From Candidatus Cloacimonadales bacterium (GTDB lineage: Bacteria > Cloacimonadota > Cloacimonadia > Cloacimonadales > JAFGVF01): a stretch of 64,000 nt of DNA. The position numbers and the translations under genes are program-made. Within the stretch, counting starts at the first letter, position 1. Each line of letters begins with the position of its first letter. The notes beneath the pieces are model-generated. The model was not told where the DNA came from and made no database searches. It was given only the letters and a program-made list of their open reading frames with translations. This document shows, in pieces, positions 1-64,000 of the stretch. The DNA is taken from the NCBI GenBank assembly GCA_963677495.2, contig CAXXOU010000004.1:544001-608000 (forward strand). Direction: 5' to 3'.

Positions 1-2
1 CG

Positions 3-191
3 AAAGTTGAAATGACTAAAACGAAGAAACGGATGATTAGATATATCTATACTGATGAGACAGGTAAAGATAAGATTTTAGCAGTTACTCTTAGTTTCCC
101 TCACATGTTGGCAATTCTTAATACTGTAGCAGATAAAGCAGTAAATGCTGAGTTTGATGAATTCTTGAAGAGTGTGCTTATTACTAAGTAA
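3..191 (+). CDS. 3' end of an upstream hypothetical protein (partial, truncated by window start)
   Basis: Open frame from base 3 (KVEMTKTKKRMIRYIYTDETGKDKILAVTLSFPHMLAILNTVADKAVNAEFDEFLKSVLITK) to TAA at 189-191, followed by an RBS (ggggaggag) for the next gene. Confidence 0.7.
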   Translation, partial: KVEMTKTKKRMIRYIYTDETGKDKILAVTLSFPHMLAILNTVADKAVNAEFDEFLKSVLITK

Positions 192-223
192 TTTTTACCA
201 ATTGCAGTCAAGGGGGAGGAGTA

Positions 224-3112
224 ATGCGAAAAGTTCTTATAATCTTGATTATTACATTAACATTTGTAGGAGCCTTTTGTAAAGGTTTTGTAGTTCTTGA
301 GAATTTTGATGATAACAGTAATGATTGGGCAAACAATTATGATGATGAGAACAAATATCTAAATATCTCCAATGGGTATTATTACTTTGAGCACAAACGT
401 GATTCTCAAGGTTGGACCACATCATTACCTTTCTCATTCGATACATCCGGTGATTTCATGATAGATACATCAATTAGGAAAGTCTCCGGAGTAAACAATA
501 ACGGATATGGTATTCTTTGGGGAAGAAAGGATAGTGACAATGAGTTTAGTTTTGTTATATCAGGTGATGGTCACTTTAAACTATCAAAAGATGAAAAAGG
601 TGACACACACTACTACTACAAATGGACTAAATCTGAACATATCAATCAGGGGAATGATTCAATAAATCGACTGTCAATAATGAAATGGGGAGCTTCAATC
701 TATTGTTATATCAACGAAGTAATTGTTGCTTCTATACCATTTGAGGGTTTCTTTGGAACGAAAGCCGGTTTCACCATCTTCGATGCTCAAAAGATCGCTG
801 TGGATGATTTCAAAATCTATCAGTATGATACAGAACAAGACTTAAGCTTTAAACAAATAGTATTTGAAGATTTTCAAGATAACTCTCGTGATTGGGCTAA
901 TAATTATAATGACTCAAACAAGACTCTTCAAATAGAAGATGGTAAGTACTACTTCGAACATAAGAGAGAATCAAAGGGTTGGACTTCTACTCTTGAGTTT
1001 GATTTAGATTACAAGAAAGATTTCTTTATTGAGACATATATCAACAAAATTTCAGGAATTCAAAACAATGGAGTTGGGTTGATCTTTGGTAGAGAAGATT
1101 CAGATAATGAAATGAGTTTCTTCTATGATGGACAGGGTTACTTCATGGTCAAAGAGGAAAGAAATAGCAATGTATATGATCATGTGAAATGGACGAAACA
1201 TGCAAGCATAAAAGAAGGAAATGGGGCACTTAATAAACTTGCTGTTAGTAGGCAGAATAATGACTATAACTTCTATATAAATGACCAAAAGGTTCATTCA
1301 ATGCCTGCTGATTTACCTCCGGGTAAGAGGATAGGATTCATTGTCTATAACAATCAGAAGATTGCGATTGAGAACCTGTACATGCGCTATTTATTAGATG
1401 GTGAAGGATATCCTATACAAAAACATTATTCTGATACAAGAAGCGATATTCTTACTCATCAAAAAACAAAATCAAGGAATGTTCAAAAGTTTCCACCGGA
1501 TTTATATATAGAAAACCTTAGATTTGTTGAAGGTTCAGGTAATAATGCTCTAGATGGACTGGAAACCGGATACATTACTTTTGATTTAAACAATAGAGGT
1601 AGAGGAGATGCATTTAGTATTGAGGTTGATCTTACTGCTGTAACATCCTCTGAAAATGTTAGCTTCCAGGCAAAAACAGTTGTTTCTAGTATAGAAAGTA
1701 AAACACGTAACAATGTATCAATTCCTGTCTCTGCAGATATAGCAGTAGAGAATCAGACTCGTGAGTTCAGAATTGAAGTATCAGAACAGAATGGTTTTGA
1801 TACAGATCCAGCAACGATTAGCTTTGAAACCCTTGCGTTTGCCAGTCCTGATTTAAGAATTGAGCAAGTCGCTATTGATGATAATGAAGATGCAGAAGGT
1901 GAGGGTGATTCTTACGGAAATGGTAACTCAATTATCGAGCCTAATGAATCAATTGAAGTAACTGCATATGTACAAAACTTCGGTGATGGTGATGCAAGCC
2001 AGGTACAGGCCAAAGTTAAGTTAAATACTAAGAACAGAGATATCACCTATCCGGATGAAGGACATATTTATGATCTTAGTACCATCACGAGCGGAGATTA
2101 TACTAAGGTTAAATTCTATTTCTATACTTCCAGAAGATACAAGGAAAGCAAGATACCATTCTCTATTCTTTTAACAGAAGCCACAGGTAATTTCACTAAA
2201 GAGATTGATTTGAATCTTAAACTTGGAGAGAGAACTAAAAATGTGGTTGATGTGCAGGTTAGCAAGATTCATCACAACAAGAGAAAAGAGATGAAGAGCA
2301 TTGAGAATGTCTTTACTCAATCAGATGTAGATCAGAATATCCCGGTTATCAACTCAGATGGAAGTAATACGCTTGCGATTATTCTTGGTATTGAAGAATA
2401 TAAATATGCTCCCAAAGTAGATTTTGCAGCTAATGATGCCAGGTCATTCTATAAATATTGTAAAAGTATGTTCGGTATCCCTGAATCAAACATATACCTT
2501 AAGATTAATGATGGAGCTACTGCCGGTGAGTTTAGAAAGATATTTGCTGAAGATGGCTGGATTGCAAGAAGGATTCAGAACGAAGAGACTAAAGTCCTAA
2601 TCTACTATTCCGGGCACGGTGCACCTGATTTAAAATCTAAGAAAGGATACTTAATTCCTCATGATATTGACCCGAATTATGCAAGTACAGGTGTGAGTCT
2701 TGATGATATTTACTCATCACTTGCTAAGTTGGAAGCTGGTGAAATTACTCTATTTCTTGATGCATGTTTCTCAGGTGAAAGCAGATCACACGAGATGCTT
2801 GTTGCCGGTATTAGACCAATATCAATAAAAGTCAAAAACCCAATACTTACTTCTACGAATTTGTCTGTTTTTACAGCCTCAACAGGTGATCAATACAGTA
2901 CATCTTATCCAGTTAAGCAACATGGTTTGTTTACTTATTTCCTCCTTAAAGGACTTAAGGGAGACGCTAAAGGCAATGATTCACGAATTGAATTGAATGA
3001 ACTACATGACTATTTGAGCAGTAATGTTTCAAGAACTGCCGGATATTTAGATAAAGAGCAAAATCCTACTTTCATAGGTAGTAATCCCGATAAAACTATC
3101 ATTAAGTTCTAG
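224..3112 (+). CDS. Secreted caspase-family (peptidase C14/metacaspase-like) protein with two tandem N-terminal beta-sandwich (lectin-like) domains and Ig-like middle domains
   Basis: Signal peptide; duplicated ~185-aa domain (ENFDDNSNDWANNY...YYFEHKR..GWT vs EDFQDNSRDWANNY...YYFEHKRESKGWT); C-terminal caspase motifs LAIILGIEEY, YYSGHG (His), FLDACFSG (Cys), HGLFTYFLLKGL, EQNP. Confidence 0.85.
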   Translation: MRKVLIILIITLTFVGAFCKGFVVLENFDDNSNDWANNYDDENKYLNISNGYYYFEHKRDSQGWTTSLPFSFDTSGDFMIDTSIRKVSGVNNNGYGILWGRKDSDNEFSFVISGDGHFKLSKDEKGDTHYYYKWTKSEHINQGNDSINRLSIMKWGASIYCYINEVIVASIPFEGFFGTKAGFTIFDAQKIAVDDFKIYQYDTEQDLSFKQIVFEDFQDNSRDWANNYNDSNKTLQIEDGKYYFEHKRESKGWTSTLEFDLDYKKDFFIETYINKISGIQNNGVGLIFGREDSDNEMSFFYDGQGYFMVKEERNSNVYDHVKWTKHASIKEGNGALNKLAVSRQNNDYNFYINDQKVHSMPADLPPGKRIGFIVYNNQKIAIENLYMRYLLDGEGYPIQKHYSDTRSDILTHQKTKSRNVQKFPPDLYIENLRFVEGSGNNALDGLETGYITFDLNNRGRGDAFSIEVDLTAVTSSENVSFQAKTVVSSIESKTRNNVSIPVSADIAVENQTREFRIEVSEQNGFDTDPATISFETLAFASPDLRIEQVAIDDNEDAEGEGDSYGNGNSIIEPNESIEVTAYVQNFGDGDASQVQAKVKLNTKNRDITYPDEGHIYDLSTITSGDYTKVKFYFYTSRRYKESKIPFSILLTEATGNFTKEIDLNLKLGERTKNVVDVQVSKIHHNKRKEMKSIENVFTQSDVDQNIPVINSDGSNTLAIILGIEEYKYAPKVDFAANDARSFYKYCKSMFGIPESNIYLKINDGATAGEFRKIFAEDGWIARRIQNEETKVLIYYSGHGAPDLKSKKGYLIPHDIDPNYASTGVSLDDIYSSLAKLEAGEITLFLDACFSGESRSHEMLVAGIRPISIKVKNPILTSTNLSVFTASTGDQYSTSYPVKQHGLFTYFLLKGLKGDAKGNDSRIELNELHDYLSSNVSRTAGYLDKEQNPTFIGSNPDKTIIKF

Positions 3113-3118
3113 GTAGTT

Positions 3119-4015
3119 ATGAGAATTATATTATTACTGGTTCTAGTTTTAACATGCTTGCATTCTTTTGTTTTTGCAAAGGAGCCACATAACCAAGCAA
3201 CAAATGTACAGATTGTGCGCACTCCATCAGAACCTGAAGTGGAAAGAGTTAATAAAGGTTGGGTGATTGCCAGAGGGCGTGTAGTTATTGCGAACATTAC
3301 CCCTACTGAGGCGAAGAGGAAAGCTGTTAAAGATGCAGAACGTAAAGCTGTTGAGTTTGTTAGTGGAGTAGAAGTAAAAACCAATTCTGTTGATTTAAGT
3401 GCATCTAATGGTAATGAAATACTCTTAGATAGTTTCTTTGAAATGACTGAGTTAACTACATCAGGATTTGTTCTGGAGAAGGAGATTTTAGTAGATAAGG
3501 TAATCTCTGAAAACAATGTCTTGGTTCAATATATTGAGTTAAAAGTTAAGGTCGGTAAGCAAAAAGGTGTTAAAGATCCATCTTTCGTTTTACACGCAGA
3601 GTTGAATAAAGACTATCTGAAAGAGGGAGAAGAGCTAGAGCTTATGGTTAATAGCACAAAAGATTGCTATTTAACGATACTTAATGTTTGCTCAAATGAC
3701 TCAGTATATGTAATTTTCCCTAACACATACAGAGATGATAATAAAGTCAATGCCGGTGAACCTTTCTATCTCCCTAATGCTGAGGACAGAGCTATCAGTC
3801 TCATCTTCCCAGTTTATCTATTACCAGGTAAAACGAGTGATGTTGAGATACTTAAAATTATTGCTACTAAAAATAAGATAGATTTTACAAGCTCATCTGA
3901 TTTCACAGCGTATGGAACCCATAAGGCTGCACTTACCGATTTGAGGAGATGGATGCTTAAAATTCCACGTGATCAAATCGCAGAATCAGCTCTTCAATAC
4001 CATATAAGAAAATAA
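3119..4015 (+). CDS. Secreted protein with FlgT-N/LPP20-like N-terminal region and DUF4384-like C-terminal domain
   Basis: Signal peptide; EAKRKAVKDAERKAVEFVSGVEV helix; GEELELMVNSTKDCYLTILNV...VIFPN...G.E.LKIIAT pattern typical of DUF4384; starts 6 bp after the caspase gene. Confidence 0.7.
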   Translation: MRIILLLVLVLTCLHSFVFAKEPHNQATNVQIVRTPSEPEVERVNKGWVIARGRVVIANITPTEAKRKAVKDAERKAVEFVSGVEVKTNSVDLSASNGNEILLDSFFEMTELTTSGFVLEKEILVDKVISENNVLVQYIELKVKVGKQKGVKDPSFVLHAELNKDYLKEGEELELMVNSTKDCYLTILNVCSNDSVYVIFPNTYRDDNKVNAGEPFYLPNAEDRAISLIFPVYLLPGKTSDVEILKIIATKNKIDFTSSSDFTAYGTHKAALTDLRRWMLKIPRDQIAESALQYHIRK

Positions 4016-4259
4016 AACAGACAACTAATAGCACAAATATTACCCTCTCAGTATATTTTATTATAAATGTAGTCTATGGCCACTAAACCCCTATTATAAG
4101 AGGCATTGAAACTACTAGTACTCTTCATCAATATCCCATCATAGGAAAAAACTTCTTGACTGCTCCCGTAATTATATAAAAAGTAACTCATAGTGTAATG
4201 GTGATACCTTGGAGTGAGTAAAACCATTATCTAAGAATAAACTTTTTATAGGAGAAAAT

Positions 4260-4925
4260 ATGGGACGACAGGAAGAGATGAGAAAAATGCGTCAGAACTA
4301 TATTGTTGAACAAGCTGAGAAGCTGTTCAAGGAAAAGGGATATGAGAGAGTTACAATGGACGATATTGCTAAGAGTTGTGAGTATACAAAAAGAACTATT
4401 TATCAATACATTACTTCAAAAGAGGAGCTATATGTTTTGGTTTACATAAAAGGCATGAAAATGCGCCTTGAGTTTCTTCAGGCAGCAATCGACAAAGAGA
4501 AGCAGGGATTCTGTAAATTAAAGGAATTGGCTTATGCTTACTATGCTTTTTATAAAAATCATCCATATGTATTAAAGCATCAATTGCTTGGTGATGTTGG
4601 AATTATCGTTGAAGCCAATGTAGAGGACGAGATAGCGGATGAGCTTAATTCATTGAATGTACATGGTGTAGATATGGTTAGGGATATAGTTAAACTTGGA
4701 ATCGAAGATAAAACACTCAATCCTGATTTGGATTGGAATCTTTGGTACAGCTTCCTTCTCTATTCTATCAGAATGAATGTAAGTAGAGTTCTTAGTGGTT
4801 ACGTAAGACTCCTTGATAGTGATGAAATTACCCAAGATGTGGATGGTTGGTATAGATATAACATCAATATATTGCTTAAGCAATGTGCAGCATCAGATAG
4901 GCAGAAGTGTTTGTCTGAGGAGTAG
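4260..4925 (+). CDS. TetR/AcrR family transcriptional regulator
   Basis: AEKLFKEKGYERVTMDDIAKSCEYTKRTIYQYITSKEELY TetR HTH; RBS aggag upstream. Confidence 0.93.
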   Translation: MGRQEEMRKMRQNYIVEQAEKLFKEKGYERVTMDDIAKSCEYTKRTIYQYITSKEELYVLVYIKGMKMRLEFLQAAIDKEKQGFCKLKELAYAYYAFYKNHPYVLKHQLLGDVGIIVEANVEDEIADELNSLNVHGVDMVRDIVKLGIEDKTLNPDLDWNLWYSFLLYSIRMNVSRVLSGYVRLLDSDEITQDVDGWYRYNINILLKQCAASDRQKCLSEE

Positions 4926-5096
4926 TTTGTAATTAAATGAATAGATTGATCATAATAATTATAAAGTTTCTTCATAATCTTGGATTGAGTATTAGGTGGA
5001 ACACTCCTTATATATCTCAAGTAAAAGCTTATCAGGTAAGCAATGGTAAGCACAATTTCACCGATATATTGATTCAAAGATTAACCTCTAAAGGTA

Positions 5097-5284
5097 GTGG
5101 AAAACAAGCGTCGTTAGTGAGTAGAGGATCTTTTACCGGTTGGGAATTTAAACAAGGCCTAAATCCGGAAAAATTGGGGAGAGCATCAACCGGGAAAGCC
5201 GTAACTTGGTTGAATGCTGGAAACGTGATTTCCGGGAGATTCCCTTTTGTTTTCGAAAACGCTTCTGACGGCGTTGTTTTTCAC
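5097..5284 (+). ncRNA. Candidate structured RNA (unassigned family), ~188 nt, multi-branched
   Basis: 5097-5117 pairs with 5265-5284 (20 bp, one bulge, 3 G-U pairs that work only on the + strand) and encloses several hairpins; see findings. Confidence 0.5.
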
Positions 5285-5381
5285 ATAGTTTTAAATAATA
5301 CGAATAACATAACAACAAAAGACGGGGAGCTATCGTCAGAAATAGCTTCAAATAGTTCTAAAGCTGAAGGATTAACCTCCC

Positions 5382-5412
5382 AAAAGCCAATCTCGTACAG
5401 AGGTGGTTTTTT
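5382..5412 (+). terminator. Putative intrinsic terminator/attenuator upstream of the methyltransferase gene
   Basis: aaaagcca-a-tctc-gtaca-gagg-tggtttttt stem-loop followed by a U-tract. Confidence 0.45.
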
Positions 5413-5502
5413 GCATAATCTTCTTCATAATTCCTTCTCAACTTTCAGGAATAACGGCATTCTAACGGCTATGCTTCCCGTTGCTTAATTTTTGGAGTCT
5501 AA

Positions 5503-6234
5503 ATGGTAGAGACAAATGAATCAGTAATCAACGCTTTCTTCGAGAAACTAAAAGAGATTGAAATCAGCAACGGTCTGGATATTGCCACAGGTAAAGGTGA
5601 GTTTATTGCTTTTGCACATGATATCTTTGGCAAGATAGAGATGTTTACAGGTATAGATACACATCCTCGCATCCTTGAAATGGCACAAAAGGCTTTTCCT
5701 GATTACACTTTCAAACAGATGAATGCTTATCAAATCGATTATCCTGACTCAAACTTTGATTTCGTTAGTATATCGAACTCACTTCATCATCTTAAGGATC
5801 CAATCAAGGCATTATATGAGATGACTCGTGTTCTAAAACCGGGAGGTTATCTCGTCATCAGAGAGATGCTGGCAGATGATTGCCAAAGTGAAGCACAAAA
5901 GAGTCATGTACTCATCCATCATTTTTCAGCCGAGATTGATGAGATGATGGGTAGATACCATAAAACAACATTTACGGGAGAAGAGGTTGAAGATTTTGAA
6001 GCAAAGTTGCAATTGTCATCCTCAAAGTCTATTAATTATGATTACCCAATGAGTGCTGAAGCTATTAAAAAGAATAGTGAACGCTATGCTCTCATAGTTG
6101 ATGCTATTCTGAAGCCTATTAGCGAAACTGATAACTTTGATGAATACAAACAGAAAGGTGAAGCAATCAAAGAGCATATCCTAAAACATGGTTTTGCTCC
6201 CGCTAGAGCCCATCTGTTTGTTGGTATAAAATAA
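5503..6234 (+). CDS. Class I SAM-dependent methyltransferase
   Basis: Motif I GLDIATGKG, GID, NFDFVSISNSLHH, EMTRVLKPGG. Confidence 0.9.
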   Translation: MVETNESVINAFFEKLKEIEISNGLDIATGKGEFIAFAHDIFGKIEMFTGIDTHPRILEMAQKAFPDYTFKQMNAYQIDYPDSNFDFVSISNSLHHLKDPIKALYEMTRVLKPGGYLVIREMLADDCQSEAQKSHVLIHHFSAEIDEMMGRYHKTTFTGEEVEDFEAKLQLSSSKSINYDYPMSAEAIKKNSERYALIVDAILKPISETDNFDEYKQKGEAIKEHILKHGFAPARAHLFVGIK

Positions 6235-6322
6235 TCTCGTCCCGGGTAGCTCCGTTTTTTTCACTCCATGTTTGCGGGGCTACCTTTCCATAGAACTGGT
6301 TGTGTCCATAGGACACTTATAT

Positions 6323-6359
6323 AAAAGCAACTCAGGTTTTTGGCTTGGGTTGCTTTTTT
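6323..6359 (+). terminator. Intrinsic terminator
   Basis: aaaagcaactcagg-ttttgg-cttgggttgctttttt stem (with G-U pairs) plus U-tract. Confidence 0.7.
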
Positions 6360-6375
6360 CATGTAATAAACATTT

Positions 6376-6660
6376 GTAATCACTTACAACGTTGGACTCA
6401 TAGCGTTGTAGTTTTAGCCCTTTTCGCTATTCGCCTATTTCCCTTTGGTCGCTTTTGTTACAGCTTTTGAATAGCATACACAGTGAGATTTGCAATAACT
6501 TAGCTACATTTACTGCCCCTTTTACTCCCTTTAACTACTCTGTTCACCAACGCACTGTACACGCACTGTGTACCCACTGTGAAGGCACTGCCAACCCACT
6601 GTTTCACTGGGTGCACAGTGCGTGCACAGTGGGGAAACAGTGGGATGACTGTGTTTTGCT
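6376..6660 (+). repeat. Intergenic composite repeat, copy 1 (palindromic module + 27-bp linker + 11-bp-periodic CACTG/CAGTG module)
   Basis: Reverse-complement homology to 23036-23220 and 23345-23495; direct homology to 36307-36490. Confidence 0.9.
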
Positions 6661-7003
6661 TCATGGATTGATTCAAATGAGTAGATGCATTAGTAATATA
6701 GGCATTTGTATTCGATTAAGAACAAGAGAATTTCTGACAAGGGCTGACAGGGACAAACAGTTTTAAGGGAAAAAGTGCTCTTAGTCTTTGTCGGTCTCTG
6801 TATGTCCTTGAAAGTCCATGATGCTCTTACTGAAAATCACGAACGGCTCAATATGCTAGCTTTTGAATTCCCAATCTGAGTCGAACTGGGTCCACACTTT
6901 CTTTGTGGTTTAACTCCAAGATTTTATGACATGACAAACCGACACAGGCAGTTAAATCCATATTACAACTATTCCAGAGATAGCTGGTAACTTGTACTTT
7001 TTG

Positions 7004-8095
7004 CTATATTCTCTTCTTCAACTCCATAATGCGATTATAGGACTCTTGTATACGTTCTTTAGATATCTTGCCTTCTTCGACTAATGATTTAATAATCCCG
7101 AAGGCATGTCCCATAATCTTCTCATCGGATTTTGGAGATGCGAAGAGGAGAATATCTACTCCCGCATTAATGGATTTCTCGATAACTTCTTCCCACTCAT
7201 AGTTCTTGTGGATAGCTTTCATATATAGCCCATCGGATACTACAACACCATTCCAACTGAGTTCTTCTCTTAAAAGATTTGTGATTGTTTTATGTGACAT
7301 TGTTGCAGGATACAGTGAATCAATCTTAGCATTGTAAAGATGTCCTGTCATGACCATATCAAGCATATTAACTGCGATTAATCCTTTGTAGGGAATTAGC
7401 TCAGATTCTGTCCAAGTATCTGTGATGTCAGTGAATCCATCATGACTATCAGCTAGAGATGAACCATGTCCGGGGAAATGCTTAACTGCAGTTAGGATAT
7501 TGTGATTATGATGTTCATAAATGAACATTGATGCATGTTCAAGTACTTTTTGTGGGTCAGATGCTAGACTTCTATGAAGTTTAGCTATAACCGGGCATTC
7601 AGGATTAACTGCTACATCAACAACAGGTGCGAAGTTTAGGTTGAATCCAACAGAAGCTAAATCTTTAGCAATGAGACTGCTCCAAGCTCTTGTAGAATCA
7701 GGGTTATCAATCTTACCAATAACCTCAGCAGATCTTGGTTTAGTAAAACCATACTGTTCTTTGAGTCTGCTAACAAAACCACCTTCCTGGTCTACAGCAA
7801 CAAAAAGTGGGGAAGTGGATGCATCATTAAGCTGTGAAATAAGTTTTAAGAGCTGTTCCTTATTCTTAATATTCCTATCACGTTTCTTAGTCTCAGGATT
7901 GTAATCAAAAAGAATAATACCACCCGGATTGTATTGCTTAATCTCTTTAGCAATACGAGTATCCGGTCCGGCTTCCATACCATAAAAGCCAACCATAAGC
8001 ATTTGACCAATCATCTCATCAAGAGAAGGTTTGTCGTTTTTAGAACATGAAAGCAGCAACATAGAAATAGTAAGAATAAGAATCAGTTTTTTCAT
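7004..8095 (-). CDS. nagZ: GH3 beta-N-acetylhexosaminidase, lipoprotein
   Basis: Lipobox LLLSC; AVDQEGG.V.RL, NFAPVVD, KHFPGHG...DSH, VMTGH, VVSDGLYM motifs. Confidence 0.85.
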   Translation of the reverse strand: MKKLILILTISMLLLSCSKNDKPSLDEMIGQMLMVGFYGMEAGPDTRIAKEIKQYNPGGIILFDYNPETKKRDRNIKNKEQLLKLISQLNDASTSPLFVAVDQEGGFVSRLKEQYGFTKPRSAEVIGKIDNPDSTRAWSSLIAKDLASVGFNLNFAPVVDVAVNPECPVIAKLHRSLASDPQKVLEHASMFIYEHHNHNILTAVKHFPGHGSSLADSHDGFTDITDTWTESELIPYKGLIAVNMLDMVMTGHLYNAKIDSLYPATMSHKTITNLLREELSWNGVVVSDGLYMKAIHKNYEWEEVIEKSINAGVDILLFASPKSDEKIMGHAFGIIKSLVEEGKISKERIQESYNRIMELKKRI

Positions 8096-8116
8096 AAAAA
8101 AACCCTAATATAGTAA

Positions 8117-8139
8117 AGGGCACCTATTGCAGGTGCCCT
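8117..8139 (-). terminator. Hairpin/terminator downstream of kat
   Basis: agggcacct-attgc-aggtgccct perfect 9-bp stem. Confidence 0.6.
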
Positions 8140-8151
8140 ATATATGAATGA

Positions 8152-9396
8152 TTACATTAATTTATTAAGTTCAGCAAGCGATTCTTTGATAGCTTGAGCA
8201 GCTCTATTGAGTTCTTCATCAGTATGACGATATGCAATATAACCATGATGATAAGGTTGTAAGAAGACACCACGTCTGATGAGTTGAGTATAGAATTCGT
8301 TTCTGAGTTTCTTGTAAAGCTTGTCTGCATCCGGTCTGAATGTGATGAATGGCATCCATGGAGCACCACTGAAATTCACAGGCATTCCACTCTCATCAAC
8401 GATAGATTGAATCTGTTTAGCAAACTTTGTACCTTTTTCATGGATCACATCAAGAACTTTATTCTTCTCTAAGAAGTCGATTGTAGCAATAGCAGCAACC
8501 TGAGCTTCACTATTTGGGAAGTATGTAGATGAAAGGAATACTTCACTTTCAAGCATCTTCATATGCTCTTTCTTACCTACGAGAGCTGCGATAGCATAGC
8601 CGTTAGCCATAGCTTTACCAACTGATGTAAGATCCGGAGTAACACCGAAATACTTCTGTGCACCACCTAATGAGCTTCTGAAACCTGTTCTGATTTCATC
8701 AAACATAAGAACGCAACCATACTGGTCAGCAAGCTTTCTTACGCCTTCAAGGTAACCGGGTTTAGGCATTTCAACCTCATGAGCAAGAGGATGACCTACA
8801 GGTGTTACTATGATAACAGCCATGTCGTCACCATGCTTTTTAAGAAGGTCTTCAAGTGCATCAAGATCATTATATGGGAATTCGAAAGTATCTTCATATA
8901 ACTTTGAAGGAATACCACCCTTCACCTCTACACACCAGTCATGCCAGCCATGATAACCGCATCTTGCGACTTTTGTTCTACCTGTATAAGCACGTGAAAC
9001 ACGGATACCGATTGTAGTTGCATCAGAACCTGTTTTAACAAAAGCAGCCATCTCACATGATGGGATATGCTCAATAAGTTTCTCAGCAAGAATGTTCTGA
9101 TAAGGTTGAGTGAGAGAGAAACAGAAACCCTTTTCCTGAATCTGTTTGATCACTGCATTATCAATCTCTTCTTCTCTATGACCAATAATAATAGGACCAT
9201 AAGCACATAAGAAATCAAGGTACTCGTTACCATCAACATCCCATACTTTTCCACCTTTTGCATGGTCGAAGAAGATAGGATATTCACCAGGTACGAAGTT
9301 GTAAGGTCTTCTTATACCTGCAACTGCACCGGGAACTAATTCAAGAGCTTTTTCATAAAGCTTCATTGATTTAGTTAAATTCAATTTCTCTGACAT
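8152..9396 (-). CDS. kat: Class III PLP aminotransferase, most likely 3-aminobutyryl-CoA aminotransferase (lysine fermentation variant)
   Basis: FDEIRTGFR and GKAMANG (PLP Lys); segments AGIRRPYNFVPGEYPIFFDH, YHGWHDWCVEVKGGIP and FLQPYHHGYI match Cloacimonas acidaminovorans Kat as I recall it; thiolase gene nearby. Confidence 0.8.
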   Translation of the reverse strand: MSEKLNLTKSMKLYEKALELVPGAVAGIRRPYNFVPGEYPIFFDHAKGGKVWDVDGNEYLDFLCAYGPIIIGHREEEIDNAVIKQIQEKGFCFSLTQPYQNILAEKLIEHIPSCEMAAFVKTGSDATTIGIRVSRAYTGRTKVARCGYHGWHDWCVEVKGGIPSKLYEDTFEFPYNDLDALEDLLKKHGDDMAVIIVTPVGHPLAHEVEMPKPGYLEGVRKLADQYGCVLMFDEIRTGFRSSLGGAQKYFGVTPDLTSVGKAMANGYAIAALVGKKEHMKMLESEVFLSSTYFPNSEAQVAAIATIDFLEKNKVLDVIHEKGTKFAKQIQSIVDESGMPVNFSGAPWMPFITFRPDADKLYKKLRNEFYTQLIRRGVFLQPYHHGYIAYRHTDEELNRAAQAIKESLAELNKLM

Positions 9397-9621
9397 ATAA
9401 ATCTCCTCTTACATATTATTTCTATATGGCATGATTAATCTATTTGTATTCCTGTCAAAGTTTTTAACTAAATTCTTAGTTAACAGGGTTAAGGTGAAGT
9501 TGCGGTTAAATTTTTGTGCAGAGTATAGGATATTACATCGAAATCAGTTGTGTAATCAATAAATTATTAATTGACAGATAAATGATTGTATTTCTCTTTC
9601 AACGAAATGTTGGGAGGATTT

Positions 9622-10902
9622 ATGAGAAAGATTGTAAGCTCTATATTGGTAGTTATATTAATAGCTTTGATTGGTTGTAGTAATGAGTCGACAAAAACTC
9701 AATATATTGAAGATGATAGCACAGAGAGTTATCTTTTAATAAGCTTTGATGAGATGTATGGTAACTATGTTTATCCTGATAGTTTACGACTTGATTTATC
9801 GTTTAATGGGTTAGATCAATGTTATGTTTTTACTAATCTAAATGAATATGCGTTAGTCATTGATAGCTTGGAGGTAAACTCAGTAGTTGATATGAAAGCT
9901 ACATTATATTTTGATGACATGAGAAAAACTACTTATTCTCAGTTTACTAAGAGTACTGGTTCTATAATTGGTTCATTAACATCAAGGTATTATCATGATA
10001 ATGTTATACTTAAACTTGATACAAACCAGGCAGTGCACGTGCATCCATCTGATTTTTATGATTTTACTGTTTTTGACAAATTCTTCAAGCAATACCACAT
10101 TGAAAATGCTGAAGCATTAGCTGATGCATACTTAGCAACTCCTATGAAGTTTATGACAGATAATCATACTTATTCCAATGTTGATGAGAACAATATTCCT
10201 TTAACAGAATACACTCCGGGCGTATGGTCTTATAATCCAGTATTTACGTGTAATAATGCATTTGGGCATCATGATGACTATTTGGAGACAGGTAATGAAG
10301 AGAGTTTGGCAAAGTTTTATGATAATGTTGACTGGTTATTAGAAAATAAAGATGACGATGCTTTCTTAAGATATGAATTTGAGTTTCAGCATGGTCCAGT
10401 TCCTTTAGAACTAGGATGGACTTCTGCGATGGCTCAAGGCCAAGCATTAGCAGCTGTATGTATGGCTTACCATACCTCTGGAGATGAAAAGTATTTACAA
10501 GCTGCTCATGAATTTTATGCAACTATGCATACAAACGTTGGTGAGACCTGGAACGTTTATATTGATGAAGAAGATTACCTGTGGTTTGAAGAATATCCAA
10601 ACCCGGACTTTTGTCATGTTCTTAATGGAAAACTGTTTGGAATGTGGGGATTATGGGATTACTATTGCATTACCAAAAATGAAGATGCTTTAGTGCTACT
10701 TCAGGGTGGAATAGCTTCCATATTGGACAACTACCCGATATGGAACATTGATGGAGTGGATGGATCTCGTTATTGTAAGCACACTACCACTATATCAACT
10801 TATCATAGAATACATAAACTTCAGTTAGCTGCTTATAGGGATATGTTTAATATAGATGAATTTGATGTAGTATTAAATACTTTTACTAATCAAAGGAATT
10901 AG
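9622..10902 (+). CDS. Lipoprotein with D-glucuronyl C5-epimerase C-terminal domain
   Basis: Likely ATG at 9622 after ggagg; lipobox LIGC; WTSAMAQGQAL, WFEEYP, HVLNG..FG..GL.DY, GSRY, YHRIH..QL motifs of the C5-epimerase family. Confidence 0.75.
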   Translation: MRKIVSSILVVILIALIGCSNESTKTQYIEDDSTESYLLISFDEMYGNYVYPDSLRLDLSFNGLDQCYVFTNLNEYALVIDSLEVNSVVDMKATLYFDDMRKTTYSQFTKSTGSIIGSLTSRYYHDNVILKLDTNQAVHVHPSDFYDFTVFDKFFKQYHIENAEALADAYLATPMKFMTDNHTYSNVDENNIPLTEYTPGVWSYNPVFTCNNAFGHHDDYLETGNEESLAKFYDNVDWLLENKDDDAFLRYEFEFQHGPVPLELGWTSAMAQGQALAAVCMAYHTSGDEKYLQAAHEFYATMHTNVGETWNVYIDEEDYLWFEEYPNPDFCHVLNGKLFGMWGLWDYYCITKNEDALVLLQGGIASILDNYPIWNIDGVDGSRYCKHTTTISTYHRIHKLQLAAYRDMFNIDEFDVVLNTFTNQRN

Positions 10903-10966
10903 CTCTTGTTTGTTGAAGATATTGAATCCTCAATATGAGCTAAATTCCAACTGTGAAACATGCTTA

Positions 10967-10996
10967 AAGGGTAGAAGTTATACAACTTCTACCCTT
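10967..10996. terminator. Terminator hairpin between convergent genes
   Basis: aagggtagaagtt-atac-aacttctaccctt perfect 13-bp stem. Confidence 0.75.
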
Positions 10997-11022
10997 AACA
11001 CAAATCTTTAAAATCAATTTCT

Positions 11023-12216
11023 TTATTTCATTTCCCAGAGTGAGCTGATGCCCATTCCACCACCGATGCAAAGAGAAGCTAAACCTTTCTTTGAACCGCG
11101 TTTTTTCATTTCATGGAGAAGAGTAACAATAATTCTTGCTCCTGAGCAACCGATAGGATGACCGATAGCGATAGCTCCACCGTTAACATTAACGATATCA
11201 GGATTGATACCACCGACTTCTTCAAGCCCTTTGAATACTGATAAAGACTGAGCAGCAAACGCTTCGTTCAACTCTGCAAGTTCAATATCTTCAAGTTTCC
11301 AACCACTCTTCTTGAGTACTTTTTTAACAGCAGGAACAGGTCCGAAACCCATAATAGAAGGATCAACACCGGCAGAAGCATAGTCGACTAAAGTAGCCAT
11401 TGGTGTAAGTCCTAACTCTTCAGCTTTCTCTTCACTCATAAGAAGTAAGAAAGCAGCACCATCATTGATACCTGATGAGTTAGCAGCAGTCACTGTACCA
11501 TCTTTCTTGAAAGCAGGTCTAAGTTTAGCTAAGCCTTGAGCAGTAACACCTTTGCGAGGGAATTCGTCTGTATCAAAGACAATTGGATCACCCTTTCTTT
11601 GAGGTATTGAGATAGGAACGATTTCATCTTTGAAACGACCTGACTCGATAGCAGCTTCAGCTTTGTTTTGACTACTTGCAGCAAAAGCATCTTGTGCTTC
11701 ACGAGTAAGGTTATACTTTTCAGCTAAGTTCTCAGCTGTAATTCCCATATGGTAACCATTAAAAATATCGAAAAGTCCATCATGAATCATAAGGTCAACA
11801 AGCTTCTTGTCACCCATACGAGCACCCCAACGAGCTTCACGATTGATATAAGGAATTTGACTCATGTTTTCAGTACCACCTGCAAGAATGATATCAGCTT
11901 CACCGAGAGCAATCATTCCTGCAGCAAGGGTGACAGTTTTCATACCTGAGCCACAAACTTTATTAACAGTATATGCAGGAACTGAGTTTGGGATACCGGC
12001 ATGAATTGATACCTGACGTGCAACGTTTTGCCCAAGTCCTGCGCCTACAACATTACCTACAATCACTTCATCAATCATTTCAGGTTTAACTCCGCTCTCT
12101 GCAAGCATAGCCTTCACAACCTGAACACCTAACTCAACAGCTGGTACTTTCATAAGTGAACCACCAAAGTTACCAACTGCACTTCTCTTAGCTGATACAA
12201 CAACTGTCTTTCTCAT
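11023..12216 (-). CDS. thlA: Acetyl-CoA acetyltransferase (thiolase)
   Basis: NKVCGSG (Cys), [23 protein letters not shown]. Confidence 0.95.
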
Positions 12217-12229
12217 TATTCCTCCATAT

Positions 12230-13117
12230 CTATTTATTTTCTCGTTTTTCTATTATAATCTCTTCAAGCTCTTTCGGGCTAAAAGTATATTTTTTATCAC
12301 AGAAATGGCATTCTGTTACAACATCTTCATGTTTCATGTCATTTAGATCTTCTTTACTGAGCATTTTAAGCCCTATCCTGAACTTCTCTCTGCTGCAATT
12401 ACACCTATATTCCGGTGCTGTTTCATCCATAATCTTCACATCAAAGCCTTTCAAAACGATCTCTTTAACAATCTTCTCAGCATCAAAGCCCATATCTAGG
12501 AGATCTGTGTAATATGGCATAGAAGAGATGTTCTCCTCAAGTTTTACTATTGTAGCTTCAGGAGTACTTGGAAGAAGTTGAATCAAGAACCCGCCAGCTC
12601 TTTTTACTTCAGCTTTTTCATCTATCAAAACACCAAGACTACATGCACTTGGTACCTGGTCAGATTGGAAGAGAAAGTAAGTAAGATCTTCGGCAATTTC
12701 ACCGGTCCTAAGTTCTGATGTACTAGTATAAGGTTGCTCGTTCTTCTGATGTCTGATTACATTTAGGAAGCCGGAACCAACAAGAGATCCAATATTCTGA
12801 AGCAATACTTTCTCATCATTTTCAGGTATATATGTAGGATTATTAACAAATCCACGAACATATCCACCACGCTCAGTAACAGCAGTTGCCTTACCTAAGG
12901 GACCTTCACCTTGGAGTGAAAGTGTCATAGATTCAGATAAACCTTTTAAATCCACACTCAATAGCATGCTTGCGGTAAGAAGTCTTCCTAATACGACAGT
13001 TGCGTGAGGAGAGCTTTTTTGATATTCCTGAGCTGTCTTTACAACTCCTGTTGAATCAGTTACAACAAACCGAATCTCATTATTGGAAGCTGTTCCTCTA
13101 ATCAATCTATCGGGCAT
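12230..13117 (-). CDS. hslO: Hsp33 redox-regulated chaperone
   Basis: [25 protein letters not shown], Zn motifs CNCS...CHFC; likely ATG at 13117 after ggagg. Confidence 0.93.
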
Positions 13118-13225
13118 TATTCCTCCGAAAATATAATCATTAATTAATATCAAATCAATCTATGTTAAGGATTAAGAAAAATGGATAATGTCAACTAAAA
13201 TCGTAATTGTGTAAATAAAATGAAA

Positions 13226-13254
13226 CCCCTGTCCAGATAATGTCTAAACAGGGG
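13226..13254 (-). terminator. Putative terminator hairpin
   Basis: cccctgt..aga..tct..acagggg stem just downstream of the aminotransferase gene. Confidence 0.5.
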
Positions 13255-13275
13255 CATACTAATCTATTAAAACTA

Positions 13276-14475
13276 CTATAATCCTTTATCAGATTTGAAC
13301 TTTTCAAGTCCTGTACGGAAGATATGCATAGCTTTTGCTAAGTCATTCTCATTAAGGATATAAGCAAATCTTACTTCACTTAGTCCTGCACCTTTTGTTG
13401 CATAGAAACCGGCAGCAGGAGCAACCATTACAGTTTCGTTGTTCACATGGTACTCGCTAAGTAACCAGATAACAAACTCCTCTGCATTAGGGATAGGAAG
13501 CTTAGCTACAATGTAGAAAGCACCTTCAGGTTTCTTACAAACGATACCATCAATCTTCTCTAGCTCAGCGAAGACGATATCACGACGTTTCTTATATTCA
13601 CCAATTGTGGCATCGAAGTATGACTGAGGTAAGTCAACACAAGCAGAAGCAGCCATCTGATCAATAGTTGGAGGGCATAAACGCGCTTGAGCGAGTTTTA
13701 ACATAGCAGCCATAAGCTCTTTATTGCGGGAAATTACACAACCAATACGTGCACCACATGCACTGTAGCGTTTGGAAACACTATCAACCATGATTGCTCT
13801 GTCTTCAATTCCATTAATCTTTAGAATACTTGTAGCTTCTGTTTTATCATAAGTGAACTCACGATAAACTTCATCAGAGATAACGAATAAGCCTTTCTCT
13901 TTAGCTATCTCAGCTACCATCTCCACTTCTTCTTGACTATAAACTTTACCTGTAGGATTGCCCGGGTTACAGATCATAATTGCTTTTGTTTTAAAAGTTA
14001 TTAAAGCTTCAATATCCTCTTTAGTAGGAAGTGCAAATGCTTCCTCTACTTTAGTTGAGATAGGTTTAATCTTAACGCCTGCCATATCAGCAAAGCCGTT
14101 ATAATTAGTATAGAAAGGTTCAGGTATGAGAATCTCATCACCAACATTACACACAGCTGTTAAGGCAAACACAATTGCCTCTGAACCGGCAGTTGTAACA
14201 ATAATATCATTAACTGTAAGGTCAATCTCATGACCCTTATAATATTTAACAAGATTCTTACGGTAACATTCAAGTCCCTGTGAAGGTCCATAAGCTAATA
14301 CTTTAGAATCAAAGTTATGATATACATCCATCATCGCTTTTGGAGTTTCAATATCAGGTTGACCAATATTGAGATGATAAACGTGGAGTCCTTGCTCCTT
14401 TGCTGCATTTGCATATGGCATCAGCTTTCTGATAGGAGATGCCTGCATGTCTTGTACGCGTTGAGAAATCTTCAT
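13276..14475 (-). CDS. Class I/II PLP aminotransferase (aspartate aminotransferase-like)
   Basis: LNIGQPD, CNPGNPTG, ISDEVY, DSVSKRYSACGARIG. Confidence 0.92.
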   Translation of the reverse strand: MKISQRVQDMQASPIRKLMPYANAAKEQGLHVYHLNIGQPDIETPKAMMDVYHNFDSKVLAYGPSQGLECYRKNLVKYYKGHEIDLTVNDIIVTTAGSEAIVFALTAVCNVGDEILIPEPFYTNYNGFADMAGVKIKPISTKVEEAFALPTKEDIEALITFKTKAIMICNPGNPTGKVYSQEEVEMVAEIAKEKGLFVISDEVYREFTYDKTEATSILKINGIEDRAIMVDSVSKRYSACGARIGCVISRNKELMAAMLKLAQARLCPPTIDQMAASACVDLPQSYFDATIGEYKKRRDIVFAELEKIDGIVCKKPEGAFYIVAKLPIPNAEEFVIWLLSEYHVNNETVMVAPAAGFYATKGAGLSEVRFAYILNENDLAKAMHIFRTGLEKFKSDKGL

Positions 14476-14565
14476 TTCACTACACTCCTGAGATTATTAT
14501 TTTTGCTACTATTTTACAGTGTTAGAAATGAGCAAGTAAATTTTATATGTATGTGTTTATATTAT

Positions 14566-14888
14566 TGGAGCAGTCACCATTACAACCAACGGGAGGAGCT
14601 CGTAAGCCGATAGGCGCACAACTTCCGGGTCGCTCGAATGGCTTTAGTGGATAAACGTTTTCTGTATTGACTTATCTTTATGGTATTCAAGCTTTTGTTT
14701 TAACCACGAAAGACACGAAAGACACGAAAAATACTGCATTTCCCTTTTCGTGGTTTTTGTGCTTTTTGTGGTTTGTATTTGTTAGAGCATCTTTCGGAAG
14801 GGAAATAAGCTCTTCTTTAGCTGAGAGACTAAAGCTATCGGAGAGTTCCCTCTACTCGTTCGTATCCTCACTCGATCGGGATGACAAG
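14566..14888 (+). repeat. Intergenic REP-like mosaic with a nested 9-bp-periodic hairpin
   Basis: Homologous to 23518-23545 and to the ~143-bp unit duplicated at 23680-23978; ends ...ctcactcgatcgggatgaca; insert ~14698-14774 (cacgaaaga repeats vs ttcgtg/tttgtg). Confidence 0.85.
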
Positions 14889-14978
14889 CATGGTTATGGA
14901 TTTACCATCGCAAATCCCATTTGCTTCGTAATCCTAAGTGTAATGAATGCCAATTTAGCTATATTTGACCAACAGAAT

Positions 14979-16073
14979 CTAAAACTCCTCTTTACCCCCA
15001 ATCTTTATCTCGTAGCCCTCGTCACCCCAAGCGATATCACACTGGAAGTTGAACTTGTTCTTTTCGATAATAGTATAGCGTAAGCCTGTACCTACAGAAT
15101 ATTTTAAGTCATCATATGCGATTGCTTCGATTGTAGGGGAGACAAGACCTGCTTCAGCGAACACAACATATCCGAATGGGTAAAGTATAGTATCCTTTGG
15201 AAATAGGAATCTGCTTTCGGAGCGGAACGAGATTCTATTCTTATCAATGAATCTATTGGAACTGTAAGCTCTTAGTTGGTCTCCTAACTTTGCCATCATA
15301 TAGAAAGGTACATCTCCCTGATTAATCTCAAAATCAAACTGATTAGCTACAACAGTCCTGTTTATTAGGGAATAATAGGTTCTTAAATCAATATGGTATT
15401 TCTCAAAATCGTAATCACCATATGCCTCTTCCATATATTTATACGCAGATAACGTGAACTTTACGCCGGAATAGGGGAAGTAGGGACCATCTGTAGTATC
15501 AAACTCAAGCATTCCACCGAGTCCTGCAACTTCTGAAGTCTCAGAACCGGGTATCGTTAAGCTACTAAGAATACCTTCCTCATCATGTTCTGGGTAATCA
15601 TAATGTTGCCAATCGGCTCCAACACCTAAAGAAAAGTATTCGTTAAAGTATTTATGCAATTCGGTTTTCAGAATATATTTATTAGTGGTATACTCCTCCG
15701 ATAGATCCTTATCTGTTTCATTTCCAATCCCATAGAATGTGTCAGGCCATTTCCTGAACTTAGCTTCAGATTTAACCTTCCAACTTCCAGACTTATATGT
15801 CGGTCTCATTCGTAACTCAAACTGCTCTTTAAGTGAATACTTAGCAGTTGTATCAAAAGTAAAGAAGTTACTTCTTTTATTCACGTTCCCGGGATTAATA
15901 TATACACCTAATCCGAACACTGCACTTGTTTCGCTAGAATAGCTGAATCCGGGCATGATAATATACTTTGGATTCAGGAGTGCTTTATATAGAGCTGATT
16001 GCCTCGTGAACTGTGCATGCAACGATGTCAGTCCCAGTAAAGCCATCAGCAATAGTGGCTTTAATAATCTCAT
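14979..16073 (-). CDS. Omp85/BamA-superfamily outer-membrane beta-barrel lacking POTRA domains
   Basis: Signal peptide, LRAY...RFID lid motif variant, YSVGTGLRY, C-terminal Phe (GKEEF). Confidence 0.8.
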   Translation of the reverse strand: MRLLKPLLLMALLGLTSLHAQFTRQSALYKALLNPKYIIMPGFSYSSETSAVFGLGVYINPGNVNKRSNFFTFDTTAKYSLKEQFELRMRPTYKSGSWKVKSEAKFRKWPDTFYGIGNETDKDLSEEYTTNKYILKTELHKYFNEYFSLGVGADWQHYDYPEHDEEGILSSLTIPGSETSEVAGLGGMLEFDTTDGPYFPYSGVKFTLSAYKYMEEAYGDYDFEKYHIDLRTYYSLINRTVVANQFDFEINQGDVPFYMMAKLGDQLRAYSSNRFIDKNRISFRSESRFLFPKDTILYPFGYVVFAEAGLVSPTIEAIAYDDLKYSVGTGLRYTIIEKNKFNFQCDIAWGDEGYEIKIGGKEEF

Positions 16074-16079
16074 TAAATG

Positions 16080-17615
16080 CTATTTCCCTAACTGTTTTTT
16101 ATTATGTAATTTCCTGCAAATCTTTTCAACTTCTCTGAAGTTAACTTTTCCGCTTCCCATGAGAGGAAGCTCATCAACAGTAAAGAAATCTTTGGGTATA
16201 GAAATAGCAGGTAGCTTCTTTTTCAACTGCGCTTTAATCTTTTTTATATCAACTTCCTTGTCTGTTAAAGCAGCAACAATATCTGCTCCCTTCACAGGAT
16301 TAGGGATCTCCACGACACAGCAGATGGAGTCTTCGGGAAGAAGGTCATCTAAAGCGTTCTCTACATTCACTAGTGATACCATCTCGCCACCAATCTTAAC
16401 GAATCTTTTAAGTCTTCCTTTATGCCATAGGTAGCCATCTTTATCCAGCATTCCCATATCACCGGTATCATACCAACCATTTCTGATTCTAAGTTTGGTC
16501 TCTTCATAGTCACCAAGATACCCTTTCATCACCAGACTACCTTTGACCATTATCTTACCTACTTCACCTGCACCAAGCTCCTCTTCTGTATCTACATGCA
16601 GAATCTTTACCTTAGTGTTTGGTAATGGTTGTCCAATACTACCAGGTTTATTGAAGTCTTTTGAGTTAGCTGAAACAACCGGACTTGTTTCGGTAGCACC
16701 ATATCCTTCAAGCAAGACTTTACCATGAACTTTTTGATACTCTTCTCTTAGGTGGTTAGGTAGCTTGTCAGCACCTGCCATCATAATGTTGAGTGAGTCA
16801 AAGTCACCTTTCTTAGCTTTCTTCAGATAGCCGTGGAAGAAAGTAGGTGTTCCCACCATCATCGTAATCTTCTTCTCCTTAATATGTTCTACTATTTGCT
16901 TATAATCAAGTGGATTAGCAAATGCAATCACAGTTGCACCAAGAGTCATTGGAAGGAAACAAGTAACAGTCAAACCAAACACGTGAAAATAGGGGAGATT
17001 ACCAGCAAAGACATCTTTGTCACTAACGTCAAAACGGGCCGGTACACCCTCTACATTGTGAGTTATATTTCTATGTGTCAGCTGCACAGCTTTCGGATCT
17101 TTTTCACTACCACTAGTAAAGAGAATTACAATGTTGTCATCACGTTCAGCTGCAGGAACTGATTTAATTATAAATGAAGCAGGCATTTGAGCAAGTAGAG
17201 CTGATTTAGCCTTATCAATTGTCGAAATATCATTAAGAATATCTTCAATGTATATCATTCCATCCATTTCTGGAATGTTGAGTTTATCACAAAGTTTTTT
17301 ACTCGTAATGAAATTCAGAAAACTGCATTTCAGTTGAGCATATTCCGCATTCTTCTCCGCACCGGTTGAGTAGTTAATCATAACAGGAATTTTTCCGGCT
17401 AACAGTGTGGCATAGATTGAAATAATACAACCTGCAGATGTAGGAATCATAATTCCAATATGTTTCTCAGGATAATGTTTCAATTTGTCAGCTAGAATCA
17501 GTGATGCTATTAATAGCTTGTTATATGTAAATGAACGCTTACTCATTACGTCATAGACAGCAACTTTGCGTCCATATTTCTTTGCAGTTTTAATAAATTC
17601 ATGATGCAGAATCAT
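16080..17615 (-). CDS. AMP-binding acyl-ACP synthetase (Aas C-terminal-type domain, stand-alone)
   Basis: ILFTSGSEKDPKAVQLTH, EGYGATETSP, WYDTGD, GRLKRFVKIGGEMVSL, GSGKV; likely ATG at 17615. Confidence 0.85.
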   Translation of the reverse strand: MILHHEFIKTAKKYGRKVAVYDVMSKRSFTYNKLLIASLILADKLKHYPEKHIGIMIPTSAGCIISIYATLLAGKIPVMINYSTGAEKNAEYAQLKCSFLNFITSKKLCDKLNIPEMDGMIYIEDILNDISTIDKAKSALLAQMPASFIIKSVPAAERDDNIVILFTSGSEKDPKAVQLTHRNITHNVEGVPARFDVSDKDVFAGNLPYFHVFGLTVTCFLPMTLGATVIAFANPLDYKQIVEHIKEKKITMMVGTPTFFHGYLKKAKKGDFDSLNIMMAGADKLPNHLREEYQKVHGKVLLEGYGATETSPVVSANSKDFNKPGSIGQPLPNTKVKILHVDTEEELGAGEVGKIMVKGSLVMKGYLGDYEETKLRIRNGWYDTGDMGMLDKDGYLWHKGRLKRFVKIGGEMVSLVNVENALDDLLPEDSICCVVEIPNPVKGADIVAALTDKEVDIKKIKAQLKKKLPAISIPKDFFTVDELPLMGSGKVNFREVEKICRKLHNKKQLGK

Positions 17616-17842
17616 AAGAAAGTCCTTTTTGAATTTCATTCAATTAACGATTAAGGTCAATATCTATTACTAAATAGAGGAATTCTTTAATGTTGTCAAA
17701 TAATAAATGGTATAAGTGCAATGATAGTGAATTCCTTTCAATTTCTTTATGCAAATCCTTTACTACCATTCTGCTCCCATTCAATTGATACTCTTTACAA
17801 TTAACTAAGTTATCCACAACTTGTGACTAACTTACAGCTTAG

Positions 17843-17885
17843 AGTAAGAGAGAAGTAAGTGTCCAGTAAGTGTGGAGTAAGAGAG
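17843..17885. repeat. 11-bp-periodic AGTAAG array
   Basis: AGTAAG at 17843, 17854, 17865, 17876. Confidence 0.75.
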
Positions 17886-17956
17886 TAGTAGGAATTGATT
17901 GGGAATAATTCATCAAAACAGTGAGTTTTGGTTCTTTTATCTCTTTGTTTTCCCGA

Positions 17957-18096
17957 TTTGCACTGGAGCAACAGATATATAAAACCTATAAGTATCCTAT
18001 ATGACCCTTATATGAAACCTATATAAACATATAGGAATCTTTTAACATGGATATGGGATATATTTACTCTTCATGTATTTGTTGCTCCAGTGCAAA
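17957..18096. mobile_element. MITE-like element: 17-bp perfect terminal inverted repeats enclosing an 11-bp-periodic CCTATA array
   Basis: tttgcactggagcaaca (17957-17973) / tgttgctccagtgcaaa (18080-18096); CCTATA-like units at 17985, 17996, 18007, 18018. Confidence 0.5.
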
Positions 18097-18199
18097 GTGG
18101 GGGAGAAGAGGAAAAAAAATGAAAACGTATAAAGATATGTAGTATAAGGATATAGGTTAAGTAGGAGCAATTATGAAGAGTGAAAAAAGAATTTAGTGC

Positions 18200-18235
18200 T
18201 TGACATATTTGGTGTATTGGTTAGCCATAACACCA
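18200..18235 (+). promoter_or_regulatory. -35 box (TTGACA) and palindromic YtrA-type GntR operator
   Basis: ttgaca 18200-18205; tggtgt-attggttagccata-acacca inverted repeat 18210-18235, resembling the GTGT...ACAC operators of YtrA-subfamily GntR regulators, directly upstream of the RBS. Confidence 0.6.
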
Positions 18236-18252
18236 GATTAGGAGGCGATAAA

Positions 18253-18624
18253 ATGGAATTTACCAAAGAGATGCCGATTTACTTGCAGTTAAAGAAACTG
18301 GTTGAAGAAGGAATCTTGTCTGATAATTACAGTCATGATGACCCTCTTCCTTCAATCAGAAACTTAGCTCAGGCATATCGCCTAAATCCTCAAACAGTGG
18401 CAAGTGCGTTCTCGGAGTTGGTTAACGACGGGCTTGTTTATAAGAAGAGAGGTCTTGGCTTCTTTGTGGCCGAAGATGCCAAGGAGAAACTTCTTAGTGC
18501 GAGGAGAGCTGAGTTTTACGAAAAAGATGTGCGTGAGTTCGCTAAAAGCGTATCCTTTTTAGGGATCGAAGTAAGCGAGATATGTGAAATGCTCAAGAAG
18601 ATTATAGTGGAGGTGACTTTATGA
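18253..18624 (+). CDS. GntR (YtrA subfamily) transcriptional regulator
   Basis: PIYLQLK...LPSIRNLA....NPQTV..AF.EL...G....KRGLGFFV; ATG 18253 after aggagg. Confidence 0.92.
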   Translation: MEFTKEMPIYLQLKKLVEEGILSDNYSHDDPLPSIRNLAQAYRLNPQTVASAFSELVNDGLVYKKRGLGFFVAEDAKEKLLSARRAEFYEKDVREFAKSVSFLGIEVSEICEMLKKIIVEVTL

Positions 18625-19469
18625 GCGTAATGGAAGTTAAAGGTGTAACCAAATACTATAGAAAGCTTAAGGCTTTGGATGATGTAAATCTGACTATACC
18701 AAAGGGACGCATCATTGGTCTTTTCGGACGTAACGGCGCCGGGAAGTCAACTCTTATGCGTTGCATGTTGGGTCTTCTCCATCACGAAGGTGAGATTATT
18801 TTAGGTGGAGAGAAGGTTAAATATAGTGATGCCAAGATGTTCGAGAAGATTGCGTTCATACCGGATGTGTCTGCTCTTGATAGAAGAATAAGGGTTAAAG
18901 ATGCTATTGAGCTTGTGAAAGGAATGAATCCTTCCTGGAATGATGAGCGTTTTGATAAGCTGTTTGCTAAGAGTAACCTACCTTTAAAGAACAAGATAAC
19001 GACCCTTTCCAAAGGTATGAAAACTAAACTCTATCTATTACTTACACTCTGTCTTGATGTGGATATTCTGCTTCTGGATGAACCAACTCTCGGACTTGAT
19101 ATCCAGTTTAGAAAGGAGTTCTTTAACTCAATTCTTGGAGAGTTCTACAATGCAGAAAGAACTATCATAATTTCAACTCATCAAGTTGAAGAAGTAGAAA
19201 ACATCTTGCAAGACATAATCTTCATAGATAATGGTAAGATAATTCTTTATGATTCAATAGATAACATAAACAATGAATATAAGCAGATTACAGTTCCAAG
19301 TGCTTCAAAAGAGATTGTAATGGCAATGGAACCTCTCTCAGTGTTCGAAGGGCTTGGTAACATTACAGCACTTGTAAAAGGTGAAATAAGTGAGGAGCTA
19401 CTTGTATCATATAGTAACCCTCGAATTGCAGACCTTTTCTTAGCATTAGTAGGAGGAAGTGATGAATAA
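18621..19469 (+). CDS. ABC transporter ATP-binding protein (YtrB-like)
   Basis: Walker A GRNGAGKS, LSKGM signature, LLLDEPT, STH. Confidence 0.95.
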   Translation: MSVMEVKGVTKYYRKLKALDDVNLTIPKGRIIGLFGRNGAGKSTLMRCMLGLLHHEGEIILGGEKVKYSDAKMFEKIAFIPDVSALDRRIRVKDAIELVKGMNPSWNDERFDKLFAKSNLPLKNKITTLSKGMKTKLYLLLTLCLDVDILLLDEPTLGLDIQFRKEFFNSILGEFYNAERTIIISTHQVEEVENILQDIIFIDNGKIILYDSIDNINNEYKQITVPSASKEIVMAMEPLSVFEGLGNITALVKGEISEELLVSYSNPRIADLFLALVGGSDE

Positions 19470-20355
19470 ATTCCTATTATATCTTAAACATGAATTCAAA
19501 TCTAATAAAGTGGCATTCCTGTTACCATTGATTATTCAAGGGTTCAATTATGTAACATCTTTTATCTTTCTCATCTTGTTATGGTCGAAGATAGTAAAAA
19601 CAGATGTAGAGATTGCCGAAGGAATACAGGCACTATTCGTAGAGCAGGGAATTGCTATTGATAGTGATGGTTCAAGACTTGTACTGATGGTAGTCGGATA
19701 TTTCATGACTGTGTTTACACTTGGTATATTCGGAGTCTTTGTGGGAATGATAAGGGCTTCCACTACTCTAAACTATGAAAAACGTATGGGCTATGAACTG
19801 TTCTATCGCACGCAACCTGTTTCTATCTGGGCACGTACAGGCTCAAAATATATAAACAGTATACTTGGTGCTTTTGTAAGCGCAATGATTGTAGCATTTG
19901 TGAACTATATTGCTATGAGTGTTATCTTCTCAACCCAGTTTGTTAACAATGGTCTTGTTTGGAATTCATTGTTCAGAGGGTTTACAGCAGGATGCATTAC
20001 AGCTATCGGACCGGCTTTACTATTCGGTTCTCTAGGTTTCTTAACATCTGCAGTATTCACTAGAATGGCTCTTATGAAAGGTGCGTTTGTACTACTAGCA
20101 CTTGGATTTATTGAAGTCATGACTAAACTTGCAGGCATCAAGTTCCTTTCAATATTCAGCTATTTGATGAAAATGGCCCAAGAACTATTACAACCAAGCT
20201 CCATCGTACCTAAAGCTATCGAGAACATCTCTTCAATTCAAGAGATACCGATTAAGAGCTTTTTCTATACTGAACAGATCTGGATCATCTTGTTCAGTGC
20301 AGTTGTGTTCGTTGGTGCAACATATATATTTAAATACAAAAAGATTGAATCTTAG
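19462..20355 (+). CDS. ABC-2 type permease
   Basis: ~6 hydrophobic segments; E...G..LFY.TQPVS......KY pattern; in operon with the ATPase. Confidence 0.8.
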   Translation: MNKFLLYLKHEFKSNKVAFLLPLIIQGFNYVTSFIFLILLWSKIVKTDVEIAEGIQALFVEQGIAIDSDGSRLVLMVVGYFMTVFTLGIFGVFVGMIRASTTLNYEKRMGYELFYRTQPVSIWARTGSKYINSILGAFVSAMIVAFVNYIAMSVIFSTQFVNNGLVWNSLFRGFTAGCITAIGPALLFGSLGFLTSAVFTRMALMKGAFVLLALGFIEVMTKLAGIKFLSIFSYLMKMAQELLQPSSIVPKAIENISSIQEIPIKSFFYTEQIWIILFSAVVFVGATYIFKYKKIES

Positions 20356-20367
20356 GAGGCTTATATA

Positions 20368-22809
20368 ATGAAGAAAAAAGTATTACCAGTTGTTTGGATG
20401 TTACTACTTACTATTGGGCTATTTGCTCAAAGTAATGTGTACAGCAACTCATCAGTTGCAATACCTGATACTCAGGTTGGATTATTGGAAAATCCTGCTG
20501 CTGCAGGTTTGAATAAGGGTGCAATGTTCAGTGCATTCTGGCACAGACAAGAAGATGAATGGATTGATGACTATTCTCTCGTGTTTGACTTAGACGGTAT
20601 GGGCTACTCAATGAATGTTGTTGAAGAAGATAACTACTTTCATGCACTCCATTGGGGTGGAAACATGGGTAATCTGTCTATACTTAGAAATGTATATCTT
20701 GGTTTTCAGTGGGACTGGAACAATGATGAGTTTGAAGATGGTAACTACAAAATTGGTACTATCATCAGACCTACAAGAATGTTTTCTCTAGGTGCTACAG
20801 CTAATTTCTTGAAAGATATCGTAAATGATGAATACCTTGATCCTGACTTTCAGTTTGGTATCGGTATCAGACCATTTATCAAATCACCAATGTATGATAA
20901 AGTTGAGCTTTATGCTGATGCAGGTTACTATGACCTGAACAGAGATGATCCTTTAGCTGAAGAAGACAGAACTATATCTTCCCCTACAGTTGGAGCTAAC
21001 TTTGTTGTGGCAGAAGGCCTTAAACTCGGAGGTTCATATAATATGGAAACCGAGACTACTAATGTTCAATTCAGCCTTAGTTTAGGTGATGTAACATTCG
21101 GTACAAGGACTGAGATTAATGAAGATACAAACTACGGTTATGAGTTTGTTTCTTTCCATGAAAGAGATATTCCTTCAATCTTTGAGAAGAACGGTAGTAA
21201 AGCATATAAGATGAAACTAAACGAGCCACTCGTTGACTCACAGTCAGCTATGAAGATTGGGCCTTTCAGTCTTGTTGACAGCAAGGGTATGACAATGACT
21301 CAGTTCAAAAACAAGCTTAAATTACTGGCTCAAGATGAGACTATCGGAGCTGTTCTCTTCATGAATCCCAACTTCCCATCTTCAATTGCAAGAAAACAGG
21401 AAGTGATTGAATATCTCAAAGAGTTCAAAGAGGAAACAGGAAAAGAGTTAATAGCATATTATGACAATATTTCTAACACAGGATATTACTTCTCAGCTAC
21501 AGTAATGGATAAAATCTACCTCAATAAGATGGGTGGAATTGACCTTCGTGGTATTGCTATTACTACTCCTTACTTCAAAGGATTACTCGATAAAGTTGGT
21601 GTTGAATTCACTAACCTTCGTAGCCATCCATACAAAACTGCAGGTAACAACTTAACAGAGAATGAAATGACAGATGCTGAAAGAGAAGCATACGATGCAG
21701 TTTTTGGTGTTATCTTCCAAGAGATGGTTGCAGGTATAGAATCAGGTAGAACAGTTCTCTCTGAATGTACACTAGAGATGATCGATAATGGCCCATATTT
21801 CGATGCAGCTAAATGTAAAGAGATTGGATTAGTCGATGATATTATGTACGAATCTGAGTTATATAAATATCTTAAAGATAACCACAAATGTACAAAGATT
21901 ACAAAAGAAAGTAATAAGCGTATGGACACAGAATGGACATACAAAACAACTTCAAAGATTAAAGTGATCAACGCTTCCGGTAACATCATTATGGGTAAAG
22001 GTAAACCTGGTGCCAATATTGGTTCATTGAGCTATGCGAAGGCAATCGCAGCAGCACGCAAGGATCCTGAAGTTGAAGCTATTGTTCTTAGAGTTGATAG
22101 TGGTGGTGGTTCAGCACAAGCTTCTGATATCATAGCTCATGAAATAAAGCTTTGCAAAGAAGGTAAGAATAAGAAACCTGTTGTCGTATCAATGTGTGGA
22201 GCAGCAGCCTCCGGTGGTTACTATATCTCTGCTTATGCAGATAAGATCTATGCAGAGCCTACAACTATTACCGGTTCAATCGGTGTGATTGGTTTACTTC
22301 CTAACTTCGAAGGTCTTTATGATAAACTTGATATCAACTGGAGTCAGATTAAGTTTGGTAAAAACTCTGATTTAGGTTCAACTCATAGAAAGATGACTGA
22401 GGAAGAGAAGAAGTTGTTCAAGGATATGATTGAGCACACTTATGACATCTTTATTGATGTAGTAGCAGATGGTCGTGGTATGGACAAAGAAGTGGTAAAA
22501 AGCTTAGCGCAAGGTAGAATCTGGTCAGGTAAACAAGCACTTGAAAACGGACTTGTAGATGAGCTGGGTAACCTCGAAGATGCTATCGCATATGCTGCTG
22601 AACTTGCTAAGATTAAAGATGAAGTTGTGATTTCTGAGTACCCATCTTATGATAGTGGTCTCACAATCTCAGTTGATATGCCTGAGTTCTCACCATTCGG
22701 AATGGAGATGACTAAAGGTTTAAACACTGTGAAAGAGACATACGATACACTTAAACAATTTGATGGTGAAAAAGTATTATACTTTATGCCACAAATGCAA
22801 ATTGATTAA
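20368..22809 (+). CDS. sppA: Signal peptide peptidase SppA (long form) with an N-terminal beta-barrel-like extension
   Basis: Two S49 domains; [35 protein letters not shown]...GLVD; N-terminal NPAAAG followed by amphipathic beta-strands. Confidence 0.9.
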
Positions 22810-22832
22810 TTAATCCCCTCAATGCAATATCG

Positions 22833-22864
22833 AAAGACCACCGGCTTCTGTCGGTGGTCTTTTT
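22833..22864 (+). terminator. Intrinsic terminator of the gntR-ABC-sppA operon
   Basis: aaagaccaccggc-ttct-gtcggtggtctttttt. Confidence 0.85.
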
Positions 22865-22875
22865 ATAATATGTCC

Positions 22876-24060
22876 ATATATGGACTTAACCGACTGGGTC
22901 GGTTTGTCATGTCACGTAAACTTTGAACTTCAAAATATCGGAATTAACGATTCGCTCTTCGCTACGAATCACTTCTTCCTGGGTCATCTTGCAGTTGCAT
23001 CTACACAGTTGATGCAATCCATATTTAAACTATCTACCAAAACGCAGTCATCCCACTGTTTTCCCACTGTGCACGCACTGTGCACCCAGTGAAACAGTGG
23101 GTTAGCAGTGCCTTCACAGTGCGTGCACAGTGCAGACACAGTGCGTTGCCGGATAGGGCAGTGAAAGAGAGTAAAAAGGGCAATAAATGTAGCTAAGTTA
23201 TTGAAAAAGGCACTGTGTATATCACTTTCGTACTTGCACCGCAACGAAGTGTGGGGCGAGAACGAAAACTTAGGAATTGCGACTTCGATGTGCATTTTAG
23301 GAAGTCCGTTGCCTTATCAGGTCGACAAACTCCCTGAAATGCGGTAAGTTATTGCAAAAGGCACTGTGTATGTTATTCTGAAGCTGTCGCAATAGCGACC
23401 GAAGGGAGATGGGCGAATAGCGAAAATGGCAAAGCTACAACGCTATGAGTCCAACTCGTAAACTCACTATGACTCCAACGTTGTAAGTCATTGCTAATTA
23501 CACTGTGTATGCATTTTGAAGCAGTCACCATTACGACCATCGGGAGTTCGGGGAAATGCGTACCGGATAACAAATCTTTTCCGCATTTCCCCAAGCTCGT
23601 AAACTCGCACTGGTGACTGCTCCTGATATGTCACCCTGAGCGGAGTGAATGAAGTGAAACGAAATGAACGAAGTCGAACGGGTCGCTCGGATGACTTAAG
23701 TGGATATCTGTTTAAGTATTGACTTATCTTTTCAATGTTTTCCTTTCGGAAAATCGCTCTTTTTTAGATGGGAGACTAAAATTATCGGAGAGGTCCCTCT
23801 ACTCGTTCATACTTCACTCGATCGGGTTGCTCGGATGGCTTTAGTGGATAATCGTTGAAGTATTGACCTATCTTTCTATGTTTTCCTACCGGAAAATAGC
23901 TCTCCTATTGCTGGGATACTAAAGTTATCGGAGAGTTCCCTCTGCTCGTTCGTATCCTCACTCGATCGGGATGACATACATAGTTCTCGGATTTGCAGAA
24001 GCAAATCCAGCAACATGACACCCATGCTCGTAAACTCACACATGTAACAGGAATTACGTG
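22876..24060. repeat. ~1.2-kb intergenic mosaic of miniature palindromic repeats
   Basis: Contains the inverted CACTG module (~23036-23190), three 27-bp linkers (23194, 23345, 23484), REP-like tgtcaccctgagcggagt...gtcgaacggg (~23629-23682) and a ~143-bp tandem duplication (23680-23978); pieces recur at 6.4-7.0, 14.6-14.9, 36.2-36.5, 39.8-40.4 and 43.3 kb. Confidence 0.9.
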
Positions 24061-24068
24061 TAAGCTAA

Positions 24069-25148
24069 CTAAAACGCTTCTTTGATAATGAAGTAGAATC
24101 CGAAGGAGTTTCGACCCATAGCTAAATCAAGTCTTAGATTAATCTTGTCCTCCGGAATGAGTCTGAAGCGTCCACCAATACCAAAAGTAGCTTTTATGTC
24201 TTTTCTTTCAATATCGTCAAATTCAGAGTAGATAGTTCCAAGATTTGCAAAAGCAACTGCACCCCATTTCTTATAAAACATGTTTCTATACTCAAGTTGA
24301 TATACTAATGAGTTTCTATCTCTGAAACGACCTTCATAGAAACCACGCATTCTCTCATCGCCACCTAGGGAAGACAGAAACATAAATGGGACATTATGTG
24401 ATACATTGCTTGAATAAATCTGATTGGCAATAACTTGGTTGTCTTTGATTGGGAAGAACTTCTTGAAATCAAGAATGAGATTATTATATTCGTAATCACT
24501 ACCTAATTCCTCTCTATAAGTTAGATATCTAACACCGAAGTAATGACCTTTTGTTGGGAAGTTGACATTATTACGACGTTCATAATCCAATCTGAAACCA
24601 AGCCCTAATTGCTGATACTTGAAATTATCATCAATATCTTCATTTTGTATGTAGTCATAATCTTTAACATCATCCATAGTGAAATTACTCCAGTCAACTA
24701 TGAAACCCCTGCTGAGATTATCAACAAAGAATGATGGAGTCGTAGCTTCTACTGTGATTTGTTGCTTATAGTACTTATAAACAATCTCATCATCTTCACT
24801 CGTTCTTGGACCCATTCCAAAGTAGCTATCATCATTGTTCTCGAAGTTTAGGGTTGCAAGTAAACGCATACGCCAAAGGCTTAAATTCAAATCAGGAACC
24901 AAACTGGCTGAATAGTAATTTTTAAAAGAGTAGAAACCTGCAATAGCTACTTCAGAAGTATTGTAGCTATTATCTTGCTCAGGCATTCTGAAGTAAATAC
25001 CCCCACCAAAACCGAGAGCAAAGCTTGTCTCCGGCTTGTAAAAGCCAAATGGAAAGCCAACAAATCTATAGCTCTTTTCTCTCTTCTCAGTTGCACCTAG
25101 CATAGTAACTATTTGTAGTATTATTAAAATATATATGATTTTTCTCAT
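24069..25148 (-). CDS. Omp85/BamA-superfamily outer-membrane beta-barrel lacking POTRA domains
   Basis: Signal peptide; LGGDERMRGFYEGRFRD lid motif; INLRLDLAMG; C-terminal EAF. Confidence 0.85.
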   Translation of the reverse strand: MRKIIYILIILQIVTMLGATEKREKSYRFVGFPFGFYKPETSFALGFGGGIYFRMPEQDNSYNTSEVAIAGFYSFKNYYSASLVPDLNLSLWRMRLLATLNFENNDDSYFGMGPRTSEDDEIVYKYYKQQITVEATTPSFFVDNLSRGFIVDWSNFTMDDVKDYDYIQNEDIDDNFKYQQLGLGFRLDYERRNNVNFPTKGHYFGVRYLTYREELGSDYEYNNLILDFKKFFPIKDNQVIANQIYSSNVSHNVPFMFLSSLGGDERMRGFYEGRFRDRNSLVYQLEYRNMFYKKWGAVAFANLGTIYSEFDDIERKDIKATFGIGGRFRLIPEDKINLRLDLAMGRNSFGFYFIIKEAF

Positions 25149-25221
25149 TGTGTACATCCTTTGCTCTACATATTAACCAACTATTTCCTACTAACAAATA
25201 TTTGCATAGTGTTTTTTGAGT

Positions 25222-25254
25222 AAAAAGAAGAGAGATGCTAAAAAAGCATCTCTC
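25222..25254 (-). terminator. Intrinsic terminator after the giant FN3 gene
   Basis: gagagatgct/agcatctctc 10-bp stem followed on the minus strand by ttcttttt. Confidence 0.8.
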
Positions 25255-25273
25255 AATATTACTTAAACTATTT

Positions 25274-28200
25274 CTATTTCATAAGAATAGCTTTAATTGA
25301 TTTTGAATAACTATTTGTCTGCATTCTGATGAAGTAGATACCGGAAGCAAGCTTACGATTGTTTCTATCATCTCCATTCCATGTGTAAGTGTAATTACCT
25401 TGAGGAAGAATTTCATCTGTAATAGTCTTCACATATTGACCTCGACTGTTATATACTTTCACAACAGCTCTTTCAGATTGAGCGATTGAGAAACTGATTG
25501 TAGCTGTTGGATTAAATGGATTGGGATAAATGCCATTTAGGTTCGTAACAATAGGTGCTACAGAGTCATCACTAGTATCAGTCGGATCAATCACATTTGT
25601 GAATACAGCGTCTGACATGTTTGAATCCTGATAGACAGCAGTTATAGCATAAAGATATAAGCCTTCAGGAAGATTAGCAAACTCTTCATCAGTAAATTCA
25701 ATACCGATTACTAAAGTCTCCACACTTACCCATAACTCAGGGCTCTCAAGTTGACCTGGCATAAGTCTGAATATGCCATATCCTAAAAGGAAACCTGTAT
25801 CAACAGGTTCTGTCCAGTTGAGAAGTGCAAAATGAGAGTTAGGTTCAACATCAGCTTCAGCCATCTGAGGTGCATATGTTACGAGAACATTGACTTCACC
25901 AGTTATCTGATTTGATTCACCTGCACCATATTCCGCTGTTACTGCGTAATCGTAATGATCATTCACTAAGTCTAAGTCGCTATAAGTAAGCTGAGTACTT
26001 GTATTAACAACTACGTTATTTTGATAGATGTTGTAGTGAGTTAAACCTATAATGTCTGATGGAGCATCCCAAGTAAGAGTAACATCATTATCCATCACAT
26101 CAATTACTAAGTTTGCAGGATCATATACAACTTCTACATGACCTGTTTCAACAGCAGTTTGTACAGATTCTCCGTTACTGTAGACAGCAGAAATAGCATA
26201 TGTATAATCCCCATTGCCAAGATCCATGTCATCATAAGCTAGGAGAGTATCATTTGCTAAGAAGCTACCATCTTTATAGATGTTGTATGAGAGTAAACCG
26301 GTTACATCTGTTGGTGGATCCCATACAAGACTTACATCATTATTCAGAACTGAAACAATAAGATTTGATGGTGCATATGCAATCTCAATCTCTACCAATT
26401 CAGGTGCAGTTTGAGCAGATTCAGAACTACTATATACAGCTGAAACTGTATAACTGTAAGTTCCGTTCGCTAAATTCAAATCATCATATGTTACTGCAGT
26501 TGTATTATCTATTAGTGTATTGTCACGGTAGATATTGTATGATTGTAAACCAACAATGTCTGATGGTTCGTTCCAACTTAGAGTAACATTGTTATCGATA
26601 GCTGATGCAACTAAATCTGTAGGTTCATAAGCAATTTCAATATCGAAGTTAACTGCATTTGATGAAGCAGAAGAACCTGAATTATAATATGCTTCAACCT
26701 CATACTGATAGTTTCCATTTGCTAGTCCGATTTCCTGGTACGTTAACTCAGTCACACCGGTTACCAATGTACCATTCTTATAAACATTATAATGAGAAAG
26801 GTCATTTGTATCAACTGGAGCATTCCAGTTCAATGTAACATCATTGGCATTATCGATTGTGAATGTTAATCCTGTTGGTGGATAAGCCTGACTAACCTCT
26901 GCCTGAACAGTATTTGATGGAGTAGATTCAGCTGTGATACCTTCAACGTTGTAAGTAGCTGTTATGTAATACTCATAAGTTCCATTTGAGAGGAACTCAT
27001 CGGTATAGTTAGTTAAAGAAGTAACACTTTCAACACTACCGTTTCTATAAACAAAATACGTTTGGAACGCATTCATGTCAGAAGGCTGGTTCCAATTTAG
27101 AGAAATACTATTCCCATTCACTTGGTAGGTAAGGGCAGTTGGAGCATGCGGTACAAGCACTACTGCTTGTGGAGAAGCATTTACCGGCTGAGAAAGTCCT
27201 ACCTCATAGTTTGCTCTAATAGTGTAGATATAGCTACCATTTATCACATTCATGTCTGTAAAGGTTAACTCCTGAGTTGAACCTACAAACTCACCCTGTC
27301 TTTCAACGTAGTATGATTGTAACCCAACTACATCTGATGGTGCATCCCATGTAACAGTAACATCTGCACCGTTGACTGCAACCTGTGCATTCTGAATAGG
27401 ATAAGCAAGTTGAACTGGAACTGATACTGTATTTGAAGGGTTAGATTCACCTGCATTGTATTGTGCAATTACATAGTAATCATAATCTCCATTTGCAAGA
27501 ACATTATCAACATAGTTGAGTTCAGTTTGAGTTGCAATTAAGATATCATTTCTAAACACTTTATATGCAATCAAGCCGGTTGGATCTACCGGGTTCTGCC
27601 ACGTAAGAGTGACATTGTTGTCTAGCAGGTCAGCTTGCAGTGTTGTCACAGGATAGATAATCTCAACAGTTGCTATTGCAGTAGTTGAAGCTTGTGATAC
27701 AGTAGAAGTATATATAGTTTTAAGATAATAATCGTATGTACCATTCATTAAGTCCATATCTACAAATGAGGTTGTTGTAGAGTCGTTTATCAAAGCAATC
27801 TCTGTGTTATCTCTATAAACAATAACTCCTAGCTCTCCAGCTCCAGGGTTGGTCCAGTTAAGAGTTACATCATTATCAACTACTGAAGTTGTTAATGCTG
27901 TTGGTGGATAAGCCATTTCAATATTAACAGTAACTGAGTTAGAGTTAGATGAAATACCTTCATTATAAACAGCTTTTACCCAGTACATATAAGTTCCGTT
28001 AGCAAGAGAAGTGTCAGAGAAACTATTAGTTACTACTTCTGTTAACTCAACAGAGTTTCTATATACTTTGTAGGAAATTGGATTGTTTTCAGGAATATCC
28101 CAAGTTAAGGCAACATCTCTTACATTACTTACAACTGCTTGCAAGTTTGTAGGAGGGAGTAAATCAGGAAGTACATTAACAGTTAACTGAATTGTATTAG

Positions 28201-31200
28201 ATGAAGCAGATAAACCACTATCATAATAAGCTACAATATAGTATTGGTAGTCACCATTAGCTAAGTTCTCATCCATGAAAGATTGAGTAGCAGGATTGTT
28301 AAGAACATCTAATAATTCATCATTTCTATAAATGAAGTAACCATTAAAGTTTCTAAGTCCACCTGAAACAGCAGGTAAGTCCCAGTTTAAGGTAACAGTA
28401 TCTAAATTAACAGAACCTGTAAGATTGGTAGGAGCATAAGGTACATCCACATCTGCAATATAAATGTTGGATGCTACCGATTCACCTGATGTGTAAAATG
28501 CTGTCACATAATAACTGTAGTTACCGTTTGCAATACCGGTATCACTGTACATTAAATCAGTGATTTCAGCAATCTCATTACTGCCTTTATATACTTTGTA
28601 CCCAAGCAGACTTCTATTACCTGAGACAGCAGGTGCATCCCATGCCAATGAGACATTATCTCCGGTCACTGTACCAATAAGGTTTTGAGGGGCATAGAGT
28701 ACTTCTACGTTCACATTAACAGTATTCGAGTATTCTGATAAGCCTGAATCATAAACAGCTCTTACACTATAGGAATATGTGCCATTCGCGAGATCCATAT
28801 CTGTGTAGATTAACTCTGTAACTTCAGCAATCTCCATGAGATCACGATATATTTTATATCCAAGGAAACTTCTGGTAAGTCCACCTGATGTATTAGGAGC
28901 GGACCAACTAAGTGTAACATCATCAAGATTAACATTGTAAGTTAATGCTGTGGCAGGATACAATACTTCAACAGTTGCTGATATAGTATTAGATTCCTCT
29001 GATAATCCACTAGAATAGTTAGCTTTAACATAGTAGTTATAAACTCCATTAGCAAGATCCACATCTACATATGAAGTCGCCATTGTCTCTGCTATTTCTA
29101 CATCATCTCTATAGATTTTATAACCCATGAAATCACGTGTAAGTCCACCGGATGTTACTGCAGCATTCCAACTGAGAGTAACTTCGTCCTGATTAACACT
29201 GTATGTAAGGTTAGTAGCCGGATAGAGTACTTCAACAGTTGCTGTCACAGTGTTGGAAGCTTCAGATAAGCCACTTGAGTAGTTCGCTTTTACATAGTAA
29301 TCATAATCACCATTAGCTAAATCTACATCTGTATAAGTGAGTTCGGTTACTTCACCAATTTCAAGGTTATTTCTGTATATTTTATAACTTAAGAAATCAC
29401 GTGTAAGTCCACCGGATGTTACTGCAGCATTCCAGTTAAGAGTAACTTCGTCTTGGTTAACGCTGTAAGTAAGGTTTGTAGCAGGATATAGAACTTCAAT
29501 AGTCGCTGTTACTGTGTTAGATGCTTCAGATAAACCGCTTGAATAGTTAGCTTTAACATAATAGTTATAGACTCCATTAGCAAGGTCTACATCTGTATAA
29601 GTGAGTTCTGTAAGATCAGCAATCTCGACATCATCTCTATAGACTTTATAGCCTAAGAAATCACGTGTTAAGCCACCTGATGTTAATGCTGCATCCCAGT
29701 TGAGTATTACTTCATCTTGATTAACACTATATACTAAGTTAGTAACAGGATAGAGAACTTCAACAGTTGCTGTTACTATGTTGGTTGCTTCAGATAAACC
29801 GTTTGAATAGTTAGCTTTAACATAATAGTTATATACTCCATTGGCAAGATCTACATCTGTATAAGTAAGTTCTGCTACATCAGCAATCTCAACATCATCT
29901 CTATAGACTTTATATCCTAAGAAATCTCGGGTAAGTCCACCGGAGGTCAAAGCTGGGTTCCAACTGAGAGTAACTTCATCTTCATTAACACTGTATGTAA
30001 GGTTAGTAGCAGGATAGAGAACTTCAACTGTGGCCGCAACTGTATTAGATGCTTCGGCTAAACCACTAGAGTAATTTGCTTTTACATAGTAGGTATAAAC
30101 ACCATTAGCTAAGTCAATATCAATGTAAGACAACTCTGTTACAACAGCAATCTCAACATCATCTCTATAGACTTTGTAGCCTAAGAAATCACGTGTAAGA
30201 CCACCTGATGTAGCAGCAGCATCCCAGTTCAGAGTAACTTCGTCCTGATCAACGCTGTAAGTAAGGTTAGTTGCAGGATAAAGAACTTCAACTAAAGCAA
30301 CAACTGTATTAGACTCTTCAGATAATCCGCTAGAGTAATTGGCTTTCACATTGTAGTTATAAACACCATTCGCTAAATCTATATCTGTATATGTAAGTTC
30401 TGTAACATCAGCAATCTCAACATCGTCTCTATAGACTTTGTAACCTAAGAAATCACGAGTAAGACCACCTGAAGTAGCTACAGCATCCCAGTTAAGAGTA
30501 ACTTCGTCGTGATCAACACTGTAAGTAAGGTTAGTGGCAGGATATAGAACTTCAATTGTAGCTGTTACAGTATTGGATGCTTCAGATAAACCACTTGAAT
30601 AGTATGCTTTAACATAGTAGTTATACACACCATTAGCTAAATCCATATCTGTGTATGTGAGTTCTGTAATATCAGCAATCTCAACATCGTCTCTGTAGAC
30701 TTTGTAGCCTAAGAAATCACGTGTAAGACCACCGAAGGTTACAGCTGCATCCCAGTTCAGGGTAACTTCATCCTGATCAACGCTGTAAGTAAGGTTAGTA
30801 GCAGGATAAAGAACTTCTACAGTTGCAGTAACTGTATTAGATTCTTCAGCTAAACCACTAGAATAGTTAGCTTTCACATAATAGTCATATACACCATTAG
30901 TTAAATCTACATCTGTATAAGTAAGCTCAGTTACTTCTGCAATCTCAACATCATCTCTGTAGACTTTATAGCCTAAGAAATCACGTGTGAGACCACCTGA
31001 AGTAACAGCAGTCTCCCAGTTCAGAGTAACTTCATCCTGATCAACGCTATAAGTAAGGTTAGTAGCAGGATAGAGAACTTCAACTGTAGCTGTCACTGTG
31101 TTAGATGCTTCAGATAAACCGCTAGAATAGTTAGCTTTAACATAGTAGTTATAAACACCATTAGTTAAATCAATATCTGTATATGTGAGTTCTGTTAAAT

Positions 31201-34200
31201 CAGCTATTTCTACATCATCCCTATAGATTTTATAACCTAAGAAATCACGGGTAAGTCCACCGGAAGTAGCGACTGCATCCCAGTTGAGTGTTACTTCATC
31301 TTCATTTACATTGTATGTGAGATTAGTAGTAGGGTAAAGAACTTCCAAATCAACAATTACGCTATTCGTAGGTTCTGAAACGCTGTTCGTATAGACAGCT
31401 TCGACATAGTAGGTATAAGTACCATTTGCTAAATCTAAATCATCAAAGGTTGTTGCAGTTGTATTAGATAGAAATGCATCATTTCTATAAATATTATATT
31501 GTAAAAATACACGAGTAGATGAAGGGGCATCCCAACTAAGTTGGATATCATCATCAGTAGCATTAGCAACAAGGTTTTGAGGAGCGTAAGGATACTCGAT
31601 GTTAAAGTTAACACTATTGGAGGTAGAAGAAGTACCACTATCGTAAACTGCTCTAACTTGATAAGTATAACTTCCATCAGCTAAGAGCTGGTCATAGTAT
31701 GTCAACTCAGTCAGATTACTAATGACAACATTATCTCTTAGAACTTCATATTCAACAAAGTCTCTTAATCCACTTGAGTTTACCGGAGCAACCCAATTGA
31801 GCCTAACGTTGTTGAAATCTTCAATTTGTCCTGTTAAACCAGTTGGAGCATAAAGTACCTCAACATTAGCTTGAAGAGTTACTGTTGCAGCAGCATTACC
31901 GGTTGTATAAGTTGCAATAACATAATAGTCATAAACACCATTTGCAAGATTTTCATCAGTATAAGATAACTCTGTAACATCAGCAATCTCTACATTATCT
32001 CTATAAACTTTGTATCCAAGGAACGCTCTTGTTAAACCACCGGAAGTAGCCGGAGCATCCCAGCTCAAGTTTACATCATCATCTAATACATTAAGTGTGA
32101 AGTTCTGAGCAGGATATAATACTTCAACAAGGGCATTCTCTGTGTTGGATGCATCTGATAATCCAGAATCATAAACAGCTTTCACATAGTAGTTGTAACT
32201 TCCATTTGCTAAGTCGTTATCATTATAACTCAAACCGGTTGTCTCATCGATTTCAACATCGTTACGATATACTTTGTAGTTAACTAAATCCCTATTCTGG
32301 GCTTCTAATCTTCCTAAAACACCTGTTTGAGGAGCAATCCAGGTTAATGCTACACTATCATCAGTAACTTGTGCAGTAAGTGTTCTTGGCGGATACAAAA
32401 CTTCCACTACTGCTACTGCATCGTTTGAGGCATCAGAAGCACCGGAATCAGAGTCGTTGTGAGTAATAAGATAGTAAGTATAAGTCCCATTAGATAGATT
32501 ACTATCAATATACTGTGTTTGCAATGAGTTGTCTATTAACTCTAACTCAAATCCATTCCTAAACAACTGGTAATGAGTAATACTTCTGCCACCTACAGCA
32601 GGTAAATCCCAGCTTAATGTTACATCTGCTTGATTCACGGAAGCAACAACATTAGTTACAGGGTTAGGATACTCAATTACTTTACTATCACTATTAGAAG
32701 CTTCAGATAAACCAGAATCATAAACTGCTTTAACATAATAGTTGTATGTGCCATCATCTAGTAACAGATCACTATATTGTATATCATTAACCTCAGCTAT
32801 TTCGGTATCATTACGATAAACTTTGTAGCCCATTAAGTTGCGCAAGCCACCACTGTTAACAGGTGCGACCCAACTTATGTTTATGTTATTTCTATCGAAA
32901 ACACTAGTAGCTAATCCGGTTGCAGGATATAACACTTCAACATTCATATCAACACTATTAGTTGCAGATGATTCACCAGCGTCATAAATAGCAGTAACAT
33001 AGTATTGGTAAACACCGTTACTTAAATCATCATCATTATAAGTTAGTTCTGTTGTTTCATCAATCTGTGAGTTATCTCTATAGATTCTATAAGTTATGAA
33101 ACTTCTTAAACCACCACTTGTAACAGGCTCAGTCCAGCTCAAGGTTACGCTATCATCATTAACTATTCCCTGTAGAGCAGTAGGAGGATAAGTAACATCC
33201 ATCTCTACATCAACAACATTCGAAGGTATCGATTCCTCTGCAGTGTACAAAGCAGTAACATAGTATGAATAATCACCATTAACTAAATCTACATCTCTAT
33301 ATGTAAGAACAGCAGGATCGGCAATATGGACAAGCTCAACTCCATCTCTATAGACTTTAAAACCATCCATAGAACGGTTAGTTCTCTGTTCTAAGCGTAA
33401 TTGGGTAGCAGAAGTTGCTGGTGGTGTCCAGTTCAGAACAAAGTCATCATCTTCCTGAGTAGCTGTCAGGTCTCTTGGTGGATAAGCAACTTCCACAAAG
33501 ATATTATTTACAGCTACGGGAGTTGATTCTCCAGTTGTATAAACAGCAGTCACTTCATAGTCGTAATACCCATTTGTTAATGCTGTATCATCATATGTTA
33601 AAGTTCCGGGTTGGTTAACAAAGTGAACCAAGTTATTATCACGATATATATTGTAACCATTGAAACTTCTTAAACCACCACTATTAACGGGTTGATCCCA
33701 GCTAAGTGTTACTACATCTCCACTCACATTTGCAGAGAGTGTAGTACATGGATATAGTACTTCCATAAGAACGTTTATGTTATTTGAAGCTGCAGAAGTA
33801 CCGGTTGCATAAGTAGCAGTAACATAATAGTCATAAACTCCATTAACAATATCTTCATCAAGATAATACAATCTGTTTGGATTAAAGATCATTGCAATCT
33901 GCTGGTTGTTTCTAAAGATTGAGTAACTCTGAATATTCTCTGAGTTAGCATCTCTTTCCCAAGCTAATCTAACATTGATTTGATTCTCAATGGTATAAGT
34001 AAGATTTACAGGTGGATAGAGTACTTCAATATCAATCGAAGCTGGAGTCCCTGCTTCAGATTCACCGTTTGTATGTATCGCTGTTACATTATAGACATAG
34101 CTACCGTTTGAGAGTCCTATGTCTGTGTATGTAAGAGTTGCCGGATCATTTATCTGTGCAATAGCAACATCATCGCGATAAATATTAAATCCAAGCAAGT

Positions 34201-36013
34201 CACGTGTCCCTGCAGGAGCAACCCAATCTAATTGTACATCATTAGTATTTACTAACTGTGCAGTAAGACCTGTGGGAGGAGTAGGCACACCAATGGATGC
34301 AATTGCAATATTGGATGGAGCTGATTCACCAATTGTATAGATTGCAGTTACAAAGTATCTGTAAACACCCGGTACCAAATCTAAATCATCAGAGTTTAGT
34401 GTAGATTCATTGTTGATTGTTGTTATCAAAGTGTCATTTCTATAAATCTTATAACCACTTAAACTTCTTCCATCTCTGAATGAAGGAGGTCTACTCCAAC
34501 TAAGTGATATGTCATCAGTAGAAACCACTTCAGCGATAAGATTAGTAGGTGTGTATGGTACTTCCACTTCTAAGGTTATAGGGTTTGAAGGGTTAGATAA
34601 ACCTTCCTGATAAAAAGCTTTAACATAGTATGAATACTCACCATTTGGGAGGTTTGAATCTGTATAAGTTAACACATTAGGGTTACTAACAGTGATAAGT
34701 TCAGTTCCATTTCTGTAAACTCTGTATCCGATTAAACTACGTGTTATACCTAATGGTTGGTCCCAAGTTAGCTGTATATCGTTGTTATTAACAACCTGTG
34801 CATTAAAGTTTTCTACAGGATTAAGTGGAGTATCACCATTAGGAAAGTCGATTGCGTCAATCCAGGCACAGTCCTGTCCTTCTACAGTTGCACCATCTTT
34901 TCGGTACTCCCATTTGAAAGTATGAACACCTGCTGTCACAGGATACTCTTCATACTCCCAGTTAGTTTGTCCATCCCATCTTTCCATCTCAATATCATCT
35001 ATCCAGAATGAAAGATAGTCATAAGTCGGTGTACCCCATGAGTTTTCACAAGAGACCTTACGGTTAAAGGAGATAACATCATCTGCCACAACATCTATCT
35101 CAATGTATAAGCTAGCTGTCTGATTATGATTTATCTGTCCGGATTTAGCAGCCTGAACTCCATAATAGTGTTCATTAGTTGTTATAGTCCAATCTGAACT
35201 TCCACTGAATTGCCAGTTAAAACCAGAGAAGTCACCTTCAAAGTTTTCATCAATAGTTACAGGTCCCAAACCGGGATATATCCCAACAACTGCTGATTGA
35301 CCTGAGGTTAAATCCAAACCTTCGTAATTTAATGTATTAAGCGTGTAATAACCATTGCTATTGCCATCCTTACCCCAATTAACGTGGAACTCATTACCGT
35401 TTTGCCAACCGTCTATTACAAAGCCAATTTCTCCATCAACAGTGTCTGCTGTATAAAGAACAGGTCTGCCTTGATTCAATTCATCTTTAATCAACTGCTC
35501 CCAGTTTGGATCTGAATATGAACTTCTATCAACCAACGTCAATGAGCTGTCATACCTAAAATTATTCAGCAATGCACTATAGGCATTTGCTATAGGAGCA
35601 TAAGATGCATTTGTCCCATAATCCATATTCAAGGCAATACCTGCATGTGAAATCAACTCTGTTGAGCCACTCAACACAAGTGTATTGGACATTGAACCCC
35701 AATTGTAATCTGTATTCTCAAAGTTTGCTGAAAGATTACCATATACGGGGTGATCGTAACTATTAGAACCTACTCCATTCGCAGGATGATTCCAAAACTT
35801 CATTATCATTGCTGTTGATACAGCCATAGTTCCTGCATCTGCATTATTACCAGACCCGGCATTATCATTTGGACACTCATCGTTCCACTCATTCCCGGTA
35901 CCCCACAAACTTTGCACCATTGGTGCAACATCTGCATAAGCGGTTAATGGGATTAGGAGTGTAAACATAGTAATCATGAGAACGTTAAAAAAACGTCTGT
36001 TTACAAATTGCAT
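25274..36013 (-). CDS. Giant secreted surface protein: inactive peptidase C10 (streptopain-like) domain, beta-sandwich adhesin-like domain, ~35 fibronectin type III repeats, FlgD/T9SS-like C-terminal domain
   Basis: Signal peptide; C10-like WNDECP...MIMKFWNHP, ELNQGRPVLY, FVIDGW...FHVNWG; FN3 units L.W..P...GY.VYR...Y.D..L.NG.Y.YYV.A.Y..G.S..SN; C-terminus IYPNPFNP...VYNSRGQYVKT...WNGDD...ASGIYF. Confidence 0.9.
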   Translation of the reverse strand: MQFVNRRFFNVLMITMFTLLIPLTAYADVAPMVQSLWGTGNEWNDECPNDNAGSGNNADAGTMAVSTAMIMKFWNHPANGVGSNSYDHPVYGNLSANFENTDYNWGSMSNTLVLSGSTELISHAGIALNMDYGTNASYAPIANAYSALLNNFRYDSSLTLVDRSSYSDPNWEQLIKDELNQGRPVLYTADTVDGEIGFVIDGWQNGNEFHVNWGKDGNSNGYYTLNTLNYEGLDLTSGQSAVVGIYPGLGPVTIDENFEGDFSGFNWQFSGSSDWTITTNEHYYGVQAAKSGQINHNQTASLYIEIDVVADDVISFNRKVSCENSWGTPTYDYLSFWIDDIEMERWDGQTNWEYEEYPVTAGVHTFKWEYRKDGATVEGQDCAWIDAIDFPNGDTPLNPVENFNAQVVNNNDIQLTWDQPLGITRSLIGYRVYRNGTELITVSNPNVLTYTDSNLPNGEYSYYVKAFYQEGLSNPSNPITLEVEVPYTPTNLIAEVVSTDDISLSWSRPPSFRDGRSLSGYKIYRNDTLITTINNESTLNSDDLDLVPGVYRYFVTAIYTIGESAPSNIAIASIGVPTPPTGLTAQLVNTNDVQLDWVAPAGTRDLLGFNIYRDDVAIAQINDPATLTYTDIGLSNGSYVYNVTAIHTNGESEAGTPASIDIEVLYPPVNLTYTIENQINVRLAWERDANSENIQSYSIFRNNQQIAMIFNPNRLYYLDEDIVNGVYDYYVTATYATGTSAASNNINVLMEVLYPCTTLSANVSGDVVTLSWDQPVNSGGLRSFNGYNIYRDNNLVHFVNQPGTLTYDDTALTNGYYDYEVTAVYTTGESTPVAVNNIFVEVAYPPRDLTATQEDDDFVLNWTPPATSATQLRLEQRTNRSMDGFKVYRDGVELVHIADPAVLTYRDVDLVNGDYSYYVTALYTAEESIPSNVVDVEMDVTYPPTALQGIVNDDSVTLSWTEPVTSGGLRSFITYRIYRDNSQIDETTELTYNDDDLSNGVYQYYVTAIYDAGESSATNSVDMNVEVLYPATGLATSVFDRNNINISWVAPVNSGGLRNLMGYKVYRNDTEIAEVNDIQYSDLLLDDGTYNYYVKAVYDSGLSEASNSDSKVIEYPNPVTNVVASVNQADVTLSWDLPAVGGRSITHYQLFRNGFELELIDNSLQTQYIDSNLSNGTYTYYLITHNDSDSGASDASNDAVAVVEVLYPPRTLTAQVTDDSVALTWIAPQTGVLGRLEAQNRDLVNYKVYRNDVEIDETTGLSYNDNDLANGSYNYYVKAVYDSGLSDASNTENALVEVLYPAQNFTLNVLDDDVNLSWDAPATSGGLTRAFLGYKVYRDNVEIADVTELSYTDENLANGVYDYYVIATYTTGNAAATVTLQANVEVLYAPTGLTGQIEDFNNVRLNWVAPVNSSGLRDFVEYEVLRDNVVISNLTELTYYDQLLADGSYTYQVRAVYDSGTSSTSNSVNFNIEYPYAPQNLVANATDDDIQLSWDAPSSTRVFLQYNIYRNDAFLSNTTATTFDDLDLANGTYTYYVEAVYTNSVSEPTNSVIVDLEVLYPTTNLTYNVNEDEVTLNWDAVATSGGLTRDFLGYKIYRDDVEIADLTELTYTDIDLTNGVYNYYVKANYSSGLSEASNTVTATVEVLYPATNLTYSVDQDEVTLNWETAVTSGGLTRDFLGYKVYRDDVEIAEVTELTYTDVDLTNGVYDYYVKANYSSGLAEESNTVTATVEVLYPATNLTYSVDQDEVTLNWDAAVTFGGLTRDFLGYKVYRDDVEIADITELTYTDMDLANGVYNYYVKAYYSSGLSEASNTVTATIEVLYPATNLTYSVDHDEVTLNWDAVATSGGLTRDFLGYKVYRDDVEIADVTELTYTDIDLANGVYNYNVKANYSSGLSEESNTVVALVEVLYPATNLTYSVDQDEVTLNWDAAATSGGLTRDFLGYKVYRDDVEIAVVTELSYIDIDLANGVYTYYVKANYSSGLAEASNTVAATVEVLYPATNLTYSVNEDEVTLSWNPALTSGGLTRDFLGYKVYRDDVEIADVAELTYTDVDLANGVYNYYVKANYSNGLSEATNIVTATVEVLYPVTNLVYSVNQDEVILNWDAALTSGGLTRDFLGYKVYRDDVEIADLTELTYTDVDLANGVYNYYVKANYSSGLSEASNTVTATIEVLYPATNLTYSVNQDEVTLNWNAAVTSGGLTRDFLSYKIYRNNLEIGEVTELTYTDVDLANGDYDYYVKANYSSGLSEASNTVTATVEVLYPATNLTYSVNQDEVTLSWNAAVTSGGLTRDFMGYKIYRDDVEIAETMATSYVDVDLANGVYNYYVKANYSSGLSEESNTISATVEVLYPATALTYNVNLDDVTLSWSAPNTSGGLTRSFLGYKIYRDLMEIAEVTELIYTDMDLANGTYSYSVRAVYDSGLSEYSNTVNVNVEVLYAPQNLIGTVTGDNVSLAWDAPAVSGNRSLLGYKVYKGSNEIAEITDLMYSDTGIANGNYSYYVTAFYTSGESVASNIYIADVDVPYAPTNLTGSVNLDTVTLNWDLPAVSGGLRNFNGYFIYRNDELLDVLNNPATQSFMDENLANGDYQYYIVAYYDSGLSASSNTIQLTVNVLPDLLPPTNLQAVVSNVRDVALTWDIPENNPISYKVYRNSVELTEVVTNSFSDTSLANGTYMYWVKAVYNEGISSNSNSVTVNIEMAYPPTALTTSVVDNDVTLNWTNPGAGELGVIVYRDNTEIALINDSTTTSFVDMDLMNGTYDYYLKTIYTSTVSQASTTAIATVEIIYPVTTLQADLLDNNVTLTWQNPVDPTGLIAYKVFRNDILIATQTELNYVDNVLANGDYDYYVIAQYNAGESNPSNTVSVPVQLAYPIQNAQVAVNGADVTVTWDAPSDVVGLQSYYVERQGEFVGSTQELTFTDMNVINGSYIYTIRANYEVGLSQPVNASPQAVVLVPHAPTALTYQVNGNSISLNWNQPSDMNAFQTYFVYRNGSVESVTSLTNYTDEFLSNGTYEYYITATYNVEGITAESTPSNTVQAEVSQAYPPTGLTFTIDNANDVTLNWNAPVDTNDLSHYNVYKNGTLVTGVTELTYQEIGLANGNYQYEVEAYYNSGSSASSNAVNFDIEIAYEPTDLVASAIDNNVTLSWNEPSDIVGLQSYNIYRDNTLIDNTTAVTYDDLNLANGTYSYTVSAVYSSSESAQTAPELVEIEIAYAPSNLIVSVLNNDVSLVWDPPTDVTGLLSYNIYKDGSFLANDTLLAYDDMDLGNGDYTYAISAVYSNGESVQTAVETGHVEVVYDPANLVIDVMDNDVTLTWDAPSDIIGLTHYNIYQNNVVVNTSTQLTYSDLDLVNDHYDYAVTAEYGAGESNQITGEVNVLVTYAPQMAEADVEPNSHFALLNWTEPVDTGFLLGYGIFRLMPGQLESPELWVSVETLVIGIEFTDEEFANLPEGLYLYAITAVYQDSNMSDAVFTNVIDPTDTSDDSVAPIVTNLNGIYPNPFNPTATISFSIAQSERAVVKVYNSRGQYVKTITDEILPQGNYTYTWNGDDRNNRKLASGIYFIRMQTNSYSKSIKAILMK
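28970..31345 (-). repeat. Intragenic tandem repeat: 9 x 264 bp (88-aa FN3 unit)
   Basis: The GGLTRDF codon block (aaatcacg.gt.ag) recurs every 264 bp from ~29130 to ~31242. Confidence 0.92.
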
Positions 36014-36170
36014 AAATCTGTGCTCCTCTTTCTATTTATCTATATTTCAAACATTTACTAACCCAATAACATAATATAAGAAGTGCAAGTACTTTCCTAA
36101 GTAAACTCCTAAGTTATTATATTACATTATATAAAGCAATTATTATTCCTGTTCGGTTCTAAAGTGAAAT

Positions 36171-36497
36171 CTGCAACAACTTACCGCATTTCAGGGAGTT
36201 TGTCGGCCTGATAAGGCAACGGACTTCCTGAAATGCACTCCGAAGTCGCAATTCCCTGATTCGTTCTCGCGTCACGCTATCGCTGCAACGCAAGTCCGAA
36301 ATTAACATACACAGCGCCTTTTTCAATAACTTAGCTACATTTATTGCCCTTTTTACTCTCTTTTACTGCCCTATCCGGCAACGCACTGTGTCTGCACTGT
36401 GCCCCCACTGTGAAGGCACTGCTAACCCACTGTTTCACCGGGTGCACAGTGCGTGCACAGTGGGAAAACAGTGGGATGACTGCGTTTTGTTGGATAG
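36171..36497 (+). repeat. Intergenic composite repeat, copy 3
   Basis: Close reverse complement of ~23031-23357 (gcatttcagggagtttgtc...gacttcctgaaatgc hairpin, linker, CACTG module). Confidence 0.92.
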
Positions 36498-36642
36498 ATT
36501 GCAGGAAGCAGACAGAGGAATAAGATTAATGAGATTACACTTGACGTATTAACAGCATAAGTAATATTTCTGAAAGGTCTACTTACTGTGGTTAGACTTT
36601 GAATTACGATTATCATTTAGAGAAAAGATATATGGAGGAGAG

Positions 36643-39354
36643 ATGAAGAAGATCCTGACGCTATTTATTTTTATAACTATCTTAACTTCTATGTGGGCTC
36701 ATATGACCTATTATGAGACTACTTTAACTCAACCTGACGGTACTGAGTTTGAAGTTACAATAACCGGTGACCAGTACTTTCGTTCAGTTGCGGATAAGGA
36801 GAATTATACTCTTATTGTTGAACCTAAGACAGGGGAGTGGATGTATGCAATGAAAGGAAGAGATGGTTTAGTACCAAGTCCTTACAAACAGGGTACTATT
36901 GACCCATCTACTATAGGAATTGAACCCGGTTTAGCATACTCAACGAATCAGATAAATAAGAGAGTTGATGAGATGGAAGAGTTCTATTCTGCTAACAGCC
37001 AGTCAAGGACACCAAATACAGGTACTTTCAATAATCTTGTTGTCTTCATACGCTTTTCCGGTGAATCTGAGTTTAATCAGACACTTAGTACATACACAGA
37101 TATGATTAGTGATACAACTCCCGGTGCTAACTCCATGATTAACTTCTTCCAGGAAGCTTCATACAACCAGTTAACTATCCAATCACATTACTATCCACCT
37201 ACTTCAACAAGTTACGTTGTCTCTTATCAGGATACATATCCAAGAAGTTATTTTCAACCGTATAGTGGTTCGAACACTAATGGTTATAACGGAGATGATG
37301 AGCGTGGAGAGCGTGAATTTGCACTCTTACAAAGAGCAGTGAACTATATCGACAGCTATGTCCCTACTTCATTGAACATTGATGCAGATAACGATGGATA
37401 TGTAGATAATATTGTGTTTATTGTTAAAGGTAACACAGACGGTTGGTCAGACCTTTTATGGCCACATAGATGGGTGTTATATGGATTGAATGTATATCTT
37501 AATGGGGATAGAGTTTGGGACTTCAATTTCCAGTTACAAAATCATTTAGTTAGTAGCGGTAACGGCGTTATGTGTCATGAAATGTTCCATTCAGTCGGGG
37601 CTCCTGACCTTTATCACTATAGTCAGGACAATATGGATCCTGTGGGACAATGGGATCTTATGGAGGCTACAACTAATCCGCCACAACACATGTTGATGTA
37701 TATGAAATACAGGTATGGACTTTGGGTTAATAATATACCTGAAATTACAACAAGTGGAACCTACACATTAGCTCCAAGCATGGATAGTGCGAATAACTGC
37801 TATAAGATAGCTTCGACGGACTCAGATGAATACTATGTTTTAGAGTATCGCAAAATGGAAGGAACCTTCGAGAGTAGTTTACCCGGTGAAGGTCTGGTGA
37901 TTTATAGAATCAATACAAATGTTGATGGAGAGGGTAATAGAAATGGTCCTCCGGATGAAGTATACGTTTATCGTCCAAACGGAACTTTAACTGCAAATGG
38001 TAATTCAAGTGCAGGTGTCTTCAACGCATCTTATGGAAGAACCGAGATTAATGATTACACAAATCCAAACGGTTTCCTTTCTGACGGTTCACTAGGTGGT
38101 TTAAACATATCACAAGTAACAACAGCGGGAAATACTATATCATTCTATGCTAATATTGGTGGAACAGGTGCACCAGATGTATCAGTATCACCAACTTCAT
38201 TATCAGCATCTCTACCCCCTGATGCAACTGGTACTCGAACAGTTAGAATTACCAATAATGGTACTGCACCGTTAACTTATAACATTAGCCTACAAGATGG
38301 AACCAGGAACTCAGGTGGTCCAACAACTAGTGGTTACTACTGGCTTGATAGTGCTGAAGCTAATGGACCTGCTTATGTCTGGAATGATATAAGTTCAAGT
38401 GGAACAGAGATTAACTTCACATCAGATGACCAGATCTCTTCAACTATCAACTTAGGTTTTAGTTTCCCATATTACGAAAATAGCTATTCATCTCTAGCAG
38501 TATGTGGTAATGGTTTCCTTAGTTTCTCAGGTACAGATACAGAGTGGAGTAATGAGGATATACCTGATAGTAGTACACCAAATAGTTATATTGCTCCTTT
38601 CTGGGATGATTTAAGTCCACAACAAAGTGGTTCAGTTCATTATTATAGCGATACTGTCAATCAGCGCTTTATTGTACAGTTTACAAATGTACCGCATTAT
38701 TACACTGTAACCGGAACATATACTTTCCAAGTTCACCTGTATGCAAACGGTGAAATCTATTTCTACTATAACAATATGCAAGATACTGTTGATAGTGCAA
38801 CAATTGGAATGGAGAACAGTGATGGCTCTGAAGGTCTTAAGATTGCTTATAATCAAAGCTATGTAACTAACAATAGAGCAGTTCTTATCAGTAATGTTAA
38901 TTTCATACAAGATGATGTTGATTGGGCTGATGCAACTCCAACTGTTGGATCAATAAACCCGAATCAGTATGAGGATGTTACTATTAATATTGATACAGCA
39001 GGACTGAGTGCCGGTAGTAATTATACAGCATCAATTGTGATTAATTCCAATGATAGTGATCAACCATCGATTACTGTACCATTATACCTAGCAGTCACAG
39101 GTTCCTTGGATGCACCTGCAAACGCAACTGCAAGAGTAGTCAATGGACAGATGCAACTGAAATGGTCACCGGTAGCGGGAGCAAGTTCCTATAACGTGTT
39201 TATGCAGAACCCAAGTAATGGTACTTATTACAACAGAAATACTTATGGTACTTTTGGCACAGAAGGTGGTTATGTGACTTGGACAACTATCTTCAACTTA
39301 GGAAATGTCAGTTGGGACAGAGCTTTCTTCTACATTAAAGCAGTAGCTGAATAG
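36643..39354 (+). CDS. Secreted M6-family (immune inhibitor A-like) metalloprotease with a nidogen-like domain
   Basis: Signal peptide; TQPDG propeptide; HEMFHSVGAPDLY (HExxHxxGxxD); VGQWDLM Met-turn; EYYVLEYR; IAPFWDDL. Confidence 0.9.
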   Translation: MKKILTLFIFITILTSMWAHMTYYETTLTQPDGTEFEVTITGDQYFRSVADKENYTLIVEPKTGEWMYAMKGRDGLVPSPYKQGTIDPSTIGIEPGLAYSTNQINKRVDEMEEFYSANSQSRTPNTGTFNNLVVFIRFSGESEFNQTLSTYTDMISDTTPGANSMINFFQEASYNQLTIQSHYYPPTSTSYVVSYQDTYPRSYFQPYSGSNTNGYNGDDERGEREFALLQRAVNYIDSYVPTSLNIDADNDGYVDNIVFIVKGNTDGWSDLLWPHRWVLYGLNVYLNGDRVWDFNFQLQNHLVSSGNGVMCHEMFHSVGAPDLYHYSQDNMDPVGQWDLMEATTNPPQHMLMYMKYRYGLWVNNIPEITTSGTYTLAPSMDSANNCYKIASTDSDEYYVLEYRKMEGTFESSLPGEGLVIYRINTNVDGEGNRNGPPDEVYVYRPNGTLTANGNSSAGVFNASYGRTEINDYTNPNGFLSDGSLGGLNISQVTTAGNTISFYANIGGTGAPDVSVSPTSLSASLPPDATGTRTVRITNNGTAPLTYNISLQDGTRNSGGPTTSGYYWLDSAEANGPAYVWNDISSSGTEINFTSDDQISSTINLGFSFPYYENSYSSLAVCGNGFLSFSGTDTEWSNEDIPDSSTPNSYIAPFWDDLSPQQSGSVHYYSDTVNQRFIVQFTNVPHYYTVTGTYTFQVHLYANGEIYFYYNNMQDTVDSATIGMENSDGSEGLKIAYNQSYVTNNRAVLISNVNFIQDDVDWADATPTVGSINPNQYEDVTINIDTAGLSAGSNYTASIVINSNDSDQPSITVPLYLAVTGSLDAPANATARVVNGQMQLKWSPVAGASSYNVFMQNPSNGTYYNRNTYGTFGTEGGYVTWTTIFNLGNVSWDRAFFYIKAVAE

Positions 39355-39375
39355 AAGATAAATAACAAACGATAT

Positions 39376-39409
39376 ATGCCGGTTTTCAAATGAGAACCGG
39401 CATTTCTTT
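39376..39409 (+). terminator. Intrinsic terminator
   Basis: atgccggttttca-aa-tgagaaccggcat followed by ttcttt. Confidence 0.7.
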
Positions 39410-39480
39410 AATATTTTGTATTACAATTACTAAGTTTGATTAATGTTTGTGCTGGATAAACAGCCCAAAATCAAGAAGCC

Positions 39481-39745
39481 TCCCTTGGGTTACTCTTGTC
39501 TCTCTCTTGTGTTTCTCTTGCAAAGCCAAGAGAGGGTCAAGGCTTGAGCAAGGGAAACACAAGGGTAACCTCACCACTTCTTCCTGACTCCATTCAGACT
39601 CATCTCACTCTTGTCCCACTCTCTTCCCTCAGCAGTAACAACTGCTTACTAATCAATTCTAACTTATTAATAAATTGATACTTTCCTGGTAATTAACCCA
39701 AGGATTACCCAAGTGTTTCCCAAGGGTTACCCAAGTGTCTCACAG
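39481..39745. repeat. 11-bp-periodic CTTG/CAAG and CCCAAG arrays
   Basis: CTTG at 39484/495/506/517, CAAG at 39527/538/549/560, CCCAAG at 39697/708/719/730. Confidence 0.85.
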
Positions 39746-39809
39746 GAATTGTAAAGCCGAAAATGCATAGGAAATCAGCATTATCTGGATTGAATGAGAG
39801 AAATGCAGT

Positions 39810-40470
39810 ATTCTCCTTTAAGGGTAGTACTTGCACCGCAACGAATTGTGGGAGAGAACAAACAAAAGAAGCAACACGAAAACACTAAATAGACTAAAAG
39901 GGAATGCGATACATTAGTAATTTCTAAGGAGTATGTCAGTCTGAAAGAAGAAAGGACTTCTTAGAATGGCACCACTGACTCAAGATTAGCTTACCACTCT
40001 TCGCTGAATGCGATATATTCGTTATTTCTAAGGAGTTTGTCAGAGTGAAGCTTGCGAGCGAAAACGGACTTCTTGGAGTGGCAATATAACCGTTATTTAG
40101 CTATAAACTGATAACTGACAAGATTCTTAAAGAAGTCCTTTTTCACTTCGTAAACTTCGTTCTGAAGAACTCCTTTAAGAGTAGTACTTGAATCGCAACG
40201 AAGTGTGATTTGATAATTCCGGTACTCGTGTCCAATTCGTTCTCGCGTCAAGAGCCTTCGCTCATCAGCTACGGCTTCTCAAGTGCTATCGCTACAACGC
40301 AAGTCCGAGATAGTTTCTTCGAAGTGCACCATTCGGAAGGTCTTCGACCATTCAGAAGGTACAGATGATTATTAGGTTTTAGCTCTGAAGGAGCTACTGT
40401 TTAATAGCCCCATGCGTGAGCGTGGGGTTATGAATCCCCCCAAAAATTATGGAGCCCTGTAGGGGCGAAA
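39810..40470. repeat. Intergenic mosaic of REP-like hairpins
   Basis: Three variants of the ggagtttgtc...ggacttc hairpin (~39922-39967, ~40025-40080, inverted ~40122-40178); element 40189-40365; agctctgaaggagct...agccccatgcgtgagcgtggggt...agccctgtaggggcg (40381-40467). Confidence 0.8.
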
Positions 40471-40553
40471 GAGAAACAGCAATAAAATAAACCATTTGAC
40501 AAACAAAATATAGCTATTACAAATAACATATCCGGTATCTGTAAGGAGTTCTG

Positions 40554-43136
40554 ATGAAAAAGATTGTATTGTATATTCTATGTTTAATGCCTTTAATATT
40601 ATATTCAACAATTTGGCATGTGAATCAAGATGGAACAGGAGATTTCGTTTCTATCCAAGCTGCTGTGAACAATGCGAATAATGATGATACAATTTTGATT
40701 CATGAGGGTGTCTATTATGAACATGTGCAAACAAGTAACAAACCTTTAACATATGCAAGTTTATTCTATCTGGATAGTGATGAATCGCATATTGGTAATA
40801 CAATTTTGGATGGGCAACACTCGCATCCGCTAATGACACATGATAATGATGTTTTCGGGAGTAACATATCCATTATTGGGTTAACATTTAGGAATGGGAA
40901 TAGAGAGGAAGCTACAGATACGTACTGTGGCGGAGGTGCTATAGGAGTTCAAAGAGCTACGCTTACATTAAACGACTGTAGTATTTACAATAACTATGGG
41001 ATTATTGGAGGTGGAGTATTCACTCGAAACTGCCAAGTCTTTCTTGCTGGTAATTCGATAAGAAATAATAGAGCGTTTACTGCAGGTGGTGGTGTATCTT
41101 TTATCTTTAATGGAGGAGATAGTTATCCAGTCATCTTTGATGGAATTAATTTGAATAGTTTTTACTCAAATCTTTGTTGGTTTGGTACTGATATGAATCT
41201 TTATCAAATCAATGAGGAACACATCAGCGAGATTGTAGCAGATACTTTGAGTGTTGCAGAATACGATAATTACTGCAATGTTGTAAAAATAAGATTAGGA
41301 TCAACACACAGTAACCTTCCAGTTAATGCAAATACTGAAACTCTTCCTCGTGTTGAGTCCAATCTTTATGTTGCTCCTTGGGGTGATGATAATAATGATG
41401 GGTTAACATCTTTTTCTCCTTTCAAGTCGATAATGCAAGCGTGTATGATTATTTCTCCTAGAGTTGATAGTACTCTAATTATATATTTGCTACCTGGAGA
41501 ATATAATAACTCTAATCAAAGATGTCTACCTGTAAACGTAAGAGATAATACTATCATTTCAGGAGAATCTCCAGAAACAACTATCATCAATTGTGACCAG
41601 ATGACTAGTGCTTTTATTAACAGAGTCGGATCATGCAATTTTGAAATTGAGAATCTATCAATAATAAACTGTAGTGTCGGTGCTGATAATTATTATTCTT
41701 CTATTAGTCTTAATACTTCTCAGTATCCATCAAAAGTTAAAATTCGAAACTCCAAATTTTATAATGACTACATGTATCAAAGCACAGAAGCTCAATTTTA
41801 CGTTAATGTTGTCGGTGTCACGTTGGATATATGTGATACAGAATTTGGTAACGAAAACTTGGAAGCCTTGATTCCTCAAAAATCTGTCTTTTGTAATGAA
41901 GACTATTTTTCTCAAGATTTTAACAGTATAAGTAATTGCACATTTTATGGGCAAAATGAGACTATTTGTTTTAGTTCTCAATTCAATTCGAACTTGCTCA
42001 TTTCAAATTGTTTATTTGATTATTCTCAAACTTATAACTACGAGGCAGATCCGTTTCTTGTGAGATATGGAATAGCAATTGAAGGAAAGGTTGATGCTAA
42101 TATTATCAATAATACATTTTACGGAAATCATCCAGCTGGGCAATTAGATGGTCTAATTACGATCATATATTCAAATTATGATACAGGTGGGAATAATGTT
42201 AATGTTAAAAATAATATAATGATTGATAATTTTACTCCTACCAGTAATAACTCAGTGTATGTAGATAATCACTATGGTCCTTGGGCAACAAATGTTAATG
42301 TAGGTAACAATTTAGTCTTAGGAGGGGAAAGCACAGTTGGTTATCCCAATTGGGAAGAAGTGACTTTTAACTACGAAGATACGAACATTGATACAATACC
42401 TCATTTCACAGGATATGGAGTAAACAGATTTATGCTGGATGATGATTCTCCTTGTATAGATGAAGGTACACTGAATCTACCTGATGGATTCGAACAACCT
42501 GAAACTGATTTGGTAGGTAATCCTCGTGTGCATGGTGAGAGTATAGATATGGGTTGTTATGAATGGCAAGGGAATGTAGCTGATTTCACAATGCAGGCAA
42601 TGGGGAATGTGTTCCCTATTGATGTTGTGTTTACTCCACACTACAACTTCCCAATTGATACAATTGCCTGGGACCTTGATCTTGATGGTGTGATTGATAG
42701 CTATGAGATGAATCCAGTCTGGTCATATCCTGATTTCTCTGGACATAATGTTGGCATGTACATAAATGATGGGGAAGCTATTGAGATTAAGTATGACTGC
42801 ATACAGCCTACTACCCCGATATTAGAAGAAACGAACGATACACCTGAAGCTAATGAGTTATTAGCTTGTTATCCTAATCCCGTGCGAATCTCAACTGGTA
42901 ATGTTATACTGAAGTACAATGTCAAAGATGTTGGAAACGCAGAGTTGAAGGTATACAATATCAAAGGTCAAATGGTGAAATCCATTAAGGTTAAAAGTCA
43001 ACGTAAAGGGCGTAATACTATCTTCTGGTATCTTACTGATAATCGGGGTGTGCATGTCTCTTCGGGAGTGTATCTCTACAATCTTGAACAGAATGGTGAA
43101 AGTATAGGTAAAGGTCAGATAACGGTGGTGAAATAG
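40554..43136 (+). CDS. Secreted parallel beta-helix (pectin-lyase-like/DUF1565) protein with PKD-like and FlgD/T9SS-like C-terminal domains
   Basis: Signal peptide; DGTGDFVSIQAAV, GGGAI/GGGV repeats, LYVAPWGDDNNDG..PFKSI, SPCIDEG...IDMGCYE, YPNP...VYNIKGQ...SSGVY. Confidence 0.8.
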   Translation: MKKIVLYILCLMPLILYSTIWHVNQDGTGDFVSIQAAVNNANNDDTILIHEGVYYEHVQTSNKPLTYASLFYLDSDESHIGNTILDGQHSHPLMTHDNDVFGSNISIIGLTFRNGNREEATDTYCGGGAIGVQRATLTLNDCSIYNNYGIIGGGVFTRNCQVFLAGNSIRNNRAFTAGGGVSFIFNGGDSYPVIFDGINLNSFYSNLCWFGTDMNLYQINEEHISEIVADTLSVAEYDNYCNVVKIRLGSTHSNLPVNANTETLPRVESNLYVAPWGDDNNDGLTSFSPFKSIMQACMIISPRVDSTLIIYLLPGEYNNSNQRCLPVNVRDNTIISGESPETTIINCDQMTSAFINRVGSCNFEIENLSIINCSVGADNYYSSISLNTSQYPSKVKIRNSKFYNDYMYQSTEAQFYVNVVGVTLDICDTEFGNENLEALIPQKSVFCNEDYFSQDFNSISNCTFYGQNETICFSSQFNSNLLISNCLFDYSQTYNYEADPFLVRYGIAIEGKVDANIINNTFYGNHPAGQLDGLITIIYSNYDTGGNNVNVKNNIMIDNFTPTSNNSVYVDNHYGPWATNVNVGNNLVLGGESTVGYPNWEEVTFNYEDTNIDTIPHFTGYGVNRFMLDDDSPCIDEGTLNLPDGFEQPETDLVGNPRVHGESIDMGCYEWQGNVADFTMQAMGNVFPIDVVFTPHYNFPIDTIAWDLDLDGVIDSYEMNPVWSYPDFSGHNVGMYINDGEAIEIKYDCIQPTTPILEETNDTPEANELLACYPNPVRISTGNVILKYNVKDVGNAELKVYNIKGQMVKSIKVKSQRKGRNTIFWYLTDNRGVHVSSGVYLYNLEQNGESIGKGQITVVK

Positions 43137-43138
43137 AT

Positions 43139-43179
43139 AATAGCCTATAGCCTAAAGCCTAAAGCCTAAAGCCTATAGC
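43139..43179. repeat. Heptamer tandem repeat (AGCCTAW x5-6)
   Basis: atagcct atagcct aaagcct aaagcct aaagcct atagc immediately after the stop codon. Confidence 0.85.
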
Positions 43180-43251
43180 TGGAGCGGTCGTCTGATGAAA
43201 GTATACTACCTTGAGAATAGTCCTAAGACCTTCTCAATGCTCAGGAAGATG

Positions 43252-43430
43252 TGAATCGCATCGAAGTGCCTGAGAAGCCGTAGCTGATAGGCGAAGGGTC
43301 TTGATTCGCTAATTCCGGTATTCGAAGCCCAATTCGTTCTCACCCCACACTTTGTTGCGGTGCAAGTCCGAGATAGTTTCTTCGAAGTAGACTATTCCCG
43401 AAGGTCTAAATATCATTGGAAAGTAAAGAC
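43252..43430 (+). repeat. Direct copy of the element at 40189-40365
   Basis: Identical 27-mer gcaagtccgagatagtttcttcgaagt at 40299-40325 and 43362-43388, plus flanking homology. Confidence 0.9.
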
Positions 43431-43433
43431 ATT

Positions 43434-43464
43434 AAAAAAGCCTACCGGCAATGTCGATAGGCTT
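43434..43464 (-). terminator. Terminator downstream of tRNA-Leu
   Basis: Minus strand agcctatcgac-att-gccggtaggct-ttttt. Confidence 0.75.
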
Positions 43465-43470
43465 AAGCTT

Positions 43471-43560
43471 TGGTGCTGAAGAAGGGACTTGAACCCCCAC
43501 GTCCTAATTTCGGACACTAGAACCTGAATCTAGCGTGTCTACCAATTCCACCACTCCAGC
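43471..43560 (-). tRNA. tRNA-Leu(CAG)
   Basis: Minus strand GCTGGAG...GGAATTGGTAGAC...CTAGA-TTCAGGT-TCTAG, long variable arm, GGTTCAAGTCC T-arm, CTTCAGC-A-CCA. Confidence 0.95.
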
Positions 43561-43759
43561 ATGAGTGTATTACAGATATTTTTGAACCCTTACTATGTCA
43601 ATAGAAATCTTAACAGTAAAATAGCTACTAATCACTTTGATTATAGGTCAGAGAGTATTGATAGTGAACTAATTTCAATAATATATCAGATTTTCCTTGC
43701 AATATAAAAAATCATAGTGAAAATACGTATTACCAAATCTATAAATCTGTGAGGTGACT

Positions 43760-45043
43760 ATGAGTGAAGCTTTCAATGCCTTTGAGATGGTTCAAAAGCA
43801 ATTTGATTCTATTGCTGATAAACTTGATTTGAACAGTGCAGCAAGAGATTTTCTGAGAAACCCTATGCGAGAATACCATTTCCTTATTCCTGTTAAGATG
43901 GATGATGGTTCAACCAAAGTGTTTAAAGGTTTTAGAATTCAGCACAATGATGCTTTAGGCCCAGCTAAAGGAGGAGTTCGATTTCACCCACTAGAAACAG
44001 TTGATTTAGTCAGAGCTCTAGCAATGTGGATGACTTGGAAAACCTCAGTTGTAGATCTGCCTTTAGGTGGGGGATATGGGGGTGTTATCTGCGATCCTCA
44101 CCATTTATCAATGAGAGAACAGGAGCTGATATGTCGAGGTTGGGTTAGACAGCTTGGTGATAATATAGGACCGTTGAGGGATATACCGGCACCTGATATT
44201 ATGACTTATAGTCAACATATGCTGTGGATTCTTGATGAGTATGAGATGATGCATGGGAAGAAACTTCCGGGTATGATTACAGGCAAACCTGTAGAGTTGG
44301 GTGGTTCATTAGGTAGGACAGAATCGACAGGATACGGACTGATGTTTACAGTACGGGAAGCATTAAGAGAATTAAAGATTCGACCTGATACTACAACAGC
44401 TGTGTTCCAGGGATTTGGTAATGTAACACAACATGCGATTAAGCTTTATAACCAATTAGGTGGTACTGTTCTAGGTGTATCCTCCTGGAACCCTAAACAG
44501 CATACTGCAACACTATATATGAAACCGGAAGGAATAAACCTGAAAGAACTTCAAGAGATAACAGATAGATTTGGAAGCATTGATTGTGATAAAGCTGAAG
44601 AGTTGGGCTATGAACTACTTCCCGGTGACAAATGGATTGAACAGGAATGTGATATACTTGTTCCTTCAGCATTAGAAAACCAGATTACTGTGGAGAATGT
44701 CGGACTCATCAATAAACAGGTTAGAATAATAGCTGAGGGAGCAAATGGACCAACAAGTCCTGCTGCAGACGATATTCTCATGGATAGAGGAATCTTCGTT
44801 ATCCCTGATGTTCTTTGTAATGCCGGTGGAGTTACATGTAGCTATTTCGAGCAGGTTCAGTCAAACATGAACTACTACTGGTCTAAGGATGAAGTTATCA
44901 GCAAGCTGGATGTTAAACTGACTAAAGCATACCATAAGGTTGCTGAACTAGCTCGAAGGAAAAAGCTTTATATGCGTGAAGCAGCCTATATGATCGCAGT
45001 TGACAGAGTAGTACGGGCAGCACAAGAAAGAGGGTGGATATAA
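43760..45043 (+). CDS. Glu/Leu/Phe/Val dehydrogenase homolog, probably catalytically inactive (catalytic Lys replaced by Tyr)
   Basis: GPAKGGVRFHP, MTWK, PAPD, ITGKP..LGGS.GR, EGANGP, NAGGVTCSYFE retained; GG(A/G)KGG reads GGGYGG (TAT at 44075-44077); alternative GTG start at 43754. Confidence 0.9.
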   Translation: MSEAFNAFEMVQKQFDSIADKLDLNSAARDFLRNPMREYHFLIPVKMDDGSTKVFKGFRIQHNDALGPAKGGVRFHPLETVDLVRALAMWMTWKTSVVDLPLGGGYGGVICDPHHLSMREQELICRGWVRQLGDNIGPLRDIPAPDIMTYSQHMLWILDEYEMMHGKKLPGMITGKPVELGGSLGRTESTGYGLMFTVREALRELKIRPDTTTAVFQGFGNVTQHAIKLYNQLGGTVLGVSSWNPKQHTATLYMKPEGINLKELQEITDRFGSIDCDKAEELGYELLPGDKWIEQECDILVPSALENQITVENVGLINKQVRIIAEGANGPTSPAADDILMDRGIFVIPDVLCNAGGVTCSYFEQVQSNMNYYWSKDEVISKLDVKLTKAYHKVAELARRKKLYMREAAYMIAVDRVVRAAQERGWI

Positions 45044-46782
45044 TGAATGAGAAAATGAAATCAGGTCAAAGATTTGATAGATTAAGTGGATTCTTTTCAG
45101 ATACTTTCAGCTACATAGGTAGGGGAGAACCGGGAGGTAAAGCTTCGGGTTTAGCATTCATGCAGGATGTTATTAAGAAGAGATTTCCTGATAATGAGTT
45201 TGATGGAATTAAGATCAATATCCCGAGTATGACAGTTCTCCTTAGTGGTGTATTTGAAGATTTTATGGAGGATAACAATCTCTATGAAATAGCACTTTCT
45301 GATGCGTCTGATGTAGAGATTGCTCTTGAGTTTCAAAGAGCTTCATTAGGAGCAATATACACCGGTGATCTTAGAAGCATTATTGAAAGCATACACCAAC
45401 CTTTAGCTATTCGCTCTTCAAGTATCTTCGAGGATTCAATAGACGACCCCTTTGCCGGTGTCTATGAAACTAAAATGATACCTAATAATCAGATAGATAA
45501 AGATCAAAGGTTTAGAGTATTAATGGAAGCAATTAAGTTTGTATATGCTTCTCTCTTCTTTAAAAACTCTAAGGAGTACTTTCTCTCATTAAACAGAGAT
45601 ATTCGTGATGAGAAGATGGCAATCATAATTCAGGAAGTTGTTGGTAATAGGCATGGTGACCTTTTTTATCCTACAATCTCCGGTGTTGTTAAATCGTATA
45701 ATTTCTACCCAACAAACAATGCAACTCATGAAGAAGGGATAGCTACACTTGCTCTTGGTTTGGGGAAAACCGTTGTAGAAGGGGAGAAGGCTTGGAGTTA
45801 CTCACCTATGCACCCAACAGCACCACCCCCATTTAACAATAATCACGATATATTGAAATACACACAAACTGAGTTCTGGTCAATAAATATGAATCAGGTT
45901 TGCTGTTACGACTCTACTCAGGAGACTGAGTATTTAAGCTACCAATCAATTTACGATGCCGAAGAACATGATACACTTAAGCATATCTGCTCTACGTTCG
46001 ATAGTTTAAACGATAGAATAACTATAGGAACTGCGTATGCCGGTTCACGAATCATTGACTTTTCACCCCTGCTCAAGCTTGACATGATACCTTTGAATCC
46101 TCTTATCAAAGAGTTAATGAAGGTTTGCGAAGAGGAGAGTGGAAATAAGGTCGAGATGGAATTTGCGATGACAATTGATCCTGAAGGATATGATAAACCA
46201 AGGTTTGGATTTCTACAGCTAAGACCAATAAGTATTAGTGATAAGATTGTTGATATTAACGAGAAGTTGTACAATGCAGATAATATGCTCATTAAATCAG
46301 AACAAGTAATGGGAAATGCACAGATTGATAGTATAATTGATATTGTGTTTGTGAAACCTGATTGCTTTGACCCAAAAGCGTCTTTAGAAGTTGCTATGGA
46401 CCTAGCTGAGATAAATGCTGAGTTGATACAGAACAAGAAGCAGTACCTTCTAATGGGATTTGGCAGATGGGGAACATCTGATCCTTGGATGGGAGTACCG
46501 ATTAAATGGTCTCAAATATCAGGAGCAAAAGTCATTGTTGAAGCAATCTTACCTCAAATGAGATTTGATTTCAGTCAGGGATCACATTTCTTCCACAACA
46601 TGACAGCTCATAATGTTATATATTTCTCAGCAAATCTGGAGATGAGTAATGCTATAGACTGGGATTGGCTGAAATCTCATGAAGTTATTGAAGAAACAGA
46701 CTATATTCTTCATGTACGAACGAAGAAACCAATAGAAATATATGCAGATGGGCGTTCGGGTAAAGGAGTAATTCTTAAATGA
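45043..46782 (+). CDS. PEP-synthase/PPDK-type ATP-grasp protein with divergent phospho-His swivel domain and no pyruvate-binding domain
   Basis: GGKASGL, AIRSSS..ED....FAG.Y, IQEVVG, GLG..VV, VEMEFA, FLQLRPI; C-terminal AKVIVE...QGSHFF; start overlaps the gdh stop (TAATG). Confidence 0.85.
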   Translation: MNEKMKSGQRFDRLSGFFSDTFSYIGRGEPGGKASGLAFMQDVIKKRFPDNEFDGIKINIPSMTVLLSGVFEDFMEDNNLYEIALSDASDVEIALEFQRASLGAIYTGDLRSIIESIHQPLAIRSSSIFEDSIDDPFAGVYETKMIPNNQIDKDQRFRVLMEAIKFVYASLFFKNSKEYFLSLNRDIRDEKMAIIIQEVVGNRHGDLFYPTISGVVKSYNFYPTNNATHEEGIATLALGLGKTVVEGEKAWSYSPMHPTAPPPFNNNHDILKYTQTEFWSINMNQVCCYDSTQETEYLSYQSIYDAEEHDTLKHICSTFDSLNDRITIGTAYAGSRIIDFSPLLKLDMIPLNPLIKELMKVCEEESGNKVEMEFAMTIDPEGYDKPRFGFLQLRPISISDKIVDINEKLYNADNMLIKSEQVMGNAQIDSIIDIVFVKPDCFDPKASLEVAMDLAEINAELIQNKKQYLLMGFGRWGTSDPWMGVPIKWSQISGAKVIVEAILPQMRFDFSQGSHFFHNMTAHNVIYFSANLEMSNAIDWDWLKSHEVIEETDYILHVRTKKPIEIYADGRSGKGVILK

Positions 46783-49700
46783 TCCATAGTGGTAACAACC
46801 ATAATCAGTTGGAATCTCAGTTAACAGAAAGACGTAAAGAACTTGCTTGTATCCATAAGATGATAGAAATAACATCTGATTACTCTTCAGACTTTAGTGT
46901 TATATTTAATAGAATACTAGAGATTATCCCCGCAGGATGGCAGTATACTGATACCTGCTTTGCAGAGATTGAGTATATGAATAGTATATACTGTCTTCGC
47001 AAAGATCTTACACCAAAGTATTCCCAACAGAAGTCCTTGAGTATGAATGACAACTATTTCGGTGAGATTAAAGTCTACTACTCTGAAGTTCCCAAAGGCT
47101 TCGAAATAGCACCATTTCTTGATGAAGAGGTAGCATTACTTAGTACTTTGGCAGAGATGTTATCAACATATCTAGTTGTCAGAACTTTTACAGAGAACCT
47201 TGAAACACCTGGGACAAATCCAGAGCTGGAACATAAAGATTGGAAGATAGTACTCAAAATGCTCCAGGATACGGATTATAGATTGTATCTAAAAGTAGCA
47301 CGCAAGTTGATTAACCTTCTTTATCAAAGAGGTATCCCAGAAGTTAAGGAGATATACTACTCTACAGGAATAACAAGATCAGAATCTGACTCAGAGGATA
47401 TCCTCGATGCAAACAAACCTTTGAAAAAGCAAGATTATCTTGATATGGAGGTTGTTAGTAAGAAGGTGTTCGAAATCGCTGAGAATTGTTTACCGAATGA
47501 GGAAGTTCTTGAGTATATTCATAAATGGATTCAAGAGGATAAGTTAAGTTTCCTAATCACTGCATTAGAGGATAAGTATACGTCTCTTGCCGAGCTACAA
47601 GATGTGATTGCAAGATATCAGCATCTTAAGATAAGCAAGGAGAGCTTATCACCATATTCTCAGTTAAATCTGAAAGTGTTACTTATTCAACGACTCTTTA
47701 CATCGCAGTTAGAATTTATTAGAATAGCAAAAAATTACATCCAGATAGAAGATTTCTATGATGTACTTCAACATACTATTTCTCCAAAGAACTCTCATGG
47801 AAGATTAGGAGGTAAAAGTACCGGTTTATTCTTCGCGCATAATATCATAAAGAGCGAGACAGACCTTGAATTTCAGAAAGGTATAAAGACCCCCAAGAGT
47901 TGGTATATAACTTCTGACGCCATGCAGTCTTTTGTGCACTATAACAATCTAGAAGAGGTTATTGAACAGAAATATAAGGATATTGAGCAGATAAGGGCTG
48001 AATATCCCAATATTGTACAGATGTTCAAGAACTCCTATTTCCCACATGATATTGCTAAAGAGCTTTCCCAAGCTCTTGATTCATTCGGAACTTCACCAAT
48101 AATTGTCAGAAGCTCATCATTATTGGAAGATAGTTTTGGTACATCCTTTTCCGGAAAATATAAAAGTCTATTCTTAGCTAATCAGGGCAATAAAAAGGAA
48201 AGGTTAAGTGCTTTAATGGATGCCATTGCTGAAGTATATGCTTCTGTAATTGCTCCTGATCCTATCGAGTATCGAAAGGACCATGGACTTGTAGACTTCC
48301 ATGAAGAGATGGCTATCATGATTCAAGAGGTTGTTGGCACAAAAGTAGGAAACTATTTCCTTCCTGCTTTTGCAGGAGTAGCATTCTCCAATAATGAGTT
48401 CAGATGGTCACCTAGAATCAAAAGGAACGATGGTTTAGTAAGATTAGTTCCGGGCTTAGGGACTAGGGCAGTAGATAGAGTCAGTGATGATTATCCTGTT
48501 TTAGCTTCACCGGGACAGCCTGGTATTAGAGTTAACGCTTCACCGGATGAGATACTAAAATATTCACCTAAGTTCCTAGATCTGATAAATCTCGAAACTA
48601 ATACTTTTGAAACTCTCCCAATTCAAAAAGCACTGAAACTGTTTGAAGATGATTTCCCAATGCTAAACAGAATCTTTAGCGTTAATGAGAATGGTTTTAT
48701 TCACCAAAAAGCAGTATTCAATATTGACTTTGAGAAAGATGACTTAATAGTTACCTTCAGGTCTTTGATGACTGATACAAATTTTATGAAACGGATAAAG
48801 AGAATCTTAGATGTTCTTGAAGACAAAATGTCAACTCCAGTGGATATTGAGTTTGCAGTAATCAACAATGATATCTATCTTCTTCAATGCAGACCTCAAT
48901 GTTTCTCTAAAGAGGTTGAGCCTGCTCCAATTCCTCAGGATATTCCGGAAAAAGAGATTCTGTTTACAGCTCGAAAACATATCTCCAATGGCAGAATCCC
49001 GGAAGTGACACATCTTGTTTATGTAGACCCTACAGAATATACACAGTTAGAGACCTTAGAACAGTTAAAATCTGTTGGTAGGTGTGTCGGAGAGTTGAAT
49101 TCGGTTCTACCAAAGAAGAAATTTATACTGATCGGGCCCGGGAGATGGGGAAGTAAAGGTGATATTAAACTGGGTGTTGATGTCTCCTATTCTGAAATAA
49201 GCAATACATCTGCCTTAATTGAGGTGGCTAAAGAACAAGCAAGCTTTGCTCCTGATCTTTCATTTGGTACTCACTTCTTTCAAGATCTTGTAGAATCAAC
49301 AATTAGGTACATCCCCTTATATCCAGATGAGAAGGATAATGTCTTTAATACTGAGTTCTTCAAGAAGAGTGAGAGTATACTTCCAACCTTGTTACCGAAA
49401 TACTCTGAGCTAGGGAACTGTATAAAAGTTATAGATATTCCGAAAGAAACTGATGGTAATGTACTTAAAATCTTTATGAATGCTGATTTGGAACAGGCAA
49501 TAGCATATTTTGGCGTAGCAGATAACCGAAAAAGAAGTTCAAGTAAGGCTTATTATGAAGATGAAAATACTGATAACTTCTGGTTATGGAGATTACAAAT
49601 GGCAGAATTTCTTGCCTCACAATTAGATGCTAAAAGATATGGTGTGGTTAATTTATACATTTTTGGTAGCGTTAAAAACGCTACTGCCGGACCGGGTAGT

Positions 49701-49940
49701 GATATAGATCTTTTGGTTCACTTCAGAGGAAACGAGATTAAAAAGCAACAGTTACTAGCATGGTTTGATGGATGGAGTAGATGTCTTGGTAGAATGAATT
49801 ACCTAAGAACCGGTTATAAAACTGATGGTCTTCTTGATGTACACATCATAACGGATCAAGATATCTCTGACAAAGACAGCTTTGCAATCAAAATTGGGGC
49901 TGTAACTGATGCAGCAAAACTACTTAAGGTGCGCAAATGA
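46779..49940 (+). CDS. Multidomain protein: GAF-like sensor + PPDK-type ATP-grasp + phospho-His-like domain + pol-beta nucleotidyltransferase
   Basis: N-terminal ERRKELACI...IPAGWQY...GEIKVYY...PFLDEE; LGGKSTGL, VRSSSLLED...FSGKY, DIEFA, LLQCRP; FGTHFFQ; C-terminal IFGSVKN......SDIDLLV...LLDVH; ATGA overlap. Confidence 0.85.
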   Translation: MIHSGNNHNQLESQLTERRKELACIHKMIEITSDYSSDFSVIFNRILEIIPAGWQYTDTCFAEIEYMNSIYCLRKDLTPKYSQQKSLSMNDNYFGEIKVYYSEVPKGFEIAPFLDEEVALLSTLAEMLSTYLVVRTFTENLETPGTNPELEHKDWKIVLKMLQDTDYRLYLKVARKLINLLYQRGIPEVKEIYYSTGITRSESDSEDILDANKPLKKQDYLDMEVVSKKVFEIAENCLPNEEVLEYIHKWIQEDKLSFLITALEDKYTSLAELQDVIARYQHLKISKESLSPYSQLNLKVLLIQRLFTSQLEFIRIAKNYIQIEDFYDVLQHTISPKNSHGRLGGKSTGLFFAHNIIKSETDLEFQKGIKTPKSWYITSDAMQSFVHYNNLEEVIEQKYKDIEQIRAEYPNIVQMFKNSYFPHDIAKELSQALDSFGTSPIIVRSSSLLEDSFGTSFSGKYKSLFLANQGNKKERLSALMDAIAEVYASVIAPDPIEYRKDHGLVDFHEEMAIMIQEVVGTKVGNYFLPAFAGVAFSNNEFRWSPRIKRNDGLVRLVPGLGTRAVDRVSDDYPVLASPGQPGIRVNASPDEILKYSPKFLDLINLETNTFETLPIQKALKLFEDDFPMLNRIFSVNENGFIHQKAVFNIDFEKDDLIVTFRSLMTDTNFMKRIKRILDVLEDKMSTPVDIEFAVINNDIYLLQCRPQCFSKEVEPAPIPQDIPEKEILFTARKHISNGRIPEVTHLVYVDPTEYTQLETLEQLKSVGRCVGELNSVLPKKKFILIGPGRWGSKGDIKLGVDVSYSEISNTSALIEVAKEQASFAPDLSFGTHFFQDLVESTIRYIPLYPDEKDNVFNTEFFKKSESILPTLLPKYSELGNCIKVIDIPKETDGNVLKIFMNADLEQAIAYFGVADNRKRSSSKAYYEDENTDNFWLWRLQMAEFLASQLDAKRYGVVNLYIFGSVKNATAGPGSDIDLLVHFRGNEIKKQQLLAWFDGWSRCLGRMNYLRTGYKTDGLLDVHIITDQDISDKDSFAIKIGAVTDAAKLLKVRK

Positions 49941-50809
49941 TAAAAGCTTTGTTTACTTCTGATTTACATGGAAACGAGTTTAAGTACGAGTTCTTGTTTG
50001 AAAACATAGTAAAGCACGTACCGGAAGCTGTGTTTATCGGTGGGGATATTCTGATACCATTTAGCAAGATTAAAGACCAGATATCAGGTAAATCTGATAG
50101 TTTTCTGAACGATTACCTGAGAGTTGAGTTGCTTAAGTTAAAAGAACGATTAAGGAATAAATATCCTGAAATATATGTGATAATGGGTAATGATGATAAT
50201 AAATTTTCTGAAGAGATACTTGATAGCAAGATGTTCGAAGGACTATTGCATTATTGTCATTTCAAGAAGCTTAAGTTTAAAAATTGGGAAGTAGTAGGAT
50301 ATAACTTTGTACCACCAACTCCGTTCATGAATAAGGATTGGGAGAAATTCGATGTATCAAGATTTGTGGATGTTGGATGTTTAGCTCCTTTTGATGGTTA
50401 TCATGACCCTTCAATACCGGAGTATGACCTTAAGTTCTCAACAATCAAAGAAGACTTTGAAACTCTGTTTGATGAAGTAGATACATCCAAATTAATTCTA
50501 TTAGCTCATACTCCACCATATAAATCTAAACTTGATAGGGCTGACCTGGATGGTGTGATGGTTGATCATGTTCCACTTGATGTTTACATAGGATCTATAG
50601 CTCTTCAACGTTTACTTGAAAAACAGAAGTTCTACTTAACGCTTCATGGTCACGTTCACGAATCGACGAGATTAACAGGTGATTATCAGGACACGATTGG
50701 TGAGAACCTATCTATGAATGGTGCATCAGAGCACAATGAAGCAAGTATCATTCTTTTCGATTTGGAGAATCCTACTGAATCTACGAGATTAACTAAGCTT
50801 AAGCCTTAA
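49937..50809 (+). CDS. Calcineurin-like metallophosphoesterase
   Basis: SDLHG, GGD, GNDD, AHTPP, HGHVHE motifs; ATGA overlap with the upstream gene. Confidence 0.9.
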   Translation: MIKALFTSDLHGNEFKYEFLFENIVKHVPEAVFIGGDILIPFSKIKDQISGKSDSFLNDYLRVELLKLKERLRNKYPEIYVIMGNDDNKFSEEILDSKMFEGLLHYCHFKKLKFKNWEVVGYNFVPPTPFMNKDWEKFDVSRFVDVGCLAPFDGYHDPSIPEYDLKFSTIKEDFETLFDEVDTSKLILLAHTPPYKSKLDRADLDGVMVDHVPLDVYIGSIALQRLLEKQKFYLTLHGHVHESTRLTGDYQDTIGENLSMNGASEHNEASIILFDLENPTESTRLTKLKP

Positions 50810-51287
50810 TCTTTTGTCCCCAAATCTCCTGTATTTTATGGGCTATTGGGAGCTTTACATGAAATGGTAGCTTTATATGGTTTGGTCGCATAGTAAGAAA
50901 CAGCCATTTGTGCTCAATTATGTTAAATGCTGCTGTAATATCCCATAGAGGTGGGACAACAACGACGACGTTTTCACCAACTCTTTGAAGTTCATTATAA
51001 GAAGCTACCGGGTCGTCCACGTGCTCTATTGTATGAGAACATAGAACATGCTTAAACTGCTTGTCTTTGAATGGAAGATTTGTAATATCATCCACATGAA
51101 CGTAGTTCGGAAGTTCAATATGCTGAACGATATCAGCGTTGATCCCTCCGCCATCTGTTTTCCCGCAACATATATTCAAATCCCACCTTCTACTTTTAAG
51201 AACCTTGTTTTTTAAAATTCGGTAACTAATAATGTTTGTAATATAAAACATAGCGATTACAGACAGGACAATAATTAGGATTAGCAT
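50799..51287 (-). CDS. Small membrane-anchored methyltransferase type 11-like protein
   Basis: N-terminal TM helix; LNICCG, LPFKDKQF..VLCSHTIEHVDDP...ELQRV. Confidence 0.75.
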   Translation of the reverse strand: MLILIIVLSVIAMFYITNIISYRILKNKVLKSRRWDLNICCGKTDGGGINADIVQHIELPNYVHVDDITNLPFKDKQFKHVLCSHTIEHVDDPVASYNELQRVGENVVVVVPPLWDITAAFNIIEHKWLFLTMRPNHIKLPFHVKLPIAHKIQEIWGQKIKA

Positions 51288-51715
51288 AGATTAGCTCCTT
51301 TCAAAGTTTTAGTGAACAAAATGTATTTTCTGGAGAAGAATGAGAAAAGAAAGACAATAGCATTACTGATGAACTTACTTAGTAGATAATGCAAACTTAA
51401 CACTGATGTAAAGTACCACATCGATATAAGGTTCATTATTAGGGAAACCACTCCAATCAATAGATAGATAAGCAGTTCAAATCTAACATGATGTTTTCCT
51501 TTAGGGAAAATGTAACATTTAGAGATTATATAGTTTGTTAGTTGACCTGTAATAAAGGCAGGAGTCGCTGCAACAAGATAGTGAAGATTACACAGTTCAT
51601 GGAGAAGATATAGAACAAGATAGTCTGCAAGAATTGCTCCACTACCAAGAGTTATGTATCTCCACAACTGCAAGCCTGTATGATGTGTTTTGTTTATAAA
51701 TATCTTCTTTATCAA
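51281..51715 (-). CDS. GtrA family membrane protein
   Basis: 4 TM helices; QLWRY..G......DY, NY.ISK.YIF, YLLSK....FFSRKYILF. Confidence 0.85.
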   Translation of the reverse strand: MIKKIFINKTHHTGLQLWRYITLGSGAILADYLVLYLLHELCNLHYLVAATPAFITGQLTNYIISKCYIFPKGKHHVRFELLIYLLIGVVSLIMNLISMWYFTSVLSLHYLLSKFISNAIVFLFSFFSRKYILFTKTLKGANLC

Positions 51716-51901
51716 ATCCTTACCTTAAATCCATTATCTCTAATAAATACAGATTAAATGTTTATTTATGATAATGCTTGAGTTAATATAATGTTTTCTA
51801 CTCAAACTCAATTAACTCCTCCCAAATGCTGAATGCAGGATGCTGAATTATATAATTCTTGACTTGGATAGATTAAATATTGTCTTAGATATGGAGGTTA
51901 T

Positions 51902-52291
51902 ATGGAAGATTTATTAGTTATTTTACAAGGGATGGCTATTGGTTCAATATTCCCGGCAGCAATTGGGATTGCAGTTTATTATAGAAAGATTCCAATTGAT
52001 AAGTATCATAGATGGTCTGTAAAAGATATAGGAGAAGATAAAGAAATTGTTTTGAAGAATCTGAATAAACTGAAACTTAAGAGAAGGATAAACAATATAA
52101 CTGATTATGGAAAGGTAATTAGCTTCAAGGATAGAGTAACCGGTTTTAGTTGGGGGAATATGTACGTAATTGAGTTTAAAGAAAACGGGCAGCACAAGCT
52201 ATATTATAATCGAATTCTTCCAACGGTAATGTTGTATGCAAGTCGTGCGACAAGAATAGCTAATCAATTGAAATCAAAGTTATCTATGTGA
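51902..52291 (+). CDS. Hypothetical membrane-anchored protein
   Basis: RBS ggagg, one N-terminal hydrophobic segment, basic tail; AT-rich. Confidence 0.6.
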   Translation: MEDLLVILQGMAIGSIFPAAIGIAVYYRKIPIDKYHRWSVKDIGEDKEIVLKNLNKLKLKRRINNITDYGKVISFKDRVTGFSWGNMYVIEFKENGQHKLYYNRILPTVMLYASRATRIANQLKSKLSM

Positions 52292-54445
52292 GAACTCGAA
52301 GATATCGTGATTGAATCCAAAGTTTATAAAGTATTCCGGTTCAGTCTCTTCATTTGAACCTATCCCAACTTTTATAGGTCCCATAATAGTGTCATACCCG
52401 ATTGTTAGAGAAGCTCCATTGACGAAATCACTCCAAGGATCCCAATCATCACTATCAGAGTAGGTTATAACACCAGCGTAGCCCATTAAGTATAGCTTTT
52501 TAAATACATTCCAGTTTAAACCAAACCCGATTGTCTTAAATATTGGGGCAGAAATCTGTTTTGCACGATACCCTGGGAAACTATCAACTCCACCAATATA
52601 AAACTCTTGATATTGGGTTGTTTCTTCGTATCTTTGATATGATCCGTACTCACTGCTGACGCTTAGCGAGAGCCTATCCACAAGTTTATCGCAGAATTTA
52701 ATTTTGCCATGAATCTTTTGTGTTTTAACATCACTTAAATAATCAGGATGAGCGTAGTTATATTTGAGCATGAACAGAGAGCCTGACATAGGGAAACTAA
52801 TATTATCAATAGACTCTTGGTGCACCTTTAGACCAACACCAAAAGATTTGGTCTCCTCATCTAATGAAGTTATATCATTACCTTGAATAATATCAAAATT
52901 GTTATAAAAGAAAAATCCTTCAAGGTTGAAGAGTTGTTCAAAATAGATACCTATTCCGGTAGTAGCACCAAACTCCTGTACTAAGAAACTATCTGTTCTC
53001 CAAAAGTTGCTATCATAGGTGTATAATTTAGATTCCTTATAATATGGGAAAACTCTGAAGTATAGGCCACTGTACCTACCATAGTTCTTAACAAAATCAG
53101 CTTGAACTTCATTTCTACCACCAAGTTCAACTTCCAACAGTAGCTGCGAGTTTTTAACTAGATAGTTAGTGAAATCAAAAACTACACCGGCACTTAAGTC
53201 ATCATAATTGTTATAAGATAGATTCAATGAGAGATGTTTTTGTGGCTTCTCTTTGAGTATAACATAGAGGTATGGTTTTGCGCGATCTTGGATTAATCTT
53301 GGATAGATGTATTCGAACAATCCGGTACTGTAAGCTTTGTTGAAAGCATTAATTATATCTTGTACAGAGTACTTAACATTTTTCTCAAGCTGTAAGAATT
53401 CACGAATCTGTAGAGATGTAAAACCTTTGTTACCTCTTACCTTTATCTTTTGGAAGCTGATTTCATTATATGTTGATAAAGTCGGACGAAACTTTGTAGG
53501 TTGAATCGCCTTTGTTTGAGCGAGTTTAGTTAGTATTTTGATATGCTTTCTAGCTTCCACTTCACCTATGTTGATAATCTCTTTCATCTTCTTGAACTGG
53601 AGATTATTAATACCGGTAAGACCCGGTTCTATAAGTAAGTTACAGCATTCAATAGATTTCTTAACATTTTCAGTAATTGTAATGTTCATTGCCTGGTCGA
53701 AGTTCTGAACAAAATTATTCTTTTCAGGATTCTGTTTAAGGTTACTGTTAACTTTAGAACCGATAACGAAATCAGCACCCATTTCTATAACTGTCTCACA
53801 TGGTAGGTTTTGGACTAAGCCACCATCAACATATAGATTGTTTTTGTAATCAAATGGTTCTAACAAACTTGGAGTGTTCATTGAAGCTCTGCAAACTTCG
53901 TGCAGGCTACCGGAATCAAACTTAACTATCTCTCCTGTTTTGAAGTTAGTTGCAACAGCATTAAAAGGGATTGGTAATGATGAAAATGTATTCATCTCGA
54001 AGTCCGGAGAAAAGAGCTCAAAGAGATGCATTTGTAACTGCTGACCATATTGCAATCCGGATGGTATTTCAGGTAAGAAATGCTTTGATAGAGGGACTTT
54101 AACATTACCATAAGGTTGCCAATGCTTTTGCATAATATGCTTGTCTGAACGATCTGCTGTATCATTAAATAGTAGATTTAGGCTACCGTCTAAGGCAAAC
54201 TTCTCAATCTCAATTGCAGAATATCCTTTGGCATATAGAGCCCCAATTAGTGAACCTATAGATGTACCGGATATATAGTCGGGTTTTAACCCTACTTCAT
54301 CAAGTACTTTAAGCACGCCTATATGTGCATATCCTCTAGCTCCACCGCCACTTAATGCCAATCCAATCTTCTGCTCACCTAGAAGAGGGGAGAATAAGAG
54401 TAGGAATAGTAAAAAGAGGGGTGAAGTTTTAAGCTTCACCCTCAT
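52280..54445 (-). CDS. Patatin-like phospholipase with POTRA and Omp85 barrel (PlpD/type Vd-like)
   Basis: LSGGGARG, GTSIG (Ser), VDGG (Asp), POTRA-like KIKVRGN...TGLFE, beta-barrel C-terminus. Confidence 0.88.
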   Translation of the reverse strand: MRVKLKTSPLFLLFLLLFSPLLGEQKIGLALSGGGARGYAHIGVLKVLDEVGLKPDYISGTSIGSLIGALYAKGYSAIEIEKFALDGSLNLLFNDTADRSDKHIMQKHWQPYGNVKVPLSKHFLPEIPSGLQYGQQLQMHLFELFSPDFEMNTFSSLPIPFNAVATNFKTGEIVKFDSGSLHEVCRASMNTPSLLEPFDYKNNLYVDGGLVQNLPCETVIEMGADFVIGSKVNSNLKQNPEKNNFVQNFDQAMNITITENVKKSIECCNLLIEPGLTGINNLQFKKMKEIINIGEVEARKHIKILTKLAQTKAIQPTKFRPTLSTYNEISFQKIKVRGNKGFTSLQIREFLQLEKNVKYSVQDIINAFNKAYSTGLFEYIYPRLIQDRAKPYLYVILKEKPQKHLSLNLSYNNYDDLSAGVVFDFTNYLVKNSQLLLEVELGGRNEVQADFVKNYGRYSGLYFRVFPYYKESKLYTYDSNFWRTDSFLVQEFGATTGIGIYFEQLFNLEGFFFYNNFDIIQGNDITSLDEETKSFGVGLKVHQESIDNISFPMSGSLFMLKYNYAHPDYLSDVKTQKIHGKIKFCDKLVDRLSLSVSSEYGSYQRYEETTQYQEFYIGGVDSFPGYRAKQISAPIFKTIGFGLNWNVFKKLYLMGYAGVITYSDSDDWDPWSDFVNGASLTIGYDTIMGPIKVGIGSNEETEPEYFINFGFNHDIFEFSHR

Positions 54446-54454
54446 AATTTTATC

Positions 54455-55039
54455 TTAGAAATCGGAAGGATCTTCAACAATCACTTCCGGTTCAACTTCC
54501 TTCTGTTTGTTACTTTTTTTGATTATGTATTCGATATTACCAAAAACACATTCGGATTTAATGATTAATCTATTAGGAGATTTCTTATCTCCTACTTGCT
54601 CGAAACTACGATCACCGAATCCGGATGATTCACCCATTGGTGATTCGGTATTACCAAATACAGTTTCAGCTTTGATCTCTACGTTCATATCTTCAGAGAT
54701 ATATACTTCCGCTGCACCAAAAACAACTTCTACATTCTTCTTAACATTTCCCTCACTGAGGTCAACATTAGTTAAATCTATTGTTGTTGAACCAAAAACA
54801 ACAGAGTAACTGGTTGAACTACTATGGTTATGCTTCGATTCACTAAACACTGTGAAGTTGGATTTTTTTGGTGACACTGTTGAATATATAATCTGAACAC
54901 CAATGGAAAGAATAACTAAACCTGTAGCGATTCTAAAAACAGGAAGATGTTTTCCTGCCATAGTGTTATAAATATATCCTAATCCGATTATTACGAGGAT
55001 TATTCCCCAATAAGCTCCTGAAAAAAGAAAATGTCGCAT
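54455..55039 (-). CDS. LiaF/DUF2154-like membrane protein
   Basis: Two TM helices, then VVFGSTTIDL, VVFGAAEV, TVFGN, CVFGNI repeats. Confidence 0.75.
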   Translation of the reverse strand: MRHFLFSGAYWGIILVIIGLGYIYNTMAGKHLPVFRIATGLVILSIGVQIIYSTVSPKKSNFTVFSESKHNHSSSTSYSVVFGSTTIDLTNVDLSEGNVKKNVEVVFGAAEVYISEDMNVEIKAETVFGNTESPMGESSGFGDRSFEQVGDKKSPNRLIIKSECVFGNIEYIIKKSNKQKEVEPEVIVEDPSDF

Positions 55040-55048
55040 AATGACTCC

Positions 55049-55219
55049 TTATCTGTCAAAGATTAGCTTTGCCCCGAAGGCAATGATAATTACACCTAAA
55101 AGAGGTTTGAATATAGGGAAATCGATTCCCCAAACAGCTTTTAAGATCATTGAAGCTCCCCAAAGGATAAATGCTAATCCTAAGAACAAGCTAAACATGC
55201 TGAATTTCTTTTTACTCAT
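55049..55219 (-). CDS. Small two-TM membrane protein (LiaF-N-like)
   Basis: ATG 55219 after ggaggg; resembles the N-terminal TM hairpin of the next gene (FPIFK vs LPVFR). Confidence 0.65.
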   Translation of the reverse strand: MSKKKFSMFSLFLGLAFILWGASMILKAVWGIDFPIFKPLLGVIIIAFGAKLIFDR

Positions 55220-55230
55220 ACATCCCTCCT

Positions 55231-57438
55231 TTAATCGAAGGCAGTATCCCACTTCTCTCTTAACTCGGAAGTACTACAATCAATTAAGTTGTTAATTTTA
55301 AACCTGTCTTTCACAACAGTTCCCAATCTAGTCACTGGGAAGTTATAACTCTCGATTATTGAATTCACTTTATCAATGTTCTCAGGTGCAATAGTTACAA
55401 TAATATTTGAGTGAGATTCACCAAATAGGGCAATATCAGCTCTATTGTTGAAATTAATCTCAACATCTACACCTAAGTTCTTATCCATCTGAAGGAAAGA
55501 ACACTCAGCTAATGCGACAGCTAAGCCACCATCAGAACAATCGTGGGCTGATTTTAAAAGTCTTTCATCTACTAGGTCAAGCATTACTTTATAAAGCTTA
55601 GATTCTCTCTCCAAGTCCACTTTAGGTGGCATGCCCTTAATCATGTTATGAATATCTTTCAAGTACTCAGAACCGCCAACTTCAGAACATTCATCACCAA
55701 GCATCAGGACAAGATCACCTTCAGCTTTGAAGTATTGTGTAATCGCTTTTGATCTATCTTCAAGTACTCCAAGCATACCAATAGTAGGAGTAGGGTAGAT
55801 AGCAGTTTCAGGATTCTCATTATAGAATGAAACGTTACCACCTGTTACAGGAGTGCCGAAAGCAAGACATGCATCTTTCATACCACGGATTGCTTCTGAG
55901 AATGTCCAATATACTTCAGGTTTGTAAGGGTTTCCAAAGTTAAGACAGTTAGTGATAGCAACAGGTCTTGCACCAGAACATACAACGTTACGTGCTGATT
56001 CAGCAACAGCACCCTTTGTGCCTTCAAACGGATCAAGGTAACAGTGACGACCATTACAGTCTGTTGCCATCGCAATCGCTTTATTACTATCTTTGATTCT
56101 GATAACTGCTGCATCAGAACCGGGTTCTACCATTGTGTTAATTTGAACCATATGATCATACTGCTGATAAACACTCTTCTTACTTGCAATGTTTTTAGTA
56201 CCAAGAAGCTTCTTAAGCACATCTTTATAATCTTTTGGTTCAGGAAGAGAATCCTGGTCAAAGTCTCTTGTTTCTTTAAGATATTCAGGTTCTTTTGTTT
56301 CTCTATTATATCTTGGAGCATCACCACCAAGTACAAGCATACGTGCAGGTAACTCAGCTTTTAACTCACCATTATCGAGGACTCTTAATTTGCCGTTATC
56401 AGTAACTTTACCGATAATCTCAGCATGGAGATCCCACTTCTCGAAGATAGCTTCAACTTTCTCGAAGTTATGTGGTTCAACGATAATAAGCATACGTTCC
56501 TGTGACTCTGAAAGCATAATCTCATAAGCTGTCATTCCGGTTTCACGGGCAGGAACTCTACGAACATCAAGTTCAATACCAACACCTGTTTTACCTGCCA
56601 TCTCTGAGCTTGAACATGTTAGACCTGCAGCACCCATATCTTGGATACCAACAACTAAACCTGACTGAATCACTTCAAGTGTTGCTTCAAGGAGAAGCTT
56701 CTCCATGAATGGGTCACCAACCTGAACAGCTGTACGCTTTGATTCAGACTCATCAGTAAGCTCAACAGAAGCAAAAGTAGCTCCATGTATACCGTCACGA
56801 CCAGTCTTTGCACCAACGTATACTACATGGTTTCCTACACCTTTAGCTGCTGACTTTGCAAGGTCTTCATGTTTGAGAATACCAACAGCCATAGCATTTA
56901 CTAATGGGTTGCCTTCATAACTGTCTTCGAAATAGATTTCACCACCGACTGTTGGAACTCCGAAGCAGTTTCCATAATCAGCGATACCATCAACAACTCC
57001 ATTCATAAGGTGCTTAACTTGTGGGTTGTCCGGATTCCCAAAACGAAGTGAATTAAGAGTAGCAACAGGACGTGCACCCATTGTAAAGATATCTCTAAGA
57101 ATTCCACCAACACCGGTTGCGGCACCGTGATAAGGTTCTACAGCTGATGGGTGGTTATGGCTCTCAATCTTAAAAGAAACTGCAAGTCCATCTCCAATAT
57201 CAACAACACCGGCATTCTCTTCACCGGCTTTTGCTAACATAAACTCACCATCTTTTGGGAGAGTCTTTAGTAAGTTTACTGAATTCTTATATGAAGCATG
57301 TTCAGACCACATAACAGAAATAATACCAAGCTCCGTAAAAGTTGGCTCACGTTTTAAAGTATCAAGTACAAACTGGTATTCCCAATCATTTATACCGTGT
57401 TCTTCGATTATTTCCTTTGTGATTTTAGGTTCAATCAT
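55231..57438 (-). CDS. purL: Phosphoribosylformylglycinamidine synthase subunit PurL
   Basis: [55 protein letters not shown]. Confidence 0.97.
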
Positions 57439-57439
57439 T

Positions 57440-58519
57440 TCAATTACCTTCTTTTATTATTTTATTATATATTGCATCAACTCGTTCGGAGATTTCAGAA
57501 TAAGCTCTCTGATAATCTTCCAATTCTTTGCCATATGGATCATCAATATCACCTTCCATATCGGCATATTCACTTAATGTGAATATTTTAAAAGCTTGAT
57601 TAGGGTATCTAGCTAGAAGTTCCTCTTTATGTTTCTGTTCCATTGTAAGAACTAACCAGCTTTCGGATAGCAACTTATCAGTTACAGGTTGTGATCCATG
57701 CTGGGATGCATCAATACCGGCTTCCTTTAGCAGTTGCCCGGAGAATAGAGATATTCCACTCTTAAAATCTTTTAATGTACCTGCAGATGCAACACTGAAA
57801 GGCAGGTTATTCTCCTGTACTTTCTTGCGCATCAAGTATTCTCCAATTGGGCTTCTGCAAACATTACCTGTGCATACGAAAAGAACTAAAGACTTAGCAA
57901 ATGAGTTTCTAATCTCATAGTATGGTAATGACCCCTCCCGGAGACATTTGAGATTGTTACCATCAATCTCAATAATAGTGGAAGGTCTAGCTTCCTTTTT
58001 AGTTGTTGCCCTATCCGGCAGGATGGCAAAATCAAACCAATCAGCAGCTTTTTGCTTAATCTCAGGTAATGTAGAAAGGTAGGGAAGACCTGAGATATTT
58101 ATACTTGTACTAACGATAGGTGATTCAATCTCTTCAATAAAGTCACGTAGTCCGGGATTCCCCGGAACTCTAAAAGCAATCTTTCCGTTCATGGCTAAAT
58201 GTTCCAGCTGGGGTAATACATTAGGGAATAACATAGTCAGATTACCTGGCCAGTACTGTGTCAGAAGTCTCTTAACAGAAGGGTAAACTTTGAAACCGTT
58301 CTCAGTTAGCCAATCAAGATTTGGAATAAGTACAATATATCCCTTCCCATTATCGCGCATTTTCAAAGTAGAAATTCTCGCAATTGCTTCATGGGAATCC
58401 ACAGAACAACCAATACCAAACATATCACCGGTATGATGAAGGAATACGCTGTCATCTTTCCAATATTTTCTATGTATCTTCTCTACGTCAGCAGGTTTCA
58501 TTATTCTGTATGTTTTCAA
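57440..58519 (-). CDS. Sua5/TsaC (YrdC) domain fused to a low-molecular-weight protein phosphatase
   Basis: K.R...[26 protein letters not shown]; then [12 protein letters not shown] and IDDPYG. Confidence 0.85.
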
Positions 58520-59637
58520 AAACTAACTCCTTTTCTATCTAAAAACTTAAACGGATCGACAGGTTTTCCATCTTTTCTAATCTCAAAGTGTAAACAAGCC
58601 TCCCCTGAACGTGGCTTTTCTCCACTGAGTGCAACAATATCCCCCTCTTTGAGCTCTTCACCTTTTTGGGTTAACAATGAGCTGTTATAGGAATATACTG
58701 TCATATAGCCGTTCTTATGGTCAACAACCACAACATTGCCTAATCGCATGTAGTCTTCAGCAAAAACAACAACACCTCCTGCTACAGCTTTTACTTCCGA
58801 TCCAACTTCAGCTTGTATCTCAATTCCATTATTCAAAGTTGTTGTACCATGCAAGGGATTTTTTTGTAAACCATATTCTGCAATTATTTTCCCTTTTAAT
58901 GGCCAGCTTAAATGTTCTTTATCAAACTTATAGCTTCTATTGGCTTTCGAAGCTTCTTTCTCAAGTTTTGTGATCAAATCTTGCAGCTGTGATAATGACT
59001 CTTCCAGCTCTTTTATCTTTATCTCTTCAGTACGTTTTTTTTGCTCGAGAGTCTTTACTTCGGAGACAAGATTTTTTACACGTTTACTTACTTTTAGCTC
59101 ATCTCTTTTTGCTTTCTTCATAGCTCCAAAAACCTGGTTGTAAACATCCTCTTTTGCAGCTTTTGTCTTTTGCAGTGAACTTTTCCTGTTTTGGGTCTCG
59201 TCTATTAAGTTGCTTGTTATACCAGTGGCAGTTGCAAGTAGGAATGCATCGACCATTGATTCTGGTTCAACATCACTCATTACATCTTCTATGTAGAGAT
59301 AATGAAATTCACTATTCAAGAGGTCTGTATTTCTATTAATTCGACGTTTTGCATTAAGTAATCTTACATGAGCAACCCAAAGTGAATCTTTATTAACACG
59401 CTCTTGCTTGGAGAGCTCCTTTACATGTTGTTCTGTTTCTTGCTTCAGCTTTATTGAGGTGTTTAAAGAACTTTCCTTTTCCTTTCTTAAGATCTCTGTC
59501 TCAATAAGTTTCTGCTTAGATTCGTTTAATTCTGTTTCCAGCTTCTTAAGCTCTTCTTTTTTCTCAGTTATCTTTTGTTGAGTAAAAACTGTTGAGAAGG
59601 TTAGGAACAGTGCTAATACAGCAACTAATTTACGCAT
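58516..59637 (-). CDS. envC: EnvC-like murein hydrolase activator (coiled coil + degenerate M23/LytM domain)
   Basis: Long coiled coil; WPLKG, NNGIEI (HxxxD lost), YSYN, LHFEIR...PVDP. Confidence 0.8.
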   Translation of the reverse strand: MRKLVAVLALFLTFSTVFTQQKITEKKEELKKLETELNESKQKLIETEILRKEKESSLNTSIKLKQETEQHVKELSKQERVNKDSLWVAHVRLLNAKRRINRNTDLLNSEFHYLYIEDVMSDVEPESMVDAFLLATATGITSNLIDETQNRKSSLQKTKAAKEDVYNQVFGAMKKAKRDELKVSKRVKNLVSEVKTLEQKKRTEEIKIKELEESLSQLQDLITKLEKEASKANRSYKFDKEHLSWPLKGKIIAEYGLQKNPLHGTTTLNNGIEIQAEVGSEVKAVAGGVVVFAEDYMRLGNVVVVDHKNGYMTVYSYNSSLLTQKGEELKEGDIVALSGEKPRSGEACLHFEIRKDGKPVDPFKFLDRKGVSF

Positions 59638-60184
59638 TCTTCCTATACATGGTCAAATTGACCTGCTCTGTGTTATCTACGAAACTAAATTCGTTCTTCT
59701 TGTAAAAATCAATAATCTCAGTTTTCTCTTCAGGAATGCTAGGAACAAGTATCAATGATCCGGGAGTACTAACTTTTATGAACTCAGAAACCATGTTCAA
59801 TGCTTTAGAACCATAACCTTTTCGCCTGTTTTCTGATTTAAGATAGATAGGGATTCTAAAAGCTTTTCGCTCCTCATCCAATAACCATGAAGCGGAGAAT
59901 CCTATAATCTTATCATCTTTCTTTATCAGGAAAACATGACCTTTGTGACTCCAATGGATAATCATGGATTGGATAATCATACCTCTGAATAGCTTATGCC
60001 CAAGTTTCTCTCTCGGAGTAAGGTTCTGCATTCTATCTTCCGGGAAGATAAATGGTAGTAATCCACCTTTCTTTATCCACTTCTTAACTAATTTCAGCTT
60101 ATCCGATTCAAGTGGGGCGAGTACGAAATCATTATCTTGTAGTGTTATCTCATGTTTCTTCAATACTTTAATTGTTTTTGCCAT
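59630..60184 (-). CDS. GNAT family acetyltransferase
   Basis: RRKGYGSK acetyl-CoA motif, FYKKNEF. Confidence 0.7.
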   Translation of the reverse strand: MAKTIKVLKKHEITLQDNDFVLAPLESDKLKLVKKWIKKGGLLPFIFPEDRMQNLTPREKLGHKLFRGMIIQSMIIHWSHKGHVFLIKKDDKIIGFSASWLLDEERKAFRIPIYLKSENRRKGYGSKALNMVSEFIKVSTPGSLILVPSIPEEKTEIIDFYKKNEFSFVDNTEQVNLTMYRKNA

Positions 60185-60298
60185 AATCTTTGTATTTCTC
60201 TTATTTTGATGCTATCTGTATCTGTTCTAAATATCTTATATCTTCATATTCGTAAAGTTTTTTTTGACAGATACCTTTATTGGAGAGAGTATGCATTT

Positions 60299-61405
60299 AT
60301 GATTCTTAAATTCGACACCGAACAGAAAGAGATACGCAAGATTATCCATGTGGACATGGATATGTTTTTTGCTGCAATTGAGATTAGGGATAATCCATCG
60401 TTGGCTGATAAGCCTGTGATTGTTGGAGGACCACCTAATAGTAGGGGAGTTGTCTCAACTTGTAACTATATTGCAAGACGGTTTGGAGTACATTCTGCAA
60501 TGCCAAGTTTTCAGGCTGTGAAACTGTGTCCTCATGCTGTTTTTGTTCGAGGACGTTTCGATGCATATCGTGAAGCTTCAAAGCAGATTATGGAAATATT
60601 CTACAACTATACCGACATGGTTCAACCAGTCTCAATTGATGAAGCATATCTGGATGTAACAAAGAATAAAAAGGATATCCCTTCAGCTACTTGGATAGCC
60701 GAGAAAATACGCAAGGATATTGTAGATACAGTTCGTGTTACAGCGTCAGCCGGCGTGTCGTATAATAAGTTTTTAGCTAAGATAGCATCTGAGATGAATA
60801 AACCTGATGGTATGTTCGTAATCCCTCCCGATAAAGCACAGGAAGTGCTTGATAATCTTCCGATTGGTAAGTTTCATGGTATTGGTAAATCAACTGAGAC
60901 TAAAATGCGTTATCTCGGTATCAAAACTGGTGCAGATTTAAAGAAACTCAATATACATCAAATGGTACAACACTTCGGGAAAGTAGGTGTTTTCTACTAC
61001 AATATAGTTAGGGGAATTGATAAACGTATTGTGCATAATGACCATGTCCGTAAATCCATCAGCACTGAACGTACGTTTAGTAAAGATATATCTGAGCTAC
61101 CAGATATTATGATGGCTCTTGAACAGACTGCTAACCGTTTAGCAGATAGGATGGAAGCAAAAGATATTAAGGGTAAGACTATATCCATTAAAGTGAAGTA
61201 TAACGACTTCACTCTTATCAACAGATCTGCCACTGTGAAGAAATACACAAATAGTAGAGACAAGATTTTTCGCATTGCAAGAAAGCTCTTCAACGATTCA
61301 TGGGCTGCTGGGCGTAAAATCAGACTCATAGGTATATGCGTATCTACTCTTGATACTGATGAAACTGCAGGTGAACAACTGATTTTGCCTTTCTATGAAA
61401 TCTAG
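60299..61405 (+). CDS. dinB: DNA polymerase IV
   Basis: IIHVDMDMFFAAIE, TCNY.AR.FGV.SAMP, SIDEAYLD, KFLAKIAS..NKPDG; likely ATG at 60299. Confidence 0.95.
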   Translation: MILKFDTEQKEIRKIIHVDMDMFFAAIEIRDNPSLADKPVIVGGPPNSRGVVSTCNYIARRFGVHSAMPSFQAVKLCPHAVFVRGRFDAYREASKQIMEIFYNYTDMVQPVSIDEAYLDVTKNKKDIPSATWIAEKIRKDIVDTVRVTASAGVSYNKFLAKIASEMNKPDGMFVIPPDKAQEVLDNLPIGKFHGIGKSTETKMRYLGIKTGADLKKLNIHQMVQHFGKVGVFYYNIVRGIDKRIVHNDHVRKSISTERTFSKDISELPDIMMALEQTANRLADRMEAKDIKGKTISIKVKYNDFTLINRSATVKKYTNSRDKIFRIARKLFNDSWAAGRKIRLIGICVSTLDTDETAGEQLILPFYEI

Positions 61406-61577
61406 AAGTGAGGGTGCTAAAAGATAATATTCATCCTACTGGAAGCGGTTCATAATCCTACATTTTGCACTTATACTGACTGTTCTCGCTTTCAATATTA
61501 AACTAATTTTGAAAAAGCTTGACCACTGTAGAGCGAATTTATTTTATCTAAATTGCTAAACAACACAGGAGCAAAAA

Positions 61578-62909
61578 ATGTCTGATATTTCACAAAGAAA
61601 ATTACCTTATGATATAAATGCAGAAGCAGCCGTACTTTCGGCCATGATGATAGACCAAGCCACCCTTTCAGAAGGTGTCACAGACCTGAAACCGGAATTC
61701 TTCTACCGTACAGCTCATAGAATGATATATGCTACAATGATTGAACTGTATGAAGAGAACATCGAAGCTGACCCTATCACAATAATCAACAGATTAAAAA
61801 GAAAAGAGATACTTGATAAAGTCGGTGGGGCAGAATATATTAATGAGATATCAGATGTTGTATTATCTAGTGCAAACTATAGATTTCATGCTAGGATTGT
61901 TGAAGATCAATCACTTCTCAGAATGCTCATCACATCTTGCACTACGATTATTGAAACAGCCAGGAGCTCTGACCTTTCACCTAAAGAGGTAGTGGATAAA
62001 GCTGAACAGCTTATATTTGAAGTAGCTGAAAGACCCGGAACTCAGATATTTAGGTCAATTGCTGATGTTATTGATCCTACTCTTACCCATATTGAACAAG
62101 TAAATCAATCACATACACAAACTGATGGTGTTTCGACCGGCTGGCCTGACCTAGATAAGGTTACCGGTGGATTCAGACCCGGTCAGTTCATTGTTGTTGC
62201 TGCACGTCCAGCTATGGGTAAATCATCATTTGCTCTTAACTTAGCCTTAAACGCGTCTATATTCAGTAACAAGAAAGTAGCCATCTTTACAATGGAGATG
62301 GGAGCTGATGAGGTTGTTATGAGAATGCTTAGTTCCATGACAGAGGTGAAAATGGAATCTATGATTAAAGGTTATGGACTAACTGAACAGAAGATGACTA
62401 GAATCACAAATGTCGCTAAAGAGTTCTCTACTAAAGAGATTTTTATAGATGACACAGGAACAAACACAGCTTTGGATGTTCGTGCTAAAACCAGAAGACT
62501 TAAAGCTGAGATTGGTGGATTAGACCTTATTGTAATTGACTATTTACAGTTGATGTCCTCGGCAAACAATAGGGACAACAGGCAGCAAGAGATTTCAGAG
62601 ATATCTCGTGCTATGAAGGTCCTGGCAAAAGAGCTTGAACTTCCTGTAATTGCTCTATCACAGCTAAATCGTGGATTGGAATCACGTCCGGATAAACGAC
62701 CTATGCTCTCTGACCTTAGAGAATCAGGAGCGATTGAGCAGGATGCTGATATGGTTATGTTTATCTATCGTGATGACTATTATAACAAAGAGTCTGATGA
62801 ACCTAATGTCGCTGAAATTATCGTTGGAAAGAACCGTCATGGTTCAACAAATACAGTTAAGTTAAGATGGGAACGCGAGTACACCTGCTTCAAGAATCTG
62901 GAACAATAA
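61578..62909 (+). CDS. dnaB: Replicative DNA helicase
   Basis: AARPAMGKS, IDYLQLM, LSQLNR, DLRESGAIEQDAD, KNRHG; no intein. Confidence 0.98.
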   Translation: MSDISQRKLPYDINAEAAVLSAMMIDQATLSEGVTDLKPEFFYRTAHRMIYATMIELYEENIEADPITIINRLKRKEILDKVGGAEYINEISDVVLSSANYRFHARIVEDQSLLRMLITSCTTIIETARSSDLSPKEVVDKAEQLIFEVAERPGTQIFRSIADVIDPTLTHIEQVNQSHTQTDGVSTGWPDLDKVTGGFRPGQFIVVAARPAMGKSSFALNLALNASIFSNKKVAIFTMEMGADEVVMRMLSSMTEVKMESMIKGYGLTEQKMTRITNVAKEFSTKEIFIDDTGTNTALDVRAKTRRLKAEIGGLDLIVIDYLQLMSSANNRDNRQQEISEISRAMKVLAKELELPVIALSQLNRGLESRPDKRPMLSDLRESGAIEQDADMVMFIYRDDYYNKESDEPNVAEIIVGKNRHGSTNTVKLRWEREYTCFKNLEQ

Positions 62910-62910
62910 T

Positions 62911-63657
62911 ATGTTATCTCTCTTTGTTAGTTTAGGACAATACACAATCTTTACAGGGAAGTGTCTTCGCTTTATTCCTAATATCCCTAAACGTCTGTTT
63001 GAGATTGTGAAACAGATGAAAAGGATAGGTGTTGACTCTCTTTTCTTAATTGCCATCACATCAGGTTTCACCGGTTTGGTTACTGCATTACAAGCAATCT
63101 ATCAAACCAAAGGTTTTATACCAATGGACTATATTGGCGTAATGGTTGGTAAGTCCACAATGACAGAACTTGCTCCTGTTCTCACTGCTCTGGTTCTTAC
63201 CGGAAAGGTGGGTGCATCACTAACAGCAGAAATAGGTACAATGAAAGTAACAGAACAGGTCGATGCATTGAAAGCTCTTGCTGTAGAACCACATGATTAC
63301 CTTTATATGCCACGTATAGTTGCAGGTTTAATCATGGTGCCTATGCTAACAGTGATTGCAAATCTACTGGGAATAGTCTCTGCCTATGTTTTCTCAATCT
63401 ACCAATACAAAATAAACTTTCATACATTCTTTACAAACATGCAAAACTACTTCGAACCATTCGACCTTTGGAGTGGTCTGATTAAGTCATTAGTTTTTGG
63501 TTTTATTATCACATCAGTGGCTTGTTTTTGTGGTAGTCTAACTGAAGGTGGGGCAGAAGGAGTAGGAAAAATGACTACAACCTCTGTTGTTTATTCATCA
63601 ATCCTAATCTTAATCTTTGACTTTGTTGTTGCATGGTTCCTGTTTGGAGTAAGTTAA
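62911..63657 (+). CDS. mlaE: MlaE-type ABC permease
   Basis: ELAPVLTALVL.GKVG....AEIGTMKVTEQVDAL, GGAEGVG..TT.SVV. Confidence 0.93.
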   Translation: MLSLFVSLGQYTIFTGKCLRFIPNIPKRLFEIVKQMKRIGVDSLFLIAITSGFTGLVTALQAIYQTKGFIPMDYIGVMVGKSTMTELAPVLTALVLTGKVGASLTAEIGTMKVTEQVDALKALAVEPHDYLYMPRIVAGLIMVPMLTVIANLLGIVSAYVFSIYQYKINFHTFFTNMQNYFEPFDLWSGLIKSLVFGFIITSVACFCGSLTEGGAEGVGKMTTTSVVYSSILILIFDFVVAWFLFGVS

Positions 63658-63679
63658 TTCAATTAGTAATGGAGTATAA

Positions 63680-64000
63680 ATGTCTTTTAAAGTAGTACTA
63701 TATCAACCTGAAATTCCTGCTAATACAGGCAACATAGGTCGTTTATGTGTTGGCTCAGGAGCTGAATTACATATTATTAAACCAATGAGATTCATTCTAA
63801 GTGATAAACATCTGAAACGTGCCGGACTTGACTATTGGGATAAGCTTACACTAGTCATACATGATTCCTATGAAGATTTCATTGCCAAGTATCCTGACAC
63901 CAATATCTACTATTGCACTACAAAAACAGATAAGCTATACACAGATATTGAGTTTAAGGATGGAGATGCCCTTATCTTTGGCCCTGAATCTCGTGGGATT
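63680..64000 (+). CDS. trmL: tRNA (cytidine/uridine(34)-2'-O)-methyltransferase, partial (runs off the window)
   Basis: Not in the ORF track; my translation MSFKVVLYQPEIPANTGNIGRLC...LKRAGLDYW...LIFGPESRGI. Confidence 0.93.
   Translation, partial: MSFKVVLYQPEIPANTGNIGRLCVGSGAELHIIKPMRFILSDKHLKRAGLDYWDKLTLVIHDSYEDFIAKYPDTNIYYCTTKTDKLYTDIEFKDGDALIFGPESRGI

Follow-up and report, generated by a model that had tools for sequence, protein, structure and literature searches.

A conserved operon that pairs a glutamate dehydrogenase homologue with dikinase-like proteins: a candidate phosphohistidine and nucleotidyl signalling module

The operon described here appears to be the local copy of a widespread module centred on glutamate dehydrogenase (GDH), in which phosphohistidine and nucleotidyl signalling would act on, or through, the GDH; we give this reading about an even chance of being right. 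The broader statement that the module controls, or works through, GDH is probably correct. The operon lies in the window, i.e. the whole stretch of 64,000 nucleotides of Candidatus Cloacimonadales DNA that was analysed, and no published description of such a module was found in the literature searched. What is new here is the modelled carrier-like fold of the dikinase-like proteins, the conservation across phyla, the finding that the GDH mostly keeps its catalytic lysine, a receiver-fused paralogue beside a second GDH class, and an input domain shared with histidine kinases.

Organisation of the operon

The locus consists of four co-directional open reading frames on the + strand (43754-45043, 45034/45043-46782, 46779-49940 and 49937-50809). 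The TAATG/ATGA couplings claimed for the four genes in the preliminary description are all present: TAATG at 45041-45045 (genes 1 and 2), ATGA at 46779-46782 (genes 2 and 3) and ATGA at 49937-49940 (genes 3 and 4). Gene 1 opens at GTG 43754; the ATG at 43760 stands behind AGGTGA and, judged from the sequence, is the likely true start (43760..45043). It encodes a GDH homologue of the short hexameric type. Gene 2 (G2, 579 aa from the ATG, 45043..46782) encodes a PPDK-type ATP-grasp domain and a C-terminal His-carrier-like domain, and gene 3 (G3, 1053 aa, 46779..49940) encodes an input domain, a helical region, an ATP-grasp domain, a His-carrier-like domain and a nucleotidyltransferase (NTase).

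Gene 4 (49937..50809) matches Metallophos (PF00149, E 3.3e-9), in line with its earlier reading as a calcineurin-like phosphoesterase, and its translation carries DLHG, GGD, GNDD and GHVHE, which we take to be the metal-binding motifs of metallophosphoesterases (MPE). Among the 53 loci with an entire G3 and 1 kb or more of downstream sequence, an MPE homologue was present in 36, in 24 of these directly downstream on the same strand, and was missing from 17.

The non-coding stretch upstream of the operon (43561..43759, + strand), presumably the promoter region, is bordered by a tRNA-Leu(CAG) gene on the minus strand (43471-43560). Sigma-54-type promoter-like sites were found 5' of the GDH gene at 11/48 loci, in comparison to 13/800 random stretches; the stretch upstream of the present operon contained no sigma-54-type -24/-12 element.

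Conservation and co-occurrence

The module was found in Cloacimonadota, Calditrichota, Ignavibacteriota, Acidobacteriota, Spirochaetota and others, with G3 orthologues of 45-87% identity at 80 loci in many phyla. A survey of gene neighbourhoods had been proposed as a check of the preliminary description, and the gene order turned out to be kept across phyla. The order GDH-G2-G3 was seen in all nine loci retrieved from further genomes of the window's order, and among 60 G3 loci from many phyla, each with at least 3.3 kb of upstream sequence, this GDH type lay upstream in 49 (absent from 11) and G2 in 44 (absent from 16). The operon GDH type (E <= 1e-60) and G3 (E <= 1e-100) co-occurred perfectly: of 121 genomes from the window's order, the same 34 encode both and the other 87 encode neither. 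As far as can be judged from the sequences compared, the accessory parts (G2, the phosphoesterase and the NTase motif) are dispensable.

The family extends beyond this arrangement. For the His-carrier-like domain alone, 2,382 representatives were counted at 50% identity (E <= 0.001), and a paralogue fused to a receiver domain adjoins a class-I GDH in 8/20 regions, six of which also contain a histidine kinase and a sigma-54 regulator; acidobacterial loci show the same arrangement. The two GDH classes paired with the dikinase-like family are only ~30% identical.

The GDH homologue and its lost lysine

Gene 1 matches both ELFV dehydrogenase domains of Pfam (ELFV_dehydrog_N and ELFV_dehydrog, E 3e-67 and 2e-49), and among solved structures it comes nearest to the Pyrococcus/Thermococcus GDHs 1gtm and 1euz (E ~4e-117) and to Bacillus RocG/GudB. 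It reads PLGGGYGG where its relatives read PLGG[GSA]KGG; Tyr108 (codon 44075..44077) replaces the catalytic lysine, turning GGGKGG into GGGYGG, as had been noticed at the outset. The module as first proposed, with a dead GDH in it as sensor or substrate, is not supported in that form. In 53 operon-type GDHs the catalytic column holds K in 45, M in six and Y in two, and since 45/53 keep the lysine, a dead GDH cannot define the module; it is a derived trait of the window's genus (K to Y) and of one acidobacterial clade (K to M).

Sequence comparison indicates that the lysine was lost twice independently, each time under continued selection, and in the tree each loss falls on a long stem. Between the window and a same-genus genome, gene 1 gave pN 0.091 and pS 0.85 (saturated), similar to G2 and G3, which points to purifying selection on the lysine-less GDH of the window. 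This protein mostly keeps the other residues that are near-invariant among lysine-type GDHs. The K-to-M GDHs also lack the substrate lysine (K72W) and the N of GFGNV. Two canonical class-I GDHs are encoded elsewhere in the window genome, and no active GDH of gene 1's own class was found in it, both others being class I.

Given the K108Y exchange, the retained selection and the two ordinary GDHs elsewhere, the GDH of the window's genus most likely serves G2/G3 as a partner or target that binds ligand but does not catalyse. Since a lysine-less GDH has no activity to regulate, a simple on/off switch of GDH cannot be the whole story in the window's genus and in the K-to-M clade.

These observations also bear on an alternative, which we consider unlikely: the GDH-fold protein may be a sensor or regulatory partner that binds glutamate, 2-oxoglutarate or NAD(P)H and controls G2/G3, with the output directed to other proteins, possibly the class-I GDHs or other nitrogen enzymes. 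The repeated loss of the lysine in a gene still under selection, the other ligand-binding residues kept by the window GDH and the presence of two canonical class-I GDHs in the genome agree with such a role, and an inactive regulatory GDH subunit is known in Thermus GdhA (PMC9570180). However, the 45 operon GDHs that keep the lysine look like working enzymes, the K-to-M clade, having lost both K72 and the N of GFGNV, is a poor fit to glutamate or NAD(P)H sensing, and the conserved gene set encodes no other candidate target.

ATP-grasp and carrier-like domains of G2 and G3

Both dikinase-like proteins match PPDK_N (PF01326), G2 at residues 34-404 (E 3.5e-28) and G3 with E 4.4e-64 (ATP-grasp domain, residues 342-724, 47802..48950), and the GGK lysine K346 of G3 is invariant in 29/29 sequences. 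The AF2 model of G2 (pLDDT 85.7) had rifampin phosphotransferase 5hv1 as its top match in Foldseek (E 5.6e-14) and the same entry at Z 25.7 in VIA; the ATP subunit HpeI (9goj) was one of the best matches by fold (Foldseek E 3.8e-10, VIA Z 19.4). Neither protein matched the PEP-utilizers or the PEP/pyruvate TIM-barrel families of Pfam, as expected from the initial reading of a PPDK-type ATP-grasp with no PEP/pyruvate domain. A search of the genome with the PF00391 profile at E <= 10 also missed G2 and G3, yet it found the true, full-length PPDK that is encoded elsewhere.

The C-terminal domain common to G2 (residues 403-582 counted from GTG 45034, 46240..46779, with GFGRWGT and SQGSHFF) and G3 (~residues 745-925, 49011..49553, with GPGRWGS and SFGTHFF) matched no Pfam family, and hhalign of the domain against the PEP-utilizers profile gave a probability of 0.1. 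G2 stops after this domain, while G3 runs on into the NTase. A domain-only AF2 model from G2 (pLDDT 89.1) was searched widely with VIA, and seven of the ten best rows were His-carrier domains (Z 7.0 to 5.5) of PPDK, RPH, Bacillus pyruvate kinase and Enzyme I, among them 2fm4 (Z 7.0, 116 residues aligned), RPH residues 756-865 (Z 6.9), PPDK 1vbg (Z 6.7) and Enzyme I (Z 6.1). The best Foldseek match had E 0.021. The shared domain thus seems, in its predicted structure, to fold like the swivelling phosphohistidine carrier of PPDK, rifampin phosphotransferase and Enzyme I; this is an assignment by fold with modest scores (VIA Z <= 7.0), and sequence profiles see no relation.

The histidine motif of the preliminary description is well conserved: H518 of G2 (codon 46585-46587, numbered from GTG 45034) is invariant in 42/42 homologues and H832 of G3 (codon 49272-49274) in 29/29 sequences. 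In a carrier-domain alignment that included both domains the histidine was invariant in 38/38 sequences, and it sits at the start of a helix in the domain-only model. With an intact ATP-grasp, the modelled carrier fold and the invariant histidine, dikinase chemistry in G2/G3 is plausible, and the term "acceptor-less dikinases" proved apt, as by fold an ATP-grasp and a His-carrier-like domain seem to be kept and the acceptor domain is absent. Colinear G2-G3 fusion proteins of 1523-1654 aa (P0125, P0126 and P0127) suggest that G2 and G3 are partners.

Input domain and nucleotidyltransferase of G3

The N-terminal domain of G3 (residues 14-162, 46818..47264, ERxKELxC..GWQ motif), for which the earlier label "GAF-like" stays putative, had no match in Pfam and only a weak language-model lead to GAF (score 0.80; GAF on 20% of one cluster's members). 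In blastp it matched the sensor regions of histidine kinases (E 3.6e-12 to 5e-10), 13 of them in G3 loci and six in loci of the receiver-fused paralogues. The operon has no kinase/regulator pair beside it in the window genome, and a search there with the G3 N-terminal query turned up no further copy of the input domain. An input domain common to the sensors of adjacent kinases, together with paralogues that carry receiver domains, leads us to favour a signalling role on sequence grounds, as the preliminary description had done.

Residues 938-995 of G3 match NTP_transf_2 (PF01909) and Polbeta (PF18765), with E 1.2e-8 and 1.5e-6, respectively, for the isolated C-terminal piece. This minimal pol-beta NTase (49590..49937) carries the GS, the DxD pair and the third carboxylate (GS..SDIDLLVH..LLDVH), bearing out the GS..DxD nucleotidyltransferase first proposed for gene 3. 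The motif is intact in 26/29 G3 orthologues and degenerate in L051, L073 and L092. No GlnE/GlnD family was among the Pfam and NCBIfam matches.

Proposed mechanism and alternative explanations

The core of the module would be the short hexameric-type GDH and G3, with G2 and the metallophosphoesterase as usual companions. By analogy to PPDK, PEP synthase, rifampin phosphotransferase and VadK, the ATP-grasp domain would spend ATP to phosphorylate the carrier histidine (H518 in G2, H832 in G3). As there is no domain for a small-molecule acceptor, the recipient of the phosphoryl group would be a protein, with GDH or the G2/G3 partner as the likeliest. The NTase domain may add a nucleotidyl mark, the phosphoesterase may take the marks off, and activity would be governed by G3's input domain in response to a putative ligand. 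The outcome would be a switch at the post-translational level, with GDH as its target or its means.

Split dikinases such as HpeHI and phenylphosphate synthase are known, and G2/G3 could likewise supply the ATP-grasp and His-carrier parts of a multi-subunit small-molecule dikinase. The GDH fold would then be the acceptor site, and the bound metabolite would be phosphorylated in an ATP-coupled step at glutamate or 2-oxoglutarate. The fold match to HpeI is in favour of it, and perfect co-occurrence with one GDH type together with translational coupling would suit a stoichiometric complex. On the other hand, the NTase, the sensor domain shared with kinases and the receiver-fused paralogues would be left unexplained, the family pairs with two GDH classes of such low identity, and the loss of catalytic or substrate-binding residues in some lineages would alter or abolish the chemistry. 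We see only a small chance that such a complex is formed.

It is very improbable that these are ordinary metabolic genes, a GDH beside PEP-synthase-like enzymes of central carbon metabolism, which share nothing but regulation. The source names of the dikinase-like genes ("PEP/pyruvate-binding domain-containing protein" or "hypothetical") and weak partial NCBIfam matches to PEP synthase point that way, but the PEP_synth score is 73.9 against a cut-off of 739.75, the PEP/pyruvate domain is absent, a full-length PPDK is encoded elsewhere, and co-occurrence with one GDH type is strict. A role in anti-phage defence, or as a toxin-antitoxin element, around a minimal nucleotidyltransferase (MNT-type) is scarcely credible: the NTase motif resembles that of candidate system PDC-S09 (E 1.4e-8), PDC-S10 is matched by the phosphoesterase (E 1.2e-6) and there is a weak MntA match (21 bits, cut-off 60), but the matches span only the NTase motif of 40-55 residues, the HEPN partner is absent, the gene order beside a housekeeping enzyme stays constant from phylum to phylum, and the base composition of the operon resembles that of the surrounding DNA.

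Returning to signalling on or through GDH, its most far-reaching form can be put forward only tentatively: an undescribed covalent control cascade for GDH in anaerobes of many phyla, comprising a sensor-gated, ATP-driven, dikinase-derived phosphohistidine relay, an NTase and a phosphoesterase as eraser, which would be a functional counterpart of GlnD/GlnE/PII, with GDH as a dedicated non-catalytic receptor in some lineages, among them the window's genus.

GDH stands where carbon metabolism meets nitrogen metabolism, and for anaerobes that ferment amino acids, such as Cloacimonadota, it is a main point of entry into catabolism. No post-translational control system of this kind for bacterial GDH was described in the literature searched, and the module, found in thousands of protein clusters, would fill a gap in what is known of bacterial GDH control. 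The repeated conversion of GDH to a lysine-less protein would be a natural experiment in turning an enzyme into a regulatory subunit. In annotation, the genes of the operon should not be named gdhA and ppsA.

Comparison with known systems

PPDK, PEP synthase and rifampin phosphotransferase (5hv1, 2ols, 1dik, 1vbg) have the same ATP-grasp fold as G2/G3 (Foldseek E 5.6e-14 to 7.6e-8; VIA Z 25.7 and 13.3), and in both groups a swivelling carrier-domain fold, predicted in the case of G2/G3, follows the ATP-grasp. Unlike these enzymes, G2/G3 have no TIM barrel or rifampin-binding acceptor domain; the sequence of their carrier domain is unrelated to that of the dikinases at the profile level, and NCBIfam scores are about one tenth of the cut-offs.

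In GlnE and GlnD, a pol-beta NTase with a reversing activity sets the state of a central nitrogen enzyme. These cycles, as well as PDRP control of PPDK, are set beside the module as analogies and not as homologues; the NTase of G3 is a minimal MNT-like domain with no GlnE/GlnD family match, and the candidate reverser is the metallophosphoesterase.

The Thermus thermophilus GdhA/GdhB hetero-hexamer (PDB 3aoe), chains of which turn up in gene 1's PDB matches, resembles the window in that an inactive GDH paralogue is retained, in Thermus as a regulatory subunit (PMC9570180). In contrast to Thermus, gene 1 has in the window no adjacent active GDH of its own class; the active GDHs of the genome are class I and encoded elsewhere, and the co-encoded partners of gene 1 are dikinase-like proteins.

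A close likeness in domain architecture to G2 is seen in VadK (Rv1127c) of Mycobacterium tuberculosis, a PPDK cut to its ATP and His domains. According to a bioRxiv preprint (10.1101/2025.10.30.685616), it autophosphorylates His422, makes no PEP, and binds metabolic enzymes. VadK and G2 both have an ATP-binding domain and no PEP/pyruvate domain, with a His domain in VadK and the predicted carrier-like domain in G2, and the module would extend the emerging idea, drawn from VadK, that dikinases cut to ATP and His domains are regulatory kinases. VadK has a recognisable PPDK His domain, whereas the G2/G3 carrier has no Pfam match and is recognisable by fold alone, and G3 has an input domain and an NTase beyond the VadK layout. 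The partners also differ: those given for VadK are methylcitrate-cycle enzymes, whereas that of the operon is GDH.

Gene content and boundaries of the operon

The preliminary description proposed four overlapping genes, and re-reading of 43754-50809 reproduced both the ORFs and their junctions (TAATG at 45041-45045, ATGA at 46779-46782 and ATGA at 49937-49940). Gene 1 (43754-45043, +; likely start ATG 43760, preceded by AGGTGA) encodes both ELFV dehydrogenase domains and is nearest to the hexameric glutamate dehydrogenases (GDH) of Pyrococcus/Thermococcus and Bacillus RocG/GudB. Its motif PLGGGYGG, versus PLGG[GSA]KGG in relatives, confirmed a GDH homologue without the catalytic lysine. Gene 2 (G2; 45034-46782, +; likely start ATG 45043, 579 aa in the database copy) and gene 3 (G3; 46779-49940, +) had PPDK_N as their sole Pfam match, with the PEP-utilizers and PEP/pyruvate TIM-barrel families both absent from the Pfam results, in agreement with the earlier view of PPDK-type ATP-grasp proteins lacking a pyruvate/PEP-binding domain. 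A genome-wide scan with PF00391 (E <= 10) recovered the true PPDK and a second protein of 546 aa, and not G2 or G3. The C-terminus of G3 was indeed a pol-beta nucleotidyltransferase (NTase) with the motif GS..SDIDLLVH..LLDVH, and gene 4 (49937-50809, +) carried the Metallophos domain expected of a phosphoesterase; comparison of the NTase piece and the phosphoesterase with the PDB by sequence gave marginal matches only.

The operon is immediately preceded by a 90-nt tRNA-Leu(CAG) on the minus strand (43471-43560), which leaves about 190 nt for the promoter region; Rfam detected nothing else within 42900-43800. Further upstream, a short run of GCCTAAAGCC-like units (43141-43180) follows the stop of a gene for a T9SS-tailed protein (40554-43136), and about 280 nt of non-coding sequence without an Rfam match at the gathering threshold (43180-43460) separate this repeat from the tRNA. 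An ORF of 903 aa at 36643-39354 (+) had no Pfam match (E <= 0.01). On the 3ʹ side the genes are convergent and unrelated: the small ORFs at 50799-51715 (-) encode a GtrA-like membrane protein and a 162-aa protein with a methyltransferase domain, whose Pfam models are matched only over their C-terminal half, and elsewhere in the genomes compared these ORFs have no connection with the operon. An anti-phage defence function was also considered and rejected, because the PADLOC matches to candidate systems were at the motif level only.

Conservation of the operon and its linkage to GDH

The records of G2 homologues are named solely 'PEP/pyruvate-binding domain-containing protein' or 'hypothetical' and come from Cloacimonadota, Ignavibacteria, Calditrichia, Zixibacteria and Bacteroidota, the nearest being Cloacimonadales MAGs and Candidatus Zophobacter. 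When the conserved-synteny check put forward in the preliminary description was run, GDH, G2 and G3 occurred together in 9/9 loci from other genomes of the order Cloacimonadales, with the phosphoesterase in six of the nine. A broader scan, in which each species was represented by a single genome, yielded 201 relatives of G3; the best 80 of the 201 loci, which were kept, also include Acidobacteriota, Spirochaetota, Lentisphaerota, Kiritimatiellia and others. Among these best 80, sequence of at least 3.3 kb upstream of G3 was available for 60 loci, and it contained this GDH type in 49 of them and G2 in 44; of the 71 loci whose upstream sequence reached at least 1.4 kb, 65 had GDH or G2 before G3. 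GDH and G3 without G2 were found in Melioribacteraceae, Spirochaetota and part of Calditrichota. Of the 53 loci in which G3 was complete and followed by at least 1 kb of sequence, 36 had a phosphoesterase homologue; it lay immediately downstream in the same orientation in 24 and was a convergent neighbour in eight. In Melioribacteraceae, a conserved gene of ~149 aa follows G3 in place of the phosphoesterase.

We also examined co-occurrence in 121 genomes sampled from the order, with thresholds of E <= 1e-60 for the GDH query and E <= 1e-100 for the G3 query. Each query matched 34 genomes, and these were the same 34; relatives among the 121 genomes are not independent, and by genus both proteins were present in 16/49. 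The GDH match was 63-100% identical in 33 of the 34, and only 36% identical, on another contig, in the remaining one (G045). Three of the best representatives (P0125, P0126 and P0127; 1523-1654 aa) were colinear G2-G3 fusions, in which the ATP-grasp and carrier-like domains each occur twice. As proteins predicted from assemblies, they could be natural fusions or products of gene-calling readthrough. Taken together, the operon is an uncharacterised, widely conserved GDH-linked module built of parts from known superfamilies, and the earlier interpretation was partly supported; the 'dead GDH' on which it leaned was a derived feature.

Loss of the catalytic lysine in GDH

The catalytic position was compared across 53 operon-type GDHs that are 420 aa or longer; it was K in 45, M in six and Y in two, the latter being the window protein and that of a same-genus genome (a seventh Met-type copy, in locus L089, was left out because its ORF is short). 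In a maximum-likelihood tree the Y pair was nested among Lys-type Cloacimonadota sequences in a 13-row clade with full support, the Met-type proteins formed a separate clade, and two changes are the minimum number of lysine losses; the stems of the Y pair and the M group were long (0.41 and 0.58). In the M clade the substrate lysine of GP.KGG is replaced by Trp and the Asn of GFGNV is replaced too, while the window protein keeps both. The K-to-M loci are of acidobacterial type (L074, L077, L080, L083, L087, L089 and L094), with the substrate Lys changed to Trp in all that were aligned (all but L089).

Between the window and its congener, GDH had a pN of 0.091 and a pS of 0.85, and the pN of G2 (0.097) and G3 (0.083) was comparable; pN and pS are given instead of dN/dS because synonymous sites were saturated (pS 0.79-0.85). 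A low pN at saturated synonymous sites indicates that the lysine-less gene is maintained. The window genome has two further GDHs, both of class I with GGGKGG. Thus the claim of a catalytically dead GDH held for the window, where the lysine is absent and the gene is under selection, but the state is derived, as 45/53 operon GDHs keep the lysine. This suggests that the GDH protein has a catalysis-independent role in the module. One such role would be that of a sensor, with the output of G2 and G3 going elsewhere, which we regard as unlikely, though still the strongest competitor of a GDH that is the target or partner of the module.

A carrier-like domain in G2 and G3

Residues 403-582 of G2 and ~745-925 of G3 constitute one common domain with the motifs G[FP]GRWG[ST] and S.G[ST]HFF, which had no Pfam match. 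The AF2 model of whole G2 (pLDDT 85.7, pTM 0.83) matched rifampin phosphotransferase, HpeI, PEP synthase and PPDK via its ATP-grasp part. A domain-only model of the G2 C-terminus (pLDDT 89.1, pTM 0.88) was compared with 48,161 PDB representatives. Phospho-His-carrier domains made up seven of the ten best rows, with modest scores: the phosphoryl-carrier domain of PPDK (2fm4; Z 7.0, 116 aligned residues, rmsd 3.8), the swivel domain of rifampin phosphotransferase (residues 756-865; Z 6.9), Bacillus pyruvate kinase through its C-terminal domain (residues 475-581; Z 6.9), maize PPDK (residues 377-510; Z 6.7) and three Enzyme I entries (Z 6.1, 5.7 and 5.5) were among the matches. With the same model, Foldseek returned nothing at E <= 0.001. 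Homology to PEP-utilizers was not found at the sequence level by Pfam (isolated domains, E <= 10), by the PF00391 genome scan or by hhalign, which gave a probability of 0.1 when an alignment of 133 domain sequences was compared with 29 carrier domains from PPDK and Enzyme I, a set of low diversity.

The His motif noted previously proved invariant: H518, which sits at the N-terminus of a helix, was kept in 42/42 G2 homologues, H832 in 29/29 G3 proteins, and the corresponding His in 38/38 members of a mixed set of G2, G3 and paralogues. Given the modest Z-scores, the empty Foldseek search and profiles that see no relation, we assign the domain from fold and position only, as a putative swivelling His-carrier, an assignment strengthened by the invariant His at the helix N-terminus. 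G2 is thus an ATP-grasp plus carrier-like domain without an acceptor domain, and G3 has in addition the NTase and, at its N-terminus, an input region. In G3 of three loci (L073, L092 and L051) the catalytic motif of the NTase has degenerated, while the ATP-grasp Lys and the carrier His are still invariant. The carrier-like family comprised 2,382 representatives at 50% identity (E <= 0.001), 737 of them at E <= 1e-30. Alternatively, the proteins may form a split small-molecule dikinase in which the GDH fold provides the acceptor site; we give this somewhat less credence than the sensor reading.

Input domain, adjacent kinases and a second GDH class

Genes for a HisKA histidine kinase and a sigma-54 (NtrC-type) response regulator flank the operon in many loci of Cloacimonadota, and residues 14-162 of G3 were homologous to the sensor region of the adjacent kinases (E 3.6e-12 to 5e-10; 13 kinases in G3 loci). 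Residues 1-340 of G3 had no Pfam match, and a language-model atlas search with residues 1-335 retrieved its own family only and a weak GAF lead (0.80). Sigma-54-type -24/-12 elements with at most one mismatch, searched for between 350 nt before and 90 nt after the called start of GDH, were present in 11/48 loci versus 13/800 random stretches, and the regulator was present in eight of the 11. For the window itself, no sigma-54 promoter was found upstream of gene 1, the window-wide count of 31 was not above shuffles (mean 23.8; 9/100 reached 31), no kinase/regulator pair adjoins the operon, and a second copy of the input domain was not found in the window genome with this query.

Proteins of a third paralogue class (~1000 aa) consist of receiver-like domains, a DUF5752-like stretch, ATP-grasp and the same carrier-like domain as in G2 and G3. 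Most genomes of the order have this class (with the G2 query, 35/41 genomes gave a family member), and it lies directly beside a class-I GDH in 8 of 20 fetched regions. Six of these eight also contain a sigma-54 regulator and a kinase whose sensor domain is of the G3 type. A second conserved module in relatives consists of two tandem paralogues, class-I GDH, such a histidine kinase and the sigma-54 response regulator (L135, L138, L139, L143, L145 and L146). Acidobacterial loci have both arrangements side by side; in L074, L080, L089 and L094 the K-to-M GDH stands directly after the class-I GDH and the paralogue. The window genome has its own paralogue of 987 aa outside the window (L018 3994-6957, contig C4, ~1.35 Mb), with receiver-like domains, the DUF5752-like stretch, PPDK_N and the carrier-like domain, and unlike its orthologues in relatives it has no adjacent GDH.

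With the paralogue beside class-I GDH and G3 beside the operon GDH, two GDH classes that are only ~30% identical are linked to a single enzyme family, and the two arrangements have one input-domain type in common. Of all the evidence, this argues most strongly for a regulatory role directed at GDH rather than a metabolic one. Simple co-regulation of the genes is a further reading, which we consider very improbable.

Proposed mechanism and comparison with known systems

The best-supported reading is a phospho-His/nucleotidyl module around GDH. As happens in PPDK, PEP synthase, rifampin phosphotransferase and VadK, the carrier His would receive a phosphoryl group from ATP through the ATP-grasp domains, and this group would then pass to a protein, as G2 and G3 lack a small-molecule acceptor domain. 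A second kind of mark may be added and removed by the NTase and the phosphoesterase, gating would be exerted by the input domain of G3 and by the receiver domains in the paralogues, and GDH would be the target or partner. Complex prediction for GDH with G3 residues 730-1053, both as alignments, scored 0.00 in two runs without controls and is evidence neither way. In the freely accessible literature that was searched, we found no description of the module, of the gene combination, of the divergent carrier domain or of repeated loss of the catalytic lysine in GDH.

VadK of M. tuberculosis, a PPDK cut to its ATP and His domains, is autophosphorylated at His422 and binds methylcitrate-cycle enzymes, and is the closest functional precedent (10.1101/2025.10.30.685616), and Thermus GdhA offers a precedent for an inactive regulatory GDH subunit, comparable to the lysine-less GDH (PMC9570180).

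Follow-up and report, generated by a model that had tools for sequence, protein, structure and literature searches.

A Glutamate Dehydrogenase Homolog Heads a Conserved Operon

The window analyzed here is a stretch of 64,000 nt from Candidatus Cloacimonadales bacterium (contig CAXXOU010000004.1 of assembly GCA_963677495.2, positions 544,001–608,000 of the forward strand). Four genes on its plus strand form a translationally coupled operon. The first of them (43754..45043, 429 codons from a GTG at 43754) encodes a homolog of glutamate dehydrogenase (GDH), and its translation contains VVDLPLGGGYGGVICD. The protein has both ELFV dehydrogenase domains (ELFV_dehydrog_N, PF02812, E = 1.7e-49, residues 37–164; ELFV_dehydrog, PF00208, E = 3.1e-67, residues 183–427), which is the two-domain architecture of GDH, and it matches solved GDHs over its full length (1gtm, E = 3.7e-117; 6yeh, E = 3.4e-87).

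The second gene, O4 (45034..46782, plus strand), encodes a 582-aa protein (579 aa from the ATG at 45043, which overlaps the stop codon of the GDH-like gene as TAATG) with a PPDK_N ATP-grasp domain (E = 3.5e-28). Among solved folds, its AF2 model (pLDDT 85.4) is closest to rifampin phosphotransferase (5hv1, E = 3.1e-14); HpeI, PEP synthase, and PPDK come next. O5 (46779..49940, plus strand), the start of which overlaps the O4 stop codon as ATGA, encodes a 1053-aa protein that is paralogous to O4 and carries an additional N-terminal domain as well as a minimal nucleotidyltransferase at its C terminus (Pfam PPDK_N, E = 4.4e-64; NTP_transf_2, E = 1.3e-07). The nucleotidyltransferase motif GS...DIDL is intact, and at least 95% of aligned orthologues share it. 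The N terminus of O5 may be GAF-like, which we regard as a lead: residues 1–335 were modeled with a pLDDT of 78, and their matches to GAF domains are weak (E = 0.03–1). O6 (49937..50809, plus strand), which again overlaps the preceding stop codon as ATGA, encodes a 290-aa calcineurin-like metallophosphoesterase (Metallophos, E = 3.3e-09). A divergent gene for tRNA-Leu(CAG) (43471..43560, minus strand), with a terminator-like hairpin beside it (43464-43438, minus strand), marks the upstream limit of the operon. An Rfam scan upstream of the GDH-like gene returned the tRNA alone and no riboswitch, and a promoter scan showed no excess over chance (28 found, 28.6 expected from shuffling).

The order GDH-O4-O5 is unchanged in all of the 39 regions that we compared from Cloacimonadota relatives, which were picked for having the GDH and a partner gene on one contig, and an O6 orthologue is present in 25 of the 39. 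The GDH is Lys-bearing in 38 of these regions, the exception being the Tyr-bearing genome G113, and Lys-bearing GDHs also head the operon in other genera and phyla. Among loci with at least 1 kb of sequence downstream, O4 or O5 adjoins the GDH in 49 of 65 from metagenomes and 63 of 72 from genomes. No fusions of GDH to PPDK_N were found among 14 longer relatives.

Tyrosine Occupies the Position of the Catalytic Lysine

When the window protein is aligned by phmmer with the solved GDHs 1gtm, 1euz, and 8zmu, its Tyr108 (TAT, 44075..44077, plus strand) falls opposite the Lys of the segment lpygggkggi, which is the catalytic Lys of GGGKGG. The Lys of the GG(G/S/A)KGG motif is thus absent from the window protein, as the first-pass annotation, which was made from the sequence of the window alone, had reported. 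The number 108 is correct for the GTG at 43754, but the true start is probably the ATG at 43760, because the database copy of the protein (P0002) is 427 aa long and the sequence GAGGTG lies immediately 5′ of this ATG; the residue would then be Tyr106.

In GDH structures, this site lies in the interdomain cleft. The remaining motifs named in the annotation (GPAKGG, MTWK, GSLGR, VTCSY, and PAPD with its Asp) are all present. The general base Asp148 (PAPD), the carboxylate-binding residues Lys72 and Lys96 (GPAKGG and MTWK), and the substrate-binding residue Ser363 (VTCSY) are found in 4/4 sequences of the Tyr clade, which also retains Gly220, Gly222, Asn223, Thr192, Asn331, and Asn356 of the dinucleotide and nicotinamide site. 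The mechanistic account of GDH in PMC7326016 has the catalytic Lys priming the attacking water; the annotation had given this residue a Schiff base with 2-oxoglutarate, which it is not thought to form.

The annotation had also described the dinucleotide-binding motif as altered, and this description did not hold. The glycine motif GFGNVT (44411..44428, plus strand) is intact, and its form is usual for this subfamily. Its sixth position is Ser in 72, Ala in 47, and Thr in 2 of 121 aligned sequences, both Thr entries being the window's own protein, and the other Tyr-bearing species have GFGNVA; because the subfamily reads GFGNVS or GFGNVA, the Thr is a conservative variant. Gly220 and Gly222 are invariant in all residue classes. 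A change confined to the window genome and G113 is Asn246-Pro247 (44489..44494, plus strand), where Lys-bearing relatives have Asp-Gln (149/153 and 153/153, respectively). The register of the motif relative to Ser236-Asp237-Ile238 of AtGDH1, as we read it from PMC7326016 and from the alignment to 1gtm, would place these residues in the loop right after the second Rossmann strand, adjoining the adenosine-ribose site.

The window protein scores 450.9 bits against the NCBIfam model GdhA_Arch, below its equivalog cut-off of 750. Two Lys-bearing orthologues also fall below the cut-off (477 and 493 bits), and so we regard the low score as a property of the subfamily. Tyr forms score approximately 30–45 bits lower than these orthologues, and one Met form scores 376 bits.

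The Tyrosine Is Shared by the Four Species of One Genus

All of the 153 aligned relatives from outside the genus (153/153, rows not de-duplicated) have Lys at this site, which places the change from Lys to Tyr far from chance variation. The Lys codon is AAA in 24 and AAG in 13 of 37 Lys-bearing orthologues. As the annotation had stated, a Lys codon requires two base changes to become a Tyr codon (TAT or TAC), and the sole sense intermediate is Asn.

Its judgment that a sequencing error was unlikely is also supported. Four Logan re-assemblies covering 43700-45100 at depths of 10–27 show no differences from the window, although they derive from runs of one sample that is probably the source of the assembly and are thus not independent of it. 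Each of the genus's four species (G000, G113, G112, and G111) has Tyr, and the codon varies synonymously among them (TAT in the window and G112, TAC in G113). For G111, whose contig stops inside the gene, Tyr was deduced from the metagenome protein P0046, the last 262 aa of which are identical to the truncated gene; a search of G111 with the N-terminal 168 aa returned only a 35%-identical paralogue.

On these alignments, the Tyr is neither an error nor a private allele. According to the annotation, a Lys in every orthologue of the same operon would have marked the gene as a private decaying allele. Outside the genus the orthologues do keep Lys, but within it all four species have Tyr, which excludes such an allele.

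The Tyrosine Form Evolves Faster under Purifying Selection

Within the genus, the reading frames of the GDH-like genes are intact, dN is 0.10–0.19, and synonymous sites are saturated (pS 0.71–0.85). The ratio of GDH dN to O5 dN is 1.04–1.13 in five pairs from the genus, compared with 0.35–0.70 in 13 Lys–Lys pairs that were hand-chosen for similar divergence. Summed branch lengths give the same picture (GDH/O5, 0.854/0.855 in the genus versus 4.82/10.31 in the remainder of the tree). The corresponding ratio for O4 and O5 stays at approximately 1.0, and none of O4, O5, and O6 changes its rate in the genus. The Tyr-form GDH is therefore under purifying selection, yet it evolves at about twice the normal rate relative to its neighbors. 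Codon bias was compared as a proxy for lowered expression: the difference in ENC between the GDH and O4/O5 is −0.7 to +0.2 in Tyr genomes, inside the range for Lys genomes (−9.8 to +2.5).

Lys forms have 208 columns with conservation of at least 97%, and 192 of these show no change in any member of the Tyr clade. The window genome and G113 no longer have Asp246, Gln247, Phe353, and Gly181, which are otherwise invariant. Changes specific to the Tyr clade are found in segments that line the active site (I75V, I102L, V149I, N152Y, V196L, and I197M); these could reflect adaptive remodeling rather than relaxation. No gain of Lys, Arg, or His, as expected of a migrated catalytic residue, is common to all members of the clade.

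A second, canonical gdh elsewhere in the genome, for which the annotation had proposed a search, exists in two copies. Both encode 450-aa GDHs with an intact MGGGKGG motif, and they lie on the same contig at distances of approximately 43 kb and 572 kb; the genome thus does not rely on the Tyr copy for GDH activity. Their G113 counterparts align at 34% with the N-terminal 168 aa of the window protein, and a search of G000 and G113 for another small-type GDH found none at E ≤ 1e-60. Paralogues of the 450-aa kind are present in 227 of 232 Cloacimonadota genomes, and Lys has been lost in one genus only.

The Catalytic Lysine Has Been Lost Repeatedly

GDHs without the catalytic Lys also occur in other lineages. 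We found them at 6 of 79 metagenome loci (three Met, two Asn, one Ser), at 11 of 80 genome loci (eight Met, two Glu, one Asn), and in 17 of the 120 nearest relatives of a Met form. A motif search over 150 cluster representatives (50% identity), of which 8 were unclassified and 142 were scored, yielded 10 Lys-less cases (10/142). The replacements observed in other lineages are Met, Asn, Ser, Glu, Val, His, Phe, Cys, and Arg. The minimum number of independent losses ranges from four (IQ-TREE, 120 rows) to seven (FastTree, 206 rows). Purifying selection also acts on other Lys-less pairs; one example is the pair of Glu forms L180 and L186, with a dN of 0.008 and a dS of 0.10 (omega 0.08).

Lys forms almost always keep Asn223 (173/173), Thr192 (172/173), and Lys72 (172/172). 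Met forms keep them in 4/20, 6/20, and 10/20 cases, respectively, and Ser forms have lost Asn223 altogether (0/4). Arg76, Lys96, Arg188, Gly220, Gly222, and Ser363 are invariant in every residue class. Older Lys-less clades have thus shed residues that bind the nicotinamide or the substrate, and such erosion is seen only in Lys-less lineages.

Wherever there is room downstream, O4 or O5 adjoins the GDH at every Lys-less locus (16/16), compared with 96 of 121 Lys-bearing loci. As these loci represent only about seven independent events, the difference is not significant, and we do not claim an association between loss of the Lys and the operon.

Discussion

We consider it somewhat probable that the window gene encodes a young pseudo-GDH of the small hexameric type that has been retained for a noncatalytic role. 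The catalytic Lys would have been replaced in the ancestor of one Cloacimonadota genus, probably by way of Asn, and because this residue was replaced, dehydrogenase activity is predicted to have been lost or reduced to a small residue, in line with the approximately 1.5% activity kept by mutants in the homologous Lys80 of leucine dehydrogenase (PMC12018205). Selection would have kept the protein for a second, noncatalytic job tied to the three genes that are cotranslated with it. The likeliest such job is that of a partner of O4-O6 that either binds a ligand (glutamate, 2-oxoglutarate, or NAD(P)H) or acts as a scaffold. From comparative sequence data, then, we infer loss of activity, retention of ligand binding, and a physical or functional partnership with the neighboring proteins. 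The protein has the features of a putative pseudoenzyme, in that the catalytic residue is gone while the fold, the frame, and purifying selection persist. The annotation had already suggested a ligand-binding pseudoenzyme, and that suggestion fits the genus-wide Tyr, the purifying selection, the retained ligand residues, the repeated loss of Lys, and the later erosion of Lys-less lineages. A counterpoint is that the Tyr clade keeps all of the other catalytic and ligand-binding residues, as a working enzyme would.

That counterpoint is the starting point for a reading that we think unlikely, namely that the protein is still an oxidoreductase. It could have weak residual GDH activity, or a new chemistry in which the Tyr hydroxyl serves as a general acid or base, such as the NAD(P)H-dependent conversion of 2-oxoglutarate to 2-hydroxyglutarate without ammonia. 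Tyr is the catalytic acid of carbonyl reductases. Asn223, Thr192, Lys72, Lys96, Asp148, Asn331, and Ser363 are kept in 4/4 Tyr-clade sequences, Tyr has been maintained through a synonymous codon change, and the clade-specific substitutions cluster around the active site and include a second new Tyr at position 152, beside Asp148. Moreover, mutants of leucine dehydrogenase in the homologous Lys keep approximately 1.5% activity, according to the review PMC12018205. Several observations oppose this reading. The variety of residues at the site in other lineages looks like loss of function, not recruitment of a particular new catalyst, and in older Lys-less clades the Asn and Thr that bind the nicotinamide were subsequently lost. 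The Tyr clade itself evolves at about twice the normal rate, it shows no compensating gain of Lys, Arg, or His, and in the window genome and G113 four otherwise invariant residues are already gone.

The accelerated evolution, the missing invariant residues, and the two canonical paralogues would also fit a gene in slow decay, its Lys having been lost as the other GDHs made it redundant, with no function left. We regard this as very improbable, because the frames are intact in four species with saturated synonymous sites and a dN of only 0.10–0.19, Tyr is maintained despite a synonymous difference between codons, 192 of 208 highly conserved columns are unchanged, and translational coupling to O4 is maintained; furthermore, the paralogues are nearly universal in Cloacimonadota and the loss of Lys is confined to this genus. 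The same paralogues, which look active, also speak for a regulatory role in which the protein would join a catalytic GDH in mixed hexamers and adjust its activity, with the inactive GdhA of Thermus thermophilus as the model (bioRxiv 10.1101/2025.10.31.685773, PMC9570180). The annotation had cited GdhA as a precedent, and it is one in a loose sense, but the genome has no second GDH of the same class with which the protein could pair: the others belong to the 450-aa class, and are distant in both position and sequence, no second small-type GDH was found at E ≤ 1e-60 in G000 or G113, and the conserved neighbors of the window gene are dikinase-like proteins rather than gdhB. We therefore consider mixed hexamers very improbable.

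Least probable of all, in our estimation, is that the new Tyr is a regulatory acceptor that the neighboring nucleotidyltransferase or ATP-grasp proteins adenylylate, uridylylate, or phosphorylate and from which the phosphoesterase removes the modification, a possibility that the annotation had raised with GlnE and GlnD in mind. MntA AMPylates a Tyr of HepT, and O5, with its intact GS...DIDL motif, matches MntA weakly in NCBIfam (E = 2.4e-4; 21 bits, where the cut-off is 60); a phosphoesterase is also encoded in the operon. However, O4-O6 accompany Lys-bearing GDHs in all other genera (in 38/39 regions and at most metagenome loci), so the module cannot depend on the Tyr. Parallel lineages have Met, Asn, or Glu, which are incapable of accepting such groups; the site lies in the interdomain cleft; and the rates of O4, O5, and O6 are unchanged in the genus. 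A Pfam search of O5 at E values up to 5 found PPDK_N, NTP_transf_2, Polbeta, MTPAP-like_central, and chance-level matches, and no domain of the GlnE or GlnD families.

Returning to the pseudo-GDH, the combination of an intact, conserved copy in this genus with repeated loss of the Lys in relatives suggests that Lys-less GDHs probably serve as binding or regulatory partners rather than as working enzymes. More tentatively, and with less than even confidence, we propose that the GDH of this operon is in general not, or not only, an enzyme under control, but a metabolite-sensing or scaffolding subunit of a signaling machine composed of GAF, dikinase, and nucleotidyltransferase modules. Catalysis would be dispensable for such a subunit and could have been discarded independently many times (in favor of Tyr, Met, Asn, Ser, or Glu). 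If so, about 7% of the clusters annotated as small bacterial "glutamate dehydrogenases" (the 10 of 142 representatives) would be pseudoenzymes, and the Cloacimonadota Tyr form would be the youngest stage yet observed. Inactive GDHs may be counted as functional in metabolic reconstructions of Cloacimonadota, Acidobacteriota, Chloroflexota, and other groups. The transition from dehydrogenase to pseudoenzyme can be studied in this natural series, which runs from the young Tyr form to the old Met forms with their eroded cofactor site. The finding also constrains the function of the conserved, GDH-linked O4-O6 module, which is unlikely to be a mere switch for GDH activity because it outlives the death of "its" enzyme.

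Comparison with Known Systems

Full-text literature searches turned up no account of such Lys-less GDHs, and the Thermus pseudoenzymes are the sole precedents that we found. The window protein resembles the solved small hexameric GDHs of Pyrococcus furiosus (1gtm), Thermococcus profundus (1euz), and Arabidopsis (GDH1, 6yeh) in having both ELFV domains, the pair of carboxylate-binding Lys residues, the general-base Asp, a glycine motif of the GxGxxG type, and, at the nicotinamide and substrate sites, the conserved Asn and Ser. It differs from them in having Tyr in place of the Lys, in evolving about twice as fast as its Lys-bearing orthologues, and in heading an operon of dikinase-like proteins.

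GlnE and GlnD modify Tyr residues in glutamine synthetase and PII. The window shares with those systems a nucleotidyltransferase-fold domain encoded beside a nitrogen-metabolism protein with an unusual Tyr. The resemblance that the annotation had seen goes no further, because the neighbors have only PPDK_N and a minimal NTP_transf_2 domain by Pfam, and no orthologue beyond the one genus has the Tyr; unlike the acceptor of a Tyr-modified regulator, this Tyr is not conserved wherever O4-O6 are present.

A parallel at the residue itself is provided by leucine dehydrogenase, a member of the same ELFV superfamily in which the homologous general-base residue Lys80 has been replaced. As summarized in the review PMC12018205, the K80A, K80Q, and K80R mutants have approximately 1.5% deamination activity, and 20% with 1 M ammonia. 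Those are laboratory mutants of a working enzyme, whereas the change in the window is natural, has become fixed in one genus, and introduces a bulky Tyr into the pocket.

Functional parallels come from T. thermophilus. Its GdhA is presented in the sources cited above (bioRxiv 10.1101/2025.10.31.685773, PMC9570180) as the regulatory subunit, devoid of catalytic activity, of a GdhA/GdhB hetero-oligomer, and the window protein is predicted to be, like it, a GDH homolog retained for regulation without activity; unlike GdhA, it has neither a catalytic partner of the same class in its genome nor an adjacent gdhB. The bioRxiv report also describes ADLP, an alanine-dehydrogenase-like pseudoenzyme of the same organism that has retained NAD(H) binding and that controls a partner enzyme. 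ADLP belongs to the alanine dehydrogenase family and its partner is a CoA transferase, and binding and regulation are experimental for ADLP and predicted for the window protein.

A Tyrosine Occupies the Catalytic Lysine Site in the Window's Genus

The GDH-like gene (43754..45043, + strand) is a 429-residue ORF with both ELFV domains (PF02812, 1.7e-49; PF00208, 3.1e-67), and the solved structures closest to its product are small hexameric GDHs (Pyrococcus 1gtm, E = 3.7e-117; Thermococcus 1euz, E = 4.4e-117). Alignments to solved GDHs place a TAT codon (Tyr108; 44075-44077, + strand) opposite the lysine of 'lpygggkggi', in agreement with the first-pass annotation, and the protein keeps the motifs GPAKGG, MTWK, PAPD, GSLGR, EGANGP, NAGGV, and VTCSY. 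Because the database copy has 427 aa and GAGGTG lies immediately 5' of ATG 43760, this ATG is probably the true start, which would make the residue Tyr106; numbering throughout is in the Tyr108 register (GTG 43754), and structural statements on GDH residues follow motif register, not coordinates. The glycine dinucleotide motif GFGNVT (44411-44428, + strand), which had been described as altered, proved to be ordinary: at its sixth position, 72 of 121 aligned sequences have S, 47 have A, and two, each the window's own protein, have T. The equivalent residue of Arabidopsis GDH1 (AtGDH1), Gly218 by a register inferred from the motif, contacts the pyrophosphate by backbone and water alone, as described in PMC7326016.

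Logan contigs from four runs of a single sample, probably the source, showed zero differences to 43700-45100 at a depth of 10–27, and Tyr is also found in independent assemblies. Of the 120 database proteins nearest to the window's, 116 have Lys; Tyr is present in the window's own entry, P0003 (86% identical), P0004 (85%), and P0046 (80%). The names borne by these relatives place the organism in the Cloacimonadota. P0003 and P0004 belong to two other species of the genus (G113 and G112, respectively), and the last 262 residues of P0046 are identical to the truncated GDH gene of the fourth (G111), whose site 108 lies beyond the contig end and is read through P0046. Tyr is encoded by TAT, TAC, and TAT, which differ only synonymously, and Lys-bearing orthologues use AAA (24) or AAG (13); the two base changes proposed to separate Lys from TAT were borne out, with Asn as the sole sense intermediate. 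Tyr108 is neither a sequencing error nor a private allele.

The GDH-like Gene Heads a Conserved Operon

Three genes follow the GDH-like gene, whose stop codon overlaps an ATG of O4 (TAATG, 45041-45045); the O4-O5 and O5-O6 junctions are ATGA overlaps, and all four genes are predicted to be translationally coupled. The 582-aa O4 carries an ATP-grasp domain of the PPDK_N family, and its AF2 model (pLDDT 85.4) is closest to rifampin phosphotransferase (5hv1, E = 3.1e-14), followed by HpeI, PEP synthase, and PPDK. O4 has a paralogue in O5 (1053 aa), which ends in a minimal nucleotidyltransferase whose GS...DIDL motif is conserved and carries an extra N-terminal domain (model pLDDT 78), whose weak GAF-domain matches (E = 0.03–1) we treat only as a lead. 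O4 (45034-46782) and O5 (46779-49940) share, in their C-terminal parts, the signature G(F/P)GRWG ... (S/F)(Q/G)(G/T)HFF(H/Q)(N/D); its His, invariant in aligned O4 orthologues and at least 95% conserved in O5, could be a phospho-carrier residue that Pfam misses. O6 (49937-50809) is a metallophosphoesterase whose gene, in Cloacimonadota, runs in the operon's direction and overlaps O5; in most metagenome loci of other lineages (L049-L128) the metallophosphoesterase gene is convergent, on the opposite strand.

The order GDH-O4-O5 was found in 39/39 Cloacimonadota regions, which had been picked for having both genes on one contig, and O6 in 25 of them. Where at least 1 kb of downstream sequence was available, O4 or O5 adjoins GDH in 49/65 metagenome loci and in 63/72 species-representative genome loci from many phyla. 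Outside the window's genus, GDHs of this gene order carry Lys, save for the Lys-less loci of other lineages.

Other genes near the operon are a giant ORF (3579 aa; 25274-36013, − strand) 7.7 kb upstream, followed by an Omp85-domain ORF (24069-25157, − strand); upstream proteins of 903 aa with an M6 metalloprotease domain (36643-39354, + strand) and of 860 aa with a T9SS C-terminal sorting domain (40554-43136, + strand); and a 721-aa ORF in which a domain search found patatin-like phospholipase and Omp85 domains (52280-54445, − strand). In several Cloacimonadota genomes of family f12 (G152:C54, G153:C168, G156:C3, G146:C130, G144:C25, G147:C25), the O5 orthologue is followed 1.5–2.5 kb further on, in the same orientation, by a second GDH belonging to the 450-aa class, so that the dikinase-like genes are flanked by two different GDHs. 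O5 paralogues of ~990–1010 aa, with 30%–34% identity across the PPDK_N region, are frequently encoded no more than a few kb from GDH genes of the 450-aa class (G220:C2, G212:C27, G216:C32, G159:C204, G158:C166, G122:C1, G124:C43, G148:C28, G162:C157, G033:C9).

The Tyr-form Gene Is Accelerated and under Purifying Selection

Within the genus, synonymous sites of GDH are saturated (pS 0.71–0.85) and dN is 0.10–0.19, which indicates purifying selection on the gene. For this family, however, its rate is unusually high: the ratio dN(GDH)/dN(O5) was 1.04–1.13 in five genus pairs, compared with 0.35–0.70 in 13 Lys-Lys pairs hand-selected for similar divergence. When all pairs were matched for O5 identity, GDH identity was 0.83–0.86 for Tyr-Tyr and 0.89–0.93 for Lys-Lys pairs, and Tyr-Lys pairs were lower than Lys-Lys pairs by 0.05–0.09 in each bin. 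In ML trees built for these genomes, GDH branch length summed to 0.854 within the genus and 4.82 in the rest of the tree, against 0.855 and 10.31 for O5, a 2.1-fold relative acceleration of GDH that is highest on the window and G113 branches (ratios 1.3–1.5). The O4/O5 branch-length ratio was 1.0 in the genus and 1.08 elsewhere, so the neighbor genes evolve at a normal rate.

Lys forms are at least 97% conserved in 208 columns, 16 of which show a different residue in one or more Tyr-clade members. Six are changed in every member (A13V, I75V, T85L, I102L, K108Y, and G275S/T), and G181E, D246N, Q247P, and F353V are confined to the window genome and G113; by motif register, Asp246-Gln247 would follow the second Rossmann strand, beside the adenosine-ribose site. 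We found no Lys, Arg, or His gained in all Tyr-clade members, and hence nothing to suggest that a catalytic residue has moved elsewhere.

The Same Lysine Has Been Lost in Other Lineages

Lys was absent from 6/79 metagenome loci (Met 3, Asn 2, Ser 1), from 17/120 nearest relatives of one Met form (Met 14, Ser 3), and from 11/80 species-representative loci (Met 8, Glu 2, Asn 1); several of these counts come from similarity-chosen sets holding related rows, and the 80 loci, chosen by likeness to a Met form, are enriched for Lys-less members. The eight Met genome loci are from Thermoanaerobaculales, Sulfomarinibacteraceae, Ignavibacteriales, and Anaerolineae, one of the two Glu loci is from Latescibacterota, and the Asn locus is from Bacteroidales. 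Among 50%-identity cluster representatives, 10 of the 142 in which the motif was found lack Lys (Met 4; Val, His, Tyr, Phe, Cys, and Arg one each), and eight more were left unclassified. P0329 (413 aa), a distant cluster representative 41% identical to the window protein, also carries Tyr at the site (PLGGAYGAV), independently of the window's genus. A 120-row IQ-TREE requires at least 4 losses of Lys, and a 206-row FastTree, in which some groupings are poorly supported, 7 changes at the site. O4 or O5 adjoins every one of the 16 Lys-less loci that have enough downstream sequence; as these represent few independent events, we claim no statistical link. The Glu pair L180/L186 (dN 0.008, dS 0.10, omega 0.08) and other Lys-less pairs (omega 0.07–0.30, dS saturated) are also under purifying selection.

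Asn223, at the nicotinamide site (AtGDH1 Asn216 by register), is present in 173/173 Lys forms, 4/20 Met forms, and 0/4 Ser forms; Thr192 in 172/173, 6/20, and 4/4; and Lys72 in 172/172, 10/20 (W in 9), and 4/4. Arg76, Lys96, Arg188, Gly220, Gly222, and Ser363 are invariant in every class. This pattern indicates that hydride-transfer residues are freed from constraint only once Lys is gone, with part of the ligand pocket still constrained. All four Tyr-clade sequences retain every one of these residues, which fits a recent loss of Lys.

The Role of the Tyr-form Protein

We somewhat favor the retention of the protein as a pseudo-GDH with a non-catalytic role. The ligand-binding pseudoenzyme proposed in the first-pass annotation stands as regards the missing Lys, the purifying selection, and the retained pocket residues; its loss of activity and its binding of ligand are predictions from sequence. 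That the operon partners persist, with their rates unchanged, is an argument that the protein still acts with or for O4–O6. Gene decay, which the faster change of the gene would favor and this selection would not, seems very improbable. So does modification of Tyr108: the annotation had suggested it as an acceptor of NMP or phosphate, and the varied replacements across lineages argue for a lost function and against either an acceptor site or a new catalytic residue. A residual or altered oxidoreductase, for which the intact pocket of the Tyr clade speaks, is unlikely, if less so.

The window genome encodes two canonical 450-aa GDHs with MGGGKGG, answering the annotation's question of a second gdh. 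Since the pair is also present in 227/232 Cloacimonadota genomes, redundancy alone does not explain why, within Cloacimonadota, only this genus lost Lys.

Among known systems, mixed hexamers of the Thermus type offer a precedent that we think has little chance of applying here. P0247 (916 aa), a longer relative for which a precomputed Pfam list gives HD, PAS, and receiver domains alongside both GDH domains, suggests that the GDH fold can be a module of a signaling protein. The annotation had assigned the lost Lys a Schiff base; in the AtGDH1 mechanism, as described in PMC7326016, the homologous Lys instead primes a water for attack on the imine, an Asp is the general base, and Lys forms no Schiff base. 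For leucine dehydrogenase, PMC12018205 reports that replacement of the homologous Lys80 left ~1.5% activity.
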